From Candidatus Microgenomates bacterium (GTDB lineage Bacteria > Patescibacteriota > Microgenomatia > Daviesbacterales > UBA10151): DNA of 64,000 nucleotides. Within the stretch, counting starts at the first letter, position 1, and each line of letters opens with the position of its first letter. Below, piece after piece: positions 1 to 64,000 of this stretch. Location: assembly GCA_016182045.1 (NCBI GenBank), contig JACOYE010000007.1:98121-162120 (forward strand), read 5' to 3'. Under the pieces are notes generated by a model. It did no database searches and was not told the DNA's origin. It saw only the letters and a program-made list of their open reading frames with translations. The position numbers and the translations under genes are program-made.

Positions 1-540
1 TACTGAGGTGAAAAAAAGAATTGATGAGGAAGTTAAAATGTTCAGACCATGGAGTATTACAAGAGGAAGCAAGAACCCAACCATTGGAGCCCAACGTTTC
101 ATCCTATATAAAAGTATTGGAAGCCATATTAAATAAATCCAAAAATTTTCCCCTCCCACCCACCAGGAAGGAAATGAAGAAAAAAGTAACCCAATTAAAA
201 GTCCAGAGCCAGCGGGATTAAAGATGTGTCTGCCATCCAACCTGACGAAAGCTTTTATCACCATGGCTGTGACTGCCATGACCACCAAAATATAGCTCTT
301 TTCTCCAAATTGGCCAGTAAGACCAATTATCAAGCCGGAAATAATTGCACTAAGAGAAATTACCCATCTTTTAAGTTTTAAATATTTTAAGATAGCATCC
401 GTTGCTACTGCTGCCACCAAAGTTGGAGTAAGTTGCCAAAAAACCTTTTGCATGCCAAATTTAAAACTACCCAAAATATAAAGGGATAATAAAAAAATAA
501 TTACTAAATGATAAAGGCTGAACCTACTAATAAACTTCAT
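1..540 (-). CDS. integral membrane protein, partial (N-terminal part; runs off window start)
   Basis: ATG at 540 then 180 stop-free codons on minus strand down to position 1 (hand translation MKFISRFSLYHLVIIFLLSLYILG...RLDGRHIFNPAGSGLLIG...), several hydrophobic helices; not in ORF track, presumably because no stop occurs in window; overlaps end of 527..1012 by 14 nt. Confidence 0.4.
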   Translation of the reverse strand, partial: MKFISRFSLYHLVIIFLLSLYILGSFKFGMQKVFWQLTPTLVAAVATDAILKYLKLKRWVISLSAIISGLIIGLTGQFGEKSYILVVMAVTAMVIKAFVRLDGRHIFNPAGSGLLIGLLFSSFPSWWVGGENFWIYLIWLPILLYRMKRWAPMVGFLLPLVILHGLNILTSSSILFFTSV

Positions 541-1012
541 TGTTGTGATTCAAAATTTTTGAGGTAGAATGGTTACCTATCATCTTAGTGACATATTTTA
601 GTTTAGCCCCCACTAAATCAGCCGCTCTCCTATGATAATCGGTGTCGGGATAACCTGATGTTACCGCAATCACATCAGGTTTGATTTTTAAAATCAGCTC
701 ATCATATTGGCTCTTCTTTTCCATAAATGGCAGCATAACTACCAAATCTACGCTTGTTAGGTTACTCAAGACTTTGGCCCTCATCTTTTGATCGTGCACC
801 GGCCTCCTCTCACCTTTTAGCTTCTTTACTTTCTGATCGGATTCCAAAAGAACTATCAAATAATCTGCCGCCTTTTTGGCCTTATGCAAAAAAACCACAT
901 GACCGGGATGTAATACATCAAAACATCCCCCCACCAAACATAAGGATTTGCCTTGCTTTGTAATACGCTCTCTTACTGCTTTGATCTTAGTTATTGGTAT
1001 TATTGCACCCAT
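527..1012 (-). CDS. cytidylyltransferase-like nucleotidyltransferase (RfaE domain II / glycerol-3-phosphate cytidylyltransferase family)
   Basis: GGCFDVLHPGH (HxGH nucleotidyltransferase motif) near N-terminus; ~160 aa. Confidence 0.7.
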   Translation of the reverse strand: MGAIIPITKIKAVRERITKQGKSLCLVGGCFDVLHPGHVVFLHKAKKAADYLIVLLESDQKVKKLKGERRPVHDQKMRAKVLSNLTSVDLVVMLPFMEKKSQYDELILKIKPDVIAVTSGYPDTDYHRRAADLVGAKLKYVTKMIGNHSTSKILNHNNEVY

Positions 1013-1016
1013 TGCC

Positions 1017-1280
1017 TTAGTTGCTTGTCAATCCCAAAGCCTGATCTATCCTGGTCCTATCAAAACCTAAAATTGTTTCTTTTCTACCATCATCATAAGT
1101 TATCACAGTAAATGGTACTCCCATCTGGTTTGAGATTTTGACCATTTCTTCTGCAGCTTTTGCATCCTGATCCACATAGATTTCTGCAAATTTAATACCC
1201 TTTGAGCTTAAGTATTCTGACTCCATTTTGCAATATGGACAAGTTGTGGTTTTGTATATTGTAACTTTTACCCTCAACAC
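1017..1280 (-). CDS. glutaredoxin/NrdH-like thiol-disulfide oxidoreductase
   Basis: CPYC active-site motif at residues 14-17, 87 aa thioredoxin-fold size. Confidence 0.7.
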   Translation of the reverse strand: MLRVKVTIYKTTTCPYCKMESEYLSSKGIKFAEIYVDQDAKAAEEMVKISNQMGVPFTVITYDDGRKETILGFDRTRIDQALGLTSN

Positions 1281-1331
1281 CCCCCTTCAAAATATAATTT
1301 ATTATAATTATTATAACCATTATATTAAATT

Positions 1332-1850
1332 ATGGAAAAGGCAACGCTAGCAGGGGGTTGTTTTTGGTGCACTGAGGCTATCTTTAAAAGATTAAAGGGA
1401 GTTTTAGAGGTCATACCAGGGTATGCAGGCGGTAACATGGACAACCCATCATATGAAGATGTGTCAACAGGAAAAACCGGCCATGCCGAGACCATCCAAA
1501 TCACTTTTGACCCCCAAGTTATCCCCTATGAGAAATTACTGGATGTGTATTGGCATTTGATTGATCCCACCACTTTAAATAGACAGGGAGGGGATGTTGG
1601 CACTCAGTATAGATCTGTAATTTTTTACCATAACGAGGAACAAAAACGTACCGCTGAGCAATCTAAGAAAAAAGTTGAGCAATCAGGAATGTATAAAGAT
1701 CCTATTGTCACCAAAATTGAACCATTTACCAACTTTTATTTAGCAGAAAACTATCATCAAAATTATTATGAGAGAAACTCCTCTGTTCCCTATTGCAGGC
1801 TTGTCATTGATCCCAAAATTCGAAAGCTATTGAAATATTTGGGGGATTAA
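1332..1850 (+). CDS. msrA: peptide methionine sulfoxide reductase MsrA
   Basis: GCFWC active-site motif, full-length MsrA-like 172 aa. Confidence 0.9.
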   Translation: MEKATLAGGCFWCTEAIFKRLKGVLEVIPGYAGGNMDNPSYEDVSTGKTGHAETIQITFDPQVIPYEKLLDVYWHLIDPTTLNRQGGDVGTQYRSVIFYHNEEQKRTAEQSKKKVEQSGMYKDPIVTKIEPFTNFYLAENYHQNYYERNSSVPYCRLVIDPKIRKLLKYLGD

Positions 1851-1868
1851 TATTTTTGAGAAAACTGA

Positions 1869-2096
1869 TTAGCTTACAGCCAGTAATTTTTCCCTGGCTA
1901 ATTTTGCTTCAGCTTTATTTTTTAACATCAGAGCGTTTTTGACAATTCGATCTGCAATCATCCTATCAAGAATTTTTTGACATCCAGAATCAGGGCAAAT
2001 GGTTTTGGTGCGAGTAACAATAGAAATGCCACTTTTTTCCTGCCAGCTTTTACCATCAATTCTTTGCTTTCCACATCTAATGCAAGGGTTGTCCAT
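1869..2096 (-). CDS. small zinc-ribbon protein (CxxC...C..C), hypothetical
   Basis: CIRCGK ... CPDSGC cysteine pairs; 75 aa. Confidence 0.3.
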   Translation of the reverse strand: MDNPCIRCGKQRIDGKSWQEKSGISIVTRTKTICPDSGCQKILDRMIADRIVKNALMLKNKAEAKLAREKLLAVS

Positions 2097-2214
2097 AAGT
2101 TTTTCAGTAGATAAAGATTAAGTGATTAGTTTAACACAATCGGATAATTAAAACAATGACGGAAATATTGTATCCTAGTGTATATCGTGTAATTATGTTG
2201 GGAAGCTTGGACTG

Positions 2215-2574
2215 GTGGGGTTTTTATTATCCTTTGCTGGAATGTCAGGGCTTATGTTTATTGTATATTTTGCAGCCATGATCGAGCCAGTATTGGCAAA
2301 AGAAGCACCCAACCTACTTGATATGAATGGCCCGTTATTGCAAGGATTATTAGGGATGTTCTTTTTAGTGACCATTCTCAGTTTTGTGCTTGGTTTTCTG
2401 CTTTTCGGAATTGCAGTTTGGCAAACTAATAAGACAAAATGGCTAGGAGTTTTACTCATCATAGGATCTTTGCCATTTTTATATTATTTTGAATTGGAAG
2501 AAATTTTGCGAAATGACACTAAAAAATATGCGAGGAGAATCGCTAGTGTGCCAGCCCAACCAATAATTTCATAG
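2215..2574 (+). CDS. hypothetical integral membrane protein
   Basis: 119 aa, 3-4 hydrophobic helices; preferred over overlapping antisense ORF 2193..2462. Confidence 0.4.
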   Translation: MGFLLSFAGMSGLMFIVYFAAMIEPVLAKEAPNLLDMNGPLLQGLLGMFFLVTILSFVLGFLLFGIAVWQTNKTKWLGVLLIIGSLPFLYYFELEEILRNDTKKYARRIASVPAQPIIS

Positions 2575-2598
2575 AACATATTATTAATATACAAATTC

Positions 2599-3471
2599 CT
2601 AATTATTACCTATTTTCCAAATCCCCTTTTCTCTAAAAGCAGGTATTGTCTGTCTTTTTGCAGCATTTAAAATAACCGGCACCGGCTTATTAATTTTCGT
2701 AGCATATTCACTAGCTTCAATGATTTTGCTTCCCTTAAGATAAGCAATTCTTTTATGTAAAGCTTCCATCAGGGCAAGCGAAACTATTCTTTCCATTATT
2801 TTTGTTATTCTTTTATCACGATATTCACCAAAAGAACGGTAATAGATTTGTTTTTCTTTATCACGAATAATTATCCCGGGGAAACCTAATTTGTATAATT
2901 GATAATTTATCAATACCCTACCTATCCTACCGTTACCGTCATTAAAAGGATGAATTGTCTCAAATTGCAGATGGAATTTAGAGATATTGTCCACAAAATA
3001 ACTTATATGATCGCTTGAATATTCAATTAAAGCCTTTTCTAGCAAACGTTCTACATGTTCCGGAGCAGTAGCAATAAAAGTTCCAATTCGCACATATTCT
3101 CCTTTTTTACGTAATCTGCCGGCAATGCCATCATCAATATTGCCAATCAACATTTGATGCAAAAGCAAGATAATATCTTTGGATAGCTCCTGTGAAGATT
3201 TATTGTGGATATATTCCATAACCCTAGCCAAATTCTTAGCCTCATATACCTCATGCAGGCTGACATTTTTCGATACCTCCATCTCTAAAAGTATCTTTTC
3301 TGTTTCTTTAAGAGTGAGGGTAGAATTTTCTATCGCATTTGAGTTATAGACACTTTCAGGGATTTCAGCTTCATCAATAATTTTAAGTAATGAACCTTTG
3401 CTAATCTTTAACCGATCATACTCTTTTTTAAGAATTTCAATTCTTTTTTGAAAGGAAGTAGAAGTTGACAT
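2599..3471 (-). CDS. Fic/Doc family protein (AMPylation-type Fido domain)
   Basis: canonical HPFNDGNGRIGR Fic motif. Confidence 0.8.
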   Translation of the reverse strand: MSTSTSFQKRIEILKKEYDRLKISKGSLLKIIDEAEIPESVYNSNAIENSTLTLKETEKILLEMEVSKNVSLHEVYEAKNLARVMEYIHNKSSQELSKDIILLLHQMLIGNIDDGIAGRLRKKGEYVRIGTFIATAPEHVERLLEKALIEYSSDHISYFVDNISKFHLQFETIHPFNDGNGRIGRVLINYQLYKLGFPGIIIRDKEKQIYYRSFGEYRDKRITKIMERIVSLALMEALHKRIAYLKGSKIIEASEYATKINKPVPVILNAAKRQTIPAFREKGIWKIGNN

Positions 3472-3488
3472 AACTTAAATATTATACC

Positions 3489-3556
3489 AAATTCACGTTA
3501 TTTTGTCAATTTAGCGTGAATTTAGAGTATTTTGCGGTATAAATTCACGTTATTTG
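3489..3556. promoter_or_regulatory. operator-like 16-bp motif AAATTCACGTTATTTK (two direct copies 52 bp apart plus an inverted half-site at 3513-3526) in the Fic-1 upstream region
   Basis: seen directly: 3489-3505, 3541-3556 direct; AGCGTGAATTT inverted at ~3513. Confidence 0.4.
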
Positions 3557-3618
3557 TGCTCCCTAATCCTAGTTTTAATCGATCTGATAATTTGAATTCA
3601 ATTCAAAGGACTTTTCAG

Positions 3619-3652
3619 AATCCTGTATGTTTACACTGAGTTTATCGAAGTG
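3619..3652. repeat. R-family intergenic repeat, copy R6 (AATCCTG..GTTTACACTGAG..CGAAGTG) immediately 3' of the HTH-Fic gene
   Basis: matches R1 (38690-38780) core GTTTACACTGAAGCG..GCGAAGTGCTTG. Confidence 0.5.
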
Positions 3653-3677
3653 TTCGTTTTTTTACAACAGATTAAAA

Positions 3678-4733
3678 TTATCTAAAATAAGTCTCGTTGG
3701 CAAACTTAATCTGTTCTATAAACAACTTTTTGATTTCATAAATACTTTCCTGCTCGTAAAACAAAATTAAAGCCTTTTTAAATTCATCTTCATCAACACT
3801 GCGATATGAAAGTGGATATAAATCGTAAGCAAGTAGAATCGCATTTGTCAGCATTCTGGCAGTTCTTTTGTTACCATCTGCATACGGCTGAATATAAGGC
3901 ATCATAAAATGAACAATCAGCGCTTTTTCAAAAGGGCTTTTGACCTTGTTTACAACATTAATTGTTTTTTCAAAAACCTCTTTTGTCTGATGTTCATTAT
4001 CAAGAGGATGATAAGTTGTTCCGGTAATTCCCACTGCTTGTTTTCTGATACCAGAGGAAATCCCCAACCCTTTAGTTAAAATATTGTGCAGCTGATTAAT
4101 TCCTGAAACAGAAATAGTTTTAAAATCATTTTTTGCTTTTAGTATTTCTTCAAAAGCTGCTTTGTGATTAAGAATCATCATTGCCTCATCTTTACTCTTA
4201 CCAGCTGCTTCTTTTTGTTCCTTAATTAAAGACTCTGTTTCTAAAAGCGTGTAAGTATTGCCCTCAATTTTGGATGATTTCCAAGACAATTCAATGACAA
4301 ACCTTTCTAATTCCCTTTTCAAAAGGTCAGGACTTAGTTTCATCGTCTGTTCTCTAAAACTTAGTGCCACTTTCTCTAAGGTGTTTATTTCTTCCGGCGT
4401 CAATAAATCATGCAAGTTTTTAAATATCTCAAAATCAAATGATTTTCTGGCACCAATTCTATTGTCTGGATCATCGGCGAAATATCTTTCAAGGTTAAAC
4501 TCGCGAAGAAGCGGGTTTTGAACTTTGGAAAAATATATTGTAGCTCTAGCCTTTCCTGTTACACTAACCAGTTTTTTAATCAATAAAACATGAATATCTC
4601 TTATAACGGTTGGCTTTGAAACGGGATATAATTTAGAAACTTTTTCTTGAATTTCCTCCCTAAGAAGTCCTTCTGATTGGTTAATTACATTAAGAATGTA
4701 TTTTTGTCTTGTAGTTAATATCGTATCATTCAT
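3678..4733 (-). CDS. Fic family protein with N-terminal winged-helix/HTH-like region
   Basis: variant Fic motif HFMMPYIQPYADGNKRTAR; N-terminal region resembles DNA-binding wHTH (KPTVIRDIHVLL). Confidence 0.65.
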   Translation of the reverse strand: MNDTILTTRQKYILNVINQSEGLLREEIQEKVSKLYPVSKPTVIRDIHVLLIKKLVSVTGKARATIYFSKVQNPLLREFNLERYFADDPDNRIGARKSFDFEIFKNLHDLLTPEEINTLEKVALSFREQTMKLSPDLLKRELERFVIELSWKSSKIEGNTYTLLETESLIKEQKEAAGKSKDEAMMILNHKAAFEEILKAKNDFKTISVSGINQLHNILTKGLGISSGIRKQAVGITGTTYHPLDNEHQTKEVFEKTINVVNKVKSPFEKALIVHFMMPYIQPYADGNKRTARMLTNAILLAYDLYPLSYRSVDEDEFKKALILFYEQESIYEIKKLFIEQIKFANETYFR

Positions 4734-4813
4734 ATATATTATCGTATCATATTGAGACGATATGTCAAGTATTAAATCTGTCCAAAATATTAGTTTGAGT
4801 AAGCAATATCTGG

Positions 4814-4842
4814 CTCCGTATTCCTAGGATTAATCGAACTGG
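4814..4842. repeat. 25-28-bp near-palindromic repeat CCGTATTCCTAGGATTAATCGAACTG, copy 1
   Basis: three copies at 4814-4842, 5668-5695, 6294-6318, each in an upstream region of a minus-strand transcription unit. Confidence 0.6.
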
Positions 4843-4957
4843 ACGATTTGATTGTAATATAAAGACTTTCTTCTAACAAGAACAGCAGCTTAGAGTTTCC
4901 TAATAATTATTAAACTGCTAATTTAGCAGTTAAACAAAATAAGCAGTTTCAAGGGGA

Positions 4958-5620
4958 TTATTTATTCTTCCCAGGTTTAGGAGTGGGGGTAGGTTGGGCA
5001 AACCAATCTATTAAGCCGTTATAAAGAGACTGAGCAATTTCCTGTTGTCTCGTCCCTGTACTATTGCTTAAAAGGGTACATTCGGTCGTGTTTGAAATAA
5101 AAACTGTTTCTTGGATAGTTGCAGGCATATTTACTTTAAGTAATACTCCTGATGCAAAATTTGTTACTCCTAAATCAGATACTCCTAATTCAGTTGCCAA
5201 ACGAGCATGAATTCTTTCTGCAAATGCCTTATCCTTATTAAGTTTTCCATACAATCCTAAAGTTCCGTTCTTGGAATGATCTATGGAACCGTTAAGATGG
5301 ACTGAAACTAGAGCTTCACCACCAAAGTTGTTGGCAAAAGTATAACGGTCATTATTTGATTTGTAACTATCATCTGTTCTAGTCATACCCACAATTGCTC
5401 TATCAGTTTCTAAAAGAGTTTTTAATTTATTAGCAATCTGTAAGTTAGCATCTGCTTCGGTTAAAGTAGGACAAGCAGTTGAACCTAAATCTGTTCCACC
5501 ATGTCCGGGATCAATAACGATTTTATGGCCTGTAACCGGAGAAACAGCAAGTGTAGTTTGAGGAAGGAAAGCAAATAAAGCAAAAAGAAATAATACGAAA
5601 ATGCTTGTTCTTTTAAGCAT
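4958..5620 (-). CDS. N-acetylmuramoyl-L-alanine amidase (Amidase_3 family), secreted
   Basis: signal peptide then IVIDPGHGGTDLG motif typical of Amidase_3. Confidence 0.75.
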   Translation of the reverse strand: MLKRTSIFVLFLFALFAFLPQTTLAVSPVTGHKIVIDPGHGGTDLGSTACPTLTEADANLQIANKLKTLLETDRAIVGMTRTDDSYKSNNDRYTFANNFGGEALVSVHLNGSIDHSKNGTLGLYGKLNKDKAFAERIHARLATELGVSDLGVTNFASGVLLKVNMPATIQETVFISNTTECTLLSNSTGTRQQEIAQSLYNGLIDWFAQPTPTPKPGKNK

Positions 5621-5667
5621 AATTCTAGTCTATCACAAATTCTTTTGGTTAGATTAATAAATTCGAG

Positions 5668-5695
5668 CTCCGTATTCCTAGGATTAATTGAACTG
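5668..5695. repeat. CCTAGG-centred repeat, copy 2
   Basis: CTCCGTATTCCTAGGATTAATTGAACTG. Confidence 0.6.
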
Positions 5696-5706
5696 CCGTA
5701 GAAAAA

Positions 5707-5967
5707 TTATTCACTTGCAGATTGGTGAAGAATAGAGGAAGCAAGTGTTTGATAAGGAATTCCCTGTTTGACAGCTTTAGCTTTTAGCTTATACAGATCC
5801 CGTTCAGATAGTCTGATATTAATATTCTTGGTTTTATTCAGAGTATTCCTAGCAATCTGCATTAATTCCTTTTTGCGCTTAGTAAAATTTTTAACCGATT
5901 TCCATTCACCTCTTTCAATCTCTGCTAAAAGTTGTTTCTCCTCATCATCTAATTCATAATATTTCAT
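5707..5967 (-). CDS. brnA: BrnA-like antitoxin (type II TA)
   Basis: small protein adjacent to BrnT-like gene; YELDDEEKQLLAEIERGEW N-terminus typical of BrnA/COG3514 family. Confidence 0.65.
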   Translation of the reverse strand: MKYYELDDEEKQLLAEIERGEWKSVKNFTKRKKELMQIARNTLNKTKNINIRLSERDLYKLKAKAVKQGIPYQTLASSILHQSASE

Positions 5968-5969
5968 AA

Positions 5970-6254
5970 TTACTTCTTCTCACCTCCATATAAATATTTT
6001 TTAGTTGCTTTCCGAGAAGGAAAGATAGTTTTTAAAAAAATCTTTTCTTCGTCTTCTACATAAGGAACATAGTAAGCATAATCATCTATCTCAACTACAA
6101 GAATTCTTTGATTAGGATAACGCTTTTTATTTGGATGTTCAAAATCATCTAATACTCTTCCCTCTTCAATAGCTGTTTGAACATCTTCGAATGAAATCTC
6201 CCTTAGTGCTTTTAAAAGAGCACTCTTCTCTTGATCCCAATCAAAGTATTTCAC
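5970..6254 (-). CDS. brnT: BrnT-like toxin (DUF497 ribonuclease toxin)
   Basis: MKYFDWDQEKSALLKALREISFEDV... resembles BrnT N-terminus; 3-nt gap to BrnA gene. Confidence 0.7.
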   Translation of the reverse strand: MKYFDWDQEKSALLKALREISFEDVQTAIEEGRVLDDFEHPNKKRYPNQRILVVEIDDYAYYVPYVEDEEKIFLKTIFPSRKATKKYLYGGEKK

Positions 6255-6293
6255 TTTAGTATTTTATGACAAATCATATCATTTGTCAATATG

Positions 6294-6318
6294 CCGTATT
6301 CCTAGTATTAATCGAACT
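6294..6318. repeat. CCTAGG-centred repeat, copy 3 (CCTAGTATTAATCGAACT variant)
   Basis: CCGTATTCCTAGTATTAATCGAACT. Confidence 0.55.
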
Positions 6319-6365
6319 AAAAATTTAGTCACATTACACACCTCCAGGGGGTGTTAGGAAATGTA

Positions 6366-6728
6366 TTACTTAACTAAATTTAAAATTTCAGCTTTTAATT
6401 TTTCAGGAGCCTCTAACCCCTTAAATGGTATTCCATGAATATCATTCCCTGCAAATATATAGATATCTCCGTAGCCAAATATTTTACCCAAAACTCCCCG
6501 TCTGACAGTTACCGTATTAATTTTCTGGAAAGGTATTTCAATATCTGTAGATGTCAGGATACCTTTTTTCATAAGCACACCTTTAGGAGTGATGGTAATA
6601 AAATTTCTGAGGTATTCTATTATGTGTATAGGGAAAAGAAAAAAGCCGATTACTATACTCATGAGGAGAAAGTCTATAAATAGCGAGACAGCTAATTTAA
6701 CAGCTGATTGCCGATATATTTTTTCCAT
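6366..6728 (-). CDS. membrane protein with bacterial PH (bPH_2/DUF304-like) domain
   Basis: N-terminal TM helices followed by ITITPKGVLMKKG...TVTVRRGVLGKIFGYGDIYI pattern typical of bPH_2. Confidence 0.45.
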   Translation of the reverse strand: MEKIYRQSAVKLAVSLFIDFLLMSIVIGFFLFPIHIIEYLRNFITITPKGVLMKKGILTSTDIEIPFQKINTVTVRRGVLGKIFGYGDIYIFAGNDIHGIPFKGLEAPEKLKAEILNLVK

Positions 6729-6766
6729 ATTTGAATCTTACTATACTATATTACTTAAATTGAAAT

Positions 6767-6958
6767 TCAAGAATCCAATACAATTTCCGCTTTCTGTTTC
6801 AACCTACTTAAAGCAGAATTAAAACTCGATCCTTGGGCTTCAAGGGAAAGACTATCAAAAGTACCATATGCCTTATAACGAGTACCCTTAGCTCTACCAG
6901 CCTGTTCAACAACATAGCATTCGTAATCTTTAAAGAAAACAGCTATCTTTGTTTTCAT
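6767..6958 (-). CDS. hypothetical small protein
   Basis: 63-aa ORF between HNH gene and bPH gene; no recognisable motif. Confidence 0.25.
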   Translation of the reverse strand: MKTKIAVFFKDYECYVVEQAGRAKGTRYKAYGTFDSLSLEAQGSSFNSALSRLKQKAEIVLDS

Positions 6959-6961
6959 TTG

Positions 6962-7975
6962 TTAACTTTTAATCATTGCATCAAAAACAAAAGGACTATT
7001 CTTTGAAAGAGCTAATGATTGAAAATATTCAAGAGTATTAATCATAGCATCGTTTACTTCATAAATAAATTTTTTGGATGCGATTTTTTCATTACCAACC
7101 AAAACAAAAAGTTCTCCTACTAACTCACCTTTCTCAATTAATGAGAGTTCAAAATTCTCAAATTCAATTGTCAAACGTGTAGAGTCTGCAGTGTTTAAAA
7201 TTATCGGGAATCTTGTAGTATAATCCGGTTCCCTAGAACTGTTTGGATTGATTTTAAAGAATTTTTTAAAATGAACTATCCCATTATTTAATCTTACGTA
7301 GGAACCTTTAATAACTGCAGGCTGTCCATGATTATTAGTAACTGCAAACTCTAGTTGTATTCTTGTTCCAGGTAATTCTGGGCTTTTAACTATACCCATG
7401 AATGGGCTAAGAGTTATAGAAACCTTGTCATCAAATGGAACATTCCCTGATTTTTCTGCTTCAATTTCTTCTCCTCCGGTGACGATTGTATCTGGAATCT
7501 GCGGACTGGGTGTAGCCATATAAATATTGTTTATTATATAACTGTCTCCTTCTTTAATTTCTACTTTGTTATTCCCTAAATTGGTAGAACCTAATGAGGG
7601 ATTGAGTGGTTCTAGATTTAATATAGATCCCTCATGGTCTTTTTTCATTTTCTTCAAAGTTTCCAAGGTGTATTTTATTGGATCATCATCTATTTCTTTA
7701 TGACAACTTTTACATAACCAAATTCCATTTTTAATATCACTTCTTTCCTCAGAAGTCATTTTGGAATTATATCTAGCAGAGGTAGGTTGAGCTCCTTCAA
7801 TATGAGCAGCATCACCTACAATGGTTGCCTTTGTTGGAATGGCATTTCCACCGCTCGTATGTCTTTTGCATTTAGAACAAACCTGACCCGCTCTCTTAGC
7901 TAAAATATCTTTTGTTGTTGTAGAAAAATCATTTGGATCAGATTTAACCATAGTTTTAGGTATATTAAGTGCCAC
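6962..7975 (-). CDS. HNH endonuclease domain protein with unknown C-terminal beta-rich domain
   Basis: CSKCKRH...HIEGAQP...NGIWLCKSCHKEID = HNH (CxxC..H..N..CxxCH) signature in first 110 aa. Confidence 0.55.
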   Translation of the reverse strand: MALNIPKTMVKSDPNDFSTTTKDILAKRAGQVCSKCKRHTSGGNAIPTKATIVGDAAHIEGAQPTSARYNSKMTSEERSDIKNGIWLCKSCHKEIDDDPIKYTLETLKKMKKDHEGSILNLEPLNPSLGSTNLGNNKVEIKEGDSYIINNIYMATPSPQIPDTIVTGGEEIEAEKSGNVPFDDKVSITLSPFMGIVKSPELPGTRIQLEFAVTNNHGQPAVIKGSYVRLNNGIVHFKKFFKINPNSSREPDYTTRFPIILNTADSTRLTIEFENFELSLIEKGELVGELFVLVGNEKIASKKFIYEVNDAMINTLEYFQSLALSKNSPFVFDAMIKS

Positions 7976-7976
7976 T

Positions 7977-8051
7977 TGGCTCCCCCGCGTGGATTCGAAC
8001 CACGAACCTCGATCTTAACAGGATCTCGCTCTACCATTGAGCTACAGGGGA
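7977..8051 (-). tRNA. tRNA-Asn (anticodon GTT)
   Basis: hand-folded cloverleaf: acceptor TCCCCTG/CGGGGGA, D arm GCTC-AATGGTA-GAGC, anticodon loop CTGTTAA, T arm CGTGG-TTCGAAT-CCACG, CCA encoded. Confidence 0.85.
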
Positions 8052-8297
8052 ATATATTAAGTTTTTAATGAACTCACGACCTCGATAACTTTTTAACTGT
8101 TTTTCTCTTCTTAGAGCCTCCACCCGACTGCCTAGCTCTTCTTTATGTACCAATACCCATTCTCCATCAAACCTAGCAGTATAACTATTCTTAAACTGCT
8201 TATCATTATGTAATTTAATTCTCTGATCTAAATTATCTGTTTGACCTATGTATATTTTATTGTGCTTCTTATTATAAACACCATAAACGTAAAACAT
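8031..8297 (-). CDS. GIY-YIG nuclease family small protein (3' end reads into tRNA-Asn)
   Basis: YVYGVY..IYIGQT (GIY-YIG motif) ... R..E; ORF stop TAG lies inside the tRNA D-arm (last codons SPVAQW* encoded by tRNA 5' end); likely start at MFYVYG (8297) rather than 8330. Confidence 0.6.
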   Translation of the reverse strand: MFYVYGVYNKKHNKIYIGQTDNLDQRIKLHNDKQFKNSYTARFDGEWVLVHKEELGSRVEALRREKQLKSYRGREFIKNLIYSPVAQW

Positions 8298-8310
8298 ATT
8301 TGTTCCCGCT

Positions 8311-8361
8311 CTACCTCCGCCATCCGCCAACCGGCGGAGGCGGAGAGCTACAGGGGAATAT
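8311..8361. repeat. GC-rich hairpin (CTCCGCCATCCGCC-AACC-GGCGGAGGCGGAG) followed by a 17-bp duplicate of the tRNA-Asn 5' end (GAGCTACAGGGGAATAT)
   Basis: 8345-8361 repeats 8038-8054 exactly; hairpin at 8311-8343. Confidence 0.6.
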
Positions 8362-8484
8362 TAATGTACGCTCGTTATTTTACCATTCCCCAAAACCTAA
8401 ATCCAGAGCAAAGAGACCACAACTTAATCTTATAATTTGTAAGAATTAATCTTATTTTAATCCTCATAAGCTATATTCCTCAGC

Positions 8485-9396
8485 ATGGTTAGTTTGAGAA
8501 AATTGGCTTCTTATCAAAAACATGTCTTCTTTTCTGCTCTTCTTATCATGGGTATCATTTTAGGTAGTTTTTTAGATGGTAGATTAACAGCAGTTAAAGC
8601 AAATCCTGAATCTAAAACTTTTGAAATTAAGCTTAGACAATTTGTGAAGGAGCGAACTAATCAACAAGTCAGTCATATATCAATCTATTTCCTTGATCTG
8701 AATAATAACTTTGATGCTGGAGTCAATGAGAAGTTTGAATATGACATTGCCAGTTTAGTTAAACTACCTACAATGATGGCTTTATTTAAAAAAGCCCAGT
8801 CAGATCCTCAATTTCTCAGTAAGACCATAATTTATTATAGAAAGTCCTCAGATAATTTAAGACAAAATATGGCACCAGCAAAAGAATTAGAAAATGAGAC
8901 AGTCCTAACCGTGGGGGAGTTAATTGACAGGATGATCGTTTTTTCAGATAACCAAGCTTACAATCTGCTTTTGGCAAATATTGATGACGATATTGTTAGA
9001 AAGGCATTCAAAGATTTAGGGATTGATTTGCCTGATCAGGAAAACGCACAAATGTATATGTCAGCAGAAAAATATGCCACAGCTTTTTTAAAAGTCTTAT
9101 TTAACGGGTCATATTTAAATAAAGAGATGTCTGAAAAAGCTTTAGGACTATTAATGCGGACTAACTTCAAAGATGGCCTAACGCCAGGCTTACCTACCTC
9201 AATTAAAGTAGCTCATAAATTTGGAGAGCGCTCTTGGGATAAAATTTCCACCAAACAGTTACATGATTGCGGGATCATTTATTACCCAAATCATCCTTAC
9301 TTACTTTGTGTAATGACCAGAGGAAATAGTTTTGAGGCTCAAAGTCAGATTATCAAAGATCTTTCCGAGATAGTTTATAACTTGATAAAAACTTAA
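8485..9396 (+). CDS. class A beta-lactamase-family serine hydrolase (PBP-like)
   Basis: SLVK (SxxK), SDN, KFG(E) motif triad in the expected order; N-terminal TM/signal. Confidence 0.55.
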   Translation: MVSLRKLASYQKHVFFSALLIMGIILGSFLDGRLTAVKANPESKTFEIKLRQFVKERTNQQVSHISIYFLDLNNNFDAGVNEKFEYDIASLVKLPTMMALFKKAQSDPQFLSKTIIYYRKSSDNLRQNMAPAKELENETVLTVGELIDRMIVFSDNQAYNLLLANIDDDIVRKAFKDLGIDLPDQENAQMYMSAEKYATAFLKVLFNGSYLNKEMSEKALGLLMRTNFKDGLTPGLPTSIKVAHKFGERSWDKISTKQLHDCGIIYYPNHPYLLCVMTRGNSFEAQSQIIKDLSEIVYNLIKT

Positions 9397-11329
9397 TAGT
9401 ATTCTCCCGCTCTTTTAAAGCCAATTTAGCTCCTGCCTCAATTTTTCCTAATAGACGATCAGCCAGTGTATAATCTGAGACAACTGAACATTGCTTTAAA
9501 GATTTTTTAGCTAGCTTCGTATTTTTAAGTATTCGATGACTGACTTTTACTATGATCTTATACCAAAAAATCTGCTGTAATTTAGGAATTATGGAAGATA
9601 CAGAGACAGCAGTTCTGATTGGGTATTCTTTTAAAAGGAGTGCTCCTACTGCGTTAATATGACCCATCCTTAAGTCTTTTTCCCAATCATGAGCGTCATC
9701 ATTTAGTTGTCTGGCTATTAAATAATGTTTGAAAAATTCAAATAAGCTTTTGACCTCTTTAGACTTTGCTGAGAAACCTAAGGCGAAAAGGGTGGCTATG
9801 GGTGTTAAACTGTGACCTAAGGAGCGCTCCTCCAATTTTTCCAAATTACCGTAATCGGGAATTTTAAAATCTTTTAAATTAATTTTCCCTCCTGAAATTT
9901 TTACTCGGCAATGGCTTACCTCCCAAGTATTAGCATTTTCCAATTTGTCCATCACTTTCTTAAAAAACTGATTAAACTTTGTATCGGGCAAAAGATTGGT
10001 CAGGATAGTAATCAGTTCCCGCAAAGCCAAATTGGCAACTGACAACTTTTCCACAGTTCCCTCGTCGTCTAAAAAATTATCATAAATAGTGTAAGAGAGC
10101 CAGCCATACAGATTAGCCATGCCCAGCTGAATAATCAGCTCATCTGAAACCTTTTCTTCGTCAACTTTCATAGCCAGCTTAAAATAGTAAGGTAGTAAGA
10201 CCACCTGTTTTTTATTTTCTTTATTAAGAGTATTCTCCAAGCTATCTAGAGCTTGATTTTGCAAATCTTTATCCAAACTTACAAGTCTTAATCTGATCCG
10301 CTCCATAATTGCACCATAAATTGAATCCTCTTTGTTAAGGATGTTTCTCTTTACAGGGAAATGTTGCTTTAAAAAATCATCAAGATATTTTTGCAGTGAT
10401 TCCAGACAAAAGGCGGTGGTGAGGACAGGAGAACCTGAATAATGTTTTTTCCCTGATAAGGCAGGGTCAAGACAAAAAGCAAATGCATCCCAATCCCCAT
10501 TTAAATTTTGTTGGGAGAGCAAATAATCTATGATTGGAGTAAGTTGTTGGAAGGAAATACCCAGGTAAAGAAGTGCAGATGTGGCTAAAGCAGTATCTAA
10601 AGGATTCTCCCACCTTCCTTCCTGCTGCTTTCTGAAAAGTAGCTTTCTTAGATTGCTTGAATATCTTTTGTTTTGTCCACTGAAGCGGGCAATAAAATAA
10701 ACAAGCGGATAAATACTGGGATAATAAGGAGACTCTAGTTGTTTAATCTTCGAGGCAATAAATTTATTCAAGTTGGGTAGGGAAATATCCTGCAATGAAA
10801 GAAAGTAGGCAATGTTAGAATTGACAGCCAGATCAACATCTTTCCAAATATCATCGGCATCAGCTGGTACCAACCAAGTACGATATGGTCCCCCTGTGGC
10901 AATTTCCGTGTATGTCAGTAAATTCACCACGTCTGCCAAAACTTCCCCATCTATCAAGTTTTGATTAAATCCAAAAAATGCTGAAAGGGCACAAAAAGTG
11001 TCATCTAGATCATCCGGGTAGGGCATCAATTTTGCCTCTTTAGAACCTCTCGCCCAATAATTAAATGACCAGGTTTGACTTTTTTGACTGAGTAAAAATG
11101 ATGCGCACTTTTGCTTAATTAGCTTAATCTTATTAGTTTCTTTAAGATTGTTTAAACAGCCTAGAATTAGGCTCGTGGAAAAGACCGAATGAAATTTTAG
11201 TGTCTTATCAAAATTGTGAGGATTAGGTGATGATAAACTTAAAAAACTACCATTTTTCTGTTGTTTCTTGGCAAGATAATTAACTCCATTTTGAATGGCA
11301 TCTCTGACTTGATCTTGGAGAGTTGACAT
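9353..11329 (-). CDS. hypothetical protein with N-terminal prenyltransferase/squalene-cyclase-like alpha/alpha-toroid (QxxxGxW) repeats
   Basis: repeated Q..G(S/W/R)W/F motifs (QQKNGSF, QQEGRWENP, QQNLNGDWD); C-terminal 350 aa unassigned. Confidence 0.35.
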   Translation of the reverse strand: MSTLQDQVRDAIQNGVNYLAKKQQKNGSFLSLSSPNPHNFDKTLKFHSVFSTSLILGCLNNLKETNKIKLIKQKCASFLLSQKSQTWSFNYWARGSKEAKLMPYPDDLDDTFCALSAFFGFNQNLIDGEVLADVVNLLTYTEIATGGPYRTWLVPADADDIWKDVDLAVNSNIAYFLSLQDISLPNLNKFIASKIKQLESPYYPSIYPLVYFIARFSGQNKRYSSNLRKLLFRKQQEGRWENPLDTALATSALLYLGISFQQLTPIIDYLLSQQNLNGDWDAFAFCLDPALSGKKHYSGSPVLTTAFCLESLQKYLDDFLKQHFPVKRNILNKEDSIYGAIMERIRLRLVSLDKDLQNQALDSLENTLNKENKKQVVLLPYYFKLAMKVDEEKVSDELIIQLGMANLYGWLSYTIYDNFLDDEGTVEKLSVANLALRELITILTNLLPDTKFNQFFKKVMDKLENANTWEVSHCRVKISGGKINLKDFKIPDYGNLEKLEERSLGHSLTPIATLFALGFSAKSKEVKSLFEFFKHYLIARQLNDDAHDWEKDLRMGHINAVGALLLKEYPIRTAVSVSSIIPKLQQIFWYKIIVKVSHRILKNTKLAKKSLKQCSVVSDYTLADRLLGKIEAGAKLALKERENTIKFLSSYKLSRKDL

Positions 11330-11333
11330 CTTT

Positions 11334-12752
11334 TTAAGCTTTGGCAGATTTGCTGAGGGGAAATTCCACAGTAAAGGTGGTCCCCTGCCCTACTTTAGTG
11401 TCCACTGAATACTTTCCTTGAAAATCTTTTTCAATGATGTCTTTGCAAATAGATAGTCCAATCCCAGTACCTTTGTCCAAACCTTTGGTGGTAAAAAGAG
11501 GGTCAAATATTTTTGATAAGATTTTTTTATCAATTCCACTGCCCCAATCTTGAATCTCCAGTTTGGCCATACCATTGACTTGACTTAATCTAATCTCCAC
11601 TACCCTCTGCTTTTTTCTTATTCCATCATAAGCATCTATGGCATTGGACACCAAATTGGTGATCAATTGGTTAAATTTAAGAGGGTTAGCAAAAGTTTCA
11701 ATATCACCTTCAGGCTGAAAAACTATCCTGACATGATTTGCTCTGGCTCTGGACCCCAGCATCTGAATAGCCTGAACAATTTCCTCTTTAAGTGAAAACT
11801 TTTGTGAGATAACCTGATCTTGAATCTGCTTTTTGGCACCCTGAATAAAACTTTCCAAACGCTTGGTACCAATGATTGCCCGCTCTAAGGCAAGCTGAGC
11901 ATCAACTAATTTTGGCTGTTTCGTTTGTCTGGTTTGTCTGGTCAGCTTGTTTAAATTTAAGGAGATTAGTGTCAACGGGTTAACTAAATCATGGAACAAA
12001 CCGGAAGCAGAACGTCCAAATTCTGCAAAACGATAGAGTTGGGATATTTTCTCTACCTGAGTCTGTCTTAACTCGTGAGTTCGCTTCTCCACCATAATCT
12101 CCAACTGATCTCTTTGTCTTCTTAAAGCTGCTTCAGATCTCCAAGCCCGTTTGAGTGCTTTTTCGATTTCACGATTTGACAGATAAGAAACGATGGCAAT
12201 AACTCCCAGAGTAATAACATAAACAATTGCATCAGTTATTAAAACAGGTTTAATTTTCCAATCATTATTAGGTTGATATAAATTATTAATTTGTAAATAG
12301 GAAAAAAGCAGTATGCTTAATCCGCTCAAAACAGTTATTATTAGGGCAGATTTGGTACTAATCAAGATTCCAGCCATTACTATAAGTAGTGCGAAAAGCA
12401 ACAATCCTTGACTGAGATCGGGTCCAAAGCGATAATTAACGTATACACCTACCAGATAAAGCAATGCGATAAAAAGGATGGCTGAAATATTACTTTTCCT
12501 AAAACGTGACATTAACAGCAGCAGGCATAAAAAGGTTAGGATCGTACCGGTAATTAAAGGGTTTTCGCTGGTAGATGACCCAGGATAGAGAATAGGATCA
12601 ATCAGATTAATAAAAAATGCCACTCCTGCCAGAATGATTGATCCTAAGAGTAAGATATTTAATATAAACTCTCTTCTAGATTTATCTTTATTAGCAGATT
12701 TGGGTAGTATTAAATAACTCCAAAGAGTTTTCAAAACTCCACGAAATTTCAT
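11334..12752 (-). CDS. sensor histidine kinase (multi-TM sensor + HisKA + HATPase_c)
   Basis: ~6 N-terminal TM helices; H-box FHDLVNPL; G-boxes GTGIGLSICKDIIE. Confidence 0.85.
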   Translation of the reverse strand: MKFRGVLKTLWSYLILPKSANKDKSRREFILNILLLGSIILAGVAFFINLIDPILYPGSSTSENPLITGTILTFLCLLLLMSRFRKSNISAILFIALLYLVGVYVNYRFGPDLSQGLLLFALLIVMAGILISTKSALIITVLSGLSILLFSYLQINNLYQPNNDWKIKPVLITDAIVYVITLGVIAIVSYLSNREIEKALKRAWRSEAALRRQRDQLEIMVEKRTHELRQTQVEKISQLYRFAEFGRSASGLFHDLVNPLTLISLNLNKLTRQTRQTKQPKLVDAQLALERAIIGTKRLESFIQGAKKQIQDQVISQKFSLKEEIVQAIQMLGSRARANHVRIVFQPEGDIETFANPLKFNQLITNLVSNAIDAYDGIRKKQRVVEIRLSQVNGMAKLEIQDWGSGIDKKILSKIFDPLFTTKGLDKGTGIGLSICKDIIEKDFQGKYSVDTKVGQGTTFTVEFPLSKSAKA

Positions 12753-12997
12753 ATACTGATTGCCTAGTATAAATTATTCTCTTAAATTTATACACCACCC
12801 CAAGCCATCATTGAAGATGTATTGCTTAAAACTAAGCTAGTTAATTTTGACTTATTTCTGACAGTTTTATCTGTCAAGAGTTTTCTAAGCGCCACTTTCA
12901 TCTATCTCACCTCCTTTCTTAAGCTTCTAGTTTTAGAGTACAAAGCACTATTGAAACAACGATTTCAATAGTTGGCGTAGTACTCGCAAGCTTGAGG

Positions 12998-13663
12998 CTA
13001 CGCCTCAAGCTTATAACCTAAACCATGAACTGTTTTAATAAGTTTTTTGTTAAATTCACGATCAACATGATCCCTTAAGTATTTAATATGCACATCAACA
13101 GTATTAGTCAGTGGCTCCTCAGTACTATCCCAAACATGCTCCAGTATCATTTCTCTAGAGATCACCCTGCCTACATTTCTAGCCAGATACTCTAACAAAT
13201 AAAGTTCTTTGCGCCTTAGATGAATGACCTTTTGTCCGCGCCTTACCACCCCTTTATCAAGATCAATTGTCAAATCACCCACATTAATTAAATTAGACTG
13301 GATCGGATGAGGACGTCTCAACAAGGCTTTGATTCTGGCTAACAGTTCATCAAAATTAAATGGCTTAGTTAAGTAATCATCAATACCTACATTTAAAGCT
13401 TTAACCTTTTCTGCTACTTCATCTTTACCGGTCAACATTAATATGGGAGTTTTAATATTATTTTCTCTTAACTTTTGACAGATTTCCAAACCACTAATAT
13501 CAGGCAACAGGTAATCTAAAATAATCAGATCATAATCGTTGACTTGCGCTAAAAATTCACCTTCCTCACCAGTTTGTGCTGTTTCAATGATAAAATAGGC
13601 TGTTAACTGATCTTTGAGTGTGTCAACAATCTCCTGATCATCATCCACCACTAATATTTTCAT
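12998..13663 (-). CDS. OmpR-family response regulator
   Basis: REC domain (MKILVVDDD...D at 53) + winged-helix Trans_reg_C (LTNTVDVHIKYLRDHV). Confidence 0.9.
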   Translation of the reverse strand: MKILVVDDDQEIVDTLKDQLTAYFIIETAQTGEEGEFLAQVNDYDLIILDYLLPDISGLEICQKLRENNIKTPILMLTGKDEVAEKVKALNVGIDDYLTKPFNFDELLARIKALLRRPHPIQSNLINVGDLTIDLDKGVVRRGQKVIHLRRKELYLLEYLARNVGRVISREMILEHVWDSTEEPLTNTVDVHIKYLRDHVDREFNKKLIKTVHGLGYKLEA

Positions 13664-13752
13664 AGCGTAATGATATTAAATTATTATTAAAAAAACATTA
13701 AAAAAGTCTTAAACTATTATTTGGGGTGGGTCATGATATAAAATTGCAATTA

Positions 13753-14844
13753 CTATTCCAGATAATCCCTCAATTTCTTAGCCCTAGTTGGATGTTTTAA
13801 TTTTCTGATGGCTTTGGCCTCAATCTGTCTGATTCTTTCCCTGGTTACTCCAAATTCTCTTCCCACCTCTTCCAAAGTTCTTTGTTTACCATCCTCTAAC
13901 CCAAAGCGAAGCTGCAACACCCTTTTTTCTCTGGGAGAGAGTGAATCCAATACCTCATCCAGGTGAATTTTTAAAAGTTCTCTGGTGGCTTGCTCGTCCG
14001 GCTGCAACCCCTGATCAGCAATAAAATCTCCCAGGTGGGAATCTTCCTCATCACCAACAGGTGTTTCCAAAGAGGTTGGTTCTTGTGAAACTTTGATAAT
14101 CTCTCGGGCCTTAATCTCATCTATCCCCAGCTCTTTGGCCACTTCCTCAGGGGTTGGCTCTCTACCCAACTCCTGCATTAACCTTCTTTGAGTCCTGTTA
14201 AAGCGGTTTATGGTTTCCACCATATGAACAGGAATCCTGATGGTTCTGGCTTGATCGGCAATGGCCCGGGTGATGGCCTGTCTAATCCACCAGGTGGCGT
14301 AGGTGGAGAATTTATAACCTCTTCTCCAATCATACTTGTCAACTGCTCTCATCAGTCCAATGTTTCCCTCTTCAATTAAATCCAAAAGGCTCATGCCTCT
14401 GCCCACATATTTTTTGGCAATTGATACCACCAACCTTAAATTGGCAGAAGTCAACTTATCCCTGGCAATCTTAACTCCTTTTTCTGCTTTTTTGGCCAGC
14501 TCTATCTCATCTTGGGCTGTCAAAAGAGGAATTTTGCCAATATCTCTTAAGTATTGTCTAACCGGATCGGTTACTGATCCTTCCTCCAAAGTGGTCAAAA
14601 GTTCCAGCTCTTTTTCTAACTCTGTGGCTGATTTGGAATCTGCTTCCAACTCTTCTGCCGTGGTCTCAAAAACATCTATACCTGTCTCAATCAACTTAAT
14701 ATAAAATAGATCAAGCTCCTCAATGGTTTCCTCTGGCTTGGGAAAAACCTGCAAGATCTCTTCTTGGGTGACAAAACCTCGATTCTTTCCCAGTTTGAGA
14801 AGTTTTTTAACATCCAGTTGTACTTCCTTCTTTTGTTTAGCCAT
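13753..14844 (-). CDS. rpoD: RNA polymerase sigma-70 factor RpoD
   Basis: regions 1.2, 2 ([16 protein letters not shown]), 3, 4 ([23 protein letters not shown]) all present. Confidence 0.9.
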
Positions 14845-14881
14845 ATGATTAAGAGTCTAGTCGCTAGAATCTAGACACCAC

Positions 14882-16660
14882 TTATAGATTCTTCAATTTA
14901 ACAGATAGATCCCTAAACCTCCTGTTTAAGATCTCTATCACCTCCATCTTACCAAACTCTTGGGCATTCTTAATTTCATACGATAATTTTTCCAAAGAAG
15001 CCTTAATTAAGGCTTTCTTAAGCTCGGATACCACTCCATTGACCTCTTTCTGCCAATGAGTAGGATCAGAAAGTTTACTATCAATCTCAGTTAAATATAA
15101 CCTATCAACTTCTCCCACCATCTCCTCAGGTAATGTGGAGACAAACTCATTGATACCAAAGGCTTTACTCTTAAAAGAAATTGAGTCCAGGTACAAAACC
15201 AAAAGCACAAATAGATGCCTAAACAACTCTTTTAAGAATAAAGTCTCAGGAAAGGAAGGTACAAAATTGGCCTCAGGTGGGATATGCAGTAGCAACGCCA
15301 TTAAATATTCTTCCAAAAGCTCACGTCTGGTTTTGGTATTAACCACATTATCCTGGGTACTGGTTGGTTTAAAAACTTTGATAAAACTCGATTGAGATTT
15401 TCTTACCCTGTCCACTGCCTCTCTAATCACCTTATCATCTGTTTTGATAAAAGCGGACAACTTTTGAATATAACGCTCTCTCACCAAATCATCGCTAATT
15501 TTTCCCCAAAGAGGAATTAACTCCTCACCAATCTTTTTCAAATCAGCCGCACTTTTAAGATCAAATCTGTTAGAGATGGAGGTTAAATAATAATCGTAGA
15601 TGGGAGTAGCTTCAGTGATGGCTTTTTGCCAAATCTTTGGATCTTCTAAAACTGCTTCTGCAGCATCCTTACCTGCCTCAATTTGGATGACTTTGATATT
15701 TAAACCAGCTTTGTCTGCCAATTCAATCCCTCTTCTTGCAGCTGAATCACCTGCCAAATCCATATCAAAACAAAGGCTGACAGTATCAGTCAGTCTTTTA
15801 ATCAGTTCTATTTGACCTTCGGTTAAAGCAGTGCCTTTTGAGGCCACCACATTCCTGACACCTGACTGAAAAGAAAGTATAGCATCCATCTCTCCCTCCA
15901 CTAAAATGGCCTCTTTTTTGCTTCTGATTTCAGACTTTGAAAGATTAATACCAAAAAGAAAACTGCCTTTATCAAAAATTGGTGTTTGGGGAGTATTGAT
16001 ATATTTGGGTTCGGCAGGAAAAAGGATCCTGCCGGAAAAGCCTCTCAGTTTATCTTTACCATCAATAAGAGGAAAAGTGATCCTGCCTCTGAAACGGTCA
16101 TAAATAGAAGATTTTGAAGGCACTCCCAAACCAGAGGTGATGATTTCCTGATAAGTAAAACCTCTTTTTAATAAAAACTTGGTCAAAGACTCCCAGGAGT
16201 TGGGGGCATAGCCAATGCCAAATTGTTCAATGGAAGAACCACTCACTCCTCTGCTATTTAAATATTTCAAAGCTTTCTTGCCTAAGGTATGCTTTAGCAA
16301 AATATAGTGGAAGAATTCCTGAGCCTTTAAGTTAACCTCAAACAGTCTGTCGCGAAAATCTTTCCTCTCAGCTGATCTTTTTAAAACAACACCGGCTCTT
16401 TTGGCCAAAGCCTCAAGCGCCTCTTTAAACTCCATCCCTTCTTTTTCCATTAGAAAAGTAAAGTGATCTCCGCCCTTTTGGCAACCAAAGCAATGCCAAA
16501 TTTGTCGCTCAGGAGAAACTACAAAAGAGGGGGTTTTCTCGCTATGAAATGGGCAAAGAGCCTTAAAATTTATACCTGCTTTTTTTAAAGGGAGATATTC
16601 TTGTATTAAATCAACAATGTTGATCTTTTGCTTAATCAGTTCTGTTTCGTCCATAGCCAT
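14882..16660 (-). CDS. dnaG: DNA primase DnaG
   Basis: zinc-binding CPFHSEKTPSF...CFGC, Toprim domain; immediately upstream of rpoD (macromolecular synthesis operon order). Confidence 0.9.
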   Translation of the reverse strand: MAMDETELIKQKINIVDLIQEYLPLKKAGINFKALCPFHSEKTPSFVVSPERQIWHCFGCQKGGDHFTFLMEKEGMEFKEALEALAKRAGVVLKRSAERKDFRDRLFEVNLKAQEFFHYILLKHTLGKKALKYLNSRGVSGSSIEQFGIGYAPNSWESLTKFLLKRGFTYQEIITSGLGVPSKSSIYDRFRGRITFPLIDGKDKLRGFSGRILFPAEPKYINTPQTPIFDKGSFLFGINLSKSEIRSKKEAILVEGEMDAILSFQSGVRNVVASKGTALTEGQIELIKRLTDTVSLCFDMDLAGDSAARRGIELADKAGLNIKVIQIEAGKDAAEAVLEDPKIWQKAITEATPIYDYYLTSISNRFDLKSAADLKKIGEELIPLWGKISDDLVRERYIQKLSAFIKTDDKVIREAVDRVRKSQSSFIKVFKPTSTQDNVVNTKTRRELLEEYLMALLLHIPPEANFVPSFPETLFLKELFRHLFVLLVLYLDSISFKSKAFGINEFVSTLPEEMVGEVDRLYLTEIDSKLSDPTHWQKEVNGVVSELKKALIKASLEKLSYEIKNAQEFGKMEVIEILNRRFRDLSVKLKNL

Positions 16661-16676
16661 AACAGTTATCTGGTCG

Positions 16677-16701
16677 CCCCACGTTCAGTTTACATGAACG
16701 T
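16677..16701. repeat. 25-bp palindromic hairpin element CCACGTTCA-GTTTACA-TGAACGTGG (copy 1)
   Basis: second near-identical copy at 44193-44217. Confidence 0.5.
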
Positions 16702-16764
16702 GGAAGCCACTGGAAACTGTTGGGCAAATTATACTCCAAAGAAAGTACGGAAACAAGGGTTGGA

Positions 16765-16853
16765 GGCGGTGGGAGTGGGATTCGAACCCACGATACCTTA
16801 CGGTATACGAGCTTTCCAAGCCCGCGCACTAGGCCAGACTATGCGATCCCACC
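16765..16853 (-). tRNA. tRNA-Ser (anticodon GGA), long variable arm
   Basis: hand-folded: acceptor GGTGGGA/TCCCACC, anticodon loop TTGGAAA, 16-nt variable arm, T arm GTGGG-TTCGAAT-CCCAC. Confidence 0.8.
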
Positions 16854-16950
16854 AGGCTTTTGCAATTATAACCTAAGGTTGTATTCTCATTCCATCGTAA
16901 GCAGGTTGAGCTTTGGGGCAGATTTTTTTGCATCTTAAGGAGCAGGAAGA

Positions 16951-17352
16951 CTATTTTAACATCTCGCGAGCTTTTTTTAAAAGGACTTTGTCCTGAGAAA
17001 AAGTTAATTGTTTTAAAGCATCCTTTACTTCATACCAGCCAGCTTCTTCAACCTCCCAATCATGCAGAGAGGGATCACCTGAAACATATTTCATTAAAAA
17101 ATAAGTAACCACCTTAAAGATTTTCTCTCCATTTAGGATATATACATATTTGGAATAACCAACCTTATCCAAAATTTCAGCTTCCACTCCACCTTCTTCC
17201 CTTACCTCACGAACAGCAGCTTGTTGAGATGTCTGTCCTGGATCAATCAAACCCTTAGGAAAACTCCAATGATGATTTTGAGAATGCTTGGTCAAAAGCA
17301 CTTGACCCTGACTATTGAAAACAATCCCTCCTGCGGAAAATTCACGTTTCAT
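16951..17352 (-). CDS. NUDIX hydrolase
   Basis: Nudix box GLIDPGQTSQQAAVREVREEGGV. Confidence 0.8.
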   Translation of the reverse strand: MKREFSAGGIVFNSQGQVLLTKHSQNHHWSFPKGLIDPGQTSQQAAVREVREEGGVEAEILDKVGYSKYVYILNGEKIFKVVTYFLMKYVSGDPSLHDWEVEEAGWYEVKDALKQLTFSQDKVLLKKAREMLK

Positions 17353-17603
17353 CTGTAAATATCCTTTCTGTTATCCACATCATGAATTACTAAAATTTCA
17401 TCCTCAGCATCAAATGCCACTCTATAATCTCCTATTCTAAATCTGTATTGCCCTAAATCACTACGGGTTAATGGCTCCGCAAAATCCAAGGGGTCTTCCT
17501 GTGTACAAAAATAGTCTAATTTGGCGATAATTCGAATCTGAATTTCTTTGGGTAACTTTTTAAACCTCCTCAGAGAACTTTTAGTAAACTGGTAGTCAAA
17601 CAT
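17349..17603 (-). CDS. RelE/ParE-family toxin
   Basis: 84 aa, YRFRIGDYRVAFDAEDEILVIHDV matches RelE/ParE C-terminal pattern; overlaps antitoxin gene by 1 nt. Confidence 0.65.
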   Translation of the reverse strand: MFDYQFTKSSLRRFKKLPKEIQIRIIAKLDYFCTQEDPLDFAEPLTRSDLGQYRFRIGDYRVAFDAEDEILVIHDVDNRKDIYR

Positions 17604-17884
17604 TATGCTATTCCCAACATCTTCTTAACTTGGGCAGAAGAATATCTGACCTTATCAACTCTTGATTTTGCTATTCTTTTCAAATAGTTTTCAGAAGACA
17701 TTGCTTCCAGATCCTCTAAGAAGGATTCCCAAACGCGATTAGGCACCAATACTCCCACAGGCTTATTGTTTCTCATTACTCTGACAAATTTTCCATTTTT
17801 TTCAGCTTTTTTGAAAACTTTGGTCAAACCTGCCTGGGCTTTTTGGATGCTGGTAAAGTCTTCATTAGCAATCAATTGTGCCAT
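17603..17884 (-). CDS. Phd/YefM-like antitoxin
   Basis: 93-aa partner directly upstream of RelE-like gene. Confidence 0.5.
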   Translation of the reverse strand: MAQLIANEDFTSIQKAQAGLTKVFKKAEKNGKFVRVMRNNKPVGVLVPNRVWESFLEDLEAMSSENYLKRIAKSRVDKVRYSSAQVKKMLGIA

Positions 17885-17917
17885 ATGTAATAATTATTAC
17901 AGAATCCTTACAGAATG

Positions 17918-17970
17918 TCAATGGTTAAAAACAATTCCACCAGCACTAAATTCCCGTTTCATATTTGGAG
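17918..17970. repeat. diverged duplicate of the NUDIX gene 5' end (encodes MKREFSAGGIVFN on minus strand)
   Basis: rc of 17918-17970 = ATGAAACGGGAATTTAGTGCTGGTGGAATTGTTTTTAAC vs real start ATGAAACGTGAATTTTCCGCAGGAGGGATTGTTTTCAAT at 17352. Confidence 0.6.
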
Positions 17971-17988
17971 TAAATTTTATGCTAAACT

Positions 17989-18708
17989 TTATATTTCTAC
18001 AATCGCTGATACGGGTAGGTGATCTGACCCTTCTGAATCTTTAACTCTGAATGAGCGTACTCTGATATCTTTACTGACAAAAATATAATCTAATCGATGC
18101 CGCAACTTTGTTTCCGCAAATCCCTCGACATTAAATGGATAGACTGTCCATGTTGGAACTGTTAAATTCTGATCAGCATTAACCATAACTTGATTTAGCT
18201 TGGTCACAATTAAACTGTCGGGGTGGGAATTGAAATCACCCATCAGGATTGCTCTTGCAGAAGGAAGCAGTTTTATTAAATTATCTACCTGTAGATTGCG
18301 CATCTTTGATTCTTTAAATTGATGAGAATAAGCCAGATGGACAGTAAAAACTGTCAGCATATTATTTCCCGTGTTAATTTTAGCTTCCACTGCAATCCGT
18401 GGTTCTGTCTCTGCTGTATTCTTATATAAACTCAAACCACTCAACTTGTGAAATATACTCTTTGCTATTGGATATCTACTCAAAATAGCATTCCCCTGCG
18501 GATATCCTAAACGGGTTTGATCCACGGCCCGGTGATAGCTACATTGATAACCAAGCTCTTTGGCAATAACAGCAGCAGTATTAGTTCCATCTTTTTCTAT
18601 GGCCTCTTGTAACCCGATGACATCAGCATTATTCTGCTTTAAAAAAGAAATTATCATCTTTAGATGATGGCCTTGCCAAATATTCCAGGAGACAACTTTA
18701 ATCTGCAT
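17989..18708 (-). CDS. endonuclease/exonuclease/phosphatase (EEP) family protein
   Basis: WNIWQG..., GDFNSHPDS, SDHLPV motifs. Confidence 0.75.
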   Translation of the reverse strand: MQIKVVSWNIWQGHHLKMIISFLKQNNADVIGLQEAIEKDGTNTAAVIAKELGYQCSYHRAVDQTRLGYPQGNAILSRYPIAKSIFHKLSGLSLYKNTAETEPRIAVEAKINTGNNMLTVFTVHLAYSHQFKESKMRNLQVDNLIKLLPSARAILMGDFNSHPDSLIVTKLNQVMVNADQNLTVPTWTVYPFNVEGFAETKLRHRLDYIFVSKDIRVRSFRVKDSEGSDHLPVSAIVEI

Positions 18709-18767
18709 AATTTGTTTATGATTATACCATTGACAATTTATTGTAATACTATAAAATAGGTATTACT

Positions 18768-19040
18768 ATGCAGATACAACCTACTACTGTAACTCAAAAG
18801 GGACAAGTCACCATTCCCTCTCCCATCAGAAGGGCCCTCGGATTAAAACGCGGGGATCAAGTTCAATTTACTATTACCAAAAAAAAAGTAGTTCAATTAA
18901 AGTCAGCTAAAAAATTCTCCATTATGTCTCTTTATGGTTCTTTAAAACCCAAGATTAAGCCAAAACTCTCCGGTCAGAAGCTAATTAAATGGGAAAAAGA
19001 AATGGCTCACCAAGCATGGGCGGAGCAAGCTAACAAATGA
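18768..19040 (+). CDS. AbrB/MazE(SpoVT)-type antitoxin (VapB-like)
   Basis: N-terminal swapped-hairpin pattern KGQVTIPSPIRRALGLKRGDQV; overlaps PIN gene by 4 nt. Confidence 0.6.
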   Translation: MQIQPTTVTQKGQVTIPSPIRRALGLKRGDQVQFTITKKKVVQLKSAKKFSIMSLYGSLKPKIKPKLSGQKLIKWEKEMAHQAWAEQANK

Positions 19041-19435
19041 TCTTCATTGATTCTAATGTAATTATCAGGTTTGTTTTAAATGATAATCCGAAACTTTCAG
19101 CTAAATCTTATCAGATACTAAAACAGATAGAAAATGGTGCTAAAGTTTATCTTGCACCAATAATTTTGGCTGAGATAGTTTATGTACTGTTAAAAGTATA
19201 CAAACTGGGAAAAACAGAAATCAAAAATAAAGTCTTACCTGTTGTAATGATGGAAAATATTAATATGGAAAAGAAGGATATTTTACCCAGGGCATTTGAA
19301 TTTTTTGTATCTAAGAATGTTGATTTTGAGGATGCATACTTAGCTGCCTTAATGGAGAAAAAACAAATTAAAAAACTTTATTCTTTTGATGAGGATTTTG
19401 ATAAATTTCCCCAAATTGAAAGACTAGAAGGTTAG
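19037..19435 (+). CDS. PIN-domain toxin (VapC-like)
   Basis: MIFIDSNVIIRF... conserved acidic residues (D5, E..., D at FDED). Confidence 0.7.
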   Translation: MIFIDSNVIIRFVLNDNPKLSAKSYQILKQIENGAKVYLAPIILAEIVYVLLKVYKLGKTEIKNKVLPVVMMENINMEKKDILPRAFEFFVSKNVDFEDAYLAALMEKKQIKKLYSFDEDFDKFPQIERLEG

Positions 19436-19441
19436 TAATAG

Positions 19442-19527
19442 CGGAGGCGGGAGGATTCGAACCTCCGTGGGACTTTCGCCCCGATAGTTTTCGAAACTAT
19501 TTCCTTAAGCCACTCGGACACGCCTCC
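19442..19527 (-). tRNA. tRNA-Ser (anticodon CGA)
   Basis: hand-folded, anticodon loop TTCGAAA, long variable arm. Confidence 0.8.
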
Positions 19528-19529
19528 TC

Positions 19530-19605
19530 TGGCGCCCCCGGGGCGAGTCGAACGCCCAACCACATGGACCGCAACCATGCGTTCTATCCATTGAACTACG
19601 GGGAC
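19530..19605 (-). tRNA. tRNA-Arg (anticodon GCG as read)
   Basis: hand-folded: D arm GTTC-AATGGATA-GAAC, anticodon stem CATGG/CCATG, loop TTGCGGT, T arm GGGCG-TTCGACT-CGCCC, CCA encoded. Confidence 0.7.
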
Positions 19606-19624
19606 AACACGGGTATTTTAGCAT

Positions 19625-19672
19625 TTGGAATGTGAGATTGCCACGTCACCTGCGGTGACTCGCAATGACAGA
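19625..19672. repeat. S-family repeat, inverted left-half copy (GTGAGATTGCCACGTC...CTCGCAATGACAGAGG)
   Basis: rc matches 21217-21258 (TTTGTCATTGCGAGG...GACGTGGCAATCTCAC). Confidence 0.55.
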
Positions 19673-19676
19673 GGAG

Positions 19677-20270
19677 TTATCTATGAATATTTTCCAAAGG
19701 GAAATGTTTTTGCAGTCCTTCCGACCATTTTTCCATCCAGGATTTGAAGGGCACTTCCACAAAAGGTAAGAATCTGGCCACAATCTTTTTCACCTGTTCC
19801 TCACCCTGTCCTGAGCTTGTCGAAGGATCCAAAACCAGCATTAACTGTCCGGGAAATCTGAGTCTTGTTTGGATGATTAAAATTTTATGATTTTCTTTTT
19901 CTTTAAACCAAAATGAATCCAAAAAATGCCAGAAATAGAAATCCTCACCAATGGTGATGCCTTGAGTAGAAATTCTATATTTTATATCATGCGGTGGAAC
20001 AAATGCCAAAACATAGGCCACAAATGTCAAAGCCAAAAGTACCCCAATCAGTAAAAATTCCCTGGCCAAAAGCAAAATTAGGATCAAAAGAATAACTATG
20101 ATGGCGATAGTGGTGTAAAAGGAGCGGTCTTTTCTCCTAAAGGGGCGGGCAGGTGCTTCCCAGGAAAGTAAGGTTTTAACCTCCCCTGCTTCCATGATTT
20201 TGGGGTGAAGGGGTCCTGGTTCAGAGCCAGCTGGTTGCTTTTTAGTTTGTTTTTTTTCTTCCTTGGGCAT
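19677..20270 (-). CDS. hypothetical membrane protein
   Basis: 197 aa, Lys-rich N-terminus, two TM helices. Confidence 0.4.
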   Translation of the reverse strand: MPKEEKKQTKKQPAGSEPGPLHPKIMEAGEVKTLLSWEAPARPFRRKDRSFYTTIAIIVILLILILLLAREFLLIGVLLALTFVAYVLAFVPPHDIKYRISTQGITIGEDFYFWHFLDSFWFKEKENHKILIIQTRLRFPGQLMLVLDPSTSSGQGEEQVKKIVARFLPFVEVPFKSWMEKWSEGLQKHFPLENIHR

Positions 20271-20307
20271 TTTCTTTAGTGTAATCCTAAAAACCTACTC
20301 TGTAAAG

Positions 20308-20397
20308 TGGCGGAGGGGGTGAGATTCGAACTCACGGTGACATTGCTGCCACAGTGGTTTTCAAGACCACCGCTCTAGGCCACTAAGCGACCCCTCC
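20308..20397 (-). tRNA. tRNA-Ser (anticodon TGA)
   Basis: hand-folded, loop CTTGAAA, long variable arm, CCA encoded. Confidence 0.8.
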
Positions 20398-20487
20398 TGG
20401 CGGAGAGGGTGGGATTCGAACCCACGATACCCTTACGGGTATAGCTCGTTAGCACCGAGCGGCACTCGACCACTATGCGACCTCTCC
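20398..20487 (-). tRNA. tRNA-Ser (anticodon GCT)
   Basis: hand-folded, loop GTGCTAA, long variable arm, CCA encoded. Confidence 0.75.
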
Positions 20488-20519
20488 AAACCAGATAATT
20501 TTACCAGAATCCATTCTCT

Positions 20520-21221
20520 CTATCTAGCCAGCGTGATGGCCCAGACTTTTTTGGCACCTGCTCTTTTTAAAATCCAGCAACATTCCCTGAGTGTTGAACC
20601 GGTGGTCCAGACATCATCTATAAGCAGGGTATAGGGTTTAGGGGATAGGGTATAGTCAGAAGAAATTTCAAAAGCACCAGAAATATTTTGTTTTCTTTGT
20701 TTACCTTTAAGTTTTGCTTGGGATCTGGTATAACGGATGCGTTTTAGTCCATCACAGTAACCTAAACCAAGCTTTTTGGATAATATTTGTCCAATTAAAG
20801 ATGACTGGTTAAATCCCCGAGAATTGGCTCTCCACCAATATAGCGGCACAGGAATGACTACCCATCCAACTCCTTGATCTTTTTTAATTTGATCTAAAAC
20901 AAAAGGCTGATATTTGGCCCAATATTCTATAGTAATATCCATCAAAATTTCCGCCAAATCTTTAATCCCTTTATATTTAAGTTGCTGAATGGCCGAGCGT
21001 AGTGAATCCTGGTATATTCCTAGACTCCATAATCCATCTAGTCCATATTTTCTGCGACAAACCGGATGAGTCTGCCCACCCACAGCCAATCTTTCACATC
21101 TGGGACAAACTAAATCAGTCTGCTTTATATCCCTTATACAATTCTGACAAAAATAGCTTCCCTCCTTACCACAACCAACGCATTTTTTGGGAAATAAAAT
21201 ATCTAGAATCCAGTTTGTCAT
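20520..21221 (-). CDS. comF: ComF family protein (phosphoribosyltransferase-like competence protein)
   Basis: N-terminal CxxC..CxxC zinc finger, C-terminal PRTase motif LLIDDVWTTGSTL. Confidence 0.8.
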   Translation of the reverse strand: MTNWILDILFPKKCVGCGKEGSYFCQNCIRDIKQTDLVCPRCERLAVGGQTHPVCRRKYGLDGLWSLGIYQDSLRSAIQQLKYKGIKDLAEILMDITIEYWAKYQPFVLDQIKKDQGVGWVVIPVPLYWWRANSRGFNQSSLIGQILSKKLGLGYCDGLKRIRYTRSQAKLKGKQRKQNISGAFEISSDYTLSPKPYTLLIDDVWTTGSTLRECCWILKRAGAKKVWAITLAR

Positions 21222-21285
21222 TGCGAGGAGCGAAACGACGTGGCAATCTCACTAGTGAGATCCTTCGCTACGCTCAGGATGACAG
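21217..21285. repeat. S-family repeat, full copy A, containing the perfect 16-bp palindrome ATCTCACTAGTGAGAT
   Basis: TTTGTCATTGCGAGG...ACGTGGCAATCTCACTAGTGAGATCC...CGCTCAGGATGACAG; termini TTTGTCAT / ATGACAG inverted. Confidence 0.55.
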
Positions 21286-21356
21286 CCTCATTTCGGATAT
21301 TGTAACGAGACTGTCAATTTGCTTTTTGCTATAGCATATGATATAGTACACTCTAC

Positions 21357-21716
21357 GGGGATGTATAGTCTCGACAGGATTGCTCTTTAAAAACTGCAAG
21401 CCGTTTAGGAAACATTAAACGTAAAATATTGTTTCAAAATTAAACGACAGATATTCTGATCGTTTCGCTCCAAACTACTTAGTAGCTTAAAGCGATATCT
21501 TGGGAAATCTTTTCCTGGCTAGATCCCCAAGGTATGTACCCAGTCAGGATGCGACTGGTTTGATTCTGATTAAGTCAGATCAGTTTAAGATAACTTAATC
21601 AAGCTTCAGCTTTCCTGCTAGTTGGTTACAACTGAAACTTAAATATTAACTAGCTAAGCTTGTAGAAGTTTTTATTAAAGTAATTTTGGACTCGGCTCAC
21701 AGCCGACATCTCCACC
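21357..21716 (+). ncRNA. ssrA: tmRNA (SsrA)
   Basis: 5' GGGGATGTATAGTCTCGACAGG pairs with 3' CATCTCC-A-CC (G3:U70 Ala-identity pair, discriminator A); lies immediately upstream of convergent smpB; candidate tag frame ends ...NYLVA-TAA at 21487-21489 (uncertain). Confidence 0.7.
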
Positions 21717-21718
21717 CA

Positions 21719-22159
21719 TTATTCTTTTCCCCGTAGCTCTTGTTGTACTCGGCGTATGTGATCTTTCTCTTTGATTATGCGGCGCTTATCAAATTCTTTT
21801 TTGGATTTTCCTAGTCCCACTTCTATCTTAAATTTATTATTTTTTTCATAAATAGATACTGGAACTAAAGTGGTGGCTTTCCCAGAAACTTTACCAATCA
21901 AAGAGTTAATTTGACTTTTGTGCAAAAGCAGTTTTCTTGATCTGGTGGCATCATAATCTTTCTGACTACTTTGTTGAAACTTAGGAATATTGGCATTGAC
22001 CAGATATGCTTCCCCGTTTAAGATTCTGACATAACTTTCACCCAAATCTACTCTACCAGCTCGGATAGATTTCACCTCAGCACCAGATAGGACTATACCA
22101 GCCTCAATCCGCTCCAGAATATGATAATTATGAAGGGCTTTTTTATTTAAAATTTTCAT
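21719..22159 (-). CDS. smpB: SsrA-binding protein SmpB
   Basis: full-length SmpB-like 146 aa. Confidence 0.9.
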   Translation of the reverse strand: MKILNKKALHNYHILERIEAGIVLSGAEVKSIRAGRVDLGESYVRILNGEAYLVNANIPKFQQSSQKDYDATRSRKLLLHKSQINSLIGKVSGKATTLVPVSIYEKNNKFKIEVGLGKSKKEFDKRRIIKEKDHIRRVQQELRGKE

Positions 22160-22364
22160 TTTCCCTTAAGCTTTTAAATATCTTAACATACCTGATAACA
22201 ACATTATTTAGAAGCTGCTGCTTTTGACAGTAATCCATTACCATTAGGTGTTATTTTTCTACGAAATATTATTAAAAAATTTTCACTAAAATATATAATT
22301 TAGGTTCAATTTATTAATATTTATTGAAAATTTTTATTAACAAAATGTTGAAAAATAACACATA

Positions 22365-23561
22365 CTAGCGAATAAAATCTAAGTAGTTCTCCTGGTTAAT
22401 CAGTTGCACTGTTGTTCCATATTCACTGGTAAAGGACTTTGAACCCTTACTCAACAAACCAGTTCCATATTTAAACTCAAATGCCTTTAGCTCCTCATTG
22501 ATGGGTTTTTCTATGTAATCTACCTCTGCTCCTGAATAGCTTCTCCAAAAGTTGGACTCAATACTTTTCCCTTGATTGGCAAATCTCTTTTTTCTTTCAA
22601 CAAAGAGAAAGTTCTCCCATAAAAATCCTGCATCAGCTCTTAAATCAATAGAATTGAAGTCACCAATTAAACTATTCCTAATACCCAAATCTACAAAATA
22701 GATTTTATAACGGCTGCCAATTTCCCTTCTGGGGTTTTTGGAGTAAGGATGGGCACTGACAACTACATAAGATTTTTCTAAAATATCCAGGTAACTAACC
22801 ACTGTCTTCCTGTCTATCTTAAGTCTGTTTGACAGCTCATTCTCGTTAACCTCTGAACCAATCTGATAAGCCAGAGCCTTTGTTAAATCTTTAATAGCTT
22901 GGGAATTTTTAACCCGGGCAAATGCCAATATATCCTTAAAAAGGTAGCTTTCCACAATCCGCTCAAGAAGGGATTGTTTTTGTTCGGGCGTATTTGATAG
23001 ATAGACTTCTGGATATAAACCATAAAGCATTACTTGTGGCAACAGGGCGTCTGCTTCATTTTTAAGTATTACCTCATGAGTGTCTCCTGCTTGCAAGGCT
23101 TCAGTAAACGAAAAAGGGTATAAAGTAAAATCTAGATAACGTCCAGTTAACGGATCACTAAGTTTATTCTTTAAATCAAAACTGGAAGAACCCGTTGCCA
23201 GCACTCGTACTTTCGGAAAATTATCATAAATAATTTTTAATGTCAGTCCTGGATTATCCAGCCATTGAGCCTCGTCAATCAACAAAACATCAACCTCTGA
23301 GAGTAATCTTTCTAAGATTGCCTTTGAGTTGGTGTTTACCGCTGCATTATCCTCTGCTAAATCACAGTTTAGGTATAACACCCTCTTACCTTCTCCTTCC
23401 AGCCTTTTGCTAATGTCTTTAGCTAAAGTGGTTTTACCAACCTGTCTAGCTCCCAGCACCAAAATAATCTTTCCAGATGATTTTAGACTTGAGAATATCA
23501 AATTTTCAATTAATCTTGGTATCATAATCCCAATATTAATACTAATTCTGGGATTTGTCAA
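22365..23561 (-). CDS. AAA_14-type ATPase with DUF4143-like C-terminal domain (COG1373 family), paralog 1
   Basis: Walker A GARQVGKTTL, Walker B LLIDEAQ; same architecture as 38781..40091 and 40951..42210. Confidence 0.7.
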   Translation of the reverse strand: MTNPRISINIGIMIPRLIENLIFSSLKSSGKIILVLGARQVGKTTLAKDISKRLEGEGKRVLYLNCDLAEDNAAVNTNSKAILERLLSEVDVLLIDEAQWLDNPGLTLKIIYDNFPKVRVLATGSSSFDLKNKLSDPLTGRYLDFTLYPFSFTEALQAGDTHEVILKNEADALLPQVMLYGLYPEVYLSNTPEQKQSLLERIVESYLFKDILAFARVKNSQAIKDLTKALAYQIGSEVNENELSNRLKIDRKTVVSYLDILEKSYVVVSAHPYSKNPRREIGSRYKIYFVDLGIRNSLIGDFNSIDLRADAGFLWENFLFVERKKRFANQGKSIESNFWRSYSGAEVDYIEKPINEELKAFEFKYGTGLLSKGSKSFTSEYGTTVQLINQENYLDFIR

Positions 23562-23577
23562 GTGGAGAAGGTATGTT

Positions 23578-25389
23578 CTATTTTAAATCTACCTGATAAA
23601 TCTTACTTCCTTCCAAAAGATAAACTTTTTTCCCTTTCTCATCCACCACCAGATCCGTGGCTGTTGCAAATTTTTCTCCTTCTATTTGCCCCTTATAACT
23701 TCCTGTTTTTGTTAAAATTAAAAGCCTTGAGTTACCTGAATCTAAAAGATAAAGATTATCTGTATCTGAGGAAACAAAAAAGCTTTTTGGATCTTTCACT
23801 CCCTTATCCAACCCCTCATAAGAAAAATTATCTTTGCTGCCTCTGGTGAACCTTAACATCTCTCCGTCCTGCTTGATAAGATATACGGAGGATTCAATCT
23901 GCATCCTGACCGCGTTGCCAAAATCAGCCTTAACATCCTTTAAAAGATACTCCCTCTTGGCAGAATACCCCCCTGAAGTGGGCAGATATTTCCAAATCTG
24001 ATTCTTGGAAACATCTAAAAGATAAACATTTGAGGCAAAGCCTGACGCATCCAAAATATTGCCCCAGTCATCATCACTTTTGGAAACCTCGCTCACTTTT
24101 TGATTGGTGATATCCACTCTTAAGACTCCCTTATTCCGCGAATAGACAAAGGCAAAATTGCCGTTTATTGAGGCAAATACAGCCTCCCCCAGCTGCTCCT
24201 CTCCTGCCAAAATCTGATTGCTTTTTTTGGCAATATCCAAACTGATCAGGGTTTTTACATCCGGATCCAAAAGCAACAATTTACCTGCTGATAAACTCAT
24301 CTGCAGTGCTTTGAAATCTTTTTTAATAAGATCCAGATCCAAAAACAGGGGAAATTCCGAGGCTGTGAATTGTTGCAAAATTGAGGATGAGGAGATCTCA
24401 ATTTGTTTTTTTAAATCTTGCGCTTCAGACTGATTCGGTTTTAAAGCCAAAGCCTGATTAACTCTACTAGTGGCGCTGTCCAGCTTATCTTTGGCTTCCT
24501 TGGGATTTAAGCTGGCCAAGCCTTTGGCCGCATTGAAATCATCTTTTGCTTGCTGCAACAACTGATTAAACTGAGCCTGTCTCTGTTGATCCTGACTGCT
24601 TTTATATTTTAATCCCGTTCCCACCCCGATTATTAGGATCAAGATAATAGCTAAAATCAGTCTACCCCTGCCACTTTTGGGGAAAAATCTCCTTAATGTT
24701 GATGCTGAGACCAACAGCTTAGAAAAAATGCCCAAAACATTAGGTTGTGCCTCTGTTTCCACTTCTGCCATTTCCTGTTCTGAAGATAGAGTCGGAATGG
24801 GTTTCTCTTCTGAGACAGGTTCAACCTCCAAAGCCAAAGCTGCCAAACCCTGGTTTTCCAAGTTGGCCCCGCCAACCTTGGCCGACATCTCCTCTTCCCA
24901 TGAATCTTTTGGCAAATCCAAAACCTGGCCAAGTTCCGAACCTAAAAAGTCAATTAAACTTTTGGTTGATAAAAGCAGTTTATCTTTCTCCTGCAGAAAT
25001 CCCGAGATCAGCTGAGACGGTGCACCGACTGTTAAAAGGGGAGAAAGTTGCCCGCCTCTTTTCAGATAAACCTCCACCTCCCCCTGGCCAATTAAATAGA
25101 GCACCTTACCGGAGATTGCTGCCAGCAAAAGGTCAAAGGAACCTTCCTTCGATAATTTCTCACTTGTCTCATCAAAAGTAGCTTTTAACTTCTCGGATGC
25201 CGAACCTTCAAAATCAAAGTAGAAATCGGAAGCCTCAGATAAGGTTTGTCTGCCCTTGGTAAAGGCATCATCGCAAGAGAGGAACATCACTGCCAGAAAT
25301 ATATTCTCCTCATCTTCTTCCCGCCGGATAACTTGAGCTGCTTTTTGATCGGTATTTAAACCAATAACATGAGCAATTTTGAGTTTCAT
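23578..25389 (-). CDS. hypothetical single-pass membrane protein with extracellular coiled-coil and beta-propeller-like C-terminal repeats
   Basis: TM LILAIILILIIGVGTGL mid-protein; C-terminal repeated YLLD/YLIK beta-strand motifs. Confidence 0.35.
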   Translation of the reverse strand: MKLKIAHVIGLNTDQKAAQVIRREEDEENIFLAVMFLSCDDAFTKGRQTLSEASDFYFDFEGSASEKLKATFDETSEKLSKEGSFDLLLAAISGKVLYLIGQGEVEVYLKRGGQLSPLLTVGAPSQLISGFLQEKDKLLLSTKSLIDFLGSELGQVLDLPKDSWEEEMSAKVGGANLENQGLAALALEVEPVSEEKPIPTLSSEQEMAEVETEAQPNVLGIFSKLLVSASTLRRFFPKSGRGRLILAIILILIIGVGTGLKYKSSQDQQRQAQFNQLLQQAKDDFNAAKGLASLNPKEAKDKLDSATSRVNQALALKPNQSEAQDLKKQIEISSSSILQQFTASEFPLFLDLDLIKKDFKALQMSLSAGKLLLLDPDVKTLISLDIAKKSNQILAGEEQLGEAVFASINGNFAFVYSRNKGVLRVDITNQKVSEVSKSDDDWGNILDASGFASNVYLLDVSKNQIWKYLPTSGGYSAKREYLLKDVKADFGNAVRMQIESSVYLIKQDGEMLRFTRGSKDNFSYEGLDKGVKDPKSFFVSSDTDNLYLLDSGNSRLLILTKTGSYKGQIEGEKFATATDLVVDEKGKKVYLLEGSKIYQVDLK

Positions 25390-25626
25390 TTACAGTATTC
25401 CCCAGGCCAAAATTAGCAGTCCTATGGCAAAACCTGCATGAATAATAGATATGGCTTTTACAACTGGTGAGACCGGCGTAATCAAAGTTTTACTCATTAA
25501 ATCAACCTGTCTGATAATAAGTAAGGCAAATATAGCGTAAAATATCAAAATAAGCAAAATTACCCCTTTTAAAAAAACCAAAGTTAAGGGCAAGTTTAAT
25601 AAATTAGATACACCCTCTGCTACCAT
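25390..25626 (-). CDS. small membrane protein
   Basis: 78 aa, two TM helices. Confidence 0.3.
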   Translation of the reverse strand: MVAEGVSNLLNLPLTLVFLKGVILLILIFYAIFALLIIRQVDLMSKTLITPVSPVVKAISIIHAGFAIGLLILAWGIL

Positions 25627-26174
25627 CAGTTACCTCCATATTTTTTGTGTGCTTGATCCAAAATAAAATCAGCCACCTTATGAGGTAGTGGCACATCTAT
25701 AAAATCGATATTTTTGGTGGCTCCGGCAGTTTGCACAAAGACGTTCCCGAAATGAAAAATGGTCTGTAATATTCCCCCCATGGAGGATGAGGTATCTTCC
25801 ACATTTCTTAAGGGAGCCATATCAATATTTTTAAAAAGAAGGGAGTGAAAATCTATATCCACGATATTTTTATCAGTCACAATATAGACATTAAAATACC
25901 AGAAAAGAAACCCCTCAAAAACCACCACCAAAACCAAAAGATAGTTAATAATCAAAATTAGTATCAAAAAAGTTTCTGGCAGGAGAGACAAATCAAATCC
26001 AACAGCTTGGCTCACCCTCGGTAGGAAAAAGGGGATCAAAAAAAGCAAAATAGCCGGAATAATCCAAGAGAGATTGGTAATTGGGTGAGCTCTTAAGAGC
26101 AAAAGAATCTTCTCATCAGCATCTTGACCTTCAAAGTTGCAGTTTTGGGGATTTTCAATATATGAGGAAAACAT
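25626..26174 (-). CDS. hypothetical membrane protein
   Basis: 182 aa, 2-3 TM helices. Confidence 0.35.
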   Translation of the reverse strand: MFSSYIENPQNCNFEGQDADEKILLLLRAHPITNLSWIIPAILLFLIPFFLPRVSQAVGFDLSLLPETFLILILIINYLLVLVVVFEGFLFWYFNVYIVTDKNIVDIDFHSLLFKNIDMAPLRNVEDTSSSMGGILQTIFHFGNVFVQTAGATKNIDFIDVPLPHKVADFILDQAHKKYGGN

Positions 26175-26277
26175 GGCTCAAGTATAGCACAGAAGTAAAT
26201 TTACAAGTACCAATTTACAATTTTCATTGAATTTACAATGATTAAATTTACAAATATTGAAAATTAAAAATTGAAAA

Positions 26278-27990
26278 TTATTTCCTTTCCGCATTAAACA
26301 GTGGTCCCACAATCTGGATATTGGCCGGGGCTCTTAAATTAAAGAAATTCCTAAATTCTGTCCCATCAAATGTTTCTGATCCTCTGTCTCCTGATACTGT
26401 CACAGAAGTGACCATGCCGGATCCAAAATCCACCCCTACTGACACATCGGATACACTGTTAAATGGACTGCCTCCCCTGCTTCTTAACTCCTGTTTAACC
26501 CGATCTTCATTCCAGGTTTCTCCCCCTTCCGGATTTGGTTTGTCGGTTTGGTAAATATGAGAGGAGACACCACCATCTCTTTTAACAAGCATAATCACAT
26601 TGGCAATATCGGAAACTTCTTCCGACTTTAACCAGGCGCTCTTGGCATATTGGGCTCTGACCCCTTGGGCTGCATAAAAACAGGGGGAATCCTTATCATA
26701 GGCTTTGCTCATTAGATCAGAAAAACTGCCCACATCTCCATTGGTATCCCTAAGTCTTTTTGTCCAGGACCTACCTCCTCCAAAAACATCCCCTGCTGTA
26801 AAGGTATAACCTCCATCAGTTGAGGAATACCAGGCAGTGATTGGTGAACCACCTGATACCATAGTTTTGCCTTCTGTGGCTTTGATAGCCTGTTCCCAGT
26901 TACCGCCTTTGTTGCCGCCTTTATAAACCTGACACTTTTGAGAGGTACAAATTTCTCTTGAGCCATTATCGGTATAAGCTAAGGCATAAGAGCGGGCGGC
27001 GATGGCTTGGGCTTTCAAAGCCTCCATGGGCCAGGAATCAGGCATCTCATATATTCCCAAAAGGTAAGTTTCCAAAGACATAGAACCGTAACCTGACACT
27101 GTAATATTAATATTTGGTCTTTGTTCAAAGGAAAAGTCGGCAAAGTATGCTCTTAATATATCTTCATGATTTTGGCCTGCCTGAGCCCTACCCAGGGCCC
27201 CGTATTGATTCATTCCCACCCGGTGTGGAATACCAAAAGTAAAAAAGGCAAAGGTAGGTCTAAAACCAGGATCAAGCTTCCTATCATCGGTACAAAAAAG
27301 AGGGCCTGCTCCCAAAGAGGTGGGCAAATTTAAAGAGGCCTGTCTTTGAGCAATAATTTGTTGCTGGCGGGCAGTTAGTTGGGCAATCTTGGTGAACAGC
27401 TCTGCCTGATAAGCTTTGGCTTTTTTAATTTCTCCCCCCAAAAATTGGGCATTCTTGTCAACCTCAGCCTGTAAGATATTCAGCCTGGCTTTATCTTTTT
27501 CCAGTTTGTCTTTTTGGGTTAATAAATCCAAAACCTCCTCAGTGATGGAGGAGATGATTTGTCTGTCTTCTCTGGTAACAGATTGTCTGTATGATAACTC
27601 CCTGAATAAATCCCCTGCTTGAATTGAGGATAAAATCACCAATAAAGGATCTGTCAAATAAGATCTGATGTAATACGCCCTGACTCTTTTTTCCAAAAGG
27701 GCCTGTTGCAAAGCCAGCTTGTCTTCTCTGATATCCAATTCCTTTTGTTTATTTTTAATATTTAAAGATAGATAATCCAGATTGGCTTGGATTTGATTAA
27801 GCTGTCTTTGTAAAGAATCTAGTTGCCCTTCCAAAGGTTTGGTGGCCTTAACAGACAGCTCCCGAGCCTTATTTAGCTCATCTATTTGCTTTTGTAAATC
27901 TTCAATTTCATCAGCATGGGTAGGGGTAAGGGAGTAGGGTATAGCGAATAAGAAAAAAATAACTGATAAAAAAAGTATAATCTTACGCAT
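26278..27990 (-). CDS. SpoIID/LytB-domain protein with N-terminal coiled coil (secreted)
   Basis: signal peptide; HRVGMNQYGALGRA and QVYKGG motifs of SpoIID/LytB family. Confidence 0.55.
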   Translation of the reverse strand: MRKIILFLSVIFFLFAIPYSLTPTHADEIEDLQKQIDELNKARELSVKATKPLEGQLDSLQRQLNQIQANLDYLSLNIKNKQKELDIREDKLALQQALLEKRVRAYYIRSYLTDPLLVILSSIQAGDLFRELSYRQSVTREDRQIISSITEEVLDLLTQKDKLEKDKARLNILQAEVDKNAQFLGGEIKKAKAYQAELFTKIAQLTARQQQIIAQRQASLNLPTSLGAGPLFCTDDRKLDPGFRPTFAFFTFGIPHRVGMNQYGALGRAQAGQNHEDILRAYFADFSFEQRPNINITVSGYGSMSLETYLLGIYEMPDSWPMEALKAQAIAARSYALAYTDNGSREICTSQKCQVYKGGNKGGNWEQAIKATEGKTMVSGGSPITAWYSSTDGGYTFTAGDVFGGGRSWTKRLRDTNGDVGSFSDLMSKAYDKDSPCFYAAQGVRAQYAKSAWLKSEEVSDIANVIMLVKRDGGVSSHIYQTDKPNPEGGETWNEDRVKQELRSRGGSPFNSVSDVSVGVDFGSGMVTSVTVSGDRGSETFDGTEFRNFFNLRAPANIQIVGPLFNAERK

Positions 27991-28127
27991 GGAGATAGAT
28001 ATTTAATTTTAGCATAAGTAGTGGTATTTTTAATATCCTAAAATTTTTGGGCTATTGACAAAATTACAAATATATGATATTACATAAAATGTAAATTACT
28101 TAATTTACAAAGAGTGAGGCTGAGAAT

Positions 28128-28418
28128 ATGACCAGAATTGTAAAATCTTTGCGGAGCGGACAACTGACTATCCCTGCTGATTTCAGGGAACAGCTGGGAA
28201 TCGATACAGACACTTTACTCCAAATCAACCTGATCAATGGTGAGTTGCGTATCAAACCTGTTAAAACCACCCAAACCGTAGCAGGATCGCCCTGGATCAA
28301 GGAATTGTATAAACTTTTTGCCCCGATTCGTAAAGACGCATCAAAATATACCGATGCACAAATAAATACTACTATTGACCGTGCGGTAAAAGCTGTGCGA
28401 AGAAAAAGACATGGTTAA
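28128..28418 (+). CDS. AbrB/SpoVT-type antitoxin
   Basis: GQLTIPADFREQLGI swapped-hairpin N-terminus; overlaps PIN gene by 8 nt. Confidence 0.55.
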   Translation: MTRIVKSLRSGQLTIPADFREQLGIDTDTLLQINLINGELRIKPVKTTQTVAGSPWIKELYKLFAPIRKDASKYTDAQINTTIDRAVKAVRRKRHG

Positions 28419-28833
28419 AGTGGTATTCGATACTATGGTTTTTGTCCGCAGTCTAATAAACCCCAGAAGCTTTTGGGGGAAACTTATCTTTAAATACTCA
28501 AACTCCTACCGTCTCTTTGTTTCGCGACCAGTGCTGCTGGAATTACTTGAAGTTTTAAACAGAGAGGAAATTAGCAAAAAGTTTAAGAGTATTAAAGGAT
28601 TAAATAGCAACAAAATTCTGCAAATTATCTCTCAAGCTGAAACAGTTGAAATATCGGATATCCCGCTGATTTCAAGAGATATAAAAGATGACAAATTTCT
28701 TGCTACTGCCAAGGCTGCAGATGCTGACTATCTGATTACCGAAGATGAAGATTTGTTGGTGCTAAAAGTTTATGCGGGAGTAAAAATCATCAATACAGCC
28801 ACTTTTTTGGATATTATTAAAACTAAACCCTAA
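28411..28833 (+). CDS. PIN-domain protein (putative toxin)
   Basis: VVFDTMVFVRS ... ITEDEDLL acidic residue pattern. Confidence 0.55.
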   Translation: MVKVVFDTMVFVRSLINPRSFWGKLIFKYSNSYRLFVSRPVLLELLEVLNREEISKKFKSIKGLNSNKILQIISQAETVEISDIPLISRDIKDDKFLATAKAADADYLITEDEDLLVLKVYAGVKIINTATFLDIIKTKP

Positions 28834-28890
28834 TCCCTAGACCCTAAACCCTAACTTGTGCTAAGCCACAACTATCTCTCTTTTAGAGAC
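28834..28890. terminator. telomere-like CCCTAG/CCCTAA x3 followed by a 14-bp-stem hairpin (CCACAACTATCTCT...AGAGACTAGTTGTGG)
   Basis: seen directly downstream of the PIN gene stop. Confidence 0.3.
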
Positions 28891-28895
28891 TAGTT

Positions 28896-29903
28896 GTGGT
28901 AAGCTTAAAATTAATGTCCAAAATATCTTTCTATCTAATTTCAGCTGTAACCTTTTTTCTGGTGATGACACTCTTTCTAAAATTCCCGCAGGTTATTCAA
29001 GCCCAGTCAATACCAACCATAGGAGATCTTAAGGTAGGAGAATCTAAACAAATCACTGTATCCGGTTTAGACGCAAAGGAAAAATACTATTGGAGTGAAT
29101 CAAAAGTGACATCTGTTATCCTTGGCCAAACTAACACTCCTATTTTTTATGGTTGTTTTGACTCCAGTGACAAGGGGGAGATACAACGGACCATAGGACC
29201 GTTTTCAACACCAGGACTTTATAAATTAGTAATCGATAGGTCTGAAACTGGCTGTACACCCTCGGGCAATCCAGTGGTATCACAAGACTTTTCGGTGGGA
29301 GGACCAACAGGGCAGAGTTGTTGTACTGCAGCTTTGCCGCGTTATGATAGAAATAAAGATGTCTGTGCAGATATAACCCTACATAATCCTCTACTTCCAC
29401 AACAGACGATTGAAGTAGAAACAGAATGTTCCAACACAAACCCTAAAAGCTACTGTGAACCAGAATCTTTACAATGTTTTACCACTAAAACTCAGGTAAA
29501 GGCCGGGAAAATATGTTTCGATCCTCACGAGCCAGGTTTTGATAAAAATAAACATATTATTTGCGCTAAAAGTGGAGGACAAGAAATTACCGGATGCACT
29601 GATAATAAAGACAATCCGGGGATTGCCACTGCCATTGGCTGTATACATACCTCACCGGTTGGATTTGTTAAAGACGCTTTAAAGTTTATCATTGCCATCT
29701 CTGGGGGTTTGGCATTTTTGATGATGCTTTTGGGAGCATTTCAGATGCTGACATCAGCCGGAAATCCCGAGACTTTGCAGGCCGGACGGGAAAGATTTCA
29801 ATCTGCCATCATCGGGCTTTTGTTTGTGATCTTTGCAGTTTTGCTGCTTCGCATCATTGGAGTTGATATACTGGGACTTGGAAAACAGTTTGGAGGACCA
29901 TGA
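28896..29903 (+). CDS. secreted Cys-rich protein fused to a C-terminal VirB2/TrbC-like T4SS pilin module
   Basis: signal peptide; ~20 Cys in residues 80-240; C-terminal LMMLLGAFQMLTSAGNPETLQAGRERFQSAIIGLLFVIFAVLLL matches the two-helix motif of the five downstream pilin paralogs. Confidence 0.5.
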   Translation: MVSLKLMSKISFYLISAVTFFLVMTLFLKFPQVIQAQSIPTIGDLKVGESKQITVSGLDAKEKYYWSESKVTSVILGQTNTPIFYGCFDSSDKGEIQRTIGPFSTPGLYKLVIDRSETGCTPSGNPVVSQDFSVGGPTGQSCCTAALPRYDRNKDVCADITLHNPLLPQQTIEVETECSNTNPKSYCEPESLQCFTTKTQVKAGKICFDPHEPGFDKNKHIICAKSGGQEITGCTDNKDNPGIATAIGCIHTSPVGFVKDALKFIIAISGGLAFLMMLLGAFQMLTSAGNPETLQAGRERFQSAIIGLLFVIFAVLLLRIIGVDILGLGKQFGGP

Positions 29904-30298
29904 TGATAATGTCAAATTACAAATTTCAAATTACAAATGAAGGTCAAAATCCAAATACTAAAAAGAAATATGATCTTGAGGAAAGGACTGCCAAGTTTGG
30001 GGAAAAGATTCTGGAGTTTGCCAAAAAAATACCACAAAACCCTGTAACATTACCAATCATCAGTCAGCTGGTACGTTCAGGCACCAGTATAGGAGCTAAT
30101 TATTGCGAAGCAGACGGGGCGGAAAGCAAAAAAGACTTCAGACATAAAATAGGAATTTGTAAAAAAGAAGCTAAGGAAACTAAACATTGGCTTAGGATGG
30201 TAGCAAAAGCTGTACCAGACCTTGCACCGGAAGCAAGGGAGTATTGGCAAGAAGCTCAGGAATTGACTTTAATTTTTTCGGCAATTATCAGAAAATAA
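29900..30298 (+). CDS. four-helix-bundle protein (TIGR02436-like, 23S rRNA IVS-protein family)
   Basis: SIGANYCEADGAESKKDFRHKIGICKKEAKETKHWLRM signature. Confidence 0.7.
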   Translation: MMIMSNYKFQITNEGQNPNTKKKYDLEERTAKFGEKILEFAKKIPQNPVTLPIISQLVRSGTSIGANYCEADGAESKKDFRHKIGICKKEAKETKHWLRMVAKAVPDLAPEAREYWQEAQELTLIFSAIIRK

Positions 30299-30407
30299 AA
30301 TATAATGACAAAATCCAAATTACAAATGGCAAATCAAACCTAAATGTCAAAGACAAAAAATTTGTCATTTAGGCTTTGAAATTCATTTGACATTTGGACT
30401 TTGAGCT

Positions 30408-30728
30408 TTGATATTACCAGCTATGTTAAACGATTTACTAAAAGATAGCGGTGTCCCAAATTTTGGCGGTGCAAATGCCAATTTGGGAGCGGTTCTTTCA
30501 GGCCTTTTAAATATTACCTTCTTTATAGCAGTATTTATGACCTTTTACTGGCTGGTCTGGGGATCATTCCAATATATTTTAGCTCAGGGCGAAAAGGAAA
30601 AACTGGCCAGGGCCAGGGAAAGAATCAAATGGGCCATAATAGGACTGTTAGTAGTCTTAATGTCTTATTCTTTTGCCAGATTTGCTTCTGAAATATTCCC
30701 ACCGGGAAAAGGAGGACTACCATTCTAA
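30408..30728 (+). CDS. VirB2/TrbC-like T4SS pilin family protein, paralog 1
   Basis: two hydrophobic helices flanking W(G)x..xxGEKEKLARARERIKWAIIGL loop motif. Confidence 0.5.
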   Translation: MILPAMLNDLLKDSGVPNFGGANANLGAVLSGLLNITFFIAVFMTFYWLVWGSFQYILAQGEKEKLARARERIKWAIIGLLVVLMSYSFARFASEIFPPGKGGLPF

Positions 30729-30778
30729 TAGAAGGAGTAGATATTGGAGAAAAGTTTGGCTTTGGGGATATTAAATCT

Positions 30779-31033
30779 TTGGGAGAAGGAACTTCCAGAT
30801 TGGTTGGACCGATGTTTGCTGCGGCTGCTGTAGCAGTAATTTTATACTTTTTATTTGGAGCATTTTTCTATTTAAGATCAGCCGGAGATAAAGAGGAGAT
30901 CCAAAATGCCAGAAATATGATGACTCATGCTATTGTTGGATTTATACTGTTAATATTTGCCTTTCTGATTTTACAGTTTTTGTTGTATAGTTTATTTGGT
31001 CAACAGATTCCCTTTATCGGAGGAGAAAAATGA
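30779..31033 (+). CDS. VirB2/TrbC-like pilin paralog 2
   Basis: LFGAFFYLRSAGDKEEIQNARNMMTHAIVGF motif. Confidence 0.5.
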   Translation: MGEGTSRLVGPMFAAAAVAVILYFLFGAFFYLRSAGDKEEIQNARNMMTHAIVGFILLIFAFLILQFLLYSLFGQQIPFIGGEK

Positions 31034-31497
31034 TAGTTAAAACTTTTTTGTTTATATTATTTACCGTTTACTCTCTACTATTTACTGTCCCTGTTTATGC
31101 CCGGCCATGTTACCAAGCTCCTGATGGATCACTAATATGCCCTACCCTTTCTCCTGCTCCGACACCAAATGCCATAGAAAGCATTTTTGGCAAAATTATC
31201 CCTCCTGATGCTTTAAAAGGCCTCTTACAACAAGACCCCACCGGGGCCGGGGCCATCAGTAATTTTTTATCCAGACTGGTGGCTTTAATTTATGTTTTTG
31301 CTGCCATAATTTTAATCTTCATGCTGCTTTGGGGAGCCTGGGACTGGATGACCTCTGAGGGAGATAAGGAAAAGATCCAATCTGCCAGAAATAAAATCAT
31401 CAATGCTTTTATTGGTATTTTACTTTTTGCGGTGGCTTTTGCAGTTATCCGAGTTCTGGGACAATTTACCGGTTTTACCTTCTTTGTGGGACAATAG
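31030..31497 (+). CDS. VirB2/TrbC-like pilin paralog 3
   Basis: signal peptide; LLWGAWDWMTSEGDKEKIQSARNKIINAFIGILLFAVAFAV. Confidence 0.55.
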   Translation: MIVKTFLFILFTVYSLLFTVPVYARPCYQAPDGSLICPTLSPAPTPNAIESIFGKIIPPDALKGLLQQDPTGAGAISNFLSRLVALIYVFAAIILIFMLLWGAWDWMTSEGDKEKIQSARNKIINAFIGILLFAVAFAVIRVLGQFTGFTFFVGQ

Positions 31498-31536
31498 CCC
31501 CCCTTGACAAGTAATTTAGTTTGTGACTAAGATTAG

Positions 31537-31920
31537 ATGGCTATGCGAAAATTAGCACTGGTAGGATCATCAATAGTCTATCTTCTTTCCGCAGTGATGG
31601 TATTTGCCCAATCACCCACCCCACAAATCAAAATTTCTCCTCCCACCCAAGGTTACTCTGATCTGGGGGCTTTTGTGACCAATGTTTTAACTTTGTCTTT
31701 TATAGTGGCTGTCCTAGTAGTTTTGGTGATGCTGATTTGGGGAGCTTTTGAATGGATCACTTCCGGTGGAGACAAGGAAGCAGTAGGAAAAGCCAGAAAC
31801 AGAATCATCAATGCCTTGATTGGCCTGGCTGTTTTGGCTGTGGCTTTTGCCCTATTTAAAGTGGCAGGTCAATTTTTGGGCTTCCCCACCACAGAATTTA
31901 CCATTCCCACACCACCTTAA
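31537..31920 (+). CDS. VirB2/TrbC-like pilin paralog 4
   Basis: signal peptide; LIWGAFEWITSGGDKEAVGKARNRIINALIGLAVLAVAFAL. Confidence 0.55.
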   Translation: MAMRKLALVGSSIVYLLSAVMVFAQSPTPQIKISPPTQGYSDLGAFVTNVLTLSFIVAVLVVLVMLIWGAFEWITSGGDKEAVGKARNRIINALIGLAVLAVAFALFKVAGQFLGFPTTEFTIPTPP

Positions 31921-31965
31921 TAAGTTAGGTTGACCATCATACTAAATTGGTGCTAAGGTTAAGAT

Positions 31966-32313
31966 ATGGGTCCTGATCCAGCTGGCTTAAAACAAATAGA
32001 GGATGTTTTTACCAACATTATCTCGGTGGTGGTGGGGTTGGGTTTTATTACTCTTTTGGTTTTGCTTGTTTGGGCCGGAATTAAATATTTAATCTCAGGG
32101 GGAGAGCCAAAAGCCATCCAGCAGGCTCATCTAATAGTCACCTGGGCTCTTTTGGGAGTCCTATTTTTGGCCATAGCCTGGCTGGTATTACAACTTGTGG
32201 GAGCTTTTACCGGACTTCCTGTAACTATCTTTAATGTCAGAGCCCTTTGCGAAGTGGGCGGTACCCAATTTTGCACCCCCACTCCAAGTCCAAGTCCAAC
32301 TCCCAGCCCTTAG
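31966..32313 (+). CDS. VirB2/TrbC-like pilin paralog 5 (diverged), Pro/Ser/Thr-rich tail
   Basis: LVWAGIKYLISGGEPKAIQQAHLIVTWALLGVLFLAIAW; C-terminal TPTPSPSPTPSP. Confidence 0.45.
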   Translation: MGPDPAGLKQIEDVFTNIISVVVGLGFITLLVLLVWAGIKYLISGGEPKAIQQAHLIVTWALLGVLFLAIAWLVLQLVGAFTGLPVTIFNVRALCEVGGTQFCTPTPSPSPTPSP

Positions 32314-32352
32314 GGGTTGCAAAAGTAGATTGATTTGTTTTACTGTTAAAGT

Positions 32353-34188
32353 ATGGTAGGGAAACCCAAAGCTCAAATGTCAAATTTCAAATCAAATCTA
32401 AATTTCAAAAAATTTGTCATTTGTCATTTTAATTTTGGCATTCATTTGTTATTTGTTATTTTGATTTTGACATTAGTGGCCACTCCAGTTTCAGCCCAGA
32501 CCTCCACCCCATCTGCCTCCCCCCTACAACCTACCACCTACAACCTACCACCTACTGTTTCACCCACCTCCCCTCTCTACACCGACCTTTTAGTCCACAA
32601 CTTATTCCATTCATTTAGTTGTCTGGCAGTGGGTCAATCTGTCATTGGCCAAGCTTGTTTAACCTACCAGCTTACCCAAAATACTCAAGGAGCTATTCAA
32701 TCCATACCGGTTTTATCACAGACTAATTTATCTGGGGGAGCTTTGGGGGCCACCACCTCTTTGATAGGCATGCTTTATCAAAATCCTCCGATCAGAACAG
32801 CTGATTATCTGGCATCAGTGGGACAAGGTTTGGGAATTGTGAAGGAAGCTCATGCCCAAGTGGTAGGGTCTGGGGCCAATGTCTTAAGTCCAATTTTAGC
32901 TCTTTGGCAGGTTTCAAGAAATATAGCTTACTTGGTAATGATTATAATTTTTGTAATTATAGGGCTGATGGTGATGTTCAGACAAAGGATTAACCCTCAA
33001 ACAGTCATCACAGCTCAAGCTGCATTACCCGGTCTTGTGATTGGCCTAATTTTAATAACCTTTAGCTACTTTTTGGCAGGATTAATATCAGATACGGCCT
33101 TTATTGGCACAAATTTGGTAGGGGCTTACTTTTCTGCAGTTAAAGGACACTCAGACAAACCGCAAAATCTGGTAGATGAGATAAAATCTCAAAATGTTTT
33201 AACTATTTTCACTCCCTTTACCAGAATAGCCAGCTTTGACAAAGTTAGCGATGCCCTGAGTTCAATCTGGAATGATCTAGCAGATCCAAATGTATGTAGG
33301 AATTGTCCATGGGAACAGGATCCACAGAAAGTTCTGACTGCCCTGATGGCATTTCTGGTTGCTCAAGTTATCATGCCCTTTGGAGGAATGCTTGGGGGAC
33401 CAGGACAATTGGCAGCTGGGGTGATATCATTTGGGGGAGCTGCCCTTCTTCCTACACAACTGGTCACTGTAGGCCTAACCTTTGTAGCCATGGTAATTTT
33501 GATTTATGCCATGTTTAGATTACTACTGCGATTGATTAATAATTATCTCAGCATTATTTTTTTGACAATCACCGCTCCATTTCAATTTTTAGCTGCCGCT
33601 TTGCCGGGCAGACAGGGAACCGCCACCAATTGGATTCTACAGATGCTGGCCAATATCTTGGCATTTCCGGCTGTTTTGGCAGTGTTTTATTTCGTGGCCT
33701 TTTTGTTAGGCCAAGATTTTGGCCCCCTTAAAGTTTCTCAGATAAACCAAGTGCAAAACAATGGACCGGTAACAGCTGCATACGCACAAGGTAAAATCAA
33801 TGTGGCAGATATTGAAACTTTTCCTTTGTTTGGCGGCATGGATTTAGAGTTTATCAGGATTCTTTTGGCTTTCGGGGCACTGGTGGCATTGCCTAAGATT
33901 CCTGATTTGGTGGCAAGAGCCCTGGGAGCAGTAAGTGAGGCAGGACAACTGCTCGGTCAGGAACTGGGTGGCAGCGTTGCTGCAGGCAGAGGCTATGCCG
34001 GCCAATTCCAACAAGGTGCTAGCGGTCTGGCTGGACAAGCGGGTAGACTGACAAACGAAACATACTACTATAGAGATGAAGCTGGCAATCTAAAAGTAAA
34101 TCCAATGTTGTCTCGAGCTGGACAAATATCGAAAGCTATATCTAATGTGAAGGGATGGTTTGGTAGAGGTCCGAAACCTACTATCTAG
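32353..34188 (+). CDS. polytopic membrane protein, candidate VirB6/TrbL-like T4SS channel subunit
   Basis: signal peptide, Pro/Thr-rich region, then >=8 TM helices; position directly after pilin genes. Confidence 0.35.
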   Translation: MVGKPKAQMSNFKSNLNFKKFVICHFNFGIHLLFVILILTLVATPVSAQTSTPSASPLQPTTYNLPPTVSPTSPLYTDLLVHNLFHSFSCLAVGQSVIGQACLTYQLTQNTQGAIQSIPVLSQTNLSGGALGATTSLIGMLYQNPPIRTADYLASVGQGLGIVKEAHAQVVGSGANVLSPILALWQVSRNIAYLVMIIIFVIIGLMVMFRQRINPQTVITAQAALPGLVIGLILITFSYFLAGLISDTAFIGTNLVGAYFSAVKGHSDKPQNLVDEIKSQNVLTIFTPFTRIASFDKVSDALSSIWNDLADPNVCRNCPWEQDPQKVLTALMAFLVAQVIMPFGGMLGGPGQLAAGVISFGGAALLPTQLVTVGLTFVAMVILIYAMFRLLLRLINNYLSIIFLTITAPFQFLAAALPGRQGTATNWILQMLANILAFPAVLAVFYFVAFLLGQDFGPLKVSQINQVQNNGPVTAAYAQGKINVADIETFPLFGGMDLEFIRILLAFGALVALPKIPDLVARALGAVSEAGQLLGQELGGSVAAGRGYAGQFQQGASGLAGQAGRLTNETYYYRDEAGNLKVNPMLSRAGQISKAISNVKGWFGRGPKPTI

Positions 34189-34202
34189 CGGGAAGGATTA
34201 GG

Positions 34203-37200
34203 CTAAATTATCTTATCGGTCAACCAATCTTCAATTGATTCAGATCCTGTTGTCTTATTCCCTCCTTCATAGATTTTAAACTTTTTAGAAAGGAAGCTAT
34301 TCCAATATTTTTCCCTTCTGTATACATCAGCTCCACCTCCTGGGCTCTCATCCTGCAACCAATCATAAAATCCTCTTCGTCCTTCCTCCCCATACAAAAA
34401 TGCATCTTGTCTATTCCTGGCAGTACCATTATTTTTTAGGATATCTTTGTCTGATTCAATGGCAGTATTAAAACTACCATCCGACAAAAATACCTCTACT
34501 TCCTCTAGATTTAAAGCTCCTGCTGAATTATCAGTGGCTGAATACATCACCCTCATATCATGGGTAACCTTTGTTAACCTGCCAAAACATTCTTTAAATT
34601 TATATAGAAACGGTATGGTCTTTGTTGCACTATCTAAAAGGTCTCCAGAGATAGCGTCTCCAGCATATCCATGCATAGTTTCATTATTATCAGTTGGTTT
34701 TTCATACAAACCAAAAACCCACTCTCCTGTTTGAGGATCAACATAGCCAACTGAATGATTAAACATTTCAACTGCTTTATCCTGCACTTCAAAAATTTTC
34801 GTCAGTCCAAATTGTCCCACTATGCCTTGGTGCGAAATCTTCTTGATTTCATCTGCCATTACCTTAACTGCTCCAGATAATCCATGTACTCCCCATCTGG
34901 GACCTGCGGCATCATGTTCAAAAGGAGCATCAGCAATTTCAGCACCAAGTCTTCTGGATAAACGAGAAGTTTGCTGAGCTGCAAATTCCACAAAACCTAA
35001 TGTAAACCTATCCATTCCTGCCCAATCCTCGTTCCTATAACCTACCCGCATCCTGCCTATATAACCATCTCTAGGAAGAAATGCTCTATATAATCCATGC
35101 TTCCCTCTTTGTCTATCTTGAAATGACTCTAAGACGGCAGCTGCTACAAGGGCAACTTCTCTTTGTTGTTGAACATCTTCAAACTTTTTAACCCGTCTTA
35201 AAGTTGGATCTACAATCAAAAGTTGGGTGGCTAATATATCTTCATCTTCCCAACGAGACAAACCGTCTCTGATTCGTTCTGCTACCTTAAAGATACGAGG
35301 AGCCAATATAGTCACTCTATTATTGCCCTGGTAATACCAATAGGTATGGTCAGTATAACGGTTACGAAAATCGCTACTTTGGGCAGCTATTTGGAAAGTT
35401 GCTACTGCTTCCTCAACTAAAGTATCCCCTACTAGCTTTGCTTTGGTATTTTTGTTGATATTGTCATAATTAACAAGCTGACGATCATTAGGATCAGCTT
35501 TATCATAAATAATAACTTTACCATCCTGATCAAACTCTAATCCTATTGGATTGCCGTTATTATCAAAAGAAAGTTTAACTTCTTTGCCTGCCTGGTTAAA
35601 ACCCAAGATTTCACCATTTTTGAATTTTGTGAATTGACCTGTATTAGGCTCTATCCTTCCCAGCGGTCTTTTAAAAGTCATTGGTTTTGGTTGACCATCT
35701 GGACCTAACTCATCATCCAAAAGTTGAGCTGTATATCCCTTTGTTCTTAATTCTTCTGTCAACCTTGCTCTTGCTTCTCTTACTTTTTGCCTTCTGACTT
35801 TTGCCGGTTCGTTTGCATATTTCATCTTGGTCCAGGTAACACCCCATTGGACAAAGTTTTCTGCCTGGTAAGTTGGGATATTGTCAACAAAGTCATGTTT
35901 ATCTTCAGGGCTTAGCCGTGCATAAAGATCTTGCCAATATTTAGGAAAGCTATCTAGTCTTTTGCCACCGCTTTCCCCACCTCTCATTTTGTATAACATC
36001 CAGCCTATCTCGAACGATCTTCTATTAGCTTGCGGGAGAGAATCTCTTATTTTTTCAATTTCCTCTACTTTAAGTGCATCCGTATTTATTACTTTTGTTT
36101 TGTCTGTATCTATCCATTTCAGTCTTAATCCATCACTCACACTCTGGTAATATTGAATATGAGGATTTCTGTCCACATATAAAAATCCTCTACCTCTTCT
36201 AGCTTTCTCTCCTAATACTCCCTGCATTTGAAAAGCAATATCAAAATTAGCTGCTGCTTCATCATAAGCTGCCTTGTATGCTTGTCGATCTCGCGGACTT
36301 AATCGATCAATTGCCTTTTCGCCTTTTTCTAATTTTATCTGACCCCTAATTATAGCTTGTCTGAGTTCCCGAAGCTGTACCTGAATTCTTCCTAAATCTA
36401 TTGACTTTCTGATGGTTTCCGGGAGGTCAGCAAAAGCTGGATATTTTCTTTGATACTGTCTTTGATCTTCGGGCTTACTTTGATCTTCGGCAAAACGGTC
36501 TTGATCTTCTTTATAGCTTAGATAATTTTTAATGTGGTAATCACCTTTATCAAAACCTTCGTATAATCTTTTAAACTCTTCATCGGATTTGGTCAGGCCG
36601 AGTCTTTTTAAATTTGCTCTGTAAGCATTAAGCCTGGCTTGATCATGTACACGCTTTGCCTGATTATCTCCACCTAGTAGATCAATCGCTGTTTCGCCTG
36701 GCTTCAATTTTATTCTACCAGTGCTGATATCGTTTTCTATACTTCGAAGATCTGACTTAATTCTCTCTAAATCGCCGGCCGCATCAATTTTCGCTTGTAA
36801 ATCATCAGAGTTAAAATACTCATCCCTAGGATCATAATCCTTAAGCACAATACCCATTCCTCTTTCAATTACCATCTCCTGAATTTGATCTTGTTTGAAA
36901 TGACCAGCAACAATATCTAACTCTCCTCTTTCTCCTACAGGATTATTATAAATATCCATTACATCTTCGAAGTCAAAAATCTCAGTAAAAACAGCTACTC
37001 CCCCTTTTCCTGCTCGATATAATGCTACCCATCTGGCTGGCCCTTCATCCAAAGACATTGCCACCATTGCCTCTTTTTTCTGCTTGGGGTTATAAACCTC
37101 ATTTGCATAGTTACCCACAAAAACATATAATAATGCTTCCAGTTCCAACCTATTTTCTTCCAAAAAATCAGCATCGATATTACCTTCTCTGACCTGTCTT

Positions 37201-38627
37201 CCTCCTTCTGCACCGAAACTCTCGATGAAATTTTTGACATGTTCAAAAATAGCAGCTGGTGATTTACCTACAGATCCAGACCTTATCATTTGGAAAAAAG
37301 TTTCTTTTGCTATCAGAAATTGTTCCGGGGTTCGAGCAGTAACATGATAATATTTAGGATAACTGGTTGTTTCCCAATAAGTTTCCCTTTGAGCTCTACT
37401 TACTTGTTCAGGAGTAGGAACAGACCACTCACCTTCTATGTGATCTGGTTGAGGTTGACCATTACGACTCCTTTCTAATCTACGGCTAGCCCAATCAATA
37501 TATGCCTCCCCAACGCCTGCTAATTGCTGGGGAAGATTAGGATCTTCTAAGCTTCTTTCACGAAATTCTACTAAAGCTATAACTCTAGCTCTGGCAATCC
37601 CTCGCTCAAATAGAACATCTGCTTCCTCAGGAGGAATACGAGGGTTAATAATCTGTTGATATACAGTATTCAAAACCGCATCAACTTCTTTTAAAAGCCC
37701 CTGATTTTTTGCCTGTCTAAAATAGACTTGCAAATCTTTTTGGGCATCTTGCAGCTCTTGTTGGGATGTTGTATTGGCATACTGATTTCTTCTAGTCTCT
37801 ATAGACCTGTTAGGATCATTAGAATCTGGTAATGATTCAGCAGGAAAACCTTCAGCTTCTTCAGTCCCTTCAAGCTGATATTGAGCACGAAACTGCTCTA
37901 CCATTTCATTCATCTCCTGTATTGCTTGTGGCAAAGGAGGAAATTCTGGGGGCTGTAGTGGCTGACCAGGTTCTCTTTGTGCTGGTCTTGGATAAGCTTT
38001 ATGAGGGCCAAAAGGATCTGGATCGTTTCTTTCCCCACATAATGCATCTACATATTCCTTTAATTCTTGAAGTCGTTGTGCATAGACAGGGCCATTTACT
38101 TCGTTGTATCTTTCTTCATAAGTCATGGTGGTCCTGAATCTGACAATTTCTTCAACAAGCCATCTGCCTCTTTCCGGGCTGGTTTCCCATTCTGGTCCTC
38201 TGGGTGGTGGCTCCCGATCTCCACCATTCCCTCCATCTGGGGGGGGCGGGCCACCACCTCTTCTAGGTTCTCCAGGTTCAAAAGGAGGAAGCTCACCAAA
38301 ACCCGGGGGACGTTCTACTACTGGGGGTATTTCTGCTTGTTCTGAAGAAGTATCGGCAAGCGGCTGTTCTGATGTTTGCTGGGGAGCTGATGGTGGAATA
38401 TTCTCAGGAATTATTGAGGGATCTAAGGCGGATTCTGGAGCACCTTCAAAAATATGCTCAAAGGGTGGGGGTATGGGGGTTATAGGAGGCGCTGATTCTG
38501 TTGCCACTCCGCTTGCGGGTGGTACCTGTTCTCCCATTCCTACAGCATTAGGAGGAGCTAAAGTTGTCGTTGAACCTGTTTCCGCTGATGAAGCATCTGC
38601 CATGTTTATTCTTTCTACTTGGGCCAT
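34203..38627 (-). CDS. giant (1474 aa) hypothetical protein, Pro/Glu/Ala-rich disordered N-terminus, internal ~45-aa duplicated module
   Basis: single uninterrupted ORF; no Walker motif, TM or signal peptide seen; promoter TTGACA-17-TACACT at rc of 38648-38676. Confidence 0.45.
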   Translation of the reverse strand: MAQVERINMADASSAETGSTTTLAPPNAVGMGEQVPPASGVATESAPPITPIPPPFEHIFEGAPESALDPSIIPENIPPSAPQQTSEQPLADTSSEQAEIPPVVERPPGFGELPPFEPGEPRRGGGPPPPDGGNGGDREPPPRGPEWETSPERGRWLVEEIVRFRTTMTYEERYNEVNGPVYAQRLQELKEYVDALCGERNDPDPFGPHKAYPRPAQREPGQPLQPPEFPPLPQAIQEMNEMVEQFRAQYQLEGTEEAEGFPAESLPDSNDPNRSIETRRNQYANTTSQQELQDAQKDLQVYFRQAKNQGLLKEVDAVLNTVYQQIINPRIPPEEADVLFERGIARARVIALVEFRERSLEDPNLPQQLAGVGEAYIDWASRRLERSRNGQPQPDHIEGEWSVPTPEQVSRAQRETYWETTSYPKYYHVTARTPEQFLIAKETFFQMIRSGSVGKSPAAIFEHVKNFIESFGAEGGRQVREGNIDADFLEENRLELEALLYVFVGNYANEVYNPKQKKEAMVAMSLDEGPARWVALYRAGKGGVAVFTEIFDFEDVMDIYNNPVGERGELDIVAGHFKQDQIQEMVIERGMGIVLKDYDPRDEYFNSDDLQAKIDAAGDLERIKSDLRSIENDISTGRIKLKPGETAIDLLGGDNQAKRVHDQARLNAYRANLKRLGLTKSDEEFKRLYEGFDKGDYHIKNYLSYKEDQDRFAEDQSKPEDQRQYQRKYPAFADLPETIRKSIDLGRIQVQLRELRQAIIRGQIKLEKGEKAIDRLSPRDRQAYKAAYDEAAANFDIAFQMQGVLGEKARRGRGFLYVDRNPHIQYYQSVSDGLRLKWIDTDKTKVINTDALKVEEIEKIRDSLPQANRRSFEIGWMLYKMRGGESGGKRLDSFPKYWQDLYARLSPEDKHDFVDNIPTYQAENFVQWGVTWTKMKYANEPAKVRRQKVREARARLTEELRTKGYTAQLLDDELGPDGQPKPMTFKRPLGRIEPNTGQFTKFKNGEILGFNQAGKEVKLSFDNNGNPIGLEFDQDGKVIIYDKADPNDRQLVNYDNINKNTKAKLVGDTLVEEAVATFQIAAQSSDFRNRYTDHTYWYYQGNNRVTILAPRIFKVAERIRDGLSRWEDEDILATQLLIVDPTLRRVKKFEDVQQQREVALVAAAVLESFQDRQRGKHGLYRAFLPRDGYIGRMRVGYRNEDWAGMDRFTLGFVEFAAQQTSRLSRRLGAEIADAPFEHDAAGPRWGVHGLSGAVKVMADEIKKISHQGIVGQFGLTKIFEVQDKAVEMFNHSVGYVDPQTGEWVFGLYEKPTDNNETMHGYAGDAISGDLLDSATKTIPFLYKFKECFGRLTKVTHDMRVMYSATDNSAGALNLEEVEVFLSDGSFNTAIESDKDILKNNGTARNRQDAFLYGEEGRRGFYDWLQDESPGGGADVYRREKYWNSFLSKKFKIYEGGNKTTGSESIEDWLTDKII

Positions 38628-38689
38628 GGTTTGTAGAAGACAGTCCCAAAGCCCTGCTAATTTTTAGTGTAGGACTTAGGTAAGCTAAC

Positions 38690-38780
38690 TGTCAAATCCT
38701 TTCTTGGGGAAAGTTTACACTGAAGCGTTGCGAAGTGCTTGATTTATTCCTTACAAAATCCTGATATAAATGAAGCTAAA
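38690..38780. repeat. R-family intergenic element, copy R1
   Basis: TGTCAAATCCT..GGGGAAAGTTTACACTGAAGCG..GCGAAGTGCTTGATTTATTCC..AAATCCTGA. Confidence 0.6.
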
Positions 38781-40091
38781 CTAATTATTGAGAGGATCTA
38801 ATAACCATTTAAACATTGGAATTACCTTAATTTTGCCATTTTCAAAATCTACACTATCCTCATCTTCAGTTAATATCACTGCAGAATTTATGTTAAGTTC
38901 TTGCATAGCTGCTATTAAAGCCTTAACTTCTCTTTTTTGTGTCTCTTCATCCGCCAGACTTTGACAAACCTGAATTAAAATTTTTTGTTTAGGAAGATAA
39001 AAATCAACTTCTAAATCATTCTGAGTTGTGTAATAATAAATTTCTTCAAACAGTCTTCTTAGGGTTAAGAATACTAGATTTTCCAAAAGTTTGCCTCTAT
39101 TTTCAGAAAAAGAAAATGCCACTGATTTTATTAAACCTGTGTCGATGGCATAAATCTTTTTATTGGCAATTTGCTGTTTTTTGATAGAAAAAGCAAATTT
39201 ATTGATAGTAAACATCAACCAGCTGGTTTGTAGATAATCAATATAGTTTTTAACAGTGTTAACACTACCTAATTTAAGAAGTTCTTTTAACTTATTAAAT
39301 GAAACCAGAGAAGATATATTGCTGATCAAATAAAAACTTAGTTCTTTTAAAGCTTTAGTTTCTTCTATCTTGTAGCGTACAGCCACATCTCTGTAAATCA
39401 CATCATCATATAAAGTTTTGTGTAAGTTAATCTCAGGATACTTTAAGGCATCAGGTATACCCCCAGTGACTATATAATCATTAAAATATCTTTTCAGCTT
39501 GCTCTTTTGTAAGGTGGTTAAATAAGCTAAATTGGGCGTTTTCTGTTGTTTAAATGCTAAAAACTCTGCAAATGAAAATGGGAAAAGTTCAATCGGTGTA
39601 TACCTACCGGTAAGTTTGGTTCCCAGTTCTTTACTAAGTAAAGCAGCATTTGAGCCGGTGATATAAAACTTGCAGCCTTCATCAATCATCCGACGGACAA
39701 ATCTCTCCCAACCTATAACATTTTGTACTTCATCTAATAAAAATATCTTTCTTTGTCCAAAGAATTCCAGTTGGGTCTCATATAAGAGATTAAAATCATC
39801 TGCAGTAAAATTTAAAAATCTTTCATCTTCAAAGTTGACAAAATAATAGTCATCCGACGAATAAAATTTGTGGGCAATTTGAGCAAGCAGTGTAGATTTA
39901 CCAACTCGTCGTAAACCAGAAATTACTACGGCATAAGAAGAATTTGCATACTTTTTAATTTGAATAAGATTTTCTCTGGTTACTCCTAATTCTTTCTTTT
40001 TGAATTGCTCTGACTGATCCAATAACAAAGTTTTCAGTAAATCCTTTTTCATCGTCAGTGAAATTATAACTAATAAAGTTTTCACTGTCAA
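38781..40091 (-). CDS. AAA_14/DUF4143 ATPase (COG1373 family), paralog 2
   Basis: Walker A GLRRVGKSTLL, Walker B FLLDEVQ; likely true start at internal MKKD (40052) given TTGACA-16-TATAAT promoter inside annotated start. Confidence 0.7.
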   Translation of the reverse strand: MTVKTLLVIISLTMKKDLLKTLLLDQSEQFKKKELGVTRENLIQIKKYANSSYAVVISGLRRVGKSTLLAQIAHKFYSSDDYYFVNFEDERFLNFTADDFNLLYETQLEFFGQRKIFLLDEVQNVIGWERFVRRMIDEGCKFYITGSNAALLSKELGTKLTGRYTPIELFPFSFAEFLAFKQQKTPNLAYLTTLQKSKLKRYFNDYIVTGGIPDALKYPEINLHKTLYDDVIYRDVAVRYKIEETKALKELSFYLISNISSLVSFNKLKELLKLGSVNTVKNYIDYLQTSWLMFTINKFAFSIKKQQIANKKIYAIDTGLIKSVAFSFSENRGKLLENLVFLTLRRLFEEIYYYTTQNDLEVDFYLPKQKILIQVCQSLADEETQKREVKALIAAMQELNINSAVILTEDEDSVDFENGKIKVIPMFKWLLDPLNN

Positions 40092-40137
40092 TGAAAACTT
40101 AGGACTGATTTTAGTTTAGAGCTTTGTTAAACTTACT

Positions 40138-40277
40138 GTCAATCCTTCGACTCAGTTTACCCTGAGCTTGTCGAAGGGCTCAGGATTATAATCTCCTTTC
40201 TGGGGTAAGTTTACACTTCGACTACGCTCAATGCTTGATTAAATTCTAATATAATCCTGACGGGATGGAGGTTAAAC
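40138..40277. repeat. R-family element, copy R2 (with extra imperfect hairpin insert)
   Basis: TGTCAATCC...GGGGTAAGTTTACACTTCGACTACGCTCAATGCTTGATTAAATTCTAATATAATCCTGACGGGATGGAGGTTAAAC. Confidence 0.6.
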
Positions 40278-40294
40278 TTTACTCTTAAAATATA

Positions 40295-40573
40295 CTACTC
40301 CTCTTTGCCATACAAATCATCATGAGTTCCTAAGGCTGAAAAATATGCTATAGTTTCTTCTCCGCTACTTACTTCCTCATAAAATGCTCTATAATCTGCT
40401 GTTATATCAATACTCCTAAAACCTAAATAATGCTCTCGTAAAGGATGATTATTAAGCTGTGGATCATTAGGATCTTTCAAGAATACTCTGATCCGAGTCT
40501 CAAAATTTTTGCGGATTCTAACATTGACCTTTTTAAGCTTTTTCAAGAAATCAGGGTCATATTGAATCTTCAT
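40295..40573 (-). CDS. RelE/ParE(YafQ-like) family toxin
   Basis: HPLREHYLGFRSIDITADYRAFYEE pattern; 4-nt overlap with antitoxin. Confidence 0.6.
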   Translation of the reverse strand: MKIQYDPDFLKKLKKVNVRIRKNFETRIRVFLKDPNDPQLNNHPLREHYLGFRSIDITADYRAFYEEVSSGEETIAYFSALGTHDDLYGKEE

Positions 40574-40884
40574 ATACCCTGTTTTTTAAGATAAGCAATT
40601 GCATCCTCAGCATTATCAAAAACAGGAGAACCTTTTCCTTCTTTTCTATTTTTCTGTGCTTGCTGCAATGTTTTAATGAGATACTCACTGGGCTCTCCGT
40701 TTCCATATACACTAAAACTAACAGTTTTTGTCTTGATGAATTGCTTTAAAAAGGCCTTGATAATAACGGATAAAGGCATGCCAAGAGCTTCAGCTGTTAT
40801 CTGTGCTTCTTTTTTAGTTCGTGGATCAATTTTGGTAGTAATTACTGCATAACTCATGGTATTCCATAGTATATACAATAGCAT
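40570..40884 (-). CDS. RelB/DinJ-family antitoxin
   Basis: KIDPRTKKEAQITAEALGMPLSVIIKAFLKQFI ribbon-helix-helix pattern; probable start at MSYAV (~40857) because TTGACA-16-TATATA promoter overlaps annotated start. Confidence 0.6.
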   Translation of the reverse strand: MLLYILWNTMSYAVITTKIDPRTKKEAQITAEALGMPLSVIIKAFLKQFIKTKTVSFSVYGNGEPSEYLIKTLQQAQKNRKEGKGSPVFDNAEDAIAYLKKQGI

Positions 40885-40891
40885 ATACTTT

Positions 40892-40950
40892 TGTCAAATT
40901 TTGTGCTTGATTTAATTCTAATGAAATCCTGACGGGATGGAGGTTAAAAA
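40892..40950. repeat. R-family element, copy R3 (short form)
   Basis: TTGTCAAATTTTGTGCTTGATTTAATTCTAATGAAATCCTGACGGGATGGAGGTTAAAAAC. Confidence 0.6.
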
Positions 40951-42210
40951 CTATTTAAGCTTTGACTGTTCTAAAAGCGCATGAAATGGAAGAACATAAA
41001 TCTTAGTCTTATCTATTACTGCCTCTTGTTTATCGCCAAGATGAATAAGGTATGCTTTTTTTGGCTTATATTTTCTCAAAAAACTTCTGAAAGAGCGAGG
41101 CATTTCTAATTTTGACATCCTTTTATGTTTTGCTTCTAGCGGCACTGCCTCCAAACCTGTAACAAGAATAAAGTCAACCTCAGCCCTATCTCGTGTCCGC
41201 CAAAAATGAATTTGAGTCGGACTCATATCAAATTGCTCCCTAAGCATATTGAAAATGAGATTTTCAAATAAGTGCCCACTTAAAGGTTGCGGTATTCGTG
41301 GCAAACCAAACAGTCCCAGCAGAAAGTTACGAAGTCCAATATCATAAAAATAATATACCGGAGATTTACTAATCTCTTTTCTGACATTCCGGTAATACGG
41401 GCTCACCTTCTTAATTATGAATGTTTTCTCTAAATACCATAGGTAGTGTTGGACTGTTTTATCAGCGATCCCAATAGTTGAAGAAAGCTCGGTAGTATTG
41501 ACCAAGCTGCCGATTTGAGAGGCAATAACCTTAAGCAGGTTAGTAAAAGCTTCTTCTTTCTCAATATTGAGTAGTTTTTTAATATCCTGCTCGATATAGC
41601 TTTTATAGATTTCCTCCATTGCACTTTGTTTTTTCCATACAGTATCAGAGAGAATAACTTGAGGATAACCACCAAAAACCATATATTCCTCAAGAAACCG
41701 CTGCGTCTTGTCTTTCTCCAGGGCAAAAAACTCCCCTAATCTATCTTCATACCTATACTCTGTCCTAAAGTTAATAAATTCCTTTAAACTAATTGGATCA
41801 ATGCTAAACATCCTCTTGCGCCCGGCCATAGATTCGGAGATTTTAGCTTTTAACTCTAAGCTACCCGAACCTGAGATGATAAACTTATACGGTAAGTTCA
41901 TATCAGCAATACCTTTTAAGAAAAGTTCTGCGTTTTCTTTACGTTGAATCTCGTCAATAAACACATAGGCTTTCTCTTTACCAACTTGAAGTTCGATGTA
42001 TGAAATTAACTGACCTTGGGAATCAAAAAAGGGCCTGTGATCATCTATATCAAGGTTTAAAAAAAGAGTTTTCTCTCCTTTTGCCTTTAGTTTACCTTCC
42101 AAATACTTCATCAGGTAAGTTTTCCCTACCTGTCTGGGCCCAATGAGGATTGTCATTTCTTTTTCTGTAAGATGTCCTTCTAAAGCCTGGGTTATCGTTC
42201 TTTTGATCAT
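40951..42210 (-). CDS. AAA_14/DUF4143 ATPase (COG1373 family), paralog 3
   Basis: Walker A GPRQVGKTYLM, Walker B VFIDEIQ. Confidence 0.7.
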   Translation of the reverse strand: MIKRTITQALEGHLTEKEMTILIGPRQVGKTYLMKYLEGKLKAKGEKTLFLNLDIDDHRPFFDSQGQLISYIELQVGKEKAYVFIDEIQRKENAELFLKGIADMNLPYKFIISGSGSLELKAKISESMAGRKRMFSIDPISLKEFINFRTEYRYEDRLGEFFALEKDKTQRFLEEYMVFGGYPQVILSDTVWKKQSAMEEIYKSYIEQDIKKLLNIEKEEAFTNLLKVIASQIGSLVNTTELSSTIGIADKTVQHYLWYLEKTFIIKKVSPYYRNVRKEISKSPVYYFYDIGLRNFLLGLFGLPRIPQPLSGHLFENLIFNMLREQFDMSPTQIHFWRTRDRAEVDFILVTGLEAVPLEAKHKRMSKLEMPRSFRSFLRKYKPKKAYLIHLGDKQEAVIDKTKIYVLPFHALLEQSKLK

Positions 42211-42309
42211 ATACTACTATTTTAGTACCGAATTTCTAGAAGTCAAGTAGTAAAATTATCGGGTAAGAGTAGTTGGTTTGTATCCGGCATAGAATTTCCC
42301 AAACTTCTT

Positions 42310-42385
42310 TGTCAAATCCTGATCAGTTTACACTAAGCGATGCGTAAGTGCTTGATTTCATTCTGATGGAATCCTAACGAAATTA
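42310..42385. repeat. R-family element, copy R4
   Basis: TGTCAAATCCTGATCAGTTTACACTAAGCGATGCGTAAGTGCTTGATTTCATTCTGATGGAATCCTAACG. Confidence 0.6.
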
Positions 42386-42398
42386 CGGCTATATTGTA

Positions 42399-42872
42399 TT
42401 AAGTGAGATTTGCTGCCAAAGTAAATCCGAGTTTAGAATACCAATCATCCATAGAGAAAATAACATCAGTATTTAATTTTTTGGCAGTTGCTACAACCAG
42501 TGCATCAAAGACTGTTTTTTTCTTGCTACCTTTTGGGTCAAATACTTTTAAAGCCTCCTTAAGTAAATCTACATCTGTATTTTCTATTGATAACGACCCA
42601 TCTGTTATTCTCTCCACAATCTTAGCAGCAATATCTGACCTTTTAAGTTTTCGTATCAGTGTCGTGATAGTTTCCGTAATTGTGGTTAGGGGAAAAACTG
42701 TTTGAGCATCATGCTGTAATAGTTTGGCAACGGTTTCAACGGCTTTCTGATGACTTTTGTCTTCTTCGTGCAAAATAGCAATTAAAGCATCAGTGTCTCC
42801 TACCACAATCAGTTGTTTTTTAATCCCAGGTGTACTCATCATGTTTTTCAGATAAATCAGCTGGTAAACCAC
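42399..42872 (-). CDS. PIN-domain toxin (VapC-like)
   Basis: LIVVGDTDALIAIL ... conserved D/E positions; probable start at internal MMSTPG. Confidence 0.6.
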   Translation of the reverse strand: MVYQLIYLKNMMSTPGIKKQLIVVGDTDALIAILHEEDKSHQKAVETVAKLLQHDAQTVFPLTTITETITTLIRKLKRSDIAAKIVERITDGSLSIENTDVDLLKEALKVFDPKGSKKKTVFDALVVATAKKLNTDVIFSMDDWYSKLGFTLAANLT

Positions 42873-43092
42873 TCCCCTTGGGAATAATACCAGCCAGATC
42901 CAGGAGTACTTTGGTAGATTGCTTATTCTTCAAACTCTTGAGTCTTTCCAAATCATCTAATGAAACAATTGCCACCTGCGGTTTTCTTTTGGAAACCACT
43001 ATAGCAGGCTGCCTGGTTTTCTTGACTTTATCAAAGACTCTCCGGTAGTTTCTAAGAATATCTCTGGCAGTTACAATTGTGGTATCCAACAT
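42820..43092 (-). CDS. Phd/YefM-family antitoxin
   Basis: TIVTARDILRNYRRVFDKV...PAIVVSKRKPQVAIVSLDDLERL; TTGACA-17-TATTAT promoter at rc of 43093-43140. Confidence 0.6.
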   Translation of the reverse strand: MLDTTIVTARDILRNYRRVFDKVKKTRQPAIVVSKRKPQVAIVSLDDLERLKSLKNKQSTKVLLDLAGIIPKGSGLPADLSEKHDEYTWD

Positions 43093-43114
43093 ATAAAAAC
43101 ATAATACACTATTT

Positions 43115-43468
43115 CTACATATTTGTCAAGTAATTTTTTGACATTTCTATTGACATTTGGAGAGGAGTTAAATTTAATCCTGGTATTACCTTTTTTTTGC
43201 ACAGGTGCAGGCTGGAGCTACTCCTGCCGCATTCATCACATCTATCCCATCCACCGCTGCCGCCCCCAGAATGTTCTGACCAACTCCCATTCCCACTCCC
43301 ATAGCCTCCATGAGAAGTTCTGATCTGATGAGAAGATCCAGTAGTCTGTAATCTAAAACGACCTCTACCTCTAGGGATGGTTAATGGCAACTTATCTAGT
43401 GGCTCAACTGGTAATGGACTGGTCTCGGCCACTGAGACAGCTTCTGGAACAATGGCTTCTTTAGACAT
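43115..43468 (-). CDS. hypothetical Gly/Ser-rich small protein with CDECG motif
   Basis: 117 aa; GGYGSGNGSWSEHSGGGSGGWDRCDECGRSSSS; GC-richer than surroundings; uncertain. Confidence 0.3.
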   Translation of the reverse strand: MSKEAIVPEAVSVAETSPLPVEPLDKLPLTIPRGRGRFRLQTTGSSHQIRTSHGGYGSGNGSWSEHSGGGSGGWDRCDECGRSSSSLHLCKKKVIPGLNLTPLQMSIEMSKNYLTNM

Positions 43469-43547
43469 ACCTTACATTCCGCAATCGCGGCTGATACAAA
43501 ACTTATTTTAAAGTATCAATTATCATTTTGGCAAGTAGACTATCTAA

Positions 43548-43922
43548 TTAAGCTTTTAAGGCTTTAATATGATATTTCAGTATTTTCTCATCAACAGTAA
43601 TTAGAGTTAATTTCTCTACTTTTGCTTGAGCTATTATGATTCTATCAAATGGGTCTTTATGATAATCCTCTAATACCTCAATTTCTAGAACATGGTCAAT
43701 ATTAATTGGAAGTATAGTAAACAGGCTTTTTTTAATCCCACCTGCAATATCTCTTGGAACTTTCAAACCTTTTCTCTTTTTTATAATAATCTCCCAGACA
43801 GTTGCAACAGAAACAAATACCATATTATTTGGGTCAGAAATTACCTTCTGAAAAGCTTTAGAGAATCTAGTGCTTTTCTCCATAGCCCAAATAAAAACTT
43901 GGGTATCAAGGAGATAATTCAT
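43548..43922 (-). CDS. vapC: PIN-domain toxin VapC
   Basis: LLDTQVFIW...VATVWEIIIK...HKDPFDRIIIAQA classic VapC pattern. Confidence 0.75.
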   Translation of the reverse strand: MNYLLDTQVFIWAMEKSTRFSKAFQKVISDPNNMVFVSVATVWEIIIKKRKGLKVPRDIAGGIKKSLFTILPINIDHVLEIEVLEDYHKDPFDRIIIAQAKVEKLTLITVDEKILKYHIKALKA

Positions 43923-44171
43923 TTAAATATCACCTTCATAAAATAGTTTATTTATTTCCTCATCCTCTTTATCGAAATCTTTAGGAACCCAAACTTTACC
44001 TTTCCATAATCCCAATTTGCGGGGTTTTAACTTTTCTTTATAAGGACTAAGTTTAGCCACAGGTTTGCCTGCTTTGGCAATAATAACCTCCTCCCCTTTG
44101 GAGGTTTTTTCAATAAGTTTAGACAGGTTTGTTTTAGCATCGTGAATGTTTACAACTTGCATGGTAATCAT
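43923..44171 (-). CDS. Phd/YefM-type antitoxin (VapB)
   Basis: 82 aa directly upstream, adjacent without overlap (1-nt apart) with VapC. Confidence 0.6.
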   Translation of the reverse strand: MITMQVVNIHDAKTNLSKLIEKTSKGEEVIIAKAGKPVAKLSPYKEKLKPRKLGLWKGKVWVPKDFDKEDEEINKLFYEGDI

Positions 44172-44192
44172 ATCTTAGCTAACTTAGCTAAC

Positions 44193-44217
44193 TTTGTCAA
44201 CCACGTTCATTTTACAT
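44193..44217. repeat. 25-bp palindromic hairpin element CCACGTTCA-TTTTACA-TGAACGTGG (copy 2)
   Basis: identical arms to 16677-16701. Confidence 0.5.
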
Positions 44218-44232
44218 GAACGTGGTCAATAC

Positions 44233-45621
44233 TTAAATTAACATCCCGCCGCATTTATAACAATCTTCGGTACAATAGTTTACTTCACCACAACTGAGGC
44301 AACTTTTACCCTTTTTGCCATTTTCTCCTCCAAAAATTCCACTAAAACGATTGATAATTCCCAGGATAAAACCTGCCGTCACGCTTAAAACATTCCCTAA
44401 AGAAAAACCGCCTCCAATTGAAAATCCTCCTGATAAACCGCATCCAACCGCTACTGCTCTGACAGCCTGGTGGCCTAACCAGTTAATTTCTTCCCATAAA
44501 CTTCTAAAAACAGGCATTAGCTTATGAGTTACAGCTGAAACTGAACTTAAAATTCTATCTTTTATTCCTGTTATCCTTTTCCACATATAATCTGCTCCGT
44601 TTAAAACTGCATTTAAGGTAATTGCCACCTTTTCCGGGCTAAAGATTGAGTCACAAATTGCACTCACCAAAAATTGCATCCTCGCTGTACCTTCCTGAGT
44701 AATTTTCTGAAACTCCTCTTCTTTTAAAGCATTTTTTATTGGTATTAAAATCTCGCTATTGCCCCCTATAATAGGGTTAGCGAGCAACCACTGATCAATT
44801 GGAATATCAACACCATCAAAATAATCCGGCCTTGAAGCAGTTATTATCTCTTCTGCCTGTTCATAACTTAAATCTGAAGCAAACCTAGTCATTTGAACTA
44901 TTCTTCTTTGAGTAAATGGGTCTTCTAAAAGCTCATAACGATCTCGGAAATTATCTTTAAATATAGTATCTTTTACTAAACCTGGTCCTGAAACAACTCC
45001 AGCTTTTAAGCTTATCTGAGCATTGGGATCTGCAAAAGCTTCCTGTATTTTTAAAATACCGATCCTTTCCTGCTCCATTCTTGAAACATCAGGTGATCCT
45101 AGTTGCTTGTAATATTCAATTCCGATTGTTAAAACATCCTCAAAAGCCTGGTTAGGTAAGTCTCTGCTTCTTAATTTACCATCATCGTCAATATCATAGA
45201 TAACAATACTGGTAGCTACATGATACCTTTCTCTTAGAGCTGTTTCTATTTGTTTTATTTCATATAATTTAAACTGCTCTCTTTCCTCTTCGGTTTGCAG
45301 CTGCTCAAATGCGGCTCTTTCCAAAACAGGATTATAATTTCTGATTACCCCTCTTTCTCTTATTCCCAATCTGCTATCAAAAAAACTTTGCAATCTTGCT
45401 ACCCTTATTAAATATTCTTCTATATCCAGGCGGCTTTCTTTTTGTGACTTAGGAGCTTCTGTAGGGGCTGTAATTCGCTCTGTTGGTTGCGCGATAACTA
45501 TTGTATTGTCAAATGAGAAATTTGGCTCATATCTTCCGCCTACATCTGGTTGTACTAAAATATCAATTTCTTTAAAAGTAGATATTGGTGAATGTTCAGC
45601 TGCTTCTGTTCTCATAGCCAT
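44233..45621 (-). CDS. hypothetical protein with C-terminal Gly-rich hydrophobic segment and Cys-rich tail (SCLSCGEVNYCTEDCYKCGG)
   Basis: 462 aa; no recognised catalytic motif. Confidence 0.35.
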   Translation of the reverse strand: MAMRTEAAEHSPISTFKEIDILVQPDVGGRYEPNFSFDNTIVIAQPTERITAPTEAPKSQKESRLDIEEYLIRVARLQSFFDSRLGIRERGVIRNYNPVLERAAFEQLQTEEEREQFKLYEIKQIETALRERYHVATSIVIYDIDDDGKLRSRDLPNQAFEDVLTIGIEYYKQLGSPDVSRMEQERIGILKIQEAFADPNAQISLKAGVVSGPGLVKDTIFKDNFRDRYELLEDPFTQRRIVQMTRFASDLSYEQAEEIITASRPDYFDGVDIPIDQWLLANPIIGGNSEILIPIKNALKEEEFQKITQEGTARMQFLVSAICDSIFSPEKVAITLNAVLNGADYMWKRITGIKDRILSSVSAVTHKLMPVFRSLWEEINWLGHQAVRAVAVGCGLSGGFSIGGGFSLGNVLSVTAGFILGIINRFSGIFGGENGKKGKSCLSCGEVNYCTEDCYKCGGMLI

Positions 45622-45626
45622 TAAAA

Positions 45627-45672
45627 AACCCTCTCTTCGAGGGTTAAGTTTACTCTTTGACTCGAAGAGATA
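45627..45672. repeat. R-family-related hairpin element, copy R5 (AACCCTC-TCTTC-GAGGGTT then GTTAAGTTTACTCT..CTCGAAGAG)
   Basis: shares AAGTTTAC core and CTTCGA/TCGAAG arms with R2. Confidence 0.45.
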
Positions 45673-45962
45673 TTAAAGGAACCCAGGCAGCCCGACTGTA
45701 ACGGTTACGGCATAGTGATAGAATTACACTATCTTCCCCTGGAAAAGATTAGTCTGATCCAATCTGTCCCCTTTAAATTGTAAATTCAGCTTAAATTAAG
45801 TCAGAATCTTTGTCAATCCACCAGATGTTGTATCAATACCTTGTAGTTACTCACAGAAATGGTGGGGATTGTGCTTAAATGATCCTTTTTGTACCCCTAG
45901 ACTCATTAATTTTCACGCAGTAGGATAACTCATAGTTAGCAGAAAGAAACGGTCCCTAATTT

Positions 45963-47009
45963 ATGGATGCACATCCTGTTCCTCAAAATGTCACCTCCTT
46001 CCAATTCAAATTGGTGGGGGATATGACTTTAAAACAATTTATTTATTTGGCTGCAGGGGTTGGTATTGCCTATTTTATCTTTGTCTTTCTGACAGCCGAC
46101 TACCCTGTGGTTGCCTGGCCCCTGATTGTCATCTCCACCATCCTGGGTGCAGCTTTTGCCTTTTTACCAATAGGGTCAAGGCCCCTGGATTACTGGCTGG
46201 GAGCATTTTTAAAAGCCATCTACTCCCCCACCAAAAGAGTCTGGCAAAAAAACAAGAAAAGTTACCTTCAGGATCCCCTTTTTAAAAGTAGATACGTGAT
46301 GTTTGCTTCCACTTTACATCCTCAACCGCCGATCGGTCCAATCCTCAGGCCGGTTGATCAAACCCAACCTGCCGGAACTTTACAGGTTAGCCTGGCGCTT
46401 TCACCACCTTCCCCCTCCAATCTGCCCACCCAAGAGGAACTTAAGAAAACAGTGGAGCTGGCTCGTCAGGCTCAAATATTACAAACCCAAATTATCCAGA
46501 CCGAAAGAGCTCTGGATCAAATTAGAGCAAAAGCCAATCAACCCATTGCTGCTCCCGCTGATTACACTGAGCAGGTCAACAAAATCATGACCGATTTACA
46601 AAGATTGATCAGTCAAACTTCTAATATTAAGAGCGAACTGGATGCTGTCAGTCATCCTGAGCAAACCGAACCTCAAGTTGTGGTACCTAAAGAAAAGTTA
46701 AGGGTGGTGATACCCAAAAAAACTCAACCTCAGGTAGCTTTAACCATCTTTCCCAATGTGATAAACGGTATTGTTAAAAATGTAGATGGGGATTATCTGG
46801 AAGGAGTAGTGGCAGTCATTTACGATAAAGAGGGCTTACCGGTCAGAGCTTTAAAAACTAACAAGCTGGGCCAATTTTCAGGCTCAACCCCTCTGCCCAA
46901 CGGTACATACACATTAGAGCTTGAGAAAGAAGACCTAAACTTTGATGCTTTACAAATAGAACTGGACGGTCAAATACTGCCACCGCTTATTATCACGGCT
47001 AAACAGTAA
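45963..47009 (+). CDS. T4SS-locus membrane protein: N-terminal two-TM region, Pro/Gln-rich coiled coil, C-terminal beta-sandwich-like domain
   Basis: TM helices at residues 27-46 and 50-70; C-terminal NGTYTLELEKED beta-sandwich-like segment. Confidence 0.35.
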   Translation: MDAHPVPQNVTSFQFKLVGDMTLKQFIYLAAGVGIAYFIFVFLTADYPVVAWPLIVISTILGAAFAFLPIGSRPLDYWLGAFLKAIYSPTKRVWQKNKKSYLQDPLFKSRYVMFASTLHPQPPIGPILRPVDQTQPAGTLQVSLALSPPSPSNLPTQEELKKTVELARQAQILQTQIIQTERALDQIRAKANQPIAAPADYTEQVNKIMTDLQRLISQTSNIKSELDAVSHPEQTEPQVVVPKEKLRVVIPKKTQPQVALTIFPNVINGIVKNVDGDYLEGVVAVIYDKEGLPVRALKTNKLGQFSGSTPLPNGTYTLELEKEDLNFDALQIELDGQILPPLIITAKQ

Positions 47010-47015
47010 AAATTT

Positions 47016-47765
47016 ATGAAAACAACTCAACAACATCTGGCTTTCGCCGATATCAAAGACGACCTGATTTTTCTAAAGGACGGAGGAGGGGCTTTGGTGT
47101 TACAAACTTCCGCAGTCAATTTTGGATTGTTATCGGCCCGCGAACAGGTGGCAATCATTGCTGCTTTTGCACAACTTCTAAACTCACTTTCTTTTAGCAT
47201 ACAAATTGTTGTCCACTCGGAAAGACTCAATATCTCCTCCTATCTTAATCTGTTGGACCAAGCTAAAAAGAGTCAAACCAATCCCCTTCTGTCCAAACTG
47301 ATGACTTCTTACCGCCAATTTATCCAAACCACCATTAAGGAAAACGAGGTTTTGGATAAAAAATTTTATATAGTCATTCCGCTTTTTAAGCTGGAGGTGG
47401 GACTTACTTCATCCAAAGAAGCACTGGATCAAAAAATTAAGACCGTACTTTTCCCCAGAAGAGATCAACTGATCCGCCAACTTAACAGAGTTGGCCTTAA
47501 GGCCACTCAACTGACTTCAACTAAACTGATCGATCTCTTTTATGATATCTACAACGGTGGGGAAGCAGAATTGTCACCACCTCAACCTTTAAGTGAAGCT
47601 GAACAGGTAAAACTTAATCAAGTCCAGCCAGTAATGGCACCTACAATTCAAAGCCAAAGCCCACTTCAGACCATCCCCCCTCAAGGACCAACCCCTTACC
47701 AACCATTGAGCAGTCAACCAACCAAAACCCATCCGTTTGTGGTGGAAGAATTGGAGGAAACTTAA
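47016..47765 (+). CDS. VirB4 extreme-N-terminal-like domain protein (separate ORF)
   Basis: HLAFADIKDDLIFLKDGGGALVLQTSAVNFGLLSAREQ...LNSLSFSIQIVVH resembles the first ~150 residues of VirB4/TrbE ATPases. Confidence 0.35.
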   Translation: MKTTQQHLAFADIKDDLIFLKDGGGALVLQTSAVNFGLLSAREQVAIIAAFAQLLNSLSFSIQIVVHSERLNISSYLNLLDQAKKSQTNPLLSKLMTSYRQFIQTTIKENEVLDKKFYIVIPLFKLEVGLTSSKEALDQKIKTVLFPRRDQLIRQLNRVGLKATQLTSTKLIDLFYDIYNGGEAELSPPQPLSEAEQVKLNQVQPVMAPTIQSQSPLQTIPPQGPTPYQPLSSQPTKTHPFVVEELEET

Positions 47766-47857
47766 ATTTTAAATTACAAATTTGAAATTTTAATTCAAAT
47801 TAAAATGTATTAATTTTTAATGTTTTAAACATTTAGTCATTTAAAATTGATTAAAAA

Positions 47858-49633
47858 TTGAAAATTATGAAGATACCAAAATTATTTAAAAAACCCAAAG
47901 CCCAAGAGGTTATTACTCCTCAATTAACCATTGAGGATGTCATTGCTCCTGCTGAGCTGGAGGTGGATTTTAATGAGTTGAAGATCAACAATTTTCATTT
48001 TAGGACTTATTTCGTGTCCAACTATCCCAGATTTATTGAACCTAATTGGCTGGAGCCTTTAATCTCTTTTGATCACTCTCTTTTGATTTCCATGTTTATT
48101 TATCCAACTCAACCGGCCGGTGTTTTGGATGAGTTAAAAAGAAAAATTGCCGAAATGGAAGCCACCATCCAAACCGACATAGAGAGGGGTAAGGCAGTTG
48201 ATCCGACAGTAGAGGTAGCATTGGAGGATGCCCGAACGCTTCAGGAACAACTGGTGAAAGGATCGGAAAGATTTTTCCAGTTTGCCTTGTACGTAACAGT
48301 CCCTGCTGCTACCAAAGAGGAGTTGCATAATACCTCCAAGCTGGTGGAGTCAACTTTGGCCTCTTTATCTATCACCTCCCAGCCGACCACCCTGCAGATG
48401 GAGGATGGTTTTAAATCAACCATCCCACAAGGGTTAGATCTTTTGAATCTGACTCACAATATGGATACCACCTCTTTGGCCACCACCTTCCCTTTTGCCT
48501 CATCGGAGTTGACTGCCAACGAAGGCATCATGTACGGCATTAACGAGCACAACGATTCCTTAATTTTGTTTGACAGATTCAGTTTGGAGAATGCCAATTC
48601 GGTTATCTTCGCCAAATCCGGGGCAGGCAAGAGCTATTTTGTCAAACTGGAAGCCTTAAGATCTTTAATGTTTGGAACAGAAATACTAATTATTGATCCT
48701 GAGCAGGAATATTTATCTTTATCTCAGGCAGTAGGTGGTGAGTATATTAATTTTTCTCCCTCTTCTGCTGTTAAAATCAATCCTTTTGATATGTCTTCTC
48801 AAGTATCGGAGGAAAATGAGTTAGGTAGAAAAATCCTCTCTTTGACAGCCTTTCTAAAAATTGTCCTGGGAAACTTATCTGCCCAGGAAGCAGCTATTTT
48901 GGACCGGGCCTTAAAGCAAACTTATTCGCTCAAAGGCATTACCGATGACCCCAAAACACAAAGCAATCCGCCAGCCGGCGGACCACCTTTGATGGAAGAT
49001 TTATACAAAGTGTTAATCGGCATGGAGGAACAACCCGCCCTGGAGCTGGCAGCCAGACTGGAAAGATTTATCAAAGGATCGCTGTCTGGTATTTTCTCTC
49101 AACAATCAAATGTGGACTTATCCAATTCCTTCACGGTTTTTTCTTTAAGAGATCTTCCGGATCAGCTAAGACCGCTGGCCATCCATATGATTTTAGATTA
49201 TGTCTGGACTAAGATCAGAAGCAAGTTAAAAAAAAGAATTATGGTGGTGGATGAGGCCTGGTATTTGATGAAAAATCCAGATTCTGCCGACTTTTTGGTG
49301 GACATGGCCAAAAGAGCTCGCAAATATTATTTGGGGCTGACCACCCTCACCCAAGACATCGAGGATTTTTTGGGGACCGAGAGAGGCAAGGAGATTATTT
49401 CCAACTCATCAATCCAAGTGCTACTTAAACAGGCTCCGGCCTCAATTGATCTGCTGGCTCAAATATTTAACTTATCAGAGGGGGAACAAAGACTTTTGCT
49501 ATCAGAAGGGATCGGTCAAGGGCTATTTTTTGCAGGCAATACTCATGTGGCTATGAGAGTGGTAGCCTCACCCCAGGAACATCAGTTGATCACCTCCAAT
49601 CCACAAGAAATATTGGCAAGACAAAATGTATAA
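47858..49633 (+). CDS. VirB4/TraC/TrbE-type T4SS ATPase
   Basis: Walker A AKSGAGKSY, IIDPEQEY, Walker B VVDEAW (DEAW hallmark), LTTLTQ motif. Confidence 0.8.
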   Translation: MKIMKIPKLFKKPKAQEVITPQLTIEDVIAPAELEVDFNELKINNFHFRTYFVSNYPRFIEPNWLEPLISFDHSLLISMFIYPTQPAGVLDELKRKIAEMEATIQTDIERGKAVDPTVEVALEDARTLQEQLVKGSERFFQFALYVTVPAATKEELHNTSKLVESTLASLSITSQPTTLQMEDGFKSTIPQGLDLLNLTHNMDTTSLATTFPFASSELTANEGIMYGINEHNDSLILFDRFSLENANSVIFAKSGAGKSYFVKLEALRSLMFGTEILIIDPEQEYLSLSQAVGGEYINFSPSSAVKINPFDMSSQVSEENELGRKILSLTAFLKIVLGNLSAQEAAILDRALKQTYSLKGITDDPKTQSNPPAGGPPLMEDLYKVLIGMEEQPALELAARLERFIKGSLSGIFSQQSNVDLSNSFTVFSLRDLPDQLRPLAIHMILDYVWTKIRSKLKKRIMVVDEAWYLMKNPDSADFLVDMAKRARKYYLGLTTLTQDIEDFLGTERGKEIISNSSIQVLLKQAPASIDLLAQIFNLSEGEQRLLLSEGIGQGLFFAGNTHVAMRVVASPQEHQLITSNPQEILARQNV

Positions 49634-49642
49634 TGGAACTGT

Positions 49643-51868
49643 ATGGCATTACGTGATGTCAAAAACTTTAGATTTTTATACAAGGCTTTAGAATATAAAT
49701 ACCTTCACCCACAAGCCAGTGGATATTTGGGGTTGGATTACGATCCTCACATTTATAAACTATTTTATGACACATTAACTTTTATCCAACAGACAGCGCA
49801 TGTGGATCTGAGAGATTATTTAAATATTAAAGATCCTAAAGTTTTAGAAAAATTTTATAAAGGTTTGGCCATAGATATAAGGTTAAGATTTTTAAGTAAA
49901 CCTGAAAGTGTGGCCACAGATGCTCGATATATTTTGACTGATGAGTATTATCAACAATATCCACAAGATTCAGAGGCAGAAAAAGAAGTTTTAGGGGCGC
50001 AAACATCCTCAACTGCATCTTCAGAATCTCAACAGCCAGGAATAGGATTCCCCTTTCCGGCAGGTTTAAGCGGACAGAGAATCCCCAGGAGAGTAGTTTA
50101 CATTGCACCCCAGACTAAAACTCCCCAAGCTAAATTATACGTGGCTGATAAAAGCGGCAGGGTGGTGGAAGAAAGAACCATCACTCCCACCTCAACAATT
50201 GTTAAGAAACCGGAAACACCATCAGTCTCAGAACACCCTCTGGGTGGAAAAACCATCAAAGCTGCTGAACAGCCAAAATTGGTGGTTGCAGAAGCACCTT
50301 CAAAGCAAATCTTTATTGCTGACAAAAGTGGGGCAATTAAAGGAATCCACAATATCAAATCTCCCAGCTGGTTAAAAACTTTCGGCTCAAATACCCAGAT
50401 ATTTACCAAAAAAGCTGTTAATCGTCTGGCTTCGGGCTTGACTAATTTCTTAAAGGGAGCGGGAGGAGCAGGGGGAGGTCTTTTGGGAGGTCTTGCTGGG
50501 ACAGGAGGCAGATTTTTAGGTGGCGCAGGAATTGGTGGTCTTAACTCCCTGGTATCTTTTTCTAATCAAATATCCAGAGGAAGTATTATTAAAGGCCCTC
50601 CAGGAAAATTCTGGCTGATTCTTTTGGGAGTGTTTCTTTTGGTAGGCACTATTGCCGCCATATCCCCTACCGGGCAACCAACTCCCACCGCTCAAGCAGG
50701 ACCAGTTGGACCTATAAATCTGTTAAGTTGTCAGCTTACCAGATCTGACCAAACACCGATACAAGGCTCTATTAAAAGCTCTATTCTGGTTAGATTATTC
50801 CAGGAAGCCGAACTTACCACTACAGTACCCGCAGCAGTTTTGGCAGGGATTGCCAGATTGGAAAACCCTAATTTTGTGATAAATGCCGATGATAATCATG
50901 ATGCCTTTTATGATAGAAATTTTACTGATCTGACAACTTGTACTCCTCATTTTGGCATGAGTCCCACCGGAGCATTGGGTCTAATGCAACTCCAACCGCC
51001 TGGCACAACAGGTTCATTTCCCTCAGGACTAGAACAGGGAGCTAAATTTTTAAATAAGACCTTGCAAGAGGTAAATTATTGTAATGTTAGAGAAAATATA
51101 TTCCTGGCTGCCGGATTTATTTTAAAAAAGCTACAAGGTTATAATATCGGGGATGGAACCAGGTGGGATCCTGCCTGGACAAATGACCAGAATGTTATCT
51201 ACAAGGTAGCGGAAAGTTTTTATGGCTGTCTACCCTATGGAGGTTCAAACCCTACCAAATGTGAGGGACCTTACAGTTATGGCCAGGATCTTTGGGCCAG
51301 TATCCAATCCTGTCAATCTATAGCATCACAACCTCTGGGCTGTCCAGCCATAGGAACTATCACTGGCCCTTACGGGTATAATATCCCTGATTATAATTAT
51401 CAGAACGAAGGATGTACCCCTCTTCAAAACTGCCATAACGGCATTGACATAGGTGCTTCTTTAGGTGATACGCTAGTATCAACCATTGAGGGAATAGTCA
51501 CAGAAATAGGTGACAATCATCCTCAAAGAGGTGATTATATCCAAATCTCAAATCAATCATCTGCGCTTGTCATAACCTATGAGCATATGTTAGATATCAG
51601 TGTACAAAAGGGAGAACAAATACAAAGGGGTCAAAAAGTAGGAACGGTTGGGGAGGGCGGTGAGGGTGTCAGTGGTCCTCATCTACATTATAAAATCCAA
51701 AAAAACGGAAACCTCCTTAATCCTTTTAAATATCTGGGTGATTCTTCTCCTCCTCTCCCATCACATACTCTGGCTTCATCTGATAATCTGGCAGATAACG
51801 ATTATGCTAATGTTCCCATTACTCCTGAAATAAGGGATAACTGGGGGCAGTGTAATAAATCACCATGA
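49643..51868 (+). CDS. bifunctional cell-wall hydrolase: lytic transglycosylase (SLT-like) + M23 metallopeptidase, membrane-anchored (VirB1/CwlT/TcpG analogue)
   Basis: TM at ~aa 325; GALGLMQLQP (SLT); HNGIDIG ... GPHLHY (M23 HxxxD / HxH). Confidence 0.7.
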   Translation: MALRDVKNFRFLYKALEYKYLHPQASGYLGLDYDPHIYKLFYDTLTFIQQTAHVDLRDYLNIKDPKVLEKFYKGLAIDIRLRFLSKPESVATDARYILTDEYYQQYPQDSEAEKEVLGAQTSSTASSESQQPGIGFPFPAGLSGQRIPRRVVYIAPQTKTPQAKLYVADKSGRVVEERTITPTSTIVKKPETPSVSEHPLGGKTIKAAEQPKLVVAEAPSKQIFIADKSGAIKGIHNIKSPSWLKTFGSNTQIFTKKAVNRLASGLTNFLKGAGGAGGGLLGGLAGTGGRFLGGAGIGGLNSLVSFSNQISRGSIIKGPPGKFWLILLGVFLLVGTIAAISPTGQPTPTAQAGPVGPINLLSCQLTRSDQTPIQGSIKSSILVRLFQEAELTTTVPAAVLAGIARLENPNFVINADDNHDAFYDRNFTDLTTCTPHFGMSPTGALGLMQLQPPGTTGSFPSGLEQGAKFLNKTLQEVNYCNVRENIFLAAGFILKKLQGYNIGDGTRWDPAWTNDQNVIYKVAESFYGCLPYGGSNPTKCEGPYSYGQDLWASIQSCQSIASQPLGCPAIGTITGPYGYNIPDYNYQNEGCTPLQNCHNGIDIGASLGDTLVSTIEGIVTEIGDNHPQRGDYIQISNQSSALVITYEHMLDISVQKGEQIQRGQKVGTVGEGGEGVSGPHLHYKIQKNGNLLNPFKYLGDSSPPLPSHTLASSDNLADNDYANVPITPEIRDNWGQCNKSP

Positions 51869-52320
51869 TCAGTAAAAAAAGCGTTTTGATTGTAGTTTTT
51901 ATTTTGGGAATGGTTTTGGTTTCGCTGAAATTAAGCTTACCCAAGACAGATAGTTTGCCCCAAACAAGCAAACAGCAGGTTGTGAACCAGAATGTAAGCG
52001 AAGCCTCTCCTCAAATTATTTCCACCAAACCAGATCCTTTGGAAGAGGCTATTATTTCCTCAACAGAAGTTATTGAAATTACATTTAACAGATCTTTGGA
52101 AAATGAGGGGGAACTTAAAGTGAGGATTGACCCAAAGATTGATTTTGAAATCAAGCTTTCCCAGGATCGCAAAGTGGGCAAGATCATTCCTAAAACCCCA
52201 TATGAGCTGGGTACCACCTACACCTTATTTATTGGCCCGGATACCAAGTTTGACGGGGTGGGAAGATGGGGAGAAGAAAAGATTTTCCACTTTAAAACAA
52301 TAACCTACAGGGGGGTGTGA
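51865..52320 (+). CDS. small secreted/membrane-anchored protein with Ig-like beta domain
   Basis: N-terminal TM/signal then beta-rich 100 aa. Confidence 0.35.
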   Translation: MISKKSVLIVVFILGMVLVSLKLSLPKTDSLPQTSKQQVVNQNVSEASPQIISTKPDPLEEAIISSTEVIEITFNRSLENEGELKVRIDPKIDFEIKLSQDRKVGKIIPKTPYELGTTYTLFIGPDTKFDGVGRWGEEKIFHFKTITYRGV

Positions 52321-52324
52321 TGGT

Positions 52325-53440
52325 TTATATCTTCACCGGCATGACGATAAATTCCAACCCCTCCACTCCCACCGGCTTAATCAAACAAGGCGATAAAGAC
52401 CCGGAAAATTCCATCATTAGCTGTGAAGAGGGGGCATTGCTGATGGCATCTAATAAAAATTTGGAGTTAAAGGCAATCTGCATTTGATCCCCCTCTATCT
52501 GAGCATCGACCTGATTTTGTTGGCTGCCCAACTCTTTGGCTGAAGATTCCAGACTGATCTGGTTATTTTGAGCGGTCAAAGTGGTAATATTGGTTTCGTT
52601 TTTGGCAAAAACTAAAGCCAGTTTGATGGCTTTCAACAGCTCCTCCCGATCTAGCAGCGCTCTAGTTTTAATCTCGGTGGGAATAATTTTTTCCCAGGAA
52701 GGAAACTGACCCTCAATCAACCTTGAGGAAATAATAGTTTGGCCAATGGTAAAGATGGCCTGATTTTGGTTTGGCGATAGAGAAATATTAACTTCACCAG
52801 CATTCTCTTCCCCAATAACTCTTAACACTTCCTCAAAAGTTCTTTTGGGTATTAGGCTTTTAAACCCTTCTGCTCCTCCGCCTTTGGCGTTGCTTGGTAC
52901 CAATTGTACTTGCCTGTGAGCCAGCCTAAAACCGTCTGTGGCCACAAAATCCAATTTTCCGTCTTTAACGTCAGTCAGAATTCCAGTCAAAACAGGTCTG
53001 CCTTCATCAACCGCAGCAGCATAAAGAATTTGAGCTGATGTTAAAAAAACCTCCTTGGGGAAGGTGACCCCCTTACCTTCCGATAGAGGGATAACAGGAA
53101 ATTCCGAGGCCAAGATGCCATTAATTTGAGCCTTTAGTTTGCCGGATTGAATAGATAGGATTTCTCCTGTTGCTTCCAGCTCGATTTTGCTTTGACCCAA
53201 ACCCGAGACCAGATCAACCAAAGTTTTGGCAGGAATTGTCAGCTCACCTGATGAAACTCCTTCTACCGAGACAAATTTGATCACCCCCACTTCCAAATTG
53301 GTGGCGGCAATTTTTAATTTATTACCTTCCAGGGACAATAAAATGTTATCTAAAACCGGTAAGGTAGATCGAACCCCAACAGATCTGCTAACTGATTGTA
53401 AAACAGGAAGTAAGTCTTGCTGTAATACGGAAAACTTCAT
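52325..53440 (-). CDS. dnaN: DNA polymerase III beta sliding clamp DnaN
   Basis: full-length three-domain clamp, MKFSVLQQDLL...PVLDNILL. Confidence 0.9.
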   Translation of the reverse strand: MKFSVLQQDLLPVLQSVSRSVGVRSTLPVLDNILLSLEGNKLKIAATNLEVGVIKFVSVEGVSSGELTIPAKTLVDLVSGLGQSKIELEATGEILSIQSGKLKAQINGILASEFPVIPLSEGKGVTFPKEVFLTSAQILYAAAVDEGRPVLTGILTDVKDGKLDFVATDGFRLAHRQVQLVPSNAKGGGAEGFKSLIPKRTFEEVLRVIGEENAGEVNISLSPNQNQAIFTIGQTIISSRLIEGQFPSWEKIIPTEIKTRALLDREELLKAIKLALVFAKNETNITTLTAQNNQISLESSAKELGSQQNQVDAQIEGDQMQIAFNSKFLLDAISNAPSSQLMMEFSGSLSPCLIKPVGVEGLEFIVMPVKI

Positions 53441-53442
53441 CT

Positions 53443-53895
53443 TTAATCTCCTTTCCGAGAAGTGACAAACTTTTGTATTTCTTCCTCAGTCACCTTAATC
53501 AATCTGAAATTTACTCTTCCGGCAGCAATTAGGTTTTTAATGTGTTTTTCCTCATCTGTCAATAGGTTGTTTAAACCGCTTTTGACTTCAATAAAATCAA
53601 TTCTTTGGTTATTTTTAATACCAATAAAATCAATCGGCCAACCTAAAGGGATAATCCGGTCATAATCATATCTCAGCTCGGCATAAGTTAAAAGCTCGGC
53701 CATTCTGCCTTTTTGGGGATTAATGGAACCTTGGATAACCTGTAACACTTTGGTGGGTAGTTCTTGTAAACCTTTATATAAATCAATCAAATCCGTGGGA
53801 ATATCTTGTGGTTTTCTCCCATGTAATCTGCCAATTAAATAAGCAACTACCAAAAATAGAATTAATATTCCGATTACCCACCAATTAGTATTCAT
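53443..53895 (-). CDS. membrane-anchored PD-(D/E)xK-like nuclease-fold protein (hypothetical)
   Basis: N-terminal TM; D...IDFIEVK motif; located between dnaA and dnaN. Confidence 0.35.
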   Translation of the reverse strand: MNTNWWVIGILILFLVVAYLIGRLHGRKPQDIPTDLIDLYKGLQELPTKVLQVIQGSINPQKGRMAELLTYAELRYDYDRIIPLGWPIDFIGIKNNQRIDFIEVKSGLNNLLTDEEKHIKNLIAAGRVNFRLIKVTEEEIQKFVTSRKGD

Positions 53896-54075
53896 AAACT
53901 TATCAACAAACTGTTCGATTATACATTAATTTTAAATATATTAGTAATATTAATATACTAGGTGGATATGTTGATAAACTTCACCTATAAATTCAATTTT
54001 CGATTTAATTTCGTGTTAAAGCAGTGTTAATTTTTAGTGGATAAGATGTGGAAAAGTGACAATTCCGGTGGATAA
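53896..54075. promoter_or_regulatory. putative oriC: AT-rich unwinding element plus >=4 DnaA-box-like 9-mers (GTGGATAAG, TGTGGAAAA, GGTGGATAA, GGTGGATAT)
   Basis: seen directly at 53961, 54037-54045, 54047-54055, 54066-54076. Confidence 0.5.
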
Positions 54076-55392
54076 TTAAGCAGCCAACCTGCCTCTTATT
54101 TCTGATAACATTCTTTGTATCTCCCGGTCAGTGCTTACTAAATTCTTAATTTTATCTCTGCCGTGCATAACTGTGGTGTGATCTCTTTTACCTAAAATTT
54201 GTCCAATTTTTTCCACAGTTATATTAAGGTGTTCACTTAGAATAAACATGGCCATATGCCTGGGGAAAACCAGCTCTTTTTGTCTTTTTGCTCCAATTAG
54301 ATCTTTTTGAGTTAAGTTAAAATAATCACAAACTGCCTCCAGCACCTGCTTTGGTTCAATTTTTAATCCCTGCCGGGTAGGTATTTTAAGGTGTTGACTA
54401 ATATTTGCTGTGGTGGGAAGTAAATTTTGAGCTTTCAAAAGCTGCAGGATTCCCATCAACCTTCCCTCAAGCTCTCTGATATTGGTTTCAAAAGATGAGG
54501 CCAACATCTGCAAAGCCGCCTCCTCTAAAACTACCCGTTGCTCTTCGCACTTGGCTCTTAAGATGGCCATCCTGGTGTCGAAATCAGGGGCTTGGATGTC
54601 AATCATTAAGCCGCCGGCAAAGCGCGATTTTAACCTGTCCTCCAGTTTGGCAATTTCATGAGGGGATCTGTCTGAAGTAATCACAATCTGGGAATTCTTA
54701 CCAAGCAGCTCATTAAAAGTATGGAAAAACTCCTCTTGGGTTCCCTCCCTGCCTGAAAAAAACTGGATATCATCTATTAGTAAAACTTGGGGGGAGCGGT
54801 ATTTGGTTCTTAAATCTCCCATCCGGTTAGTTTTGATGGCCTCAACATAATCATTCAAAAACTTCTCAGATGGGCTATAAATGATTTTAGTTTGTGGTTT
54901 TTTATTTAAGATGGCATTGCCGATGCCTATCATCAGATGGGTTTTGCCCACCCCTGTTCCTCCGTAGATAAATAGAGGGTTATATGAGATACCTGGGTTT
55001 TGGGTCACTGATTGGGCTGCGGCATAAGCCACATTATTGGTTGGTCCCACCACAAAATTTGCTAAAGTATATTTGGGGTTAAGATACGATGTTTGAGTTT
55101 GAAAAGGTTGAAAAAATTCTTCATCTTTTTCCTGTGTTTCAATGTCATTTTCTTTGATAACAAATAAAACATTAATCTTTTTTTCCAGGATCTTAGTTAA
55201 AACTTCCTCGATTAAAGATTTGTATTTTTTATTTAAAGTTTCTTTGATAAAAGCTGAAGAAGTGCTCAAAGTCACATTTTCACCGTCAATAGACTTCAAA
55301 AGGGTTTTTAAAAAGTAAGCCTTAAGGTTATCAGGTCCTACCGCTGGTTTAATCAGTTGTAATAATTTGTGCCAAACTCTCAAGTTGTCCAT
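54076..55392 (-). CDS. dnaA: chromosomal replication initiator DnaA
   Basis: Walker A GGTGVGKTHLM, LLIDDIQF, C-terminal DNA-binding domain DHTTVMHGRDKI. Confidence 0.9.
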   Translation of the reverse strand: MDNLRVWHKLLQLIKPAVGPDNLKAYFLKTLLKSIDGENVTLSTSSAFIKETLNKKYKSLIEEVLTKILEKKINVLFVIKENDIETQEKDEEFFQPFQTQTSYLNPKYTLANFVVGPTNNVAYAAAQSVTQNPGISYNPLFIYGGTGVGKTHLMIGIGNAILNKKPQTKIIYSPSEKFLNDYVEAIKTNRMGDLRTKYRSPQVLLIDDIQFFSGREGTQEEFFHTFNELLGKNSQIVITSDRSPHEIAKLEDRLKSRFAGGLMIDIQAPDFDTRMAILRAKCEEQRVVLEEAALQMLASSFETNIRELEGRLMGILQLLKAQNLLPTTANISQHLKIPTRQGLKIEPKQVLEAVCDYFNLTQKDLIGAKRQKELVFPRHMAMFILSEHLNITVEKIGQILGKRDHTTVMHGRDKIKNLVSTDREIQRMLSEIRGRLAA

Positions 55393-55413
55393 GGTTAGAT
55401 TAAGCTATTCACA

Positions 55414-55444
55414 AGTGTGGAAAACTTTCTTGATTTTATCCACA
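55414..55444. promoter_or_regulatory. DnaA boxes upstream of dnaA (TGTGGAAAA at 55414-55422; perfect TTATCCACA at 55436-55444)
   Basis: seen directly. Confidence 0.6.
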
Positions 55445-55477
55445 ATTTAATCCAGCAGGGGATTCTTTAGCAAGATG

Positions 55478-55521
55478 GAGGAACTATTAAAAACTAGATC
55501 AAAATTTTTGTCGTTGCAAGG
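55478..55521. repeat. 45-bp direct repeat DR-left (GGAACTATTAAAAACTAGATCAAAATTTTTGTCGTTGCAAGG)
   Basis: near-identical copy at 56032-56076. Confidence 0.65.
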
Positions 55522-55562
55522 ATTCCCTTTACATATTGCAGCTGGTGGTGTAATATAAAAAT

Positions 55563-55754
55563 ATGAACAAGATTAAAAATCCGATGGTGAATTATGAGAA
55601 TAAATGGGTTGCCTTATCTTCGGACAAAAAAAAGGTTGTAGCAGCTGGGAGTTCAATCAAGCAATTAGAGAAAAAGCTCAAAGGATTCAAGAAAGAAGAA
55701 GTAATACTTACTTTTGTTCCCCCTTTTGATAAAGTGCTATCGCTTCAATGTTAA
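55563..55754 (+). CDS. small protein, DUF5678-like (hypothetical)
   Basis: NKWVALSSDKKKVVAAGSSIKQLEKKL...EEVILTFVP. Confidence 0.35.
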   Translation: MNKIKNPMVNYENKWVALSSDKKKVVAAGSSIKQLEKKLKGFKKEEVILTFVPPFDKVLSLQC

Positions 55755-56014
55755 ATAGTAAGGTTTTAACTTACGATTATTTAAGGTTTCTTGAGAAGGA
55801 TGAGAAAACTCAGGAATTTACCAGAGAAATATTTGCACCGTTTATCTCCGTAAGAATTTCCTTTGACCATAAGCTAAGTTTCCCTTTTCATGCACTCGTT
55901 GATTCCGGCGCCGCAAGAAATTTACTGCCTGCGGCTTTAGGGGAACAAATCCAAAGAGTTATTTTTGATGAAAACTTCCACCAAGTGCAACTAATTCTTA
56001 AAAGTGAAAGCTAA
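55748..56014 (+). CDS. retropepsin-like aspartic peptidase fragment (clan AA, DSGA motif)
   Basis: HALVDSGAARNLLP = D-S-G-A active-site signature; 88 aa, short for a full domain. Confidence 0.45.
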   Translation: MLNSKVLTYDYLRFLEKDEKTQEFTREIFAPFISVRISFDHKLSFPFHALVDSGAARNLLPAALGEQIQRVIFDENFHQVQLILKSES

Positions 56015-56031
56015 TTAAAGCTAATTAAGGA

Positions 56032-56076
56032 ACTGTTAAAAACTAGATCAAGTTTTTTTGTCATTGCGAGGTATTG
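56032..56076. repeat. 45-bp direct repeat DR-right (GGAACTGTTAAAAACTAGATCAAGTTTTTTTGTCATTGCGAGG)
   Basis: pairs with 55478-55521; also contains the S-family core TTTGTCATTGCGAGG. Confidence 0.65.
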
Positions 56077-56108
56077 TATCGATGAGTTAAATTTAGTAAA
56101 CTACCCTC

Positions 56109-56246
56109 ATGCCAAAGAGAACTTATCAGCCCAAGAAATTAAAAAGAGTCAGAAAGCATGGTTTTAGAAAAAGGATGGCTACTCATGATGGAGCTAAGGT
56201 ATTAAAAAGAAGAAGGATCAGGGGTAGAAAAAGGTTGACGGTATAA
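56109..56246 (+). CDS. rpmH: 50S ribosomal protein L34
   Basis: hand-translated [45 protein letters not shown]; not in ORF track (45 aa). Confidence 0.9.
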
Positions 56247-56584
56247 TGCTATCCAAAGAAAAACGACTTAATCTTAAAATAGACTTTAAATGGGTGGCTT
56301 CTGGTAGAAAACTGGAAACTAAATACTTAAAACTTTTTGTAAAGTCTGGGGATAATAGAACACCTCGGGTTGGTATAGCTTTGGGGAGTAAATCATTTAA
56401 AAAGGCCACCCAAAGAAATAGGGCCAAAAGAGTAGCTTCAGCTGCTTTCGGGATGCTCTATAAAAAGCTCCCGCCTAATGCTAATATAATAGCTCTTCCC
56501 AAAACTGGTGTACTTGAGGTAAAATCATCTGATGTGCTATTGGATTTGGAGAAGACATTAAAGCATGAAAAATTTATTGATTAA
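56246..56584 (+). CDS. rnpA: RNase P protein component RnpA
   Basis: 112 aa basic protein directly after rpmH (TAATG overlap); RnpA-like KRLNLKIDFK...RNRAKR. Confidence 0.85.
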   Translation: MLSKEKRLNLKIDFKWVASGRKLETKYLKLFVKSGDNRTPRVGIALGSKSFKKATQRNRAKRVASAAFGMLYKKLPPNANIIALPKTGVLEVKSSDVLLDLEKTLKHEKFID

Positions 56585-56765
56585 TTTAATTAATTTTTAC
56601 CAGACATATTTATCCTTTGACCGAGGCGTGTTATCCATTTTTGCCCCAGGCGGAGCATGTAAATATCCCATGTCTTGTTCTGAATATAGTAAACAAGCAA
56701 TCATCAAATATGGCCTCATCCGTGGCGGATGGATGGGCTTAACAAGAATCTGGAGCTGCAGATGA
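56565..56765 (+). CDS. yidD: membrane protein insertion efficiency factor YidD
   Basis: CKYPMSCSEY motif (cf. C-x-F-x-PSCS-x-Y). Confidence 0.8.
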   Translation: MKNLLINLINFYQTYLSFDRGVLSIFAPGGACKYPMSCSEYSKQAIIKYGLIRGGWMGLTRIWSCR

Positions 56766-57607
56766 GCGGAATAGGTGACATTTTTAATTTAGTTTTCTTT
56801 GGTCCGGTAATTAATCTGTTAGTTTTAATATTCCAAGGATTACAAGCAATTCACATTCCAGGGGCTTTAGGTTTTTCCATAATAATCTTGACTGTTTTAA
56901 TCAGGCTTTTGGTTTGGCCATTTATGGCTAGTCAGATTAAAGCTACCAAAAAAATGGCTGATTTAAAACCACATTTAGATGTCCTTAAACAAAAGCATAA
57001 GGATGACAAGCAGGCATTTGCTCAGGCCCAGATGGCACTTTATAAAGAACATGGAGTAAATCCTGCCGGAGGCTGTTTACCGGCCTTAATTCAGATCCCA
57101 GTTTTTATCGCACTTTATCAATCGATCATTAATATTTTACCTGGAGCTGGAGGGCATATAGACAAGATAAACTCTCTTTTGTACTTTCCGCAGCTTAAGT
57201 TACCTTCTACCTTGGACCCAAGTTTCTTAGGTCTTAATTTAGGCATTAAACCTGCTGAGTTTACATCTCACGGGGTGTTTCTTCTGTTAATACCAACTAT
57301 CACAGCAGGATTAACTTTTGTTCAATCTAAAATGACTTTGCCAAAACCGATTAAGCATCACCTGGGTGAACCTCCTAAGGAGACAAAAGAAAAAGAAGGC
57401 ATGGAAGAAAGTATGGGCCAAGTCCAATCTCAAATGGTTTATCTTATGCCAATAATGATTGGCTATTTTGCTTTTACCTTCCCAATTGGACTTGCAATTT
57501 ATTGGAATGTCTATACAATACTGGGGATAGTTCAGCAATATAGGGTTGCAGGCTGGGGAGGGATGGCTGGTATGGCGGGAAAGTTCGGAATAAAGACTGT
57601 AAAATAG
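56729..57607 (+). CDS. yidC: membrane protein insertase YidC (short Gram-positive/CPR type)
   Basis: 5 TM helices, conserved position after rnpA-yidD. Confidence 0.85.
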   Translation: MDGLNKNLELQMSGIGDIFNLVFFGPVINLLVLIFQGLQAIHIPGALGFSIIILTVLIRLLVWPFMASQIKATKKMADLKPHLDVLKQKHKDDKQAFAQAQMALYKEHGVNPAGGCLPALIQIPVFIALYQSIINILPGAGGHIDKINSLLYFPQLKLPSTLDPSFLGLNLGIKPAEFTSHGVFLLLIPTITAGLTFVQSKMTLPKPIKHHLGEPPKETKEKEGMEESMGQVQSQMVYLMPIMIGYFAFTFPIGLAIYWNVYTILGIVQQYRVAGWGGMAGMAGKFGIKTVK

Positions 57608-57616
57608 GTAATGAAT

Positions 57617-57693
57617 ATTCCGACCGAGATCCCTCGACTCGCTTCGCTCGCTCGGGATGACAAAATGCGTTGGGAGATTATACGCATTTTGTC
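57617..57693. repeat. S-family repeat copy B (ATTCCGACCGAGATCCCTCGACTC...GCTCGGGATGACAAAAT) plus 11-bp-stem hairpin GACAAAATGCG/CGCATTTTGTC
   Basis: seen directly between yidC and jag. Confidence 0.55.
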
Positions 57694-58193
57694 AAATGGA
57701 GACACAAACTATGGAAAATCAGCTAAGTGAAGTACTAGACAATCTATTGGGACTGCTTCTTTTGGAAGGAAGCTATGAGATTGAGGAAAAAGATGAAGCC
57801 TTTTTAGTCTCTGTGGAAACCAAAGATGCAGGAAGATTGATTGGTTTTAGGGGGGAATCATTAGAGGCTCTACAATTAATTGTCAATCAAATCATATCTC
57901 AAAAGATGAGAAAGGAAGAAGAGTTTAAAAGAGTAATTTTGGATGTTGAGGGATGGAGGAAAAAGAAAGAGGAGGAGCTTTCTCAAAGAGCTGAGAGTTG
58001 GGGTAAACAGGTTTTGGAAACAGGCCAGGCTTTGGAGCTTGAACCAATGTCTTCCTGGCAAAGAAGGATTGTACATACAACTATTGGCGAAATGGAAGGT
58101 GTGGAGAGTGAGAGCATTGGTGAAAGTAGGGATAGGCATGTAGTAATAAAACTCAAAACTCAAATGTCAAATGTCAAAACTAAAGAGGATTGA
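57657..58193 (+). CDS. jag: Jag/KhpB-like R3H RNA-binding protein
   Basis: KH-like + R3H C-terminus (WQRRIVHTTIGEMEGVESESIGE); true start probably METQTMENQ. Confidence 0.8.
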   Translation: MTKCVGRLYAFCQMETQTMENQLSEVLDNLLGLLLLEGSYEIEEKDEAFLVSVETKDAGRLIGFRGESLEALQLIVNQIISQKMRKEEEFKRVILDVEGWRKKKEEELSQRAESWGKQVLETGQALELEPMSSWQRRIVHTTIGEMEGVESESIGESRDRHVVIKLKTQMSNVKTKED

Positions 58194-59364
58194 GAATGTT
58201 CTTCTGTTTTTGACCCTGCTCTTTTTACCTACTCAACTTGGTAAACATTTTTGGCCTGAGTTTAGTTTTATCTATTCCCTGCCGGTGGATTATCTTGCTC
58301 CCACCATTTATTTCTGGGATTTGTTGGTAGTCAGTCTAGTAACAGTTTGGATATTAAGAAGGCCTAAGATAAATTGGTTGGCGTTCAACTTACTAATGAT
58401 ATTTTTGCTAATACAGGCTGTGTCCTTAGTGGGGACAGTCAATATTGGCGCAGGTTTGGTGCGGCTGGAACAGTATACGCTAGCAGGACTTTTTGGAATA
58501 TATTTAGCTAGCTCAAAACTCAAAACAAATAATCTGCCCTATTTTCCTCTGATGCTGGCTGTTTTATTTGAGTCTGTTTTGGCAATTGCCCAATTCTTAA
58601 AAGGAGGAACTTTGGGGCTTTGGATTTTGGGGGAAAGAACTTTTTCCATCTCTACCCCTGCTATTGCCAAATTTGATTTTCAAGGCATTCAATTTTTAAG
58701 GCCTTATGCAACCTTCCCCCACCCAAATGTCTTGGCAGCTTTTATGTTAGTAGTAAGTCTTTTAATAGGCAAGAGAATGGTTGGATTCTTAGCAGGATTG
58801 ACTACTTTGCTTACTTTTTCCAGGGCTGCTATTTTGGCAGGAGCAGTAGCTGCTTTTGTGCTACTTAATAGAAAGGGAAGAGTAGTTCTGATGGTTGTAA
58901 TTATCATTTTATCACCCATTTTATATACCAGATTTTCCTCTGTCTTTAATTTTGATAATTTGGCTATTTTACGAAGAGAAGAACTGACCCAGACAGCTTT
59001 TAAAATGTTTTTGTCTTCCCCAATTTTTGGAGTGGGTTTAAATAACTTTATTCCCAAGGCCTCTGATCAGTTACTTGTGGGACCAAGCAGGTTTTTACAA
59101 CCAGTCCACAACATCATTCTTTTAAGCTTGTCTGAAACTGGAATTGTGGGTTTGGCAGCTTTTTTAAGTCTTATTGGATACCCTATTTATAGACTCTTAA
59201 AACTAAACCTTAAACCCTATCCCCTAAGCCCTCTCTTACTAGCTTGGGGAATAATAATTTTCCTGGGAATGTTTGACCATTACTTTTTAACCTTACCCCA
59301 AGGTTATAGACTGCTTTTTCTAGTATGGGGGTTGTCTCTATCCATGCTAGAATGGAAGAAATGA
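58171..59364 (+). CDS. O-antigen ligase/Wzy-like polytopic membrane protein
   Basis: ~10 TM helices with large loop; family assignment tentative. Confidence 0.45.
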   Translation: MSKLKRIENVLLFLTLLFLPTQLGKHFWPEFSFIYSLPVDYLAPTIYFWDLLVVSLVTVWILRRPKINWLAFNLLMIFLLIQAVSLVGTVNIGAGLVRLEQYTLAGLFGIYLASSKLKTNNLPYFPLMLAVLFESVLAIAQFLKGGTLGLWILGERTFSISTPAIAKFDFQGIQFLRPYATFPHPNVLAAFMLVVSLLIGKRMVGFLAGLTTLLTFSRAAILAGAVAAFVLLNRKGRVVLMVVIIILSPILYTRFSSVFNFDNLAILRREELTQTAFKMFLSSPIFGVGLNNFIPKASDQLLVGPSRFLQPVHNIILLSLSETGIVGLAAFLSLIGYPIYRLLKLNLKPYPLSPLLLAWGIIIFLGMFDHYFLTLPQGYRLLFLVWGLSLSMLEWKK

Positions 59365-60569
59365 GACAGCTTCTAAAAATTTCCCAGCAGACTGGCTGGC
59401 AAGTACTTGGTAAAATTATCACCTCTGTTTCTACATTTATCATCTTAGGAGTGGTAACCAGAAACTATGGAGAGGAAGGAACTGGGGTTTTTACACTAGC
59501 TCTCACCTATTTGGCCATTCTTTATTTACTGTCTGATTTTGGATTTAATGCACATGTGCTTCGCAAATTTTCAATTTTCAATTTTCAATTTTCAATTGAA
59601 TGGAGGAAATTATTGGGGACGCGAATCATATGGTCAGTAATACTGGTAGTTCTAGCTGTGGGACTGCTTCCCTTTTGGCCATTTGCCACTAAAGAGTTTT
59701 CTCAGGCAATCATGATTGGCAGTCTGGCCATTGTTGGATCCGGAGTATTTGTAACCTGTAATTTAATTTTTCAATCCAAATTAAGATATGATCTGTCGGT
59801 TTTGGCATCAAGTACGGGAACAATCATCAGCTTGGTAGTATTTGTTTACCTGATCTGGCTTAAATACCCCATCCCCTTTTTGATGCTGGCTCACCTTTTG
59901 GGCTGGACGATAATTGCCATGGTGGCGTTTGTTCTGATCAGAAAGATTGGGCAAGTTGTCTTCCCGATTTACGATAAACAATATACCATTAACTTATTCA
60001 AAACCTCATGGCCGATTGCTGCAACCTTGGCTTTAAATGTGGTTTATTTTAGGGCAGATTCTTTTATGATTTCCTATTTTAGATCAAATGCTGAAGTTGG
60101 CATCTATAATGTGGCCTACTCTGTTTTTCAGACAGCTTTAGTTTTACCTACATTTATAATGAATGCTTACTATCCTATGATGTTAAAATCTTTTAAAGGC
60201 ATCAAGATAGTGGCACTGGGACTTTTGGTGATAGCCTCTGGGAGCACTTTACTCGTCCTCATTTTAGCCCCATTTATCAGCAAGCTTTTAACAGGAGGCG
60301 GATTTTTAGGAACAAGTCTTAGCCTGCAAATTTTGTCTTTAGGCTTTCCTGCCTATTTTTTATCTGCTCTTTTGATGTGGATAATGGTCACTCAAGGTAG
60401 ATATAAAATAATGCTGATAATTTATGCTGTAGGGCTGGTTGTCAATTTGGTGTTGAACTTGATCTATATACCACAGTACTCTTTTGTGGCTGCTTCTTGG
60501 ATTACGGTAATTTCCGAATACGTCATATTGATGTTGCAGGGTGTGGTATTATGGTTCGAACGCAGATGA
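59325..60569 (+). CDS. polysaccharide/oligosaccharide flippase (Wzx/MOP-type) membrane protein
   Basis: 12-14 TM helices, typical flippase length. Confidence 0.45.
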   Translation: MGVVSIHARMEEMRQLLKISQQTGWQVLGKIITSVSTFIILGVVTRNYGEEGTGVFTLALTYLAILYLLSDFGFNAHVLRKFSIFNFQFSIEWRKLLGTRIIWSVILVVLAVGLLPFWPFATKEFSQAIMIGSLAIVGSGVFVTCNLIFQSKLRYDLSVLASSTGTIISLVVFVYLIWLKYPIPFLMLAHLLGWTIIAMVAFVLIRKIGQVVFPIYDKQYTINLFKTSWPIAATLALNVVYFRADSFMISYFRSNAEVGIYNVAYSVFQTALVLPTFIMNAYYPMMLKSFKGIKIVALGLLVIASGSTLLVLILAPFISKLLTGGGFLGTSLSLQILSLGFPAYFLSALLMWIMVTQGRYKIMLIIYAVGLVVNLVLNLIYIPQYSFVAASWITVISEYVILMLQGVVLWFERR

Positions 60570-60991
60570 AGCTGATTATTTATACAGATGGAGCCTCCCG
60601 CGGTAATCCAGGTCCTGCCGCTTATGGGTTTACTATTCAAGACGAAAATGGAAAGCTTTTGTATGAGGAGGGTAAATATATTGGTGTAACCACCAATAAT
60701 GTGGCGGAATATACTGCGGTTTTGGAAGTTCTAAAGCATGTCACCAAGCATGCCAGGGAGAAGTTTGCTCAGGAAAAACTACAAGTAGAACTTTATGCTG
60801 ACTCCAAGCTGGTGGCTGAGCAATTATCCGGCAGGTATAAGATTAAAGCCAAGCATTTAAAGCCAATTATCGAACAGATTCAGAAATTGGCAATTGAGGT
60901 GGGTGGAATCATCTTTAGCCATGTTCCACGCTCCCAAAATACTCAAGCTGATAGACTTGCCAATCAAGCCCTGGATAATAAATTACGTTAA
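60566..60991 (+). CDS. rnhA: ribonuclease H (RnhA type)
   Basis: MKLIIYTDGASRGNPGPAAYG...; ORF track start 60497 includes upstream read-through, likely start at 60566. Confidence 0.85.
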   Translation: MKLIIYTDGASRGNPGPAAYGFTIQDENGKLLYEEGKYIGVTTNNVAEYTAVLEVLKHVTKHAREKFAQEKLQVELYADSKLVAEQLSGRYKIKAKHLKPIIEQIQKLAIEVGGIIFSHVPRSQNTQADRLANQALDNKLR

Positions 60992-61078
60992 ATTCCTACC
61001 GAGATACTTCGACTCTGGTTCGACTACTTCGATTACACTCAGTACAGGTTCGCTCACCATCGCTCAGGATGACAAAAT
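60992..61078. repeat. S-family repeat copy C (ATTCCTACCGAGATACTTCGACTC...CGCTCAGGATGACAAAAT)
   Basis: begins directly after the rnhA stop. Confidence 0.55.
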
Positions 61079-61153
61079 AATTTGACAATTTTAATATACT
61101 TTGTCACCTTTCCTCTCTCTTGCAATTGCTAATGCAGATGTTAGGATTTACCC

Positions 61154-64000
61154 GTGGCTGAAACTGACGAAGATATCATTAAAAAAAATATTATTCAGCT
61201 TTCGCGAAACACTCCTGTAGCTTTAGTCGTGGGAGCTTCGGGCTTTTTAGGTTCTCATCTGGTTGATAAGCTACTGGAAACAGGTATTCATGTTGTGGGT
61301 GTTGATAACTTTAAAAATGGATTAAAGCAGAACCTGGAAGTAGCGGTAAAAAATAAACATTTTCACCTTGTAAATTTATCTGCTGAGGATTTGGACTTAA
61401 ATCTGGAAAGATTGGATTATTTATTTATAGTAGCTTCAGGCGGTTGGGACATTGACAAGATACTTAAGCTTTTTAATTCCACCAGATGCCGGACTCTTTT
61501 AGTTTCATCGGTGGATTTATACTCAGATGAAGTGAACGAAAACATCAAGTGGTTTAGGCAAACCGAGGCAAAATTGGCCCGAGTTGCTCATGAGAATAAA
61601 TTAAATGCCAGGATATTAAGATTAGGTCCGGTTTTTGGTCCCAGGATGATCTTTAAAACAAAAGATCCCATCGTCAGATTAATTCAGATAGCCTTAACTG
61701 GTGATTTACAGAAAGAATTTGCCTTAGATTTTTCATCAAGAGCTCTATATGTTGATGACGCTATTGCCCTGATTGTCAAGTGCATGATGGCCGGAGCAAC
61801 AGCCATGAAGATCTTTGACGGGGTTTCACCTACTCCTGTAAAGGTTTCGGAAGTAAAGCAGATCCTTTTGGACCCTCTTTGGTACGAACAACGCCAATTT
61901 AAGCCTTCTGAGTTGCCCCCTTGGCCTACTCCCAATTTGGAAAAAACGCAAAAGTTTTTAAACTGGCACCCCCGTACCGACTTGATAGAGGCTTTAAAAA
62001 ATACCCTGGTCTATTTTAGGGATAAGGAAATCCCTTTGGCCAAGTTTGAGGATGAGGTGCAGGAGAAGAAGCAAGCAGAGGAGAAGCAGTGGCAGCAAAA
62101 GCAGCAAGAGCACCTCAGGGTTATTAAGCAAGAGCCTCCCCAAAAGAGGAGGTTTAGCTGGCCCAAGTTGCCGATGAATTTATCAAAAATCTATTTTTTG
62201 GCGATTTTAATGCTGATATTTTATGCCATGATTTGGCCGGCAATGGTCTTGGGTTGGGGGGTGACAACCTTTAGGTATCAGCTGGCTCAGGCAGCGGCCA
62301 ATTTACAAAAAGGGGAGTTTGAGACCAGTTTAAATAATATCAGTCAGGCGGAGGCTGGTGTTGCTCAGGCACAATCAGTGGTTGATTCAGTGGCTCCTTT
62401 AAGAAAAGTTGATTTTTTAAAAGATCAATTTGAGGCGGTAGACTCTCTTTTAGAACTGGCCGCACTCTCTGCCAAAGCCTCCAGAGGTACCACAGTTGGC
62501 ACTAGCGCGCTTTTTGAAGGCTTAAAGGCTGTGACAGGGGAGGTGGACATGAGCGCAGCTGATTTATTCAGCCAGGCTCAGGTGGAGCTGGCCGGGGCAG
62601 ATCAGAATTTGGCATTAGCTCAGCTCTTTTTGGAGGATGATAATTTTTATCAAAATATCCCCTCTTTTTTTAAGGAGAGGAGCTTAGCTTTAAAGGATAG
62701 GTTGGAGATCTATTCAGATTTGATATCAAAGGCAAGAGCATCAAGCATGATCCTGCCGGAAATTGTGGCGCTTGGGGGCAAAAAAGATTATCTGGTGCTT
62801 TTACAAAACAATAACGAGCTTCGACCCACAGGTGGTTTTATCGGCTCTTTTGCTAAAATTTCCTTTGAAGGAGGGAAGCTGAAGAAACTAGAGGTGAATG
62901 ATATTTATGCCATTGATGGGCAGCTTAAGGTACACATTGAACCGCCAAAAGAAATTAAGGAGGATTTAGGGCAAATAGATTGGTTTTTGCGGGATTCAAA
63001 CTGGGAAAGCGATTTTCCCACCTCGGCCAGGCAGGCTGAATGGTTTTATAACAAAGAGACAGGGGAGACAGTCCAAGGGGTAGTGGCTTTGGATGTATCG
63101 GCCATGGAAAAGCTTTTGGGGGTGGTGGGACCTTTGGATTTGGCTGATTATAATGAAACTATCACAGCGGAAAATTTGTTTGAAAGAACCATCACTCATG
63201 CCGAGCAGGGTTTTTTCCCCGGTTCTCAATCTAAAAAAAGCTTTATCACAGCTTTGACCACCCAACTTTTTAACAAAGTTTTTTTCCTGCCTAAACTAAA
63301 CTGGTCGGGTATTGTCCAAGCTTTGGGCGAGGTTTTGGAAGAAAAGCACATGAGTATTTACCTAAATGATCCGAAGCTGTTTTCTTATCTTCTCTCCCAA
63401 AATTGGGCAGGCGCCTTGCCCAGGACTGCTGAGGAGGCAGAAGGTTTGGTGACAGACCTGCTCGCCCCGGTGGAGGCTAATTTGGGAGCTAACAAAGTTA
63501 ATTACTATCTTGACAGATCTTACAATTTGGAAACTACCATCGGTAAAGACGGTGAAATCAAACACAAGCTTAAGATCACCTATTTAAACAGGAGTCCTTC
63601 CGATGCCTGGCCGGGAGGAGTGTACAAAAATAGAATGAGGATCTATCTGCCTTTTGGCTCCAAAATGACCAGGATGCTGTGGGGGGAGGTGGATATCACC
63701 CGCAGTGTCACAAGCTTTGTGGATTTTGGCAGGTCAGGCTATTCCATGCTTTTGGAGCTTCAACCAAAAGAGCAAAAAAGTTTGATTTTGGATTATGAGC
63801 CGCCTCTTCCTTTGCAGTTTAAAGACGGTCAGGCTATTTACAGACTGGATGTAATTAAGCAGGCAGGAACTCTGACAGATCCTTTTGAATGGAGGGTGAC
63901 TTTTCCCCTCAATTACAGATTGGTTTCCCAGGATAGTCAGAGATTGGCTCCGCAAGAGAGGGTAATCTCCACAGATTTATCCAAGGACAGAAGTTTTGAG
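61154..64000 (+). CDS. long ORF, partial: NAD-dependent epimerase/dehydratase-like N-domain fused via a TM helix to a DUF4012-like extracellular domain (runs off window end)
   Basis: hand-translated single stop-free frame from 61145 to 64000 (first plausible start GTG 61154); Rossmann ALVVGASGFLGSHLVDKLL; TM IYFLAILMLIFYAMIWPAMVLGWGV; LLQNNNELRPTGGFIGSFA (DUF4012-like). Not in ORF track (no stop in window); the four listed minus-strand ORFs here are antisense artefacts. Confidence 0.55.
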   Translation, partial: MAETDEDIIKKNIIQLSRNTPVALVVGASGFLGSHLVDKLLETGIHVVGVDNFKNGLKQNLEVAVKNKHFHLVNLSAEDLDLNLERLDYLFIVASGGWDIDKILKLFNSTRCRTLLVSSVDLYSDEVNENIKWFRQTEAKLARVAHENKLNARILRLGPVFGPRMIFKTKDPIVRLIQIALTGDLQKEFALDFSSRALYVDDAIALIVKCMMAGATAMKIFDGVSPTPVKVSEVKQILLDPLWYEQRQFKPSELPPWPTPNLEKTQKFLNWHPRTDLIEALKNTLVYFRDKEIPLAKFEDEVQEKKQAEEKQWQQKQQEHLRVIKQEPPQKRRFSWPKLPMNLSKIYFLAILMLIFYAMIWPAMVLGWGVTTFRYQLAQAAANLQKGEFETSLNNISQAEAGVAQAQSVVDSVAPLRKVDFLKDQFEAVDSLLELAALSAKASRGTTVGTSALFEGLKAVTGEVDMSAADLFSQAQVELAGADQNLALAQLFLEDDNFYQNIPSFFKERSLALKDRLEIYSDLISKARASSMILPEIVALGGKKDYLVLLQNNNELRPTGGFIGSFAKISFEGGKLKKLEVNDIYAIDGQLKVHIEPPKEIKEDLGQIDWFLRDSNWESDFPTSARQAEWFYNKETGETVQGVVALDVSAMEKLLGVVGPLDLADYNETITAENLFERTITHAEQGFFPGSQSKKSFITALTTQLFNKVFFLPKLNWSGIVQALGEVLEEKHMSIYLNDPKLFSYLLSQNWAGALPRTAEEAEGLVTDLLAPVEANLGANKVNYYLDRSYNLETTIGKDGEIKHKLKITYLNRSPSDAWPGGVYKNRMRIYLPFGSKMTRMLWGEVDITRSVTSFVDFGRSGYSMLLELQPKEQKSLILDYEPPLPLQFKDGQAIYRLDVIKQAGTLTDPFEWRVTFPLNYRLVSQDSQRLAPQERVISTDLSKDRSFE

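Follow-up and report, generated by a model that had tools for sequence, protein, structure and literature searches.

The plus strand of a 64-kb stretch of DNA from Candidatus Microgenomates bacterium, referred to as the window, carries two consecutive open reading frames that each resemble part of a VirB4-type ATPase. The locus raises the question of whether a single virB4 has been broken here or whether two genes natively encode the motor. The original prediction described a VirB4 apparently split into a 249-aa ORF1 and a longer ORF2, with an AT-rich spacer in between. The analyses below indicate that the pair is very probably a native two-gene VirB4 motor of a Patescibacteria (Microgenomates/Daviesbacteria-like) T4SS, composed of the TrsD-like ORF1 and the ATPase ORF2.

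ORF1 is present exactly where it had been placed, and the features of the locus are collected in Table 1. The block of genes for the PrgI-family (VirB3-like) protein, the TrsD-like protein, VirB4, the M23 hydrolase and the Ig-like protein, next to dnaN/dnaA, is operon-like, with intergenic distances of 6, 101, 9 and -4 nt; the Big_5 gene, which overlaps the M23 gene by 4 nt, is its last member. The first gene product matches PF12666 (PrgI) over residues 5-93 with 35.6 bits (cutoff 27), and the M23 protein is a probable cell-wall hydrolase of the secretion system, in the role of VirB1. The upstream pilin genes (PF18895 above cutoff at 28896-29903, 31030-31497, 31537-31920 and 31966-32313) probably belong to the same system. 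Because dnaN and dnaA adjoin the block and the cumulative GC-skew minimum falls near 52-54 kb of the window, the cluster lies in the region of the replication origin. A Pfam scan of 26 ORFs of the window revealed no VirB6, coupling protein or relaxase.

Table 1. Features of the VirB4 locus and its surroundings (window coordinates).
Feature	Position	Strand	Remarks
T4SS pilin (VirB2-like) gene array, at least 4 genes	28896..32313	+	PF18895; 14 kb upstream
PrgI-family (VirB3-like) membrane protein, 348 aa	45963..47009	+	Pfam PF12666; first gene of block
ORF1, 249 aa	47016..47765	+	6 nt downstream of PrgI-family gene
ORF1 globular domain, aa 1-185	47016..47570	+	TrsD-like; supported as first half of VirB4 N-terminal domain
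ORF1 P/Q-rich low-complexity linker, aa ~186-238	47571..47729	+	Composition, low pLDDT, variable length
ORF1 C-terminal motif HPFVVEELEET and stop codon	47730..47765	+	Invariant residues in homologues
Intergenic AT-rich spacer, 101 bp	47766..47866	.	About 10% G+C
ORF2, VirB4-type ATPase, 588 aa	47867..49633	+	NF045971, PF19044 and 4AG5 matches
741-aa protein with C-terminal M23 peptidase domain	49643..51868	+	PF01551, E 3.5e-20
Big_5 (bacterial Ig-like) protein, 151 aa	51865..52320	+	PF13205, 24.5 bits (cutoff 23.6)
dnaN (52325-53440), small Holliday-junction-resolvase-like ORF, dnaA (54076-55392)	52325..55392	-	Pfam

ORF2 carries the ATPase core of a VirB4, as predicted, including a Walker A motif SGAGKS (48617-48634, aa 251-256), a Walker B motif VVDEAW (49244-49261, aa 460-465) and TTLTQD (49340-49357). 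It scores above the cutoff of the NF045971 conju_CD1110 profile (388.7 bits against 325, E 5.4e-116) and matches PF19044 (E 2.4e-24). The structurally characterized VirB4 C-terminal domain (PDB 4AG5) aligns with residues 218-577 (E 1.2e-47), which form the ATPase domain, and the preceding residues (~1-217) constitute the second half of the N-terminal domain. The NF045971 match covers profile positions 178-733 of 752; the first ~177 positions are absent from ORF2, and the missing part is encoded by ORF1. Since only ~12-40 N-terminal residues of ORF2 remain unaligned, there is no room in it for a second copy of this domain. An alignment with TrsE of plasmid pGO1 (E 2e-46) starts at residues 44 and 56, near both N-termini.

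The original prediction had ORF2 spanning 47858..49633 behind a 92-bp spacer (47766-47857). Its end was placed correctly, whereas its start is shifted here: the TTG at 47858 is merely the first possible start, and the ATG at 47867 is most likely the true one, judged by comparison with orthologues. This ATG opens the sequence MKIPKLFKKPK, which aligns with the orthologue start MKLPNLFKK..., so that ORF2 comprises 588 residues and the spacer 101 bp. A look-up of the exact protein from the ATG start returned no record.

ORF1, which contains the peptide HLAFADIKDDLIFLKDGGGALVLQTSAVNFGLL, is identical to a protein on record in Candidatus Microgenomates bacterium that was deposited as 'hypothetical protein HYT18_01345'. 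Precomputed Pfam annotation assigns PF26593 (TraC-like) to this identical protein and to all 120 homologues listed. The NF041427 TrsD/TraD profile matches ORF1 over positions 26-200 of 201 (E 1.4e-8) with a score of 34.9 bits; because this lies far below the curated cutoff of 200, ORF1 is a remote relative of the family and not a strict staphylococcal/enterococcal TrsD/TraD member. A profile built from 43 ORF1-family sequences aligns with pGO1 TrsD in hhalign (96.2%, E 2.1e-9, 180 aligned columns). A search of PDB sequences with the ORF1-family profile returned no true match, a histidyl-tRNA ligase at E 0.48 being a chance match.

Structural modelling points to a VirB4 fold for ORF1. An AF2 model of residues 1-195, computed from the diverse 43-sequence alignment, reaches a pLDDT of 87.8; full-length ORF1 modelled on 30 close homologues (63-77% identical) reaches 55, with the linker below 50. 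When the ORF1 model is compared with the PDB using Foldseek, the top 14 matches are all R388 TrwK/VirB4 chains (probability 0.98-1.00, TMq 0.47-0.57), after which the matches are unrelated, with TMq of ~0.2. The E-values of the TrwK matches are modest (2.6e-3), and the matches name the TrwK chains rather than the aligned residue ranges. These results support ORF1 residues 1-185 as a homologue of the first half of the VirB4 N-terminal domain.

Alignment to VirB4-family profiles, the check proposed with the original prediction, places the two ORFs collinearly: ORF1 and ORF2 occupy positions 132-284 and 282-893 of NF045975 VirB4_plasma (E 2.9e-9 for ORF1), 52-170 and 272-780 of TIGR02746 (TraC-F-type), and 38-190 and 293-348 of PF11130. 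ORF1 thus does not fall into an unrelated family, and the idea that it represents the extreme N-terminus of VirB4 holds, by collinearity and by the TrwK fold, for residues 1-185. It fails for the P/Q-rich last ~64 residues (~186-249), a tail without counterpart in VirB4. For the same reason the summed length of ~840 aa, equated originally with a canonical VirB4, is an overstatement; a natural fusion measures 787 aa. Compared with single-chain VirB4 (R388 TrwK, PDB 7O42/7O43/8RTD, and the CD1110- and Mbov_0397-type families), ORF1 and ORF2 together present the same domains in the same order, but the break between them falls within the N-terminal domain, about halfway along it, and the first piece has an added disordered tail.

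Natural fusions display the two parts in one chain. In the 787-aa fused protein P0173, residues 9-204 correspond to ORF1 3-185 and residues 213-772 to ORF2 26-587; the two parts are joined via 8 linker residues and the tail is dropped. This fusion was found in two independent assemblies, both with PrgI-fusion-M23-dnaN synteny, and a 754-aa fused gene resides on the Carboxydocella plasmid pCCELLA01. On that plasmid, as in the fused-gene loci L083 and L084, the gene downstream of VirB4 encodes an M23 protein. A further candidate, an 842-aa fused ORF at locus L052, was rejected, as it consists of two same-frame genes with a stop codon between them. Because the region missing from ORF2, as from pGO1 TrsE, is exactly the one that ORF1 and TrsD cover, the split represents a fission and not a duplication.

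The question of whether relatives encode one fused or two split genes has a uniform answer. In all 75 related Patescibacteria loci in which both parts were found, a PrgI-like match (scored by tblastn with the PrgI-family ORF of the window) is followed by an ORF1 homologue and, immediately downstream, by a separate VirB4 gene, the rare fusions occurring elsewhere; dnaN lies within 6 kb in 49 of these loci, and the nearest belong to Daviesbacteria. Stop and start codons overlap or abut at the ORF1-VirB4 junction in about 45 of the 75. The usual junction in relatives is a 4-nt ATGA overlap, which implies translational coupling and matched production of the two proteins. Standalone ORF1 is likewise the rule among homologues: the best 120 of 2,227 are all unfused, at 236-269 aa, and a full scan gave 1,806 matches, of which 149 of the best 150 are unfused. 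The order PrgI, TrsD, VirB4 is also that of trsC-trsD-trsE on pGO1 of Staphylococcus, and a C. difficile record shows it too.

How the two products may work together is suggested by the R388 structure (PMC9259494), in which the N-terminal domain of TrwK (residues 15-400) is wrapped by VirB3 and mediates dimerisation; in the solved R388 machine this domain also carries the tails of VirB8. Most likely, ORF1 would dock in trans on the N-terminal part of ORF2, rebuilding a complete VirB4 N-terminal domain, and, given the contacts of that domain in R388, would link the hexameric ATPase to PrgI as its anchor in the membrane. We infer this physical complex and the anchoring role from the R388 structure and the natural fusions.

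Among the features of the locus, only the spacer is peculiar to this genome. The predicted AT-richness is evident: its G+C content is 9.8%, and the window has just one other 100-bp stretch with a G+C of at most 14%. Stop codons interrupt each of its three frames, and the frame of ORF2 differs from that of ORF1, which excludes a simple frameshift, as foreseen; several stops per frame over 101 bp also lead us to reject programmed frameshifting or readthrough. Inverted repeats within the spacer (42-nt arms, 76%) are such as AT-only sequence gives.

One reading of this spacer, which we consider unlikely, is that it serves as a functional insert, an internal promoter or translational uncoupler through which the ATPase is expressed independently of ORF1. 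It is the only long gap in a tightly packed block, it places an SD-like GGAGGA, located in the DNA of the last ORF1 codons, more than 100 nt from the ORF2 ATG, and gaps of 47-191 bp have arisen independently at the same junction in other lineages. Against this, promoter-like matches across the scanned region number 12, where shuffled sequence leads one to expect 8.0 +/- 2.6, and the sole plus-strand match within the spacer overlaps the ORF2 start codon. No terminator-like site was found in the spacer, its RNA fold is no better than that of shuffles (z = -1.24), and its sequence is neither conserved nor repeated, a search of the window and of 80 related loci giving nothing beyond short, AT-rich matches by chance. 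Finally, the starts of the PrgI-family ORF, ORF1 and ORF2 each follow a short A/T-rich aaattt/aaaatt context and all three lack an SD, so that coupling through an SD may be unimportant at this locus. The spacer is probably ordinary intergenic DNA; it has replaced the ATGA overlap of relatives and with it their translational coupling.

Homologues of ORF1 are between 200 and 600 aa long, the domain being N-terminal in all of them, and their disordered tails extend from 20 to about 400 residues. H239, P240, F241, V243, E244, E245 and L246 of ORF1 are invariant in 30 homologues. The motifs at the tail ends are clade-specific (HPFVVEEL versus LPPLPEI/LPPIAEI), the HPFVVEELEET type being confined to the Daviesbacteria-like clade. 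That the tails are long and variable yet end in conserved motifs suggests that the standalone protein gained properties beyond completing VirB4. Following the fission, ORF1 might accordingly have become a module of its own, whose clade-specific tail motif docks a partner, with attachment of VirB4 to PrgI being regulated or sub-stoichiometric and the spacer tuning the ratio; we regard this as quite improbable. Candidate docking partners of the motif in such an arrangement are the basic N-terminus of the ATPase, a coupling protein and a substrate. A search across clades for co-occurrence of the acidic terminal motif with a basic ORF2 N-terminus gave no pattern, because basic N-termini are widespread whereas only Daviesbacteria-like loci have the acidic motif.

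The same clade-specific tails could be taken to mean that ORF1 is not the missing piece of the ATPase at all, but a paralogue of the VirB4 N-terminus with an accessory or regulatory job of its own, such as recruiting a substrate or partner by its tail motif. In the passages of PMC12102498 that concern TrsD, the protein has no assigned function and the TrsD genes of Gracilibacteria do not adjoin virB4. This reading is nevertheless very unlikely: the fission pattern in ORF2 and TrsE, the fused proteins that retain a short linker in place of the tail, and the usual translational coupling of the two genes all argue against it. An accessory role and structural completion of VirB4 by ORF1 are not mutually exclusive.

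The least credible account, and one effectively refuted, is that recent disruption or an assembly error broke a single virB4 and left ORF1 and ORF2 as pseudogene fragments: the spacer is indeed unusually AT-rich, of low complexity and absent from the six nearest relatives with the ATGA overlap, the contig in the Logan assembly of run SRR12113430 does stop within it, and fused versions are known elsewhere, but the ORF1 stop and separate ORF2 start are kept in every one of the 75 loci and across more than 2,000 standalone homologues, the C-terminal tail motif of ORF1 and the N-terminus of ORF2 are each conserved in their own right, that independent assembly is identical over 1,653 bases, which take in ORF1 with its stop and reach 74 nt into the spacer, and the spacer parts two genes that were already separate beforehand.

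The native two-gene motor has a close precedent in pGO1/pSK41 of S. aureus (MPF_FATA), where TrsD, a small homologue of the VirB4 N-terminus, is likewise encoded directly upstream of TrsE, a shortened VirB4 ATPase, with a VirB3-like gene upstream and a cell-wall hydrolase further downstream (trsC-trsD-trsE-trsF-trsG(CHAP)). Sequence identity between the two systems is only ~20%, and they differ in several respects. The 227-aa TrsD of pGO1 lacks the P/Q-rich tail and terminal motif of ORF1, the pGO1 hydrolase is of the CHAP type instead of M23, and pGO1, being conjugative, has a relaxase and a coupling protein, whereas the cluster described here sits in the chromosome beside dnaA/dnaN. VirB3-VirB4 fusions (e.g. 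on Campylobacter plasmids, as cited in the passages of PMC12102498) show that gene boundaries at the VirB4 N-terminus are evolutionarily fluid among interacting partners; those are fusions, whereas the present locus reflects fission and keeps PrgI as a separate gene.

The TrsD-virB4 arrangement is already known and ordinary, having been described for Patescibacteria by Quinonero-Coronel et al. 2025 (PMC12102498). According to passages of that report, TrsD is homologous to VirB4 and is the most abundant Patescibacteria T4SS component (2,272 homologues, with virB4 adjacent to 1,664 of them), and its cluster lies near dnaA/dnaN across Patescibacteria. The present locus shares with the systems described there the TrsD-virB4 adjacency, PrgI/VirB3, VirB2-like pilin arrays, proximity to dnaA/dnaN and the Microgenomates lineage; set against those passages it shows no difference of substance and is an instance of the same system. 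Three features were not met with in the same passages, namely the tail motif, the 101-bp spacer and the rare fusions, and the main text of Guglielmini et al. 2014 makes no mention of TrsD. Our result is a sharper version of a published observation and not a discovery.

Because the two-gene form is a standard, named arrangement (TrsD/TraD, PF26593), 'apparently split' should not be read as damage or artefact; we recommend the name TrsD-like VirB4 N-terminal domain protein for ORF1, and a pseudogene flag on the pair would be wrong. The T4SS of Patescibacteria is reported to be essential for their epibiotic lifestyle, as shown for Ca. Southlakia epibionticum (Wang et al. 2023, cited by PMC12102498), and passages of PMC12102498 give TrsD itself as essential in that organism. 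The fold match and the natural fusions give ORF1 a testable putative role, that of the VirB3-binding half of the motor's N-terminal domain.

The TrsD-like gene (ORF1) and the VirB4-type ATPase gene (ORF2) lie on the same strand in different frames, and the spacer between them has a G+C content of 9.8% and stops in all three frames, which confirms the original prediction of two ORFs separated by an AT-rich gap. The extent of that gap is revised. A mechanical ORF list took TTG 47858 as the start of ORF2, as did the prediction; ATG 47867 is preferred because the N-terminus that it encodes (MKIPKLFKKPK) aligns with those of the nearest orthologues (MKLPNLFKK...), which sets ORF2 and the 101-bp spacer to their tabulated limits. 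The Logan assembly of SRR12113430 equals the window over 1,653 bases, which take in ORF1 with its stop codon and reach 74 nt into the spacer, where the contig ends.

ORF2 is a VirB4-type ATPase; its Walker A motif reads SGAGKS and its Walker B motif VVDEAW, and it also carries TTLTQD. It scores 388.7 bits against NCBIfam NF045971 (CD1110 family; cutoff 325), covering only profile positions 178-733 of 752, and the solved VirB4 C-terminal domain 4AG5 matches its residues 218-577 (E 1e-47). Its alignments begin deep in full-length VirB4 models, at position 282 of NF045975, 238 of TIGR00929 and 272 of TIGR02746. ORF1 matches N-terminal parts of such models, namely positions 132-284 of NF045975 (E 3e-9), 52-170 of TIGR02746 and 38-190 of 375 in PF11130; NF041427, the model of the TrsD/TraD family, is matched as well over its positions 26-200 of 201 (E 1.4e-8), at a score far under its cutoff. 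The proposed VirB4 reading of both ORFs is thus supported by their placement on the same models: the pair is collinear with a single VirB4 broken inside its N-terminal domain. The unaligned N-terminal residues of ORF2 are too few to include another version of the part that it lacks; the split is a fission and not a duplication.

This fission is conserved among relatives. The indexed database holds 2,227 ORF1 homologues, the best 120 of which are all standalone proteins of 236-269 aa with Pfam PF26593 (TraC-like); the protein identical to ORF1 is entered as 'hypothetical protein HYT18_01345, Candidatus Microgenomates bacterium'. Scanning cluster representatives exhaustively for the ORF1 domain with HMMER gave 1,806 matches. 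Among the best 150, the domain is N-terminal in every full-length match, a few are fragments, only one protein is fused, and lengths reach ~600 aa because low-complexity tails vary. We then compared 80 loci from species-representative genomes (Daviesbacteria, Gottesman-, Beckwith-, Chisholm-, Ames- and Levybacteria, WWE3, Dojkabacteria and some mislabelled MAGs). Both parts are present in 75, and in every one of these the ORF1 homologue is a separate gene that follows a PrgI-like match and directly precedes VirB4; dnaN lies at most 6 kb away in 49. Stop and start codons overlap or abut at the junction in ~45 of the 75, mostly as ATGA; six of the eight nearest relatives belong to this group. 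Gaps of 47, 74, 75, 100 and 191 bp occur sporadically in other lineages. The ATGA overlaps point to coupled, matched synthesis of both proteins.

Three related genomes (loci L015, L014 and L026) carry a VirB4 gene of ~1,230 aa. In L015 (3814-7509) an intein (Intein_splicing and LAGLIDADG_3) is inserted at the P-loop; the similarly enlarged ORFs of L014 and L026 have alignments interrupted near residue 251-256, the intein scan covering L015 only.

Natural fusions join the two parts. In P0173, a 787-aa protein, positions 9-204 align with ORF1 residues 3-185 (50% identity) and positions 213-772 with ORF2 residues 26-587 (65% identity); only eight residues separate the two alignments, and neither the ORF1 tail nor residues 1-25 of ORF2 are retained. 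It was found in at least two independent metagenome assemblies (L083 4001-6364, L084 877-3240), in the order PrgI, fusion, M23, 332-aa gene, dnaN, and is classical Rosetta-stone evidence that ORF1 and ORF2 act as one unit. On the Carboxydocella plasmid pCCELLA01, the ORF1-like part forms the N-terminus of a 754-aa protein, and an M23 peptidase comes after it. Standalone TrsD-like proteins (P0121-P0269; window 47571-47765) have disordered tails, rich in P/Q/S/T and ~20 to ~400 residues long, whose ends carry conserved motifs specific to a clade, HPFVVEEL(E/D) in the Daviesbacteria-like clade and LPPLPEI/LPPIAEI in another; tails and end motifs are absent from fused proteins and from TrsD of the Staphylococcus aureus plasmid pGO1.

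The spacer is the sole long gap in the T4SS block (6, 101, 9 and -4 nt). The final codons of ORF1 (window 47745-47762, GTGGTGGAAGAATTGGAGGAA) contain an SD-like GGAGGA, which among the relatives L001-L008 precedes the ORF2 start by a few nt where the ATGA overlap is present. In the window the spacer moves this site >100 nt from ORF2. However, the PrgI-family ORF, ORF1 and ORF2 all lack an SD and start behind a short stretch rich in A/T (aaattt or aaaatt). Within the spacer, no terminator-like site was found and RNA structure was no better than in shuffles (z = -1.24); promoter-like matches over the scanned region were close to shuffle expectation, and no other copies of the spacer were found in the window or the 80 loci. 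We regard the spacer as ordinary intergenic DNA, with a small chance of its being a regulatory insert.

Outside Patescibacteria, pGO1 encodes trsC-trsD(227 aa)-trsE(672 aa)-trsF-trsG(CHAP). The ORF1 family profile matches its TrsD with 96.2% probability, and ORF2 aligns with TrsE from near both N-termini (E 2e-46). Tblastn placed ORF1-like sequences on 393 plasmid records, Bacillus and Clostridium predominating, and a C. difficile record has the split form (PrgI, 322-aa protein, 640-aa ATPase). Haloarchaeal plasmids were also matched (Haladaptatus 8, Natronosalvus 3, Haloplanus 2 records), which suggests that the VirB4 N-terminal module may also occur in archaeal conjugation-like systems.

Beyond the documented homology, fold, collinearity, conservation, fusions and gene context of the pair, we propose that ORF1 would bind ORF2 in trans and so complete the N-terminal domain of VirB4. 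The domain spans residues 15-400 in R388, where VirB3 wraps round it and where it mediates the VirB4 dimer interface and bears the VirB8 tails (PMC9259494); because of the VirB3 contact, ORF1 would connect the ATPase to the PrgI anchor, whose gene is 6 nt upstream.

Features of the window
Feature	Position	Strand	Remarks
tmRNA gene	21357-21717	+	RF00023, 103 bits
At least four tandem T4SS pilin genes	28896-32313	+	PF18895, VirB2-like
611-aa ORF after pilin array	32353-34188	+	no Pfam match
1,474-aa ORF	34203-38627	-	no Pfam match
Two AAA_14/DUF4143 ATPase genes	38781-40091, 40951-42210	-	
Two PIN-domain toxin genes	42399-42872, 43548-43922	-	
Small antitoxin-like ORF	43923-44171	-	adjacent to PIN genes
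462-aa ORF	44233-45621	-	no Pfam match; riboswitch just upstream
AdoCbl-II (cobalamin) riboswitch aptamer	45677-45756	-	RF01689, 44.3 bits, gathering score 36.5
ORF1	47016-47765	+	249 aa
Spacer	47766-47866		101 bp, between ORF1 and ORF2
ORF2	47867-49633	+	588 aa, ATG start
dnaN, dnaA, rnpA, yidC, jag/KhpB	52325-58193		

The dnaN-to-jag set and the cumulative GC-skew minimum near 52-54 kb together mark the replication origin region. The 611-aa and 1,474-aa ORFs may represent surface components or VirB6-like proteins that have diverged. Between these and the T4SS block sit the AAA_14/DUF4143 and PIN genes (38781-44171); an AAA_14/DUF4143 gene adjoins PrgI in L083 too. The 462-aa ORF, divergent from the T4SS block, is hydrophobic and Gly-rich in its C-terminal region and ends in CxxC...CxxC. 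In a reduced genome of the Patescibacteria, a B12 riboswitch in front of this membrane-like protein may mark an unrecognised cobalamin uptake component.

Passages of a 2025 Microbial Genomics paper (PMC12102498) report 2,272 TrsD homologues across 2,221 assemblies (1,664 of the homologues being associated with virB4), a T4SS cluster frequently near dnaA/dnaN, and VirB2-like pilin arrays common in Microgenomatia. According to the paper, TrsD is essential in Ca. Southlakia epibionticum, and its only other known occurrence is in the pGO1 subclass of MPF_FATA. The window shares all features of the arrangement described in those passages, dnaN, dnaA and pilin genes included, and the locus is thus an instance of it; on that account the split TrsD/VirB4 arrangement is already known. 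In the passages located we did not find the fold match to TrwK (VirB4 of R388), the rare natural fusions, the tails of variable length that end in conserved motifs, or the loss of gene overlap at this locus. These observations refine the published arrangement and do not constitute a new kind of system.

Follow-up and report, generated by a model that had tools for sequence, protein, structure and literature searches.

A pair of small open reading frames (ORFs) bracketed by direct repeats separates dnaA from rpmH in a metagenome-assembled genome of an uncultured Candidatus Microgenomates bacterium, a member of the Candidate Phyla Radiation (CPR). This raises the questions of whether the pair is a mobile insertion, how it could have entered this site and what its two genes may do. 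We addressed them in a 64,000-nucleotide stretch of DNA from this genome (here called the window) and in related loci and genomes, which are denoted by L numbers. In our reading, to which we give a probability of roughly 0.6 with function and insertion mechanism included, the pair is a decaying, horizontally mobile two-gene module in a locus-specific cassette hotspot. That figure averages three parts: the structural and evolutionary account of module and hotspot, which we hold with high confidence, and a toxin-antitoxin-like function of the pair and insertion by recombination at a promoter segment, both of which are put forward tentatively.

Pfam searches confirmed dnaA and rpmH as the genes that flank the insertion reported in a preliminary description of this DNA (Table 1); rnpA, yidD, yidC and jag follow 3' of rpmH. 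The reported neighborhood of the replication origin was borne out as well. The cumulative GC skew has its minimum at about 54 to 56 kb of the window, and five DnaA boxes (at most one mismatch) are clustered in the 180-nt gap at 53896 to 54075, just downstream of dnaA; skew minimum and DnaA-box clusters thus place the module within a few hundred bases of the probable origin. It occupies the promoter side of dnaA, away from the main DnaA-box cluster. On that side, a candidate dnaA promoter can be read from the sequence, and its TTG-containing hexamer keeps its position in aligned relatives. A search of positions 53800 to 56300 against Rfam gave no matches.

Table 1. Features of the dnaA-rpmH region (positions counted from the first nucleotide of the window)
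Feature	Position	Strand	Details
dnaN	52325-53440	minus	
Endonuc_Holl-family gene	53443-53895	minus	150 aa
dnaA	54076-55392	minus	Pfam; left border of the hotspot
DnaA box, just upstream of dnaA	55416-55424	minus	TTTTCCACA; also conserved in relatives
DnaA box, just upstream of dnaA	55436-55444		perfect TTATCCACA; also conserved in relatives
Candidate dnaA promoter	55445-55473	minus	-35 TTGCTA (55468-55473), 17-nt spacer, -10 TTAAAT (55445-55450); abuts DnaA box
Left (dnaA-proximal) repeat copy	55479-55524	plus	motif AACTATTAAAAACTAGATCAA plus about 24 nt; motif kept there in all related dnaA-rpmH loci
Promoter-like site of the module	55528-55556	plus	TTTACA, 17-nt spacer, TAATAT; conserved in L241, L247 and L081
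DUF5678 gene	55563-55754	plus	63 aa; Pfam PF18929
Protease-remnant ORF	55748-56014	plus	88 aa; alignment with full-length homologues
10-nt tandem duplication	56008-56027	plus	AAGCTAATTA twice; spans the stop codon of the remnant ORF, directly before the right repeat; absent from L241 and L081
Right (rpmH-proximal) repeat copy	56028-56075	plus	
rpmH (ribosomal protein L34)	56109-56246	plus	Pfam PF00468, E = 1e-20

The two 45-bp direct repeats of about 90% identity in the preliminary description are real and bracket both ORFs, but they turned out to be slightly longer (Table 1), with 85% identity in a 48-column alignment that contains two one-base indels. Exactly two copies of their 24-nt core, AGGAACTRTTAAAAACTAGATCAA, are present in the 64-kb window, and no match to it was obtained in 100 shuffles of the sequence with up to three mismatches allowed. 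Additional copies elsewhere, for which a search had been suggested, were thus not found in the window, and a general dispersed repeat was rejected on the same count. The right copy contains a weak 7-6-7 dyad (AAAAACT-AGATCA-AGTTTTT), and single-strand folding of the two copies revealed nothing significant (z-scores of +0.4 and -0.2). An intrinsic terminator or attC-like hairpin was rejected in view of this folding result and the lack of a terminator-like site, and DnaA-trio or DUE repeats were rejected since trinucleotide periodicity is absent and dnaA separates the site from the main DnaA-box cluster. In a comparison for concerted evolution, motif copies were barely more similar within genomes (identity 0.78) than between them (0.73 to 0.76).

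Related loci point to the origin of the repeat. A motif of about 21 nt within it, AACTATTAAAAACTAGATCAA, is conserved in the short dnaA-rpmH intergenic region of the clade, alongside a dnaA promoter with DnaA boxes. In four relatives (L164, L165, L151 and L205), dnaA and rpmH have no gene between them and the motif is present in exactly one copy; such single-copy sites, proposed beforehand as the sign to look for, support an insertion. An extended -10 element (TGnTATACT) follows the motif at a distance of 7 nt in L164 and L205 and is itself 6 to 9 nt from the rpmH ATG; given this spacing, the motif covers the rpmH promoter from about -40 to -20. On the opposite strand, it is found where an UP element of the candidate dnaA promoter would be expected. 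The right copy in L241 is followed by an extended -10 (TGATATACT, fuller stretch GTTGTGATATACTTCC) and then by the rpmH ATG, which is the layout of the empty site in L164. The left copy in L241 is followed by GTTTCTGTGATGTTCC, a degenerate form of that -10 sequence, and then by the module's own promoter. This layout indicates a duplicated unit of about 37 nt that begins with the motif and ends near the rpmH start. The repeat in the window (46 to 48 nt) corresponds to this unit plus an insertion of about 9 nt, C[G/A]TTGC[A/G]AG, a fragment of a GC-rich element that is complete beside the motif in L092 and L096 and at positions 21215 to 21285 of the window. As read from these alignments, the repeat is a duplicated native segment of the rpmH promoter and not the end of a mobile element. 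Ordinary promoter duplications present in all relatives, named in the preliminary description as a refuting outcome, are not what is seen: the rpmH promoter is duplicated, but empty sites with a single copy exist.

Cassette-bearing relatives usually have a motif copy on each side of the inserted genes. Two or three copies flank such genes in the window and in L081, L087, L088, L090, L241, L138, L096 and L179, and the length of the duplicated stretch differs among genomes (about 25 to 46 nt). An intact DUF5678-protease pair lies directly between dnaA and rpmH, with the repeat on both sides, in L241 to L246 and in L248. The order in the close relative L081 is dnaA, DUF5678, a 148-aa protease gene, an ABC exporter and rpmH, with a 25-nt repeat before DUF5678 and after the protease gene; L087, L088 and L090 have a version of the repeat in the same two places. 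Furthermore, L087 carries two genes of unknown kind ahead of the pair and, as far as can be judged by eye, a third, degenerate motif copy between these genes and the pair.

The same site also holds other cargo. A DUF433-DUF5615 (PIN-like) pair (Pfam, E = 2e-21 and 1e-17) lies between motif copies in L138, as does DUF433 alone in L096, both in the orientation opposite to that of the module in the window. A small membrane protein is encoded between motif copies in L179 and again, after a single detected copy, in L132. Two genes follow the one detected copy in L092, the first of 364 aa and the second, directly upstream of rpmH, a distinct Asp_protease_2 gene of 118 aa (above the gathering score, E = 5.5e-7). 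Additional unknown genes sit between the rpmH-proximal copy and rpmH. No recombinase domain was found in ten cassette proteins scanned, and a crude motif scan detected no tyrosine-recombinase signature among the ORFs of the window. Judged by these arrangements, the dnaA-rpmH site is a locus-specific hotspot for small cassettes.

A degenerate-motif scan of metagenome contigs returned mostly chance AT-rich matches together with 11 true dnaA-rpmH loci of related Microgenomates, the four empty sites among them, whose DnaA proteins are 62 to 72% identical to that of the window (45% over a short partial DnaA in L205). The corresponding scan of viral contigs gave no convincing copies. All exact matches to the 21-nt core that were recovered lie at dnaA-rpmH loci, so that the motif is a feature of this locus and not a dispersed repeat. 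The results of a genome scan with DnaA were dominated by a peptide of DnaA that is conserved universally, and consisted solely of genomes of about 40% identity.

The 63-aa ORF had been called DUF5678-like, and it matches Pfam DUF5678 (PF18929) over residues 11 to 54 with 34.2 bits against a gathering cut-off of 23.2 (E = 2.2e-8). The gene is intact, overlaps the 88-aa ORF by 7 nt (ATGTTAA) and encodes a protein that L241 and L247 share with 100% identity. Since its ATG lies 6 nt downstream of the TAATAT hexamer of the promoter-like site, the mRNA is possibly leaderless. The AF2 model (pLDDT 86) shows a beta-beta-alpha-beta fold with a conserved VPPFD tail that is disordered; against PDB structures it gave no matches (best E = 0.77) and no known antitoxin or DNA-binding folds, and the sequence matched neither PDB entries nor PADLOC models. 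A profile search found at least 456 DUF5678 relatives, of which the named ones belong mostly to Microgenomates lineages. A literature search for DUF5678 yielded nothing relevant, the sole paper with the term being an unrelated plant study.

The protein encoded by the 88-aa ORF is identical to "hypothetical protein HYT18_01385" of a Candidatus Microgenomates metagenome-assembled genome and carries HALVDSGAARNLLP, with DSGA in the context ALVDSGAARN. Its homologues are 147 to 148 aa long; the ORF of the window lacks exactly 60 internal residues (69 to 128) through an in-frame 180-nt deletion with its junction at about 55948 to 55952. This deletion retains DSGA and removes a conserved GIG stretch, the presumed flap of the protease, as well as an invariant LLGRDG, both of which are retained in full-length homologues. 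The ORF itself scores below the cut-offs of PF13650 and PF13975 (13.5 and 13.1 bits versus 28.2 and 24.3; E = 0.11 and 0.16). These Pfam aspartyl-protease families are matched by 12 of 13 homologues (best E = 4.4e-6), and D52, S53 and G54 are invariant in all 15 aligned sequences. Moreover, a profile of 15 full-length members found nine matches in the PDB, all of them retropepsin domains (DDI1-type and EIAV protease, best E = 0.0075), in an alignment that passes through DSGA and the GIG stretch. Because the homologues match aspartyl proteases and the PDB matches are retropepsins throughout, the DSGA is a genuine retropepsin-type motif, as first proposed, and not fortuitous.

The AF2 model of the 88-aa product is poor (pLDDT 66.6, below 50 in the DSGA loop), and a Foldseek search, uninformative with such a model, returned no retropepsin from the PDB. 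Alignment with the homologues identifies the ORF as what remains of a 148-aa aspartic protease of the retropepsin-like type (clan AA). Given the loss of the GIG stretch and LLGRDG and the poor model, we regard the gene in the window as an inactivated remnant, which is probably non-functional. A full-length homologue (P0002) gave weak, partial matches to the PADLOC models PDC-M52B (E = 3.8e-5) and PDC-M08B (E = 4.5e-5). The protease had no tblastn matches among plasmids, a PHROGs search gave nothing meaningful, and literature searches on retropepsins with antitoxins and on PDC-M08 and PDC-M52 gave nothing relevant.

DUF5678 is followed by the protease homologue in all pair-bearing dnaA-rpmH loci and in all five more distant loci, which are at unrelated genomic sites. 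Three of the proteases in these distant loci are full length (L249, L252 and L253; hmmsearch E = 1e-39 to 1e-46) and two are fragments (L256 and L240). The neighboring genes are unrelated: MFS with an RpoA-CTD protein, a Carb_kinase-family gene with Fic, FtsW, and rplU. No flanking direct repeats were found at the four distant loci scanned (L249, L252, L253 and L256), from which it follows that the repeat is part of the dnaA-rpmH site, not of the module. The view of the repeats as part of a mobile module is therefore to be corrected: they bracket the module, but they are a property of the site.

Damage to the protease gene next to an intact DUF5678 gene was observed in the window (deletion), L247 (truncation), L256 (N-terminal half missing) and L088 (early stop), a count that is biased since DUF5678 loci were retrieved by a DUF5678 search. 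Loss of the protease before DUF5678 would fit the order of decay expected of a toxin and its antidote. The pair also displays traits of type II toxin-antitoxin systems, namely small, co-directional, overlapping genes, conserved pairing, patchy distribution and mobility. From the gene organization, the mobility, the presence of a genuine toxin-antitoxin pair at the same site and the earlier loss of the protease, we tentatively suggest, in line with the possibly addiction-like module of the preliminary description and at somewhat less than even odds, that the pair is a selfish toxin-antitoxin-like or defense-like unit, in which the protease may be the effector and DUF5678 its partner or inhibitor.

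Mobility is indicated by comparison of four-fold degenerate sites with three genomes (L241, L247 and L081, the last being the most distant). Between the window and L241, these sites are 92% identical in DUF5678 and 82% in the protease gene, as opposed to 27 to 47%, that is, saturation, in dnaN, dnaA, the Endonuc_Holl-family gene, rpmH, rnpA and yidC. The DUF5678 gene of L247 is 100% identical at these sites (99.5% at the nucleotide level) versus 49% for dnaA. For L081, identities are 64 to 70% in DUF5678 and the protease gene and 34 to 45% in dnaN, dnaA, the Endonuc_Holl-family gene, rpmH and rnpA. The tract of high identity between the window and L241 extends from about 55471, just before the left copy, to the stop codon of the protease ORF at 56014, 14 nt short of the right copy. 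In a rough DnaA tree, carriers of the module are scattered among genomes with empty sites or other cargo. Nearly unchanged synonymous sites in the module next to saturated core genes imply horizontal mobility and cannot be accounted for by vertical inheritance, and the small mobile module proposed in the preliminary description is upheld in this respect.

The following course of events would account for the observations. Cassettes would enter at about the rpmH transcription start, whereby a promoter segment of about 25 to 46 bp ends up on both sides and the rpmH-adjacent copy would keep rpmH expressed. Circular or incoming DNA with one copy of the segment could recombine with the resident copy in a Campbell-type integration, carried out either by a recombinase supplied in trans or by RecA acting on short homology, and recombination between the two copies could excise the cassette again. 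The cargo in the present case would be DUF5678 and a translationally coupled 148-aa retropepsin-like protease, the latter presumably inactivated in the window by the 60-residue in-frame deletion, with DUF5678 remaining intact. We favor recombination at the promoter segment as a working model that falls a little short of even odds. The lack of recombinase domains in the ten cassette proteins scanned, the weak dyad and the insignificant folding weigh against a site-specific version of it, and the variable length of the duplication is explained by recombination through homology no less well than by a crossover at a defined site.

The same features favor a rival that concerns the mechanism alone, namely RecA-dependent exchange after DNA uptake, anchored in the block of DnaA boxes and motif on one side and in the motif and rpmH 5' end on the other. 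It would need neither a recombinase nor an att site, and the duplication would have arisen once or a few times. Besides the variable repeat length, the lack of linked recombinases among the cassette proteins and window ORFs and the motif without hairpin or strong dyad, it is supported by the conservation of DnaA boxes, motif and rpmH 5' end, sufficient for anchors, and by the identity tract shared with L241 that ends just short of the right copy. However, several unrelated cargos are each bracketed, which would require repeated duplications or a systematic mechanism, and 25 to 40 nt of homology at 75 to 90% identity is marginal for RecA; we consider this exchange possible, at odds of about one in three. 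A far more ambitious combination goes beyond our working model: the motif would be the attachment site of a dedicated recombination system that captures and swaps promoter-restoring micro-cassettes at this origin-proximal locus across Microgenomates, like an integron without an adjacent integrase, and the DUF5678-retropepsin pair would be a new protease-based toxin-antitoxin or abortive-infection family, whose partner has a new fold with the VPPFD tail as substrate or pseudo-substrate. We regard this as unlikely.

Other rivals concern the nature of the insertion or its function. The repeats could be an ordinary local promoter duplication without mobility and both genes vertically inherited accessory genes, a view favored by the derivation of the repeat from the resident rpmH promoter and by the position at dnaA-rpmH of all placeable in-clade loci with DUF5678 and protease (excluding L090, whose flanks are uninformative). 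It is largely refuted by four-fold site identities of 82 to 100% in the module (window versus L241 and L247) against 27 to 50% in the flanks, and the patchy distribution on the DnaA tree, the other cargos between the same repeats and the single-copy empty sites likewise make it very improbable. As for function, the pair could serve the cell in processing, with the protease acting on ribosomal or other proteins and DUF5678 as, for example, its chaperone or specificity factor, and with both encoded beside strongly expressed ribosomal-protein genes. Such a role is suggested by the position of the pair, which immediately precedes rpmH here and lies 5' of rplU-rpmA in L253, and by the bacterial retropepsin-like RimB, which trims ribosomal protein S6 (RpsF) at its polyglutamate tail (PMC11957791). 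Yet the pair is missing from many close relatives, is horizontally transferred, also lies beside unrelated genes (Fic, MFS and the RpoA-CTD protein) and has repeatedly had its protease inactivated without loss of the lineage, so that a processing role seems rather improbable. Finally, the source is a metagenome-assembled genome, in which a chimeric join or collapsed repeat could have arisen by assembly or binning. The locus sequence, however, is 100% identical in assemblies of five sequencing runs (L082 to L086), and homologous arrangements recur in many other samples and projects; the five independent identical assemblies rule out an assembly artefact, and errors of this kind are vanishingly improbable.

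Genomic islets with att direct repeats at both ends restore their interrupted target; among them are islands at tRNA genes, which carry a copy of the tRNA 3' end that they interrupt, and integrase-less cis-mobilizable elements (CIMEs), which accrete in tandem. The hotspot resembles these in its direct repeats made of duplicated target, its single-copy empty sites, varied cargos and three-copy array (L087), in a target-adjacent copy that would restore function, here of the rpmH promoter, and in elements without an internal integrase. Unlike them, it uses the dnaA-rpmH promoter as target and not a tRNA or protein-gene 3' end, its elements are tiny (0.3 to 2 kb) with repeats of variable length, and neither a cognate integrase nor a larger parent element was found for it. 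With integrons, it shares a fixed chromosomal site beside a promoter at which small, varied cassettes separated by a repeated sequence are gathered, but no IntI was seen, the repeat lacks attC-like folding, and the cassettes have their own promoters and lie in either orientation. Compared with Xer/dif sites (28 bp, 11-6-11), there is only the weak 7-6-7 dyad in the right copy, and the location is origin-proximal instead of at the terminus; by eye, the dyad does not look like dif consensus sequences.

As in type II toxin-antitoxin systems, a small upstream gene overlaps a larger downstream one behind a promoter directly upstream, the pairing is kept across contexts and horizontal transfer, and the putative toxin is often inactivated with its partner intact. 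The differences are that the putative toxin here is a retropepsin-like aspartic protease and that DUF5678 has no recognized antitoxin or DNA-binding fold. To our knowledge, retropepsin-like aspartic proteases have not been established as a class of toxins. The B components of PADLOC PDC-M08 and PDC-M52 are small retropepsin-like parts of multi-gene, uncharacterized candidates, to which the protease match is weak; unlike in these candidates, the partner DUF5678 matches no PADLOC model. Few bacterial retropepsin-like enzymes have been characterized, among them RimB and RloA (PMC11957791, PMC12239564). The protease shares with these and with eukaryotic DDI1 a single-domain clan AA fold family and the D-S/T-G-A catalytic motif, but differs from RimB and RloA in having no signal peptide, in its pairing with DUF5678 and in its mobility.

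As far as our literature search found, the DUF5678-retropepsin pair is previously undescribed. The copy in the window is degenerate, and its own biological impact is therefore probably small. If the pair is a true toxin-antitoxin or defense system, an aspartic protease would be a new effector class there. CPR bacteria have tiny genomes with few recognizable mobile elements. An origin-adjacent hotspot for unrelated small cassettes, exchanged among species with substitution-saturated core genes, would offer a tangible way into the study of gene exchange in these bacteria.

Between dnaA and rpmH, the site that houses the DUF5678-protease module accommodates other small cassettes in loci from other genomes or metagenomes (L-numbers). 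Locus L092, from a related genome, carries an Asp_protease_2 gene that differs from the protease gene of the module and is preceded, in place of DUF5678, by an unknown 364-aa gene. It is a second retropepsin-like cargo at this hotspot. A pair of DUF433 and DUF5615 genes occupies the site in L138, and of this pair only the DUF433 antitoxin gene is left in L096 (3944-4180), where it lies inverted between copies of the motif, i.e., the duplicated rpmH promoter segment. A GC-rich element stands in L096 where the DUF5615 toxin gene would be.

In appearance, this element is a small repeat dispersed in the window genome and its relatives. Its first 14 nt are contained in both copies of the direct repeat around the module (55508-55521 and 56058-56071), and fuller copies, comprising at least the first ~35 nt, adjoin the motif in L092 and L096. 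At the 3' end of the protease gene, which in the window is a deletion remnant, a 10-nt tandem duplication was found that is absent from the related loci L241 and L081.

The -10 hexamer of the module is separated from its ATG by 6 nt (55551-55565), and the corresponding distance to the rpmH ATG is 6 to 9 nt in relatives with an empty site. Judged from this spacing, the module gene and rpmH of the empty-site relatives may be transcribed as leaderless mRNAs. In the more distant genome L253, the DUF5678-protease pair is located directly upstream of rplU-rpmA, encoding ribosomal proteins L21 and L27 (3501-4096), and so adjoins ribosomal protein genes there as it does in the window (rpmH). This neighborhood may be a coincidence or may reflect a preference for strong promoters.

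Features identified in the window and at the hotspot of other loci
Feature	Locus	Position	Strand	Size	Remarks
GC-rich element (TTGTCATTGCGAGGAGCGAAACGACGTGGCAATCTC...GATCCTTCGCTACGCTCAGGATGAC)	window	21215-21285			intergenic
AAA_14/DUF4143 ATPase	window	40951-42210	minus	419 aa	
PIN-domain protein	window	42399-42872	minus	157 aa	
Type IV secretion/conjugation-like cluster	window	45963-51868			just upstream of dnaN
PF10107 gene ([quoted passage not shown] family)	window	53443-53895	minus	150 aa	between dnaA and dnaN
Tandem duplication (AAGCTAATTA x2)	window	56008-56027		10-nt unit	across stop codon of protease remnant
Asp_protease_2 gene	L092	2156-2512		118 aa	directly upstream of rpmH; E = 5.5e-7, above gathering score
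DUF433 + DUF5615 (PIN-like) pair	L138	5105-5696	inverted		between hotspot motif copies

The main oriC is probably the 180-nt stretch that separates dnaA from its neighboring gene (53896-54075); this stretch contains five DnaA boxes with at most one mismatch, and the cumulative GC skew reaches its minimum at ~54 to 56 kb of the window. Between dnaA and dnaN, a gene such as that of the PF10107 family is unusual; it is kept at this position in L081 and L241 to L245.

Elsewhere in the window, the genes for the PIN-domain protein and the AAA_14/DUF4143 ATPase lie ~190 nt apart and may form another toxin-antitoxin or defense-type locus (40951-42872). The type IV secretion/conjugation-like cluster encodes a PrgI-family protein, a VirB4/TraG-type P-loop ATPase (591 aa), and an M23 peptidase (741 aa). 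The part of the cluster nearest to dnaN, with the ATPase, the M23 peptidase, and a Big_5 gene, is conserved at the least in L243. The cluster may have a bearing on how these organisms exchange DNA.
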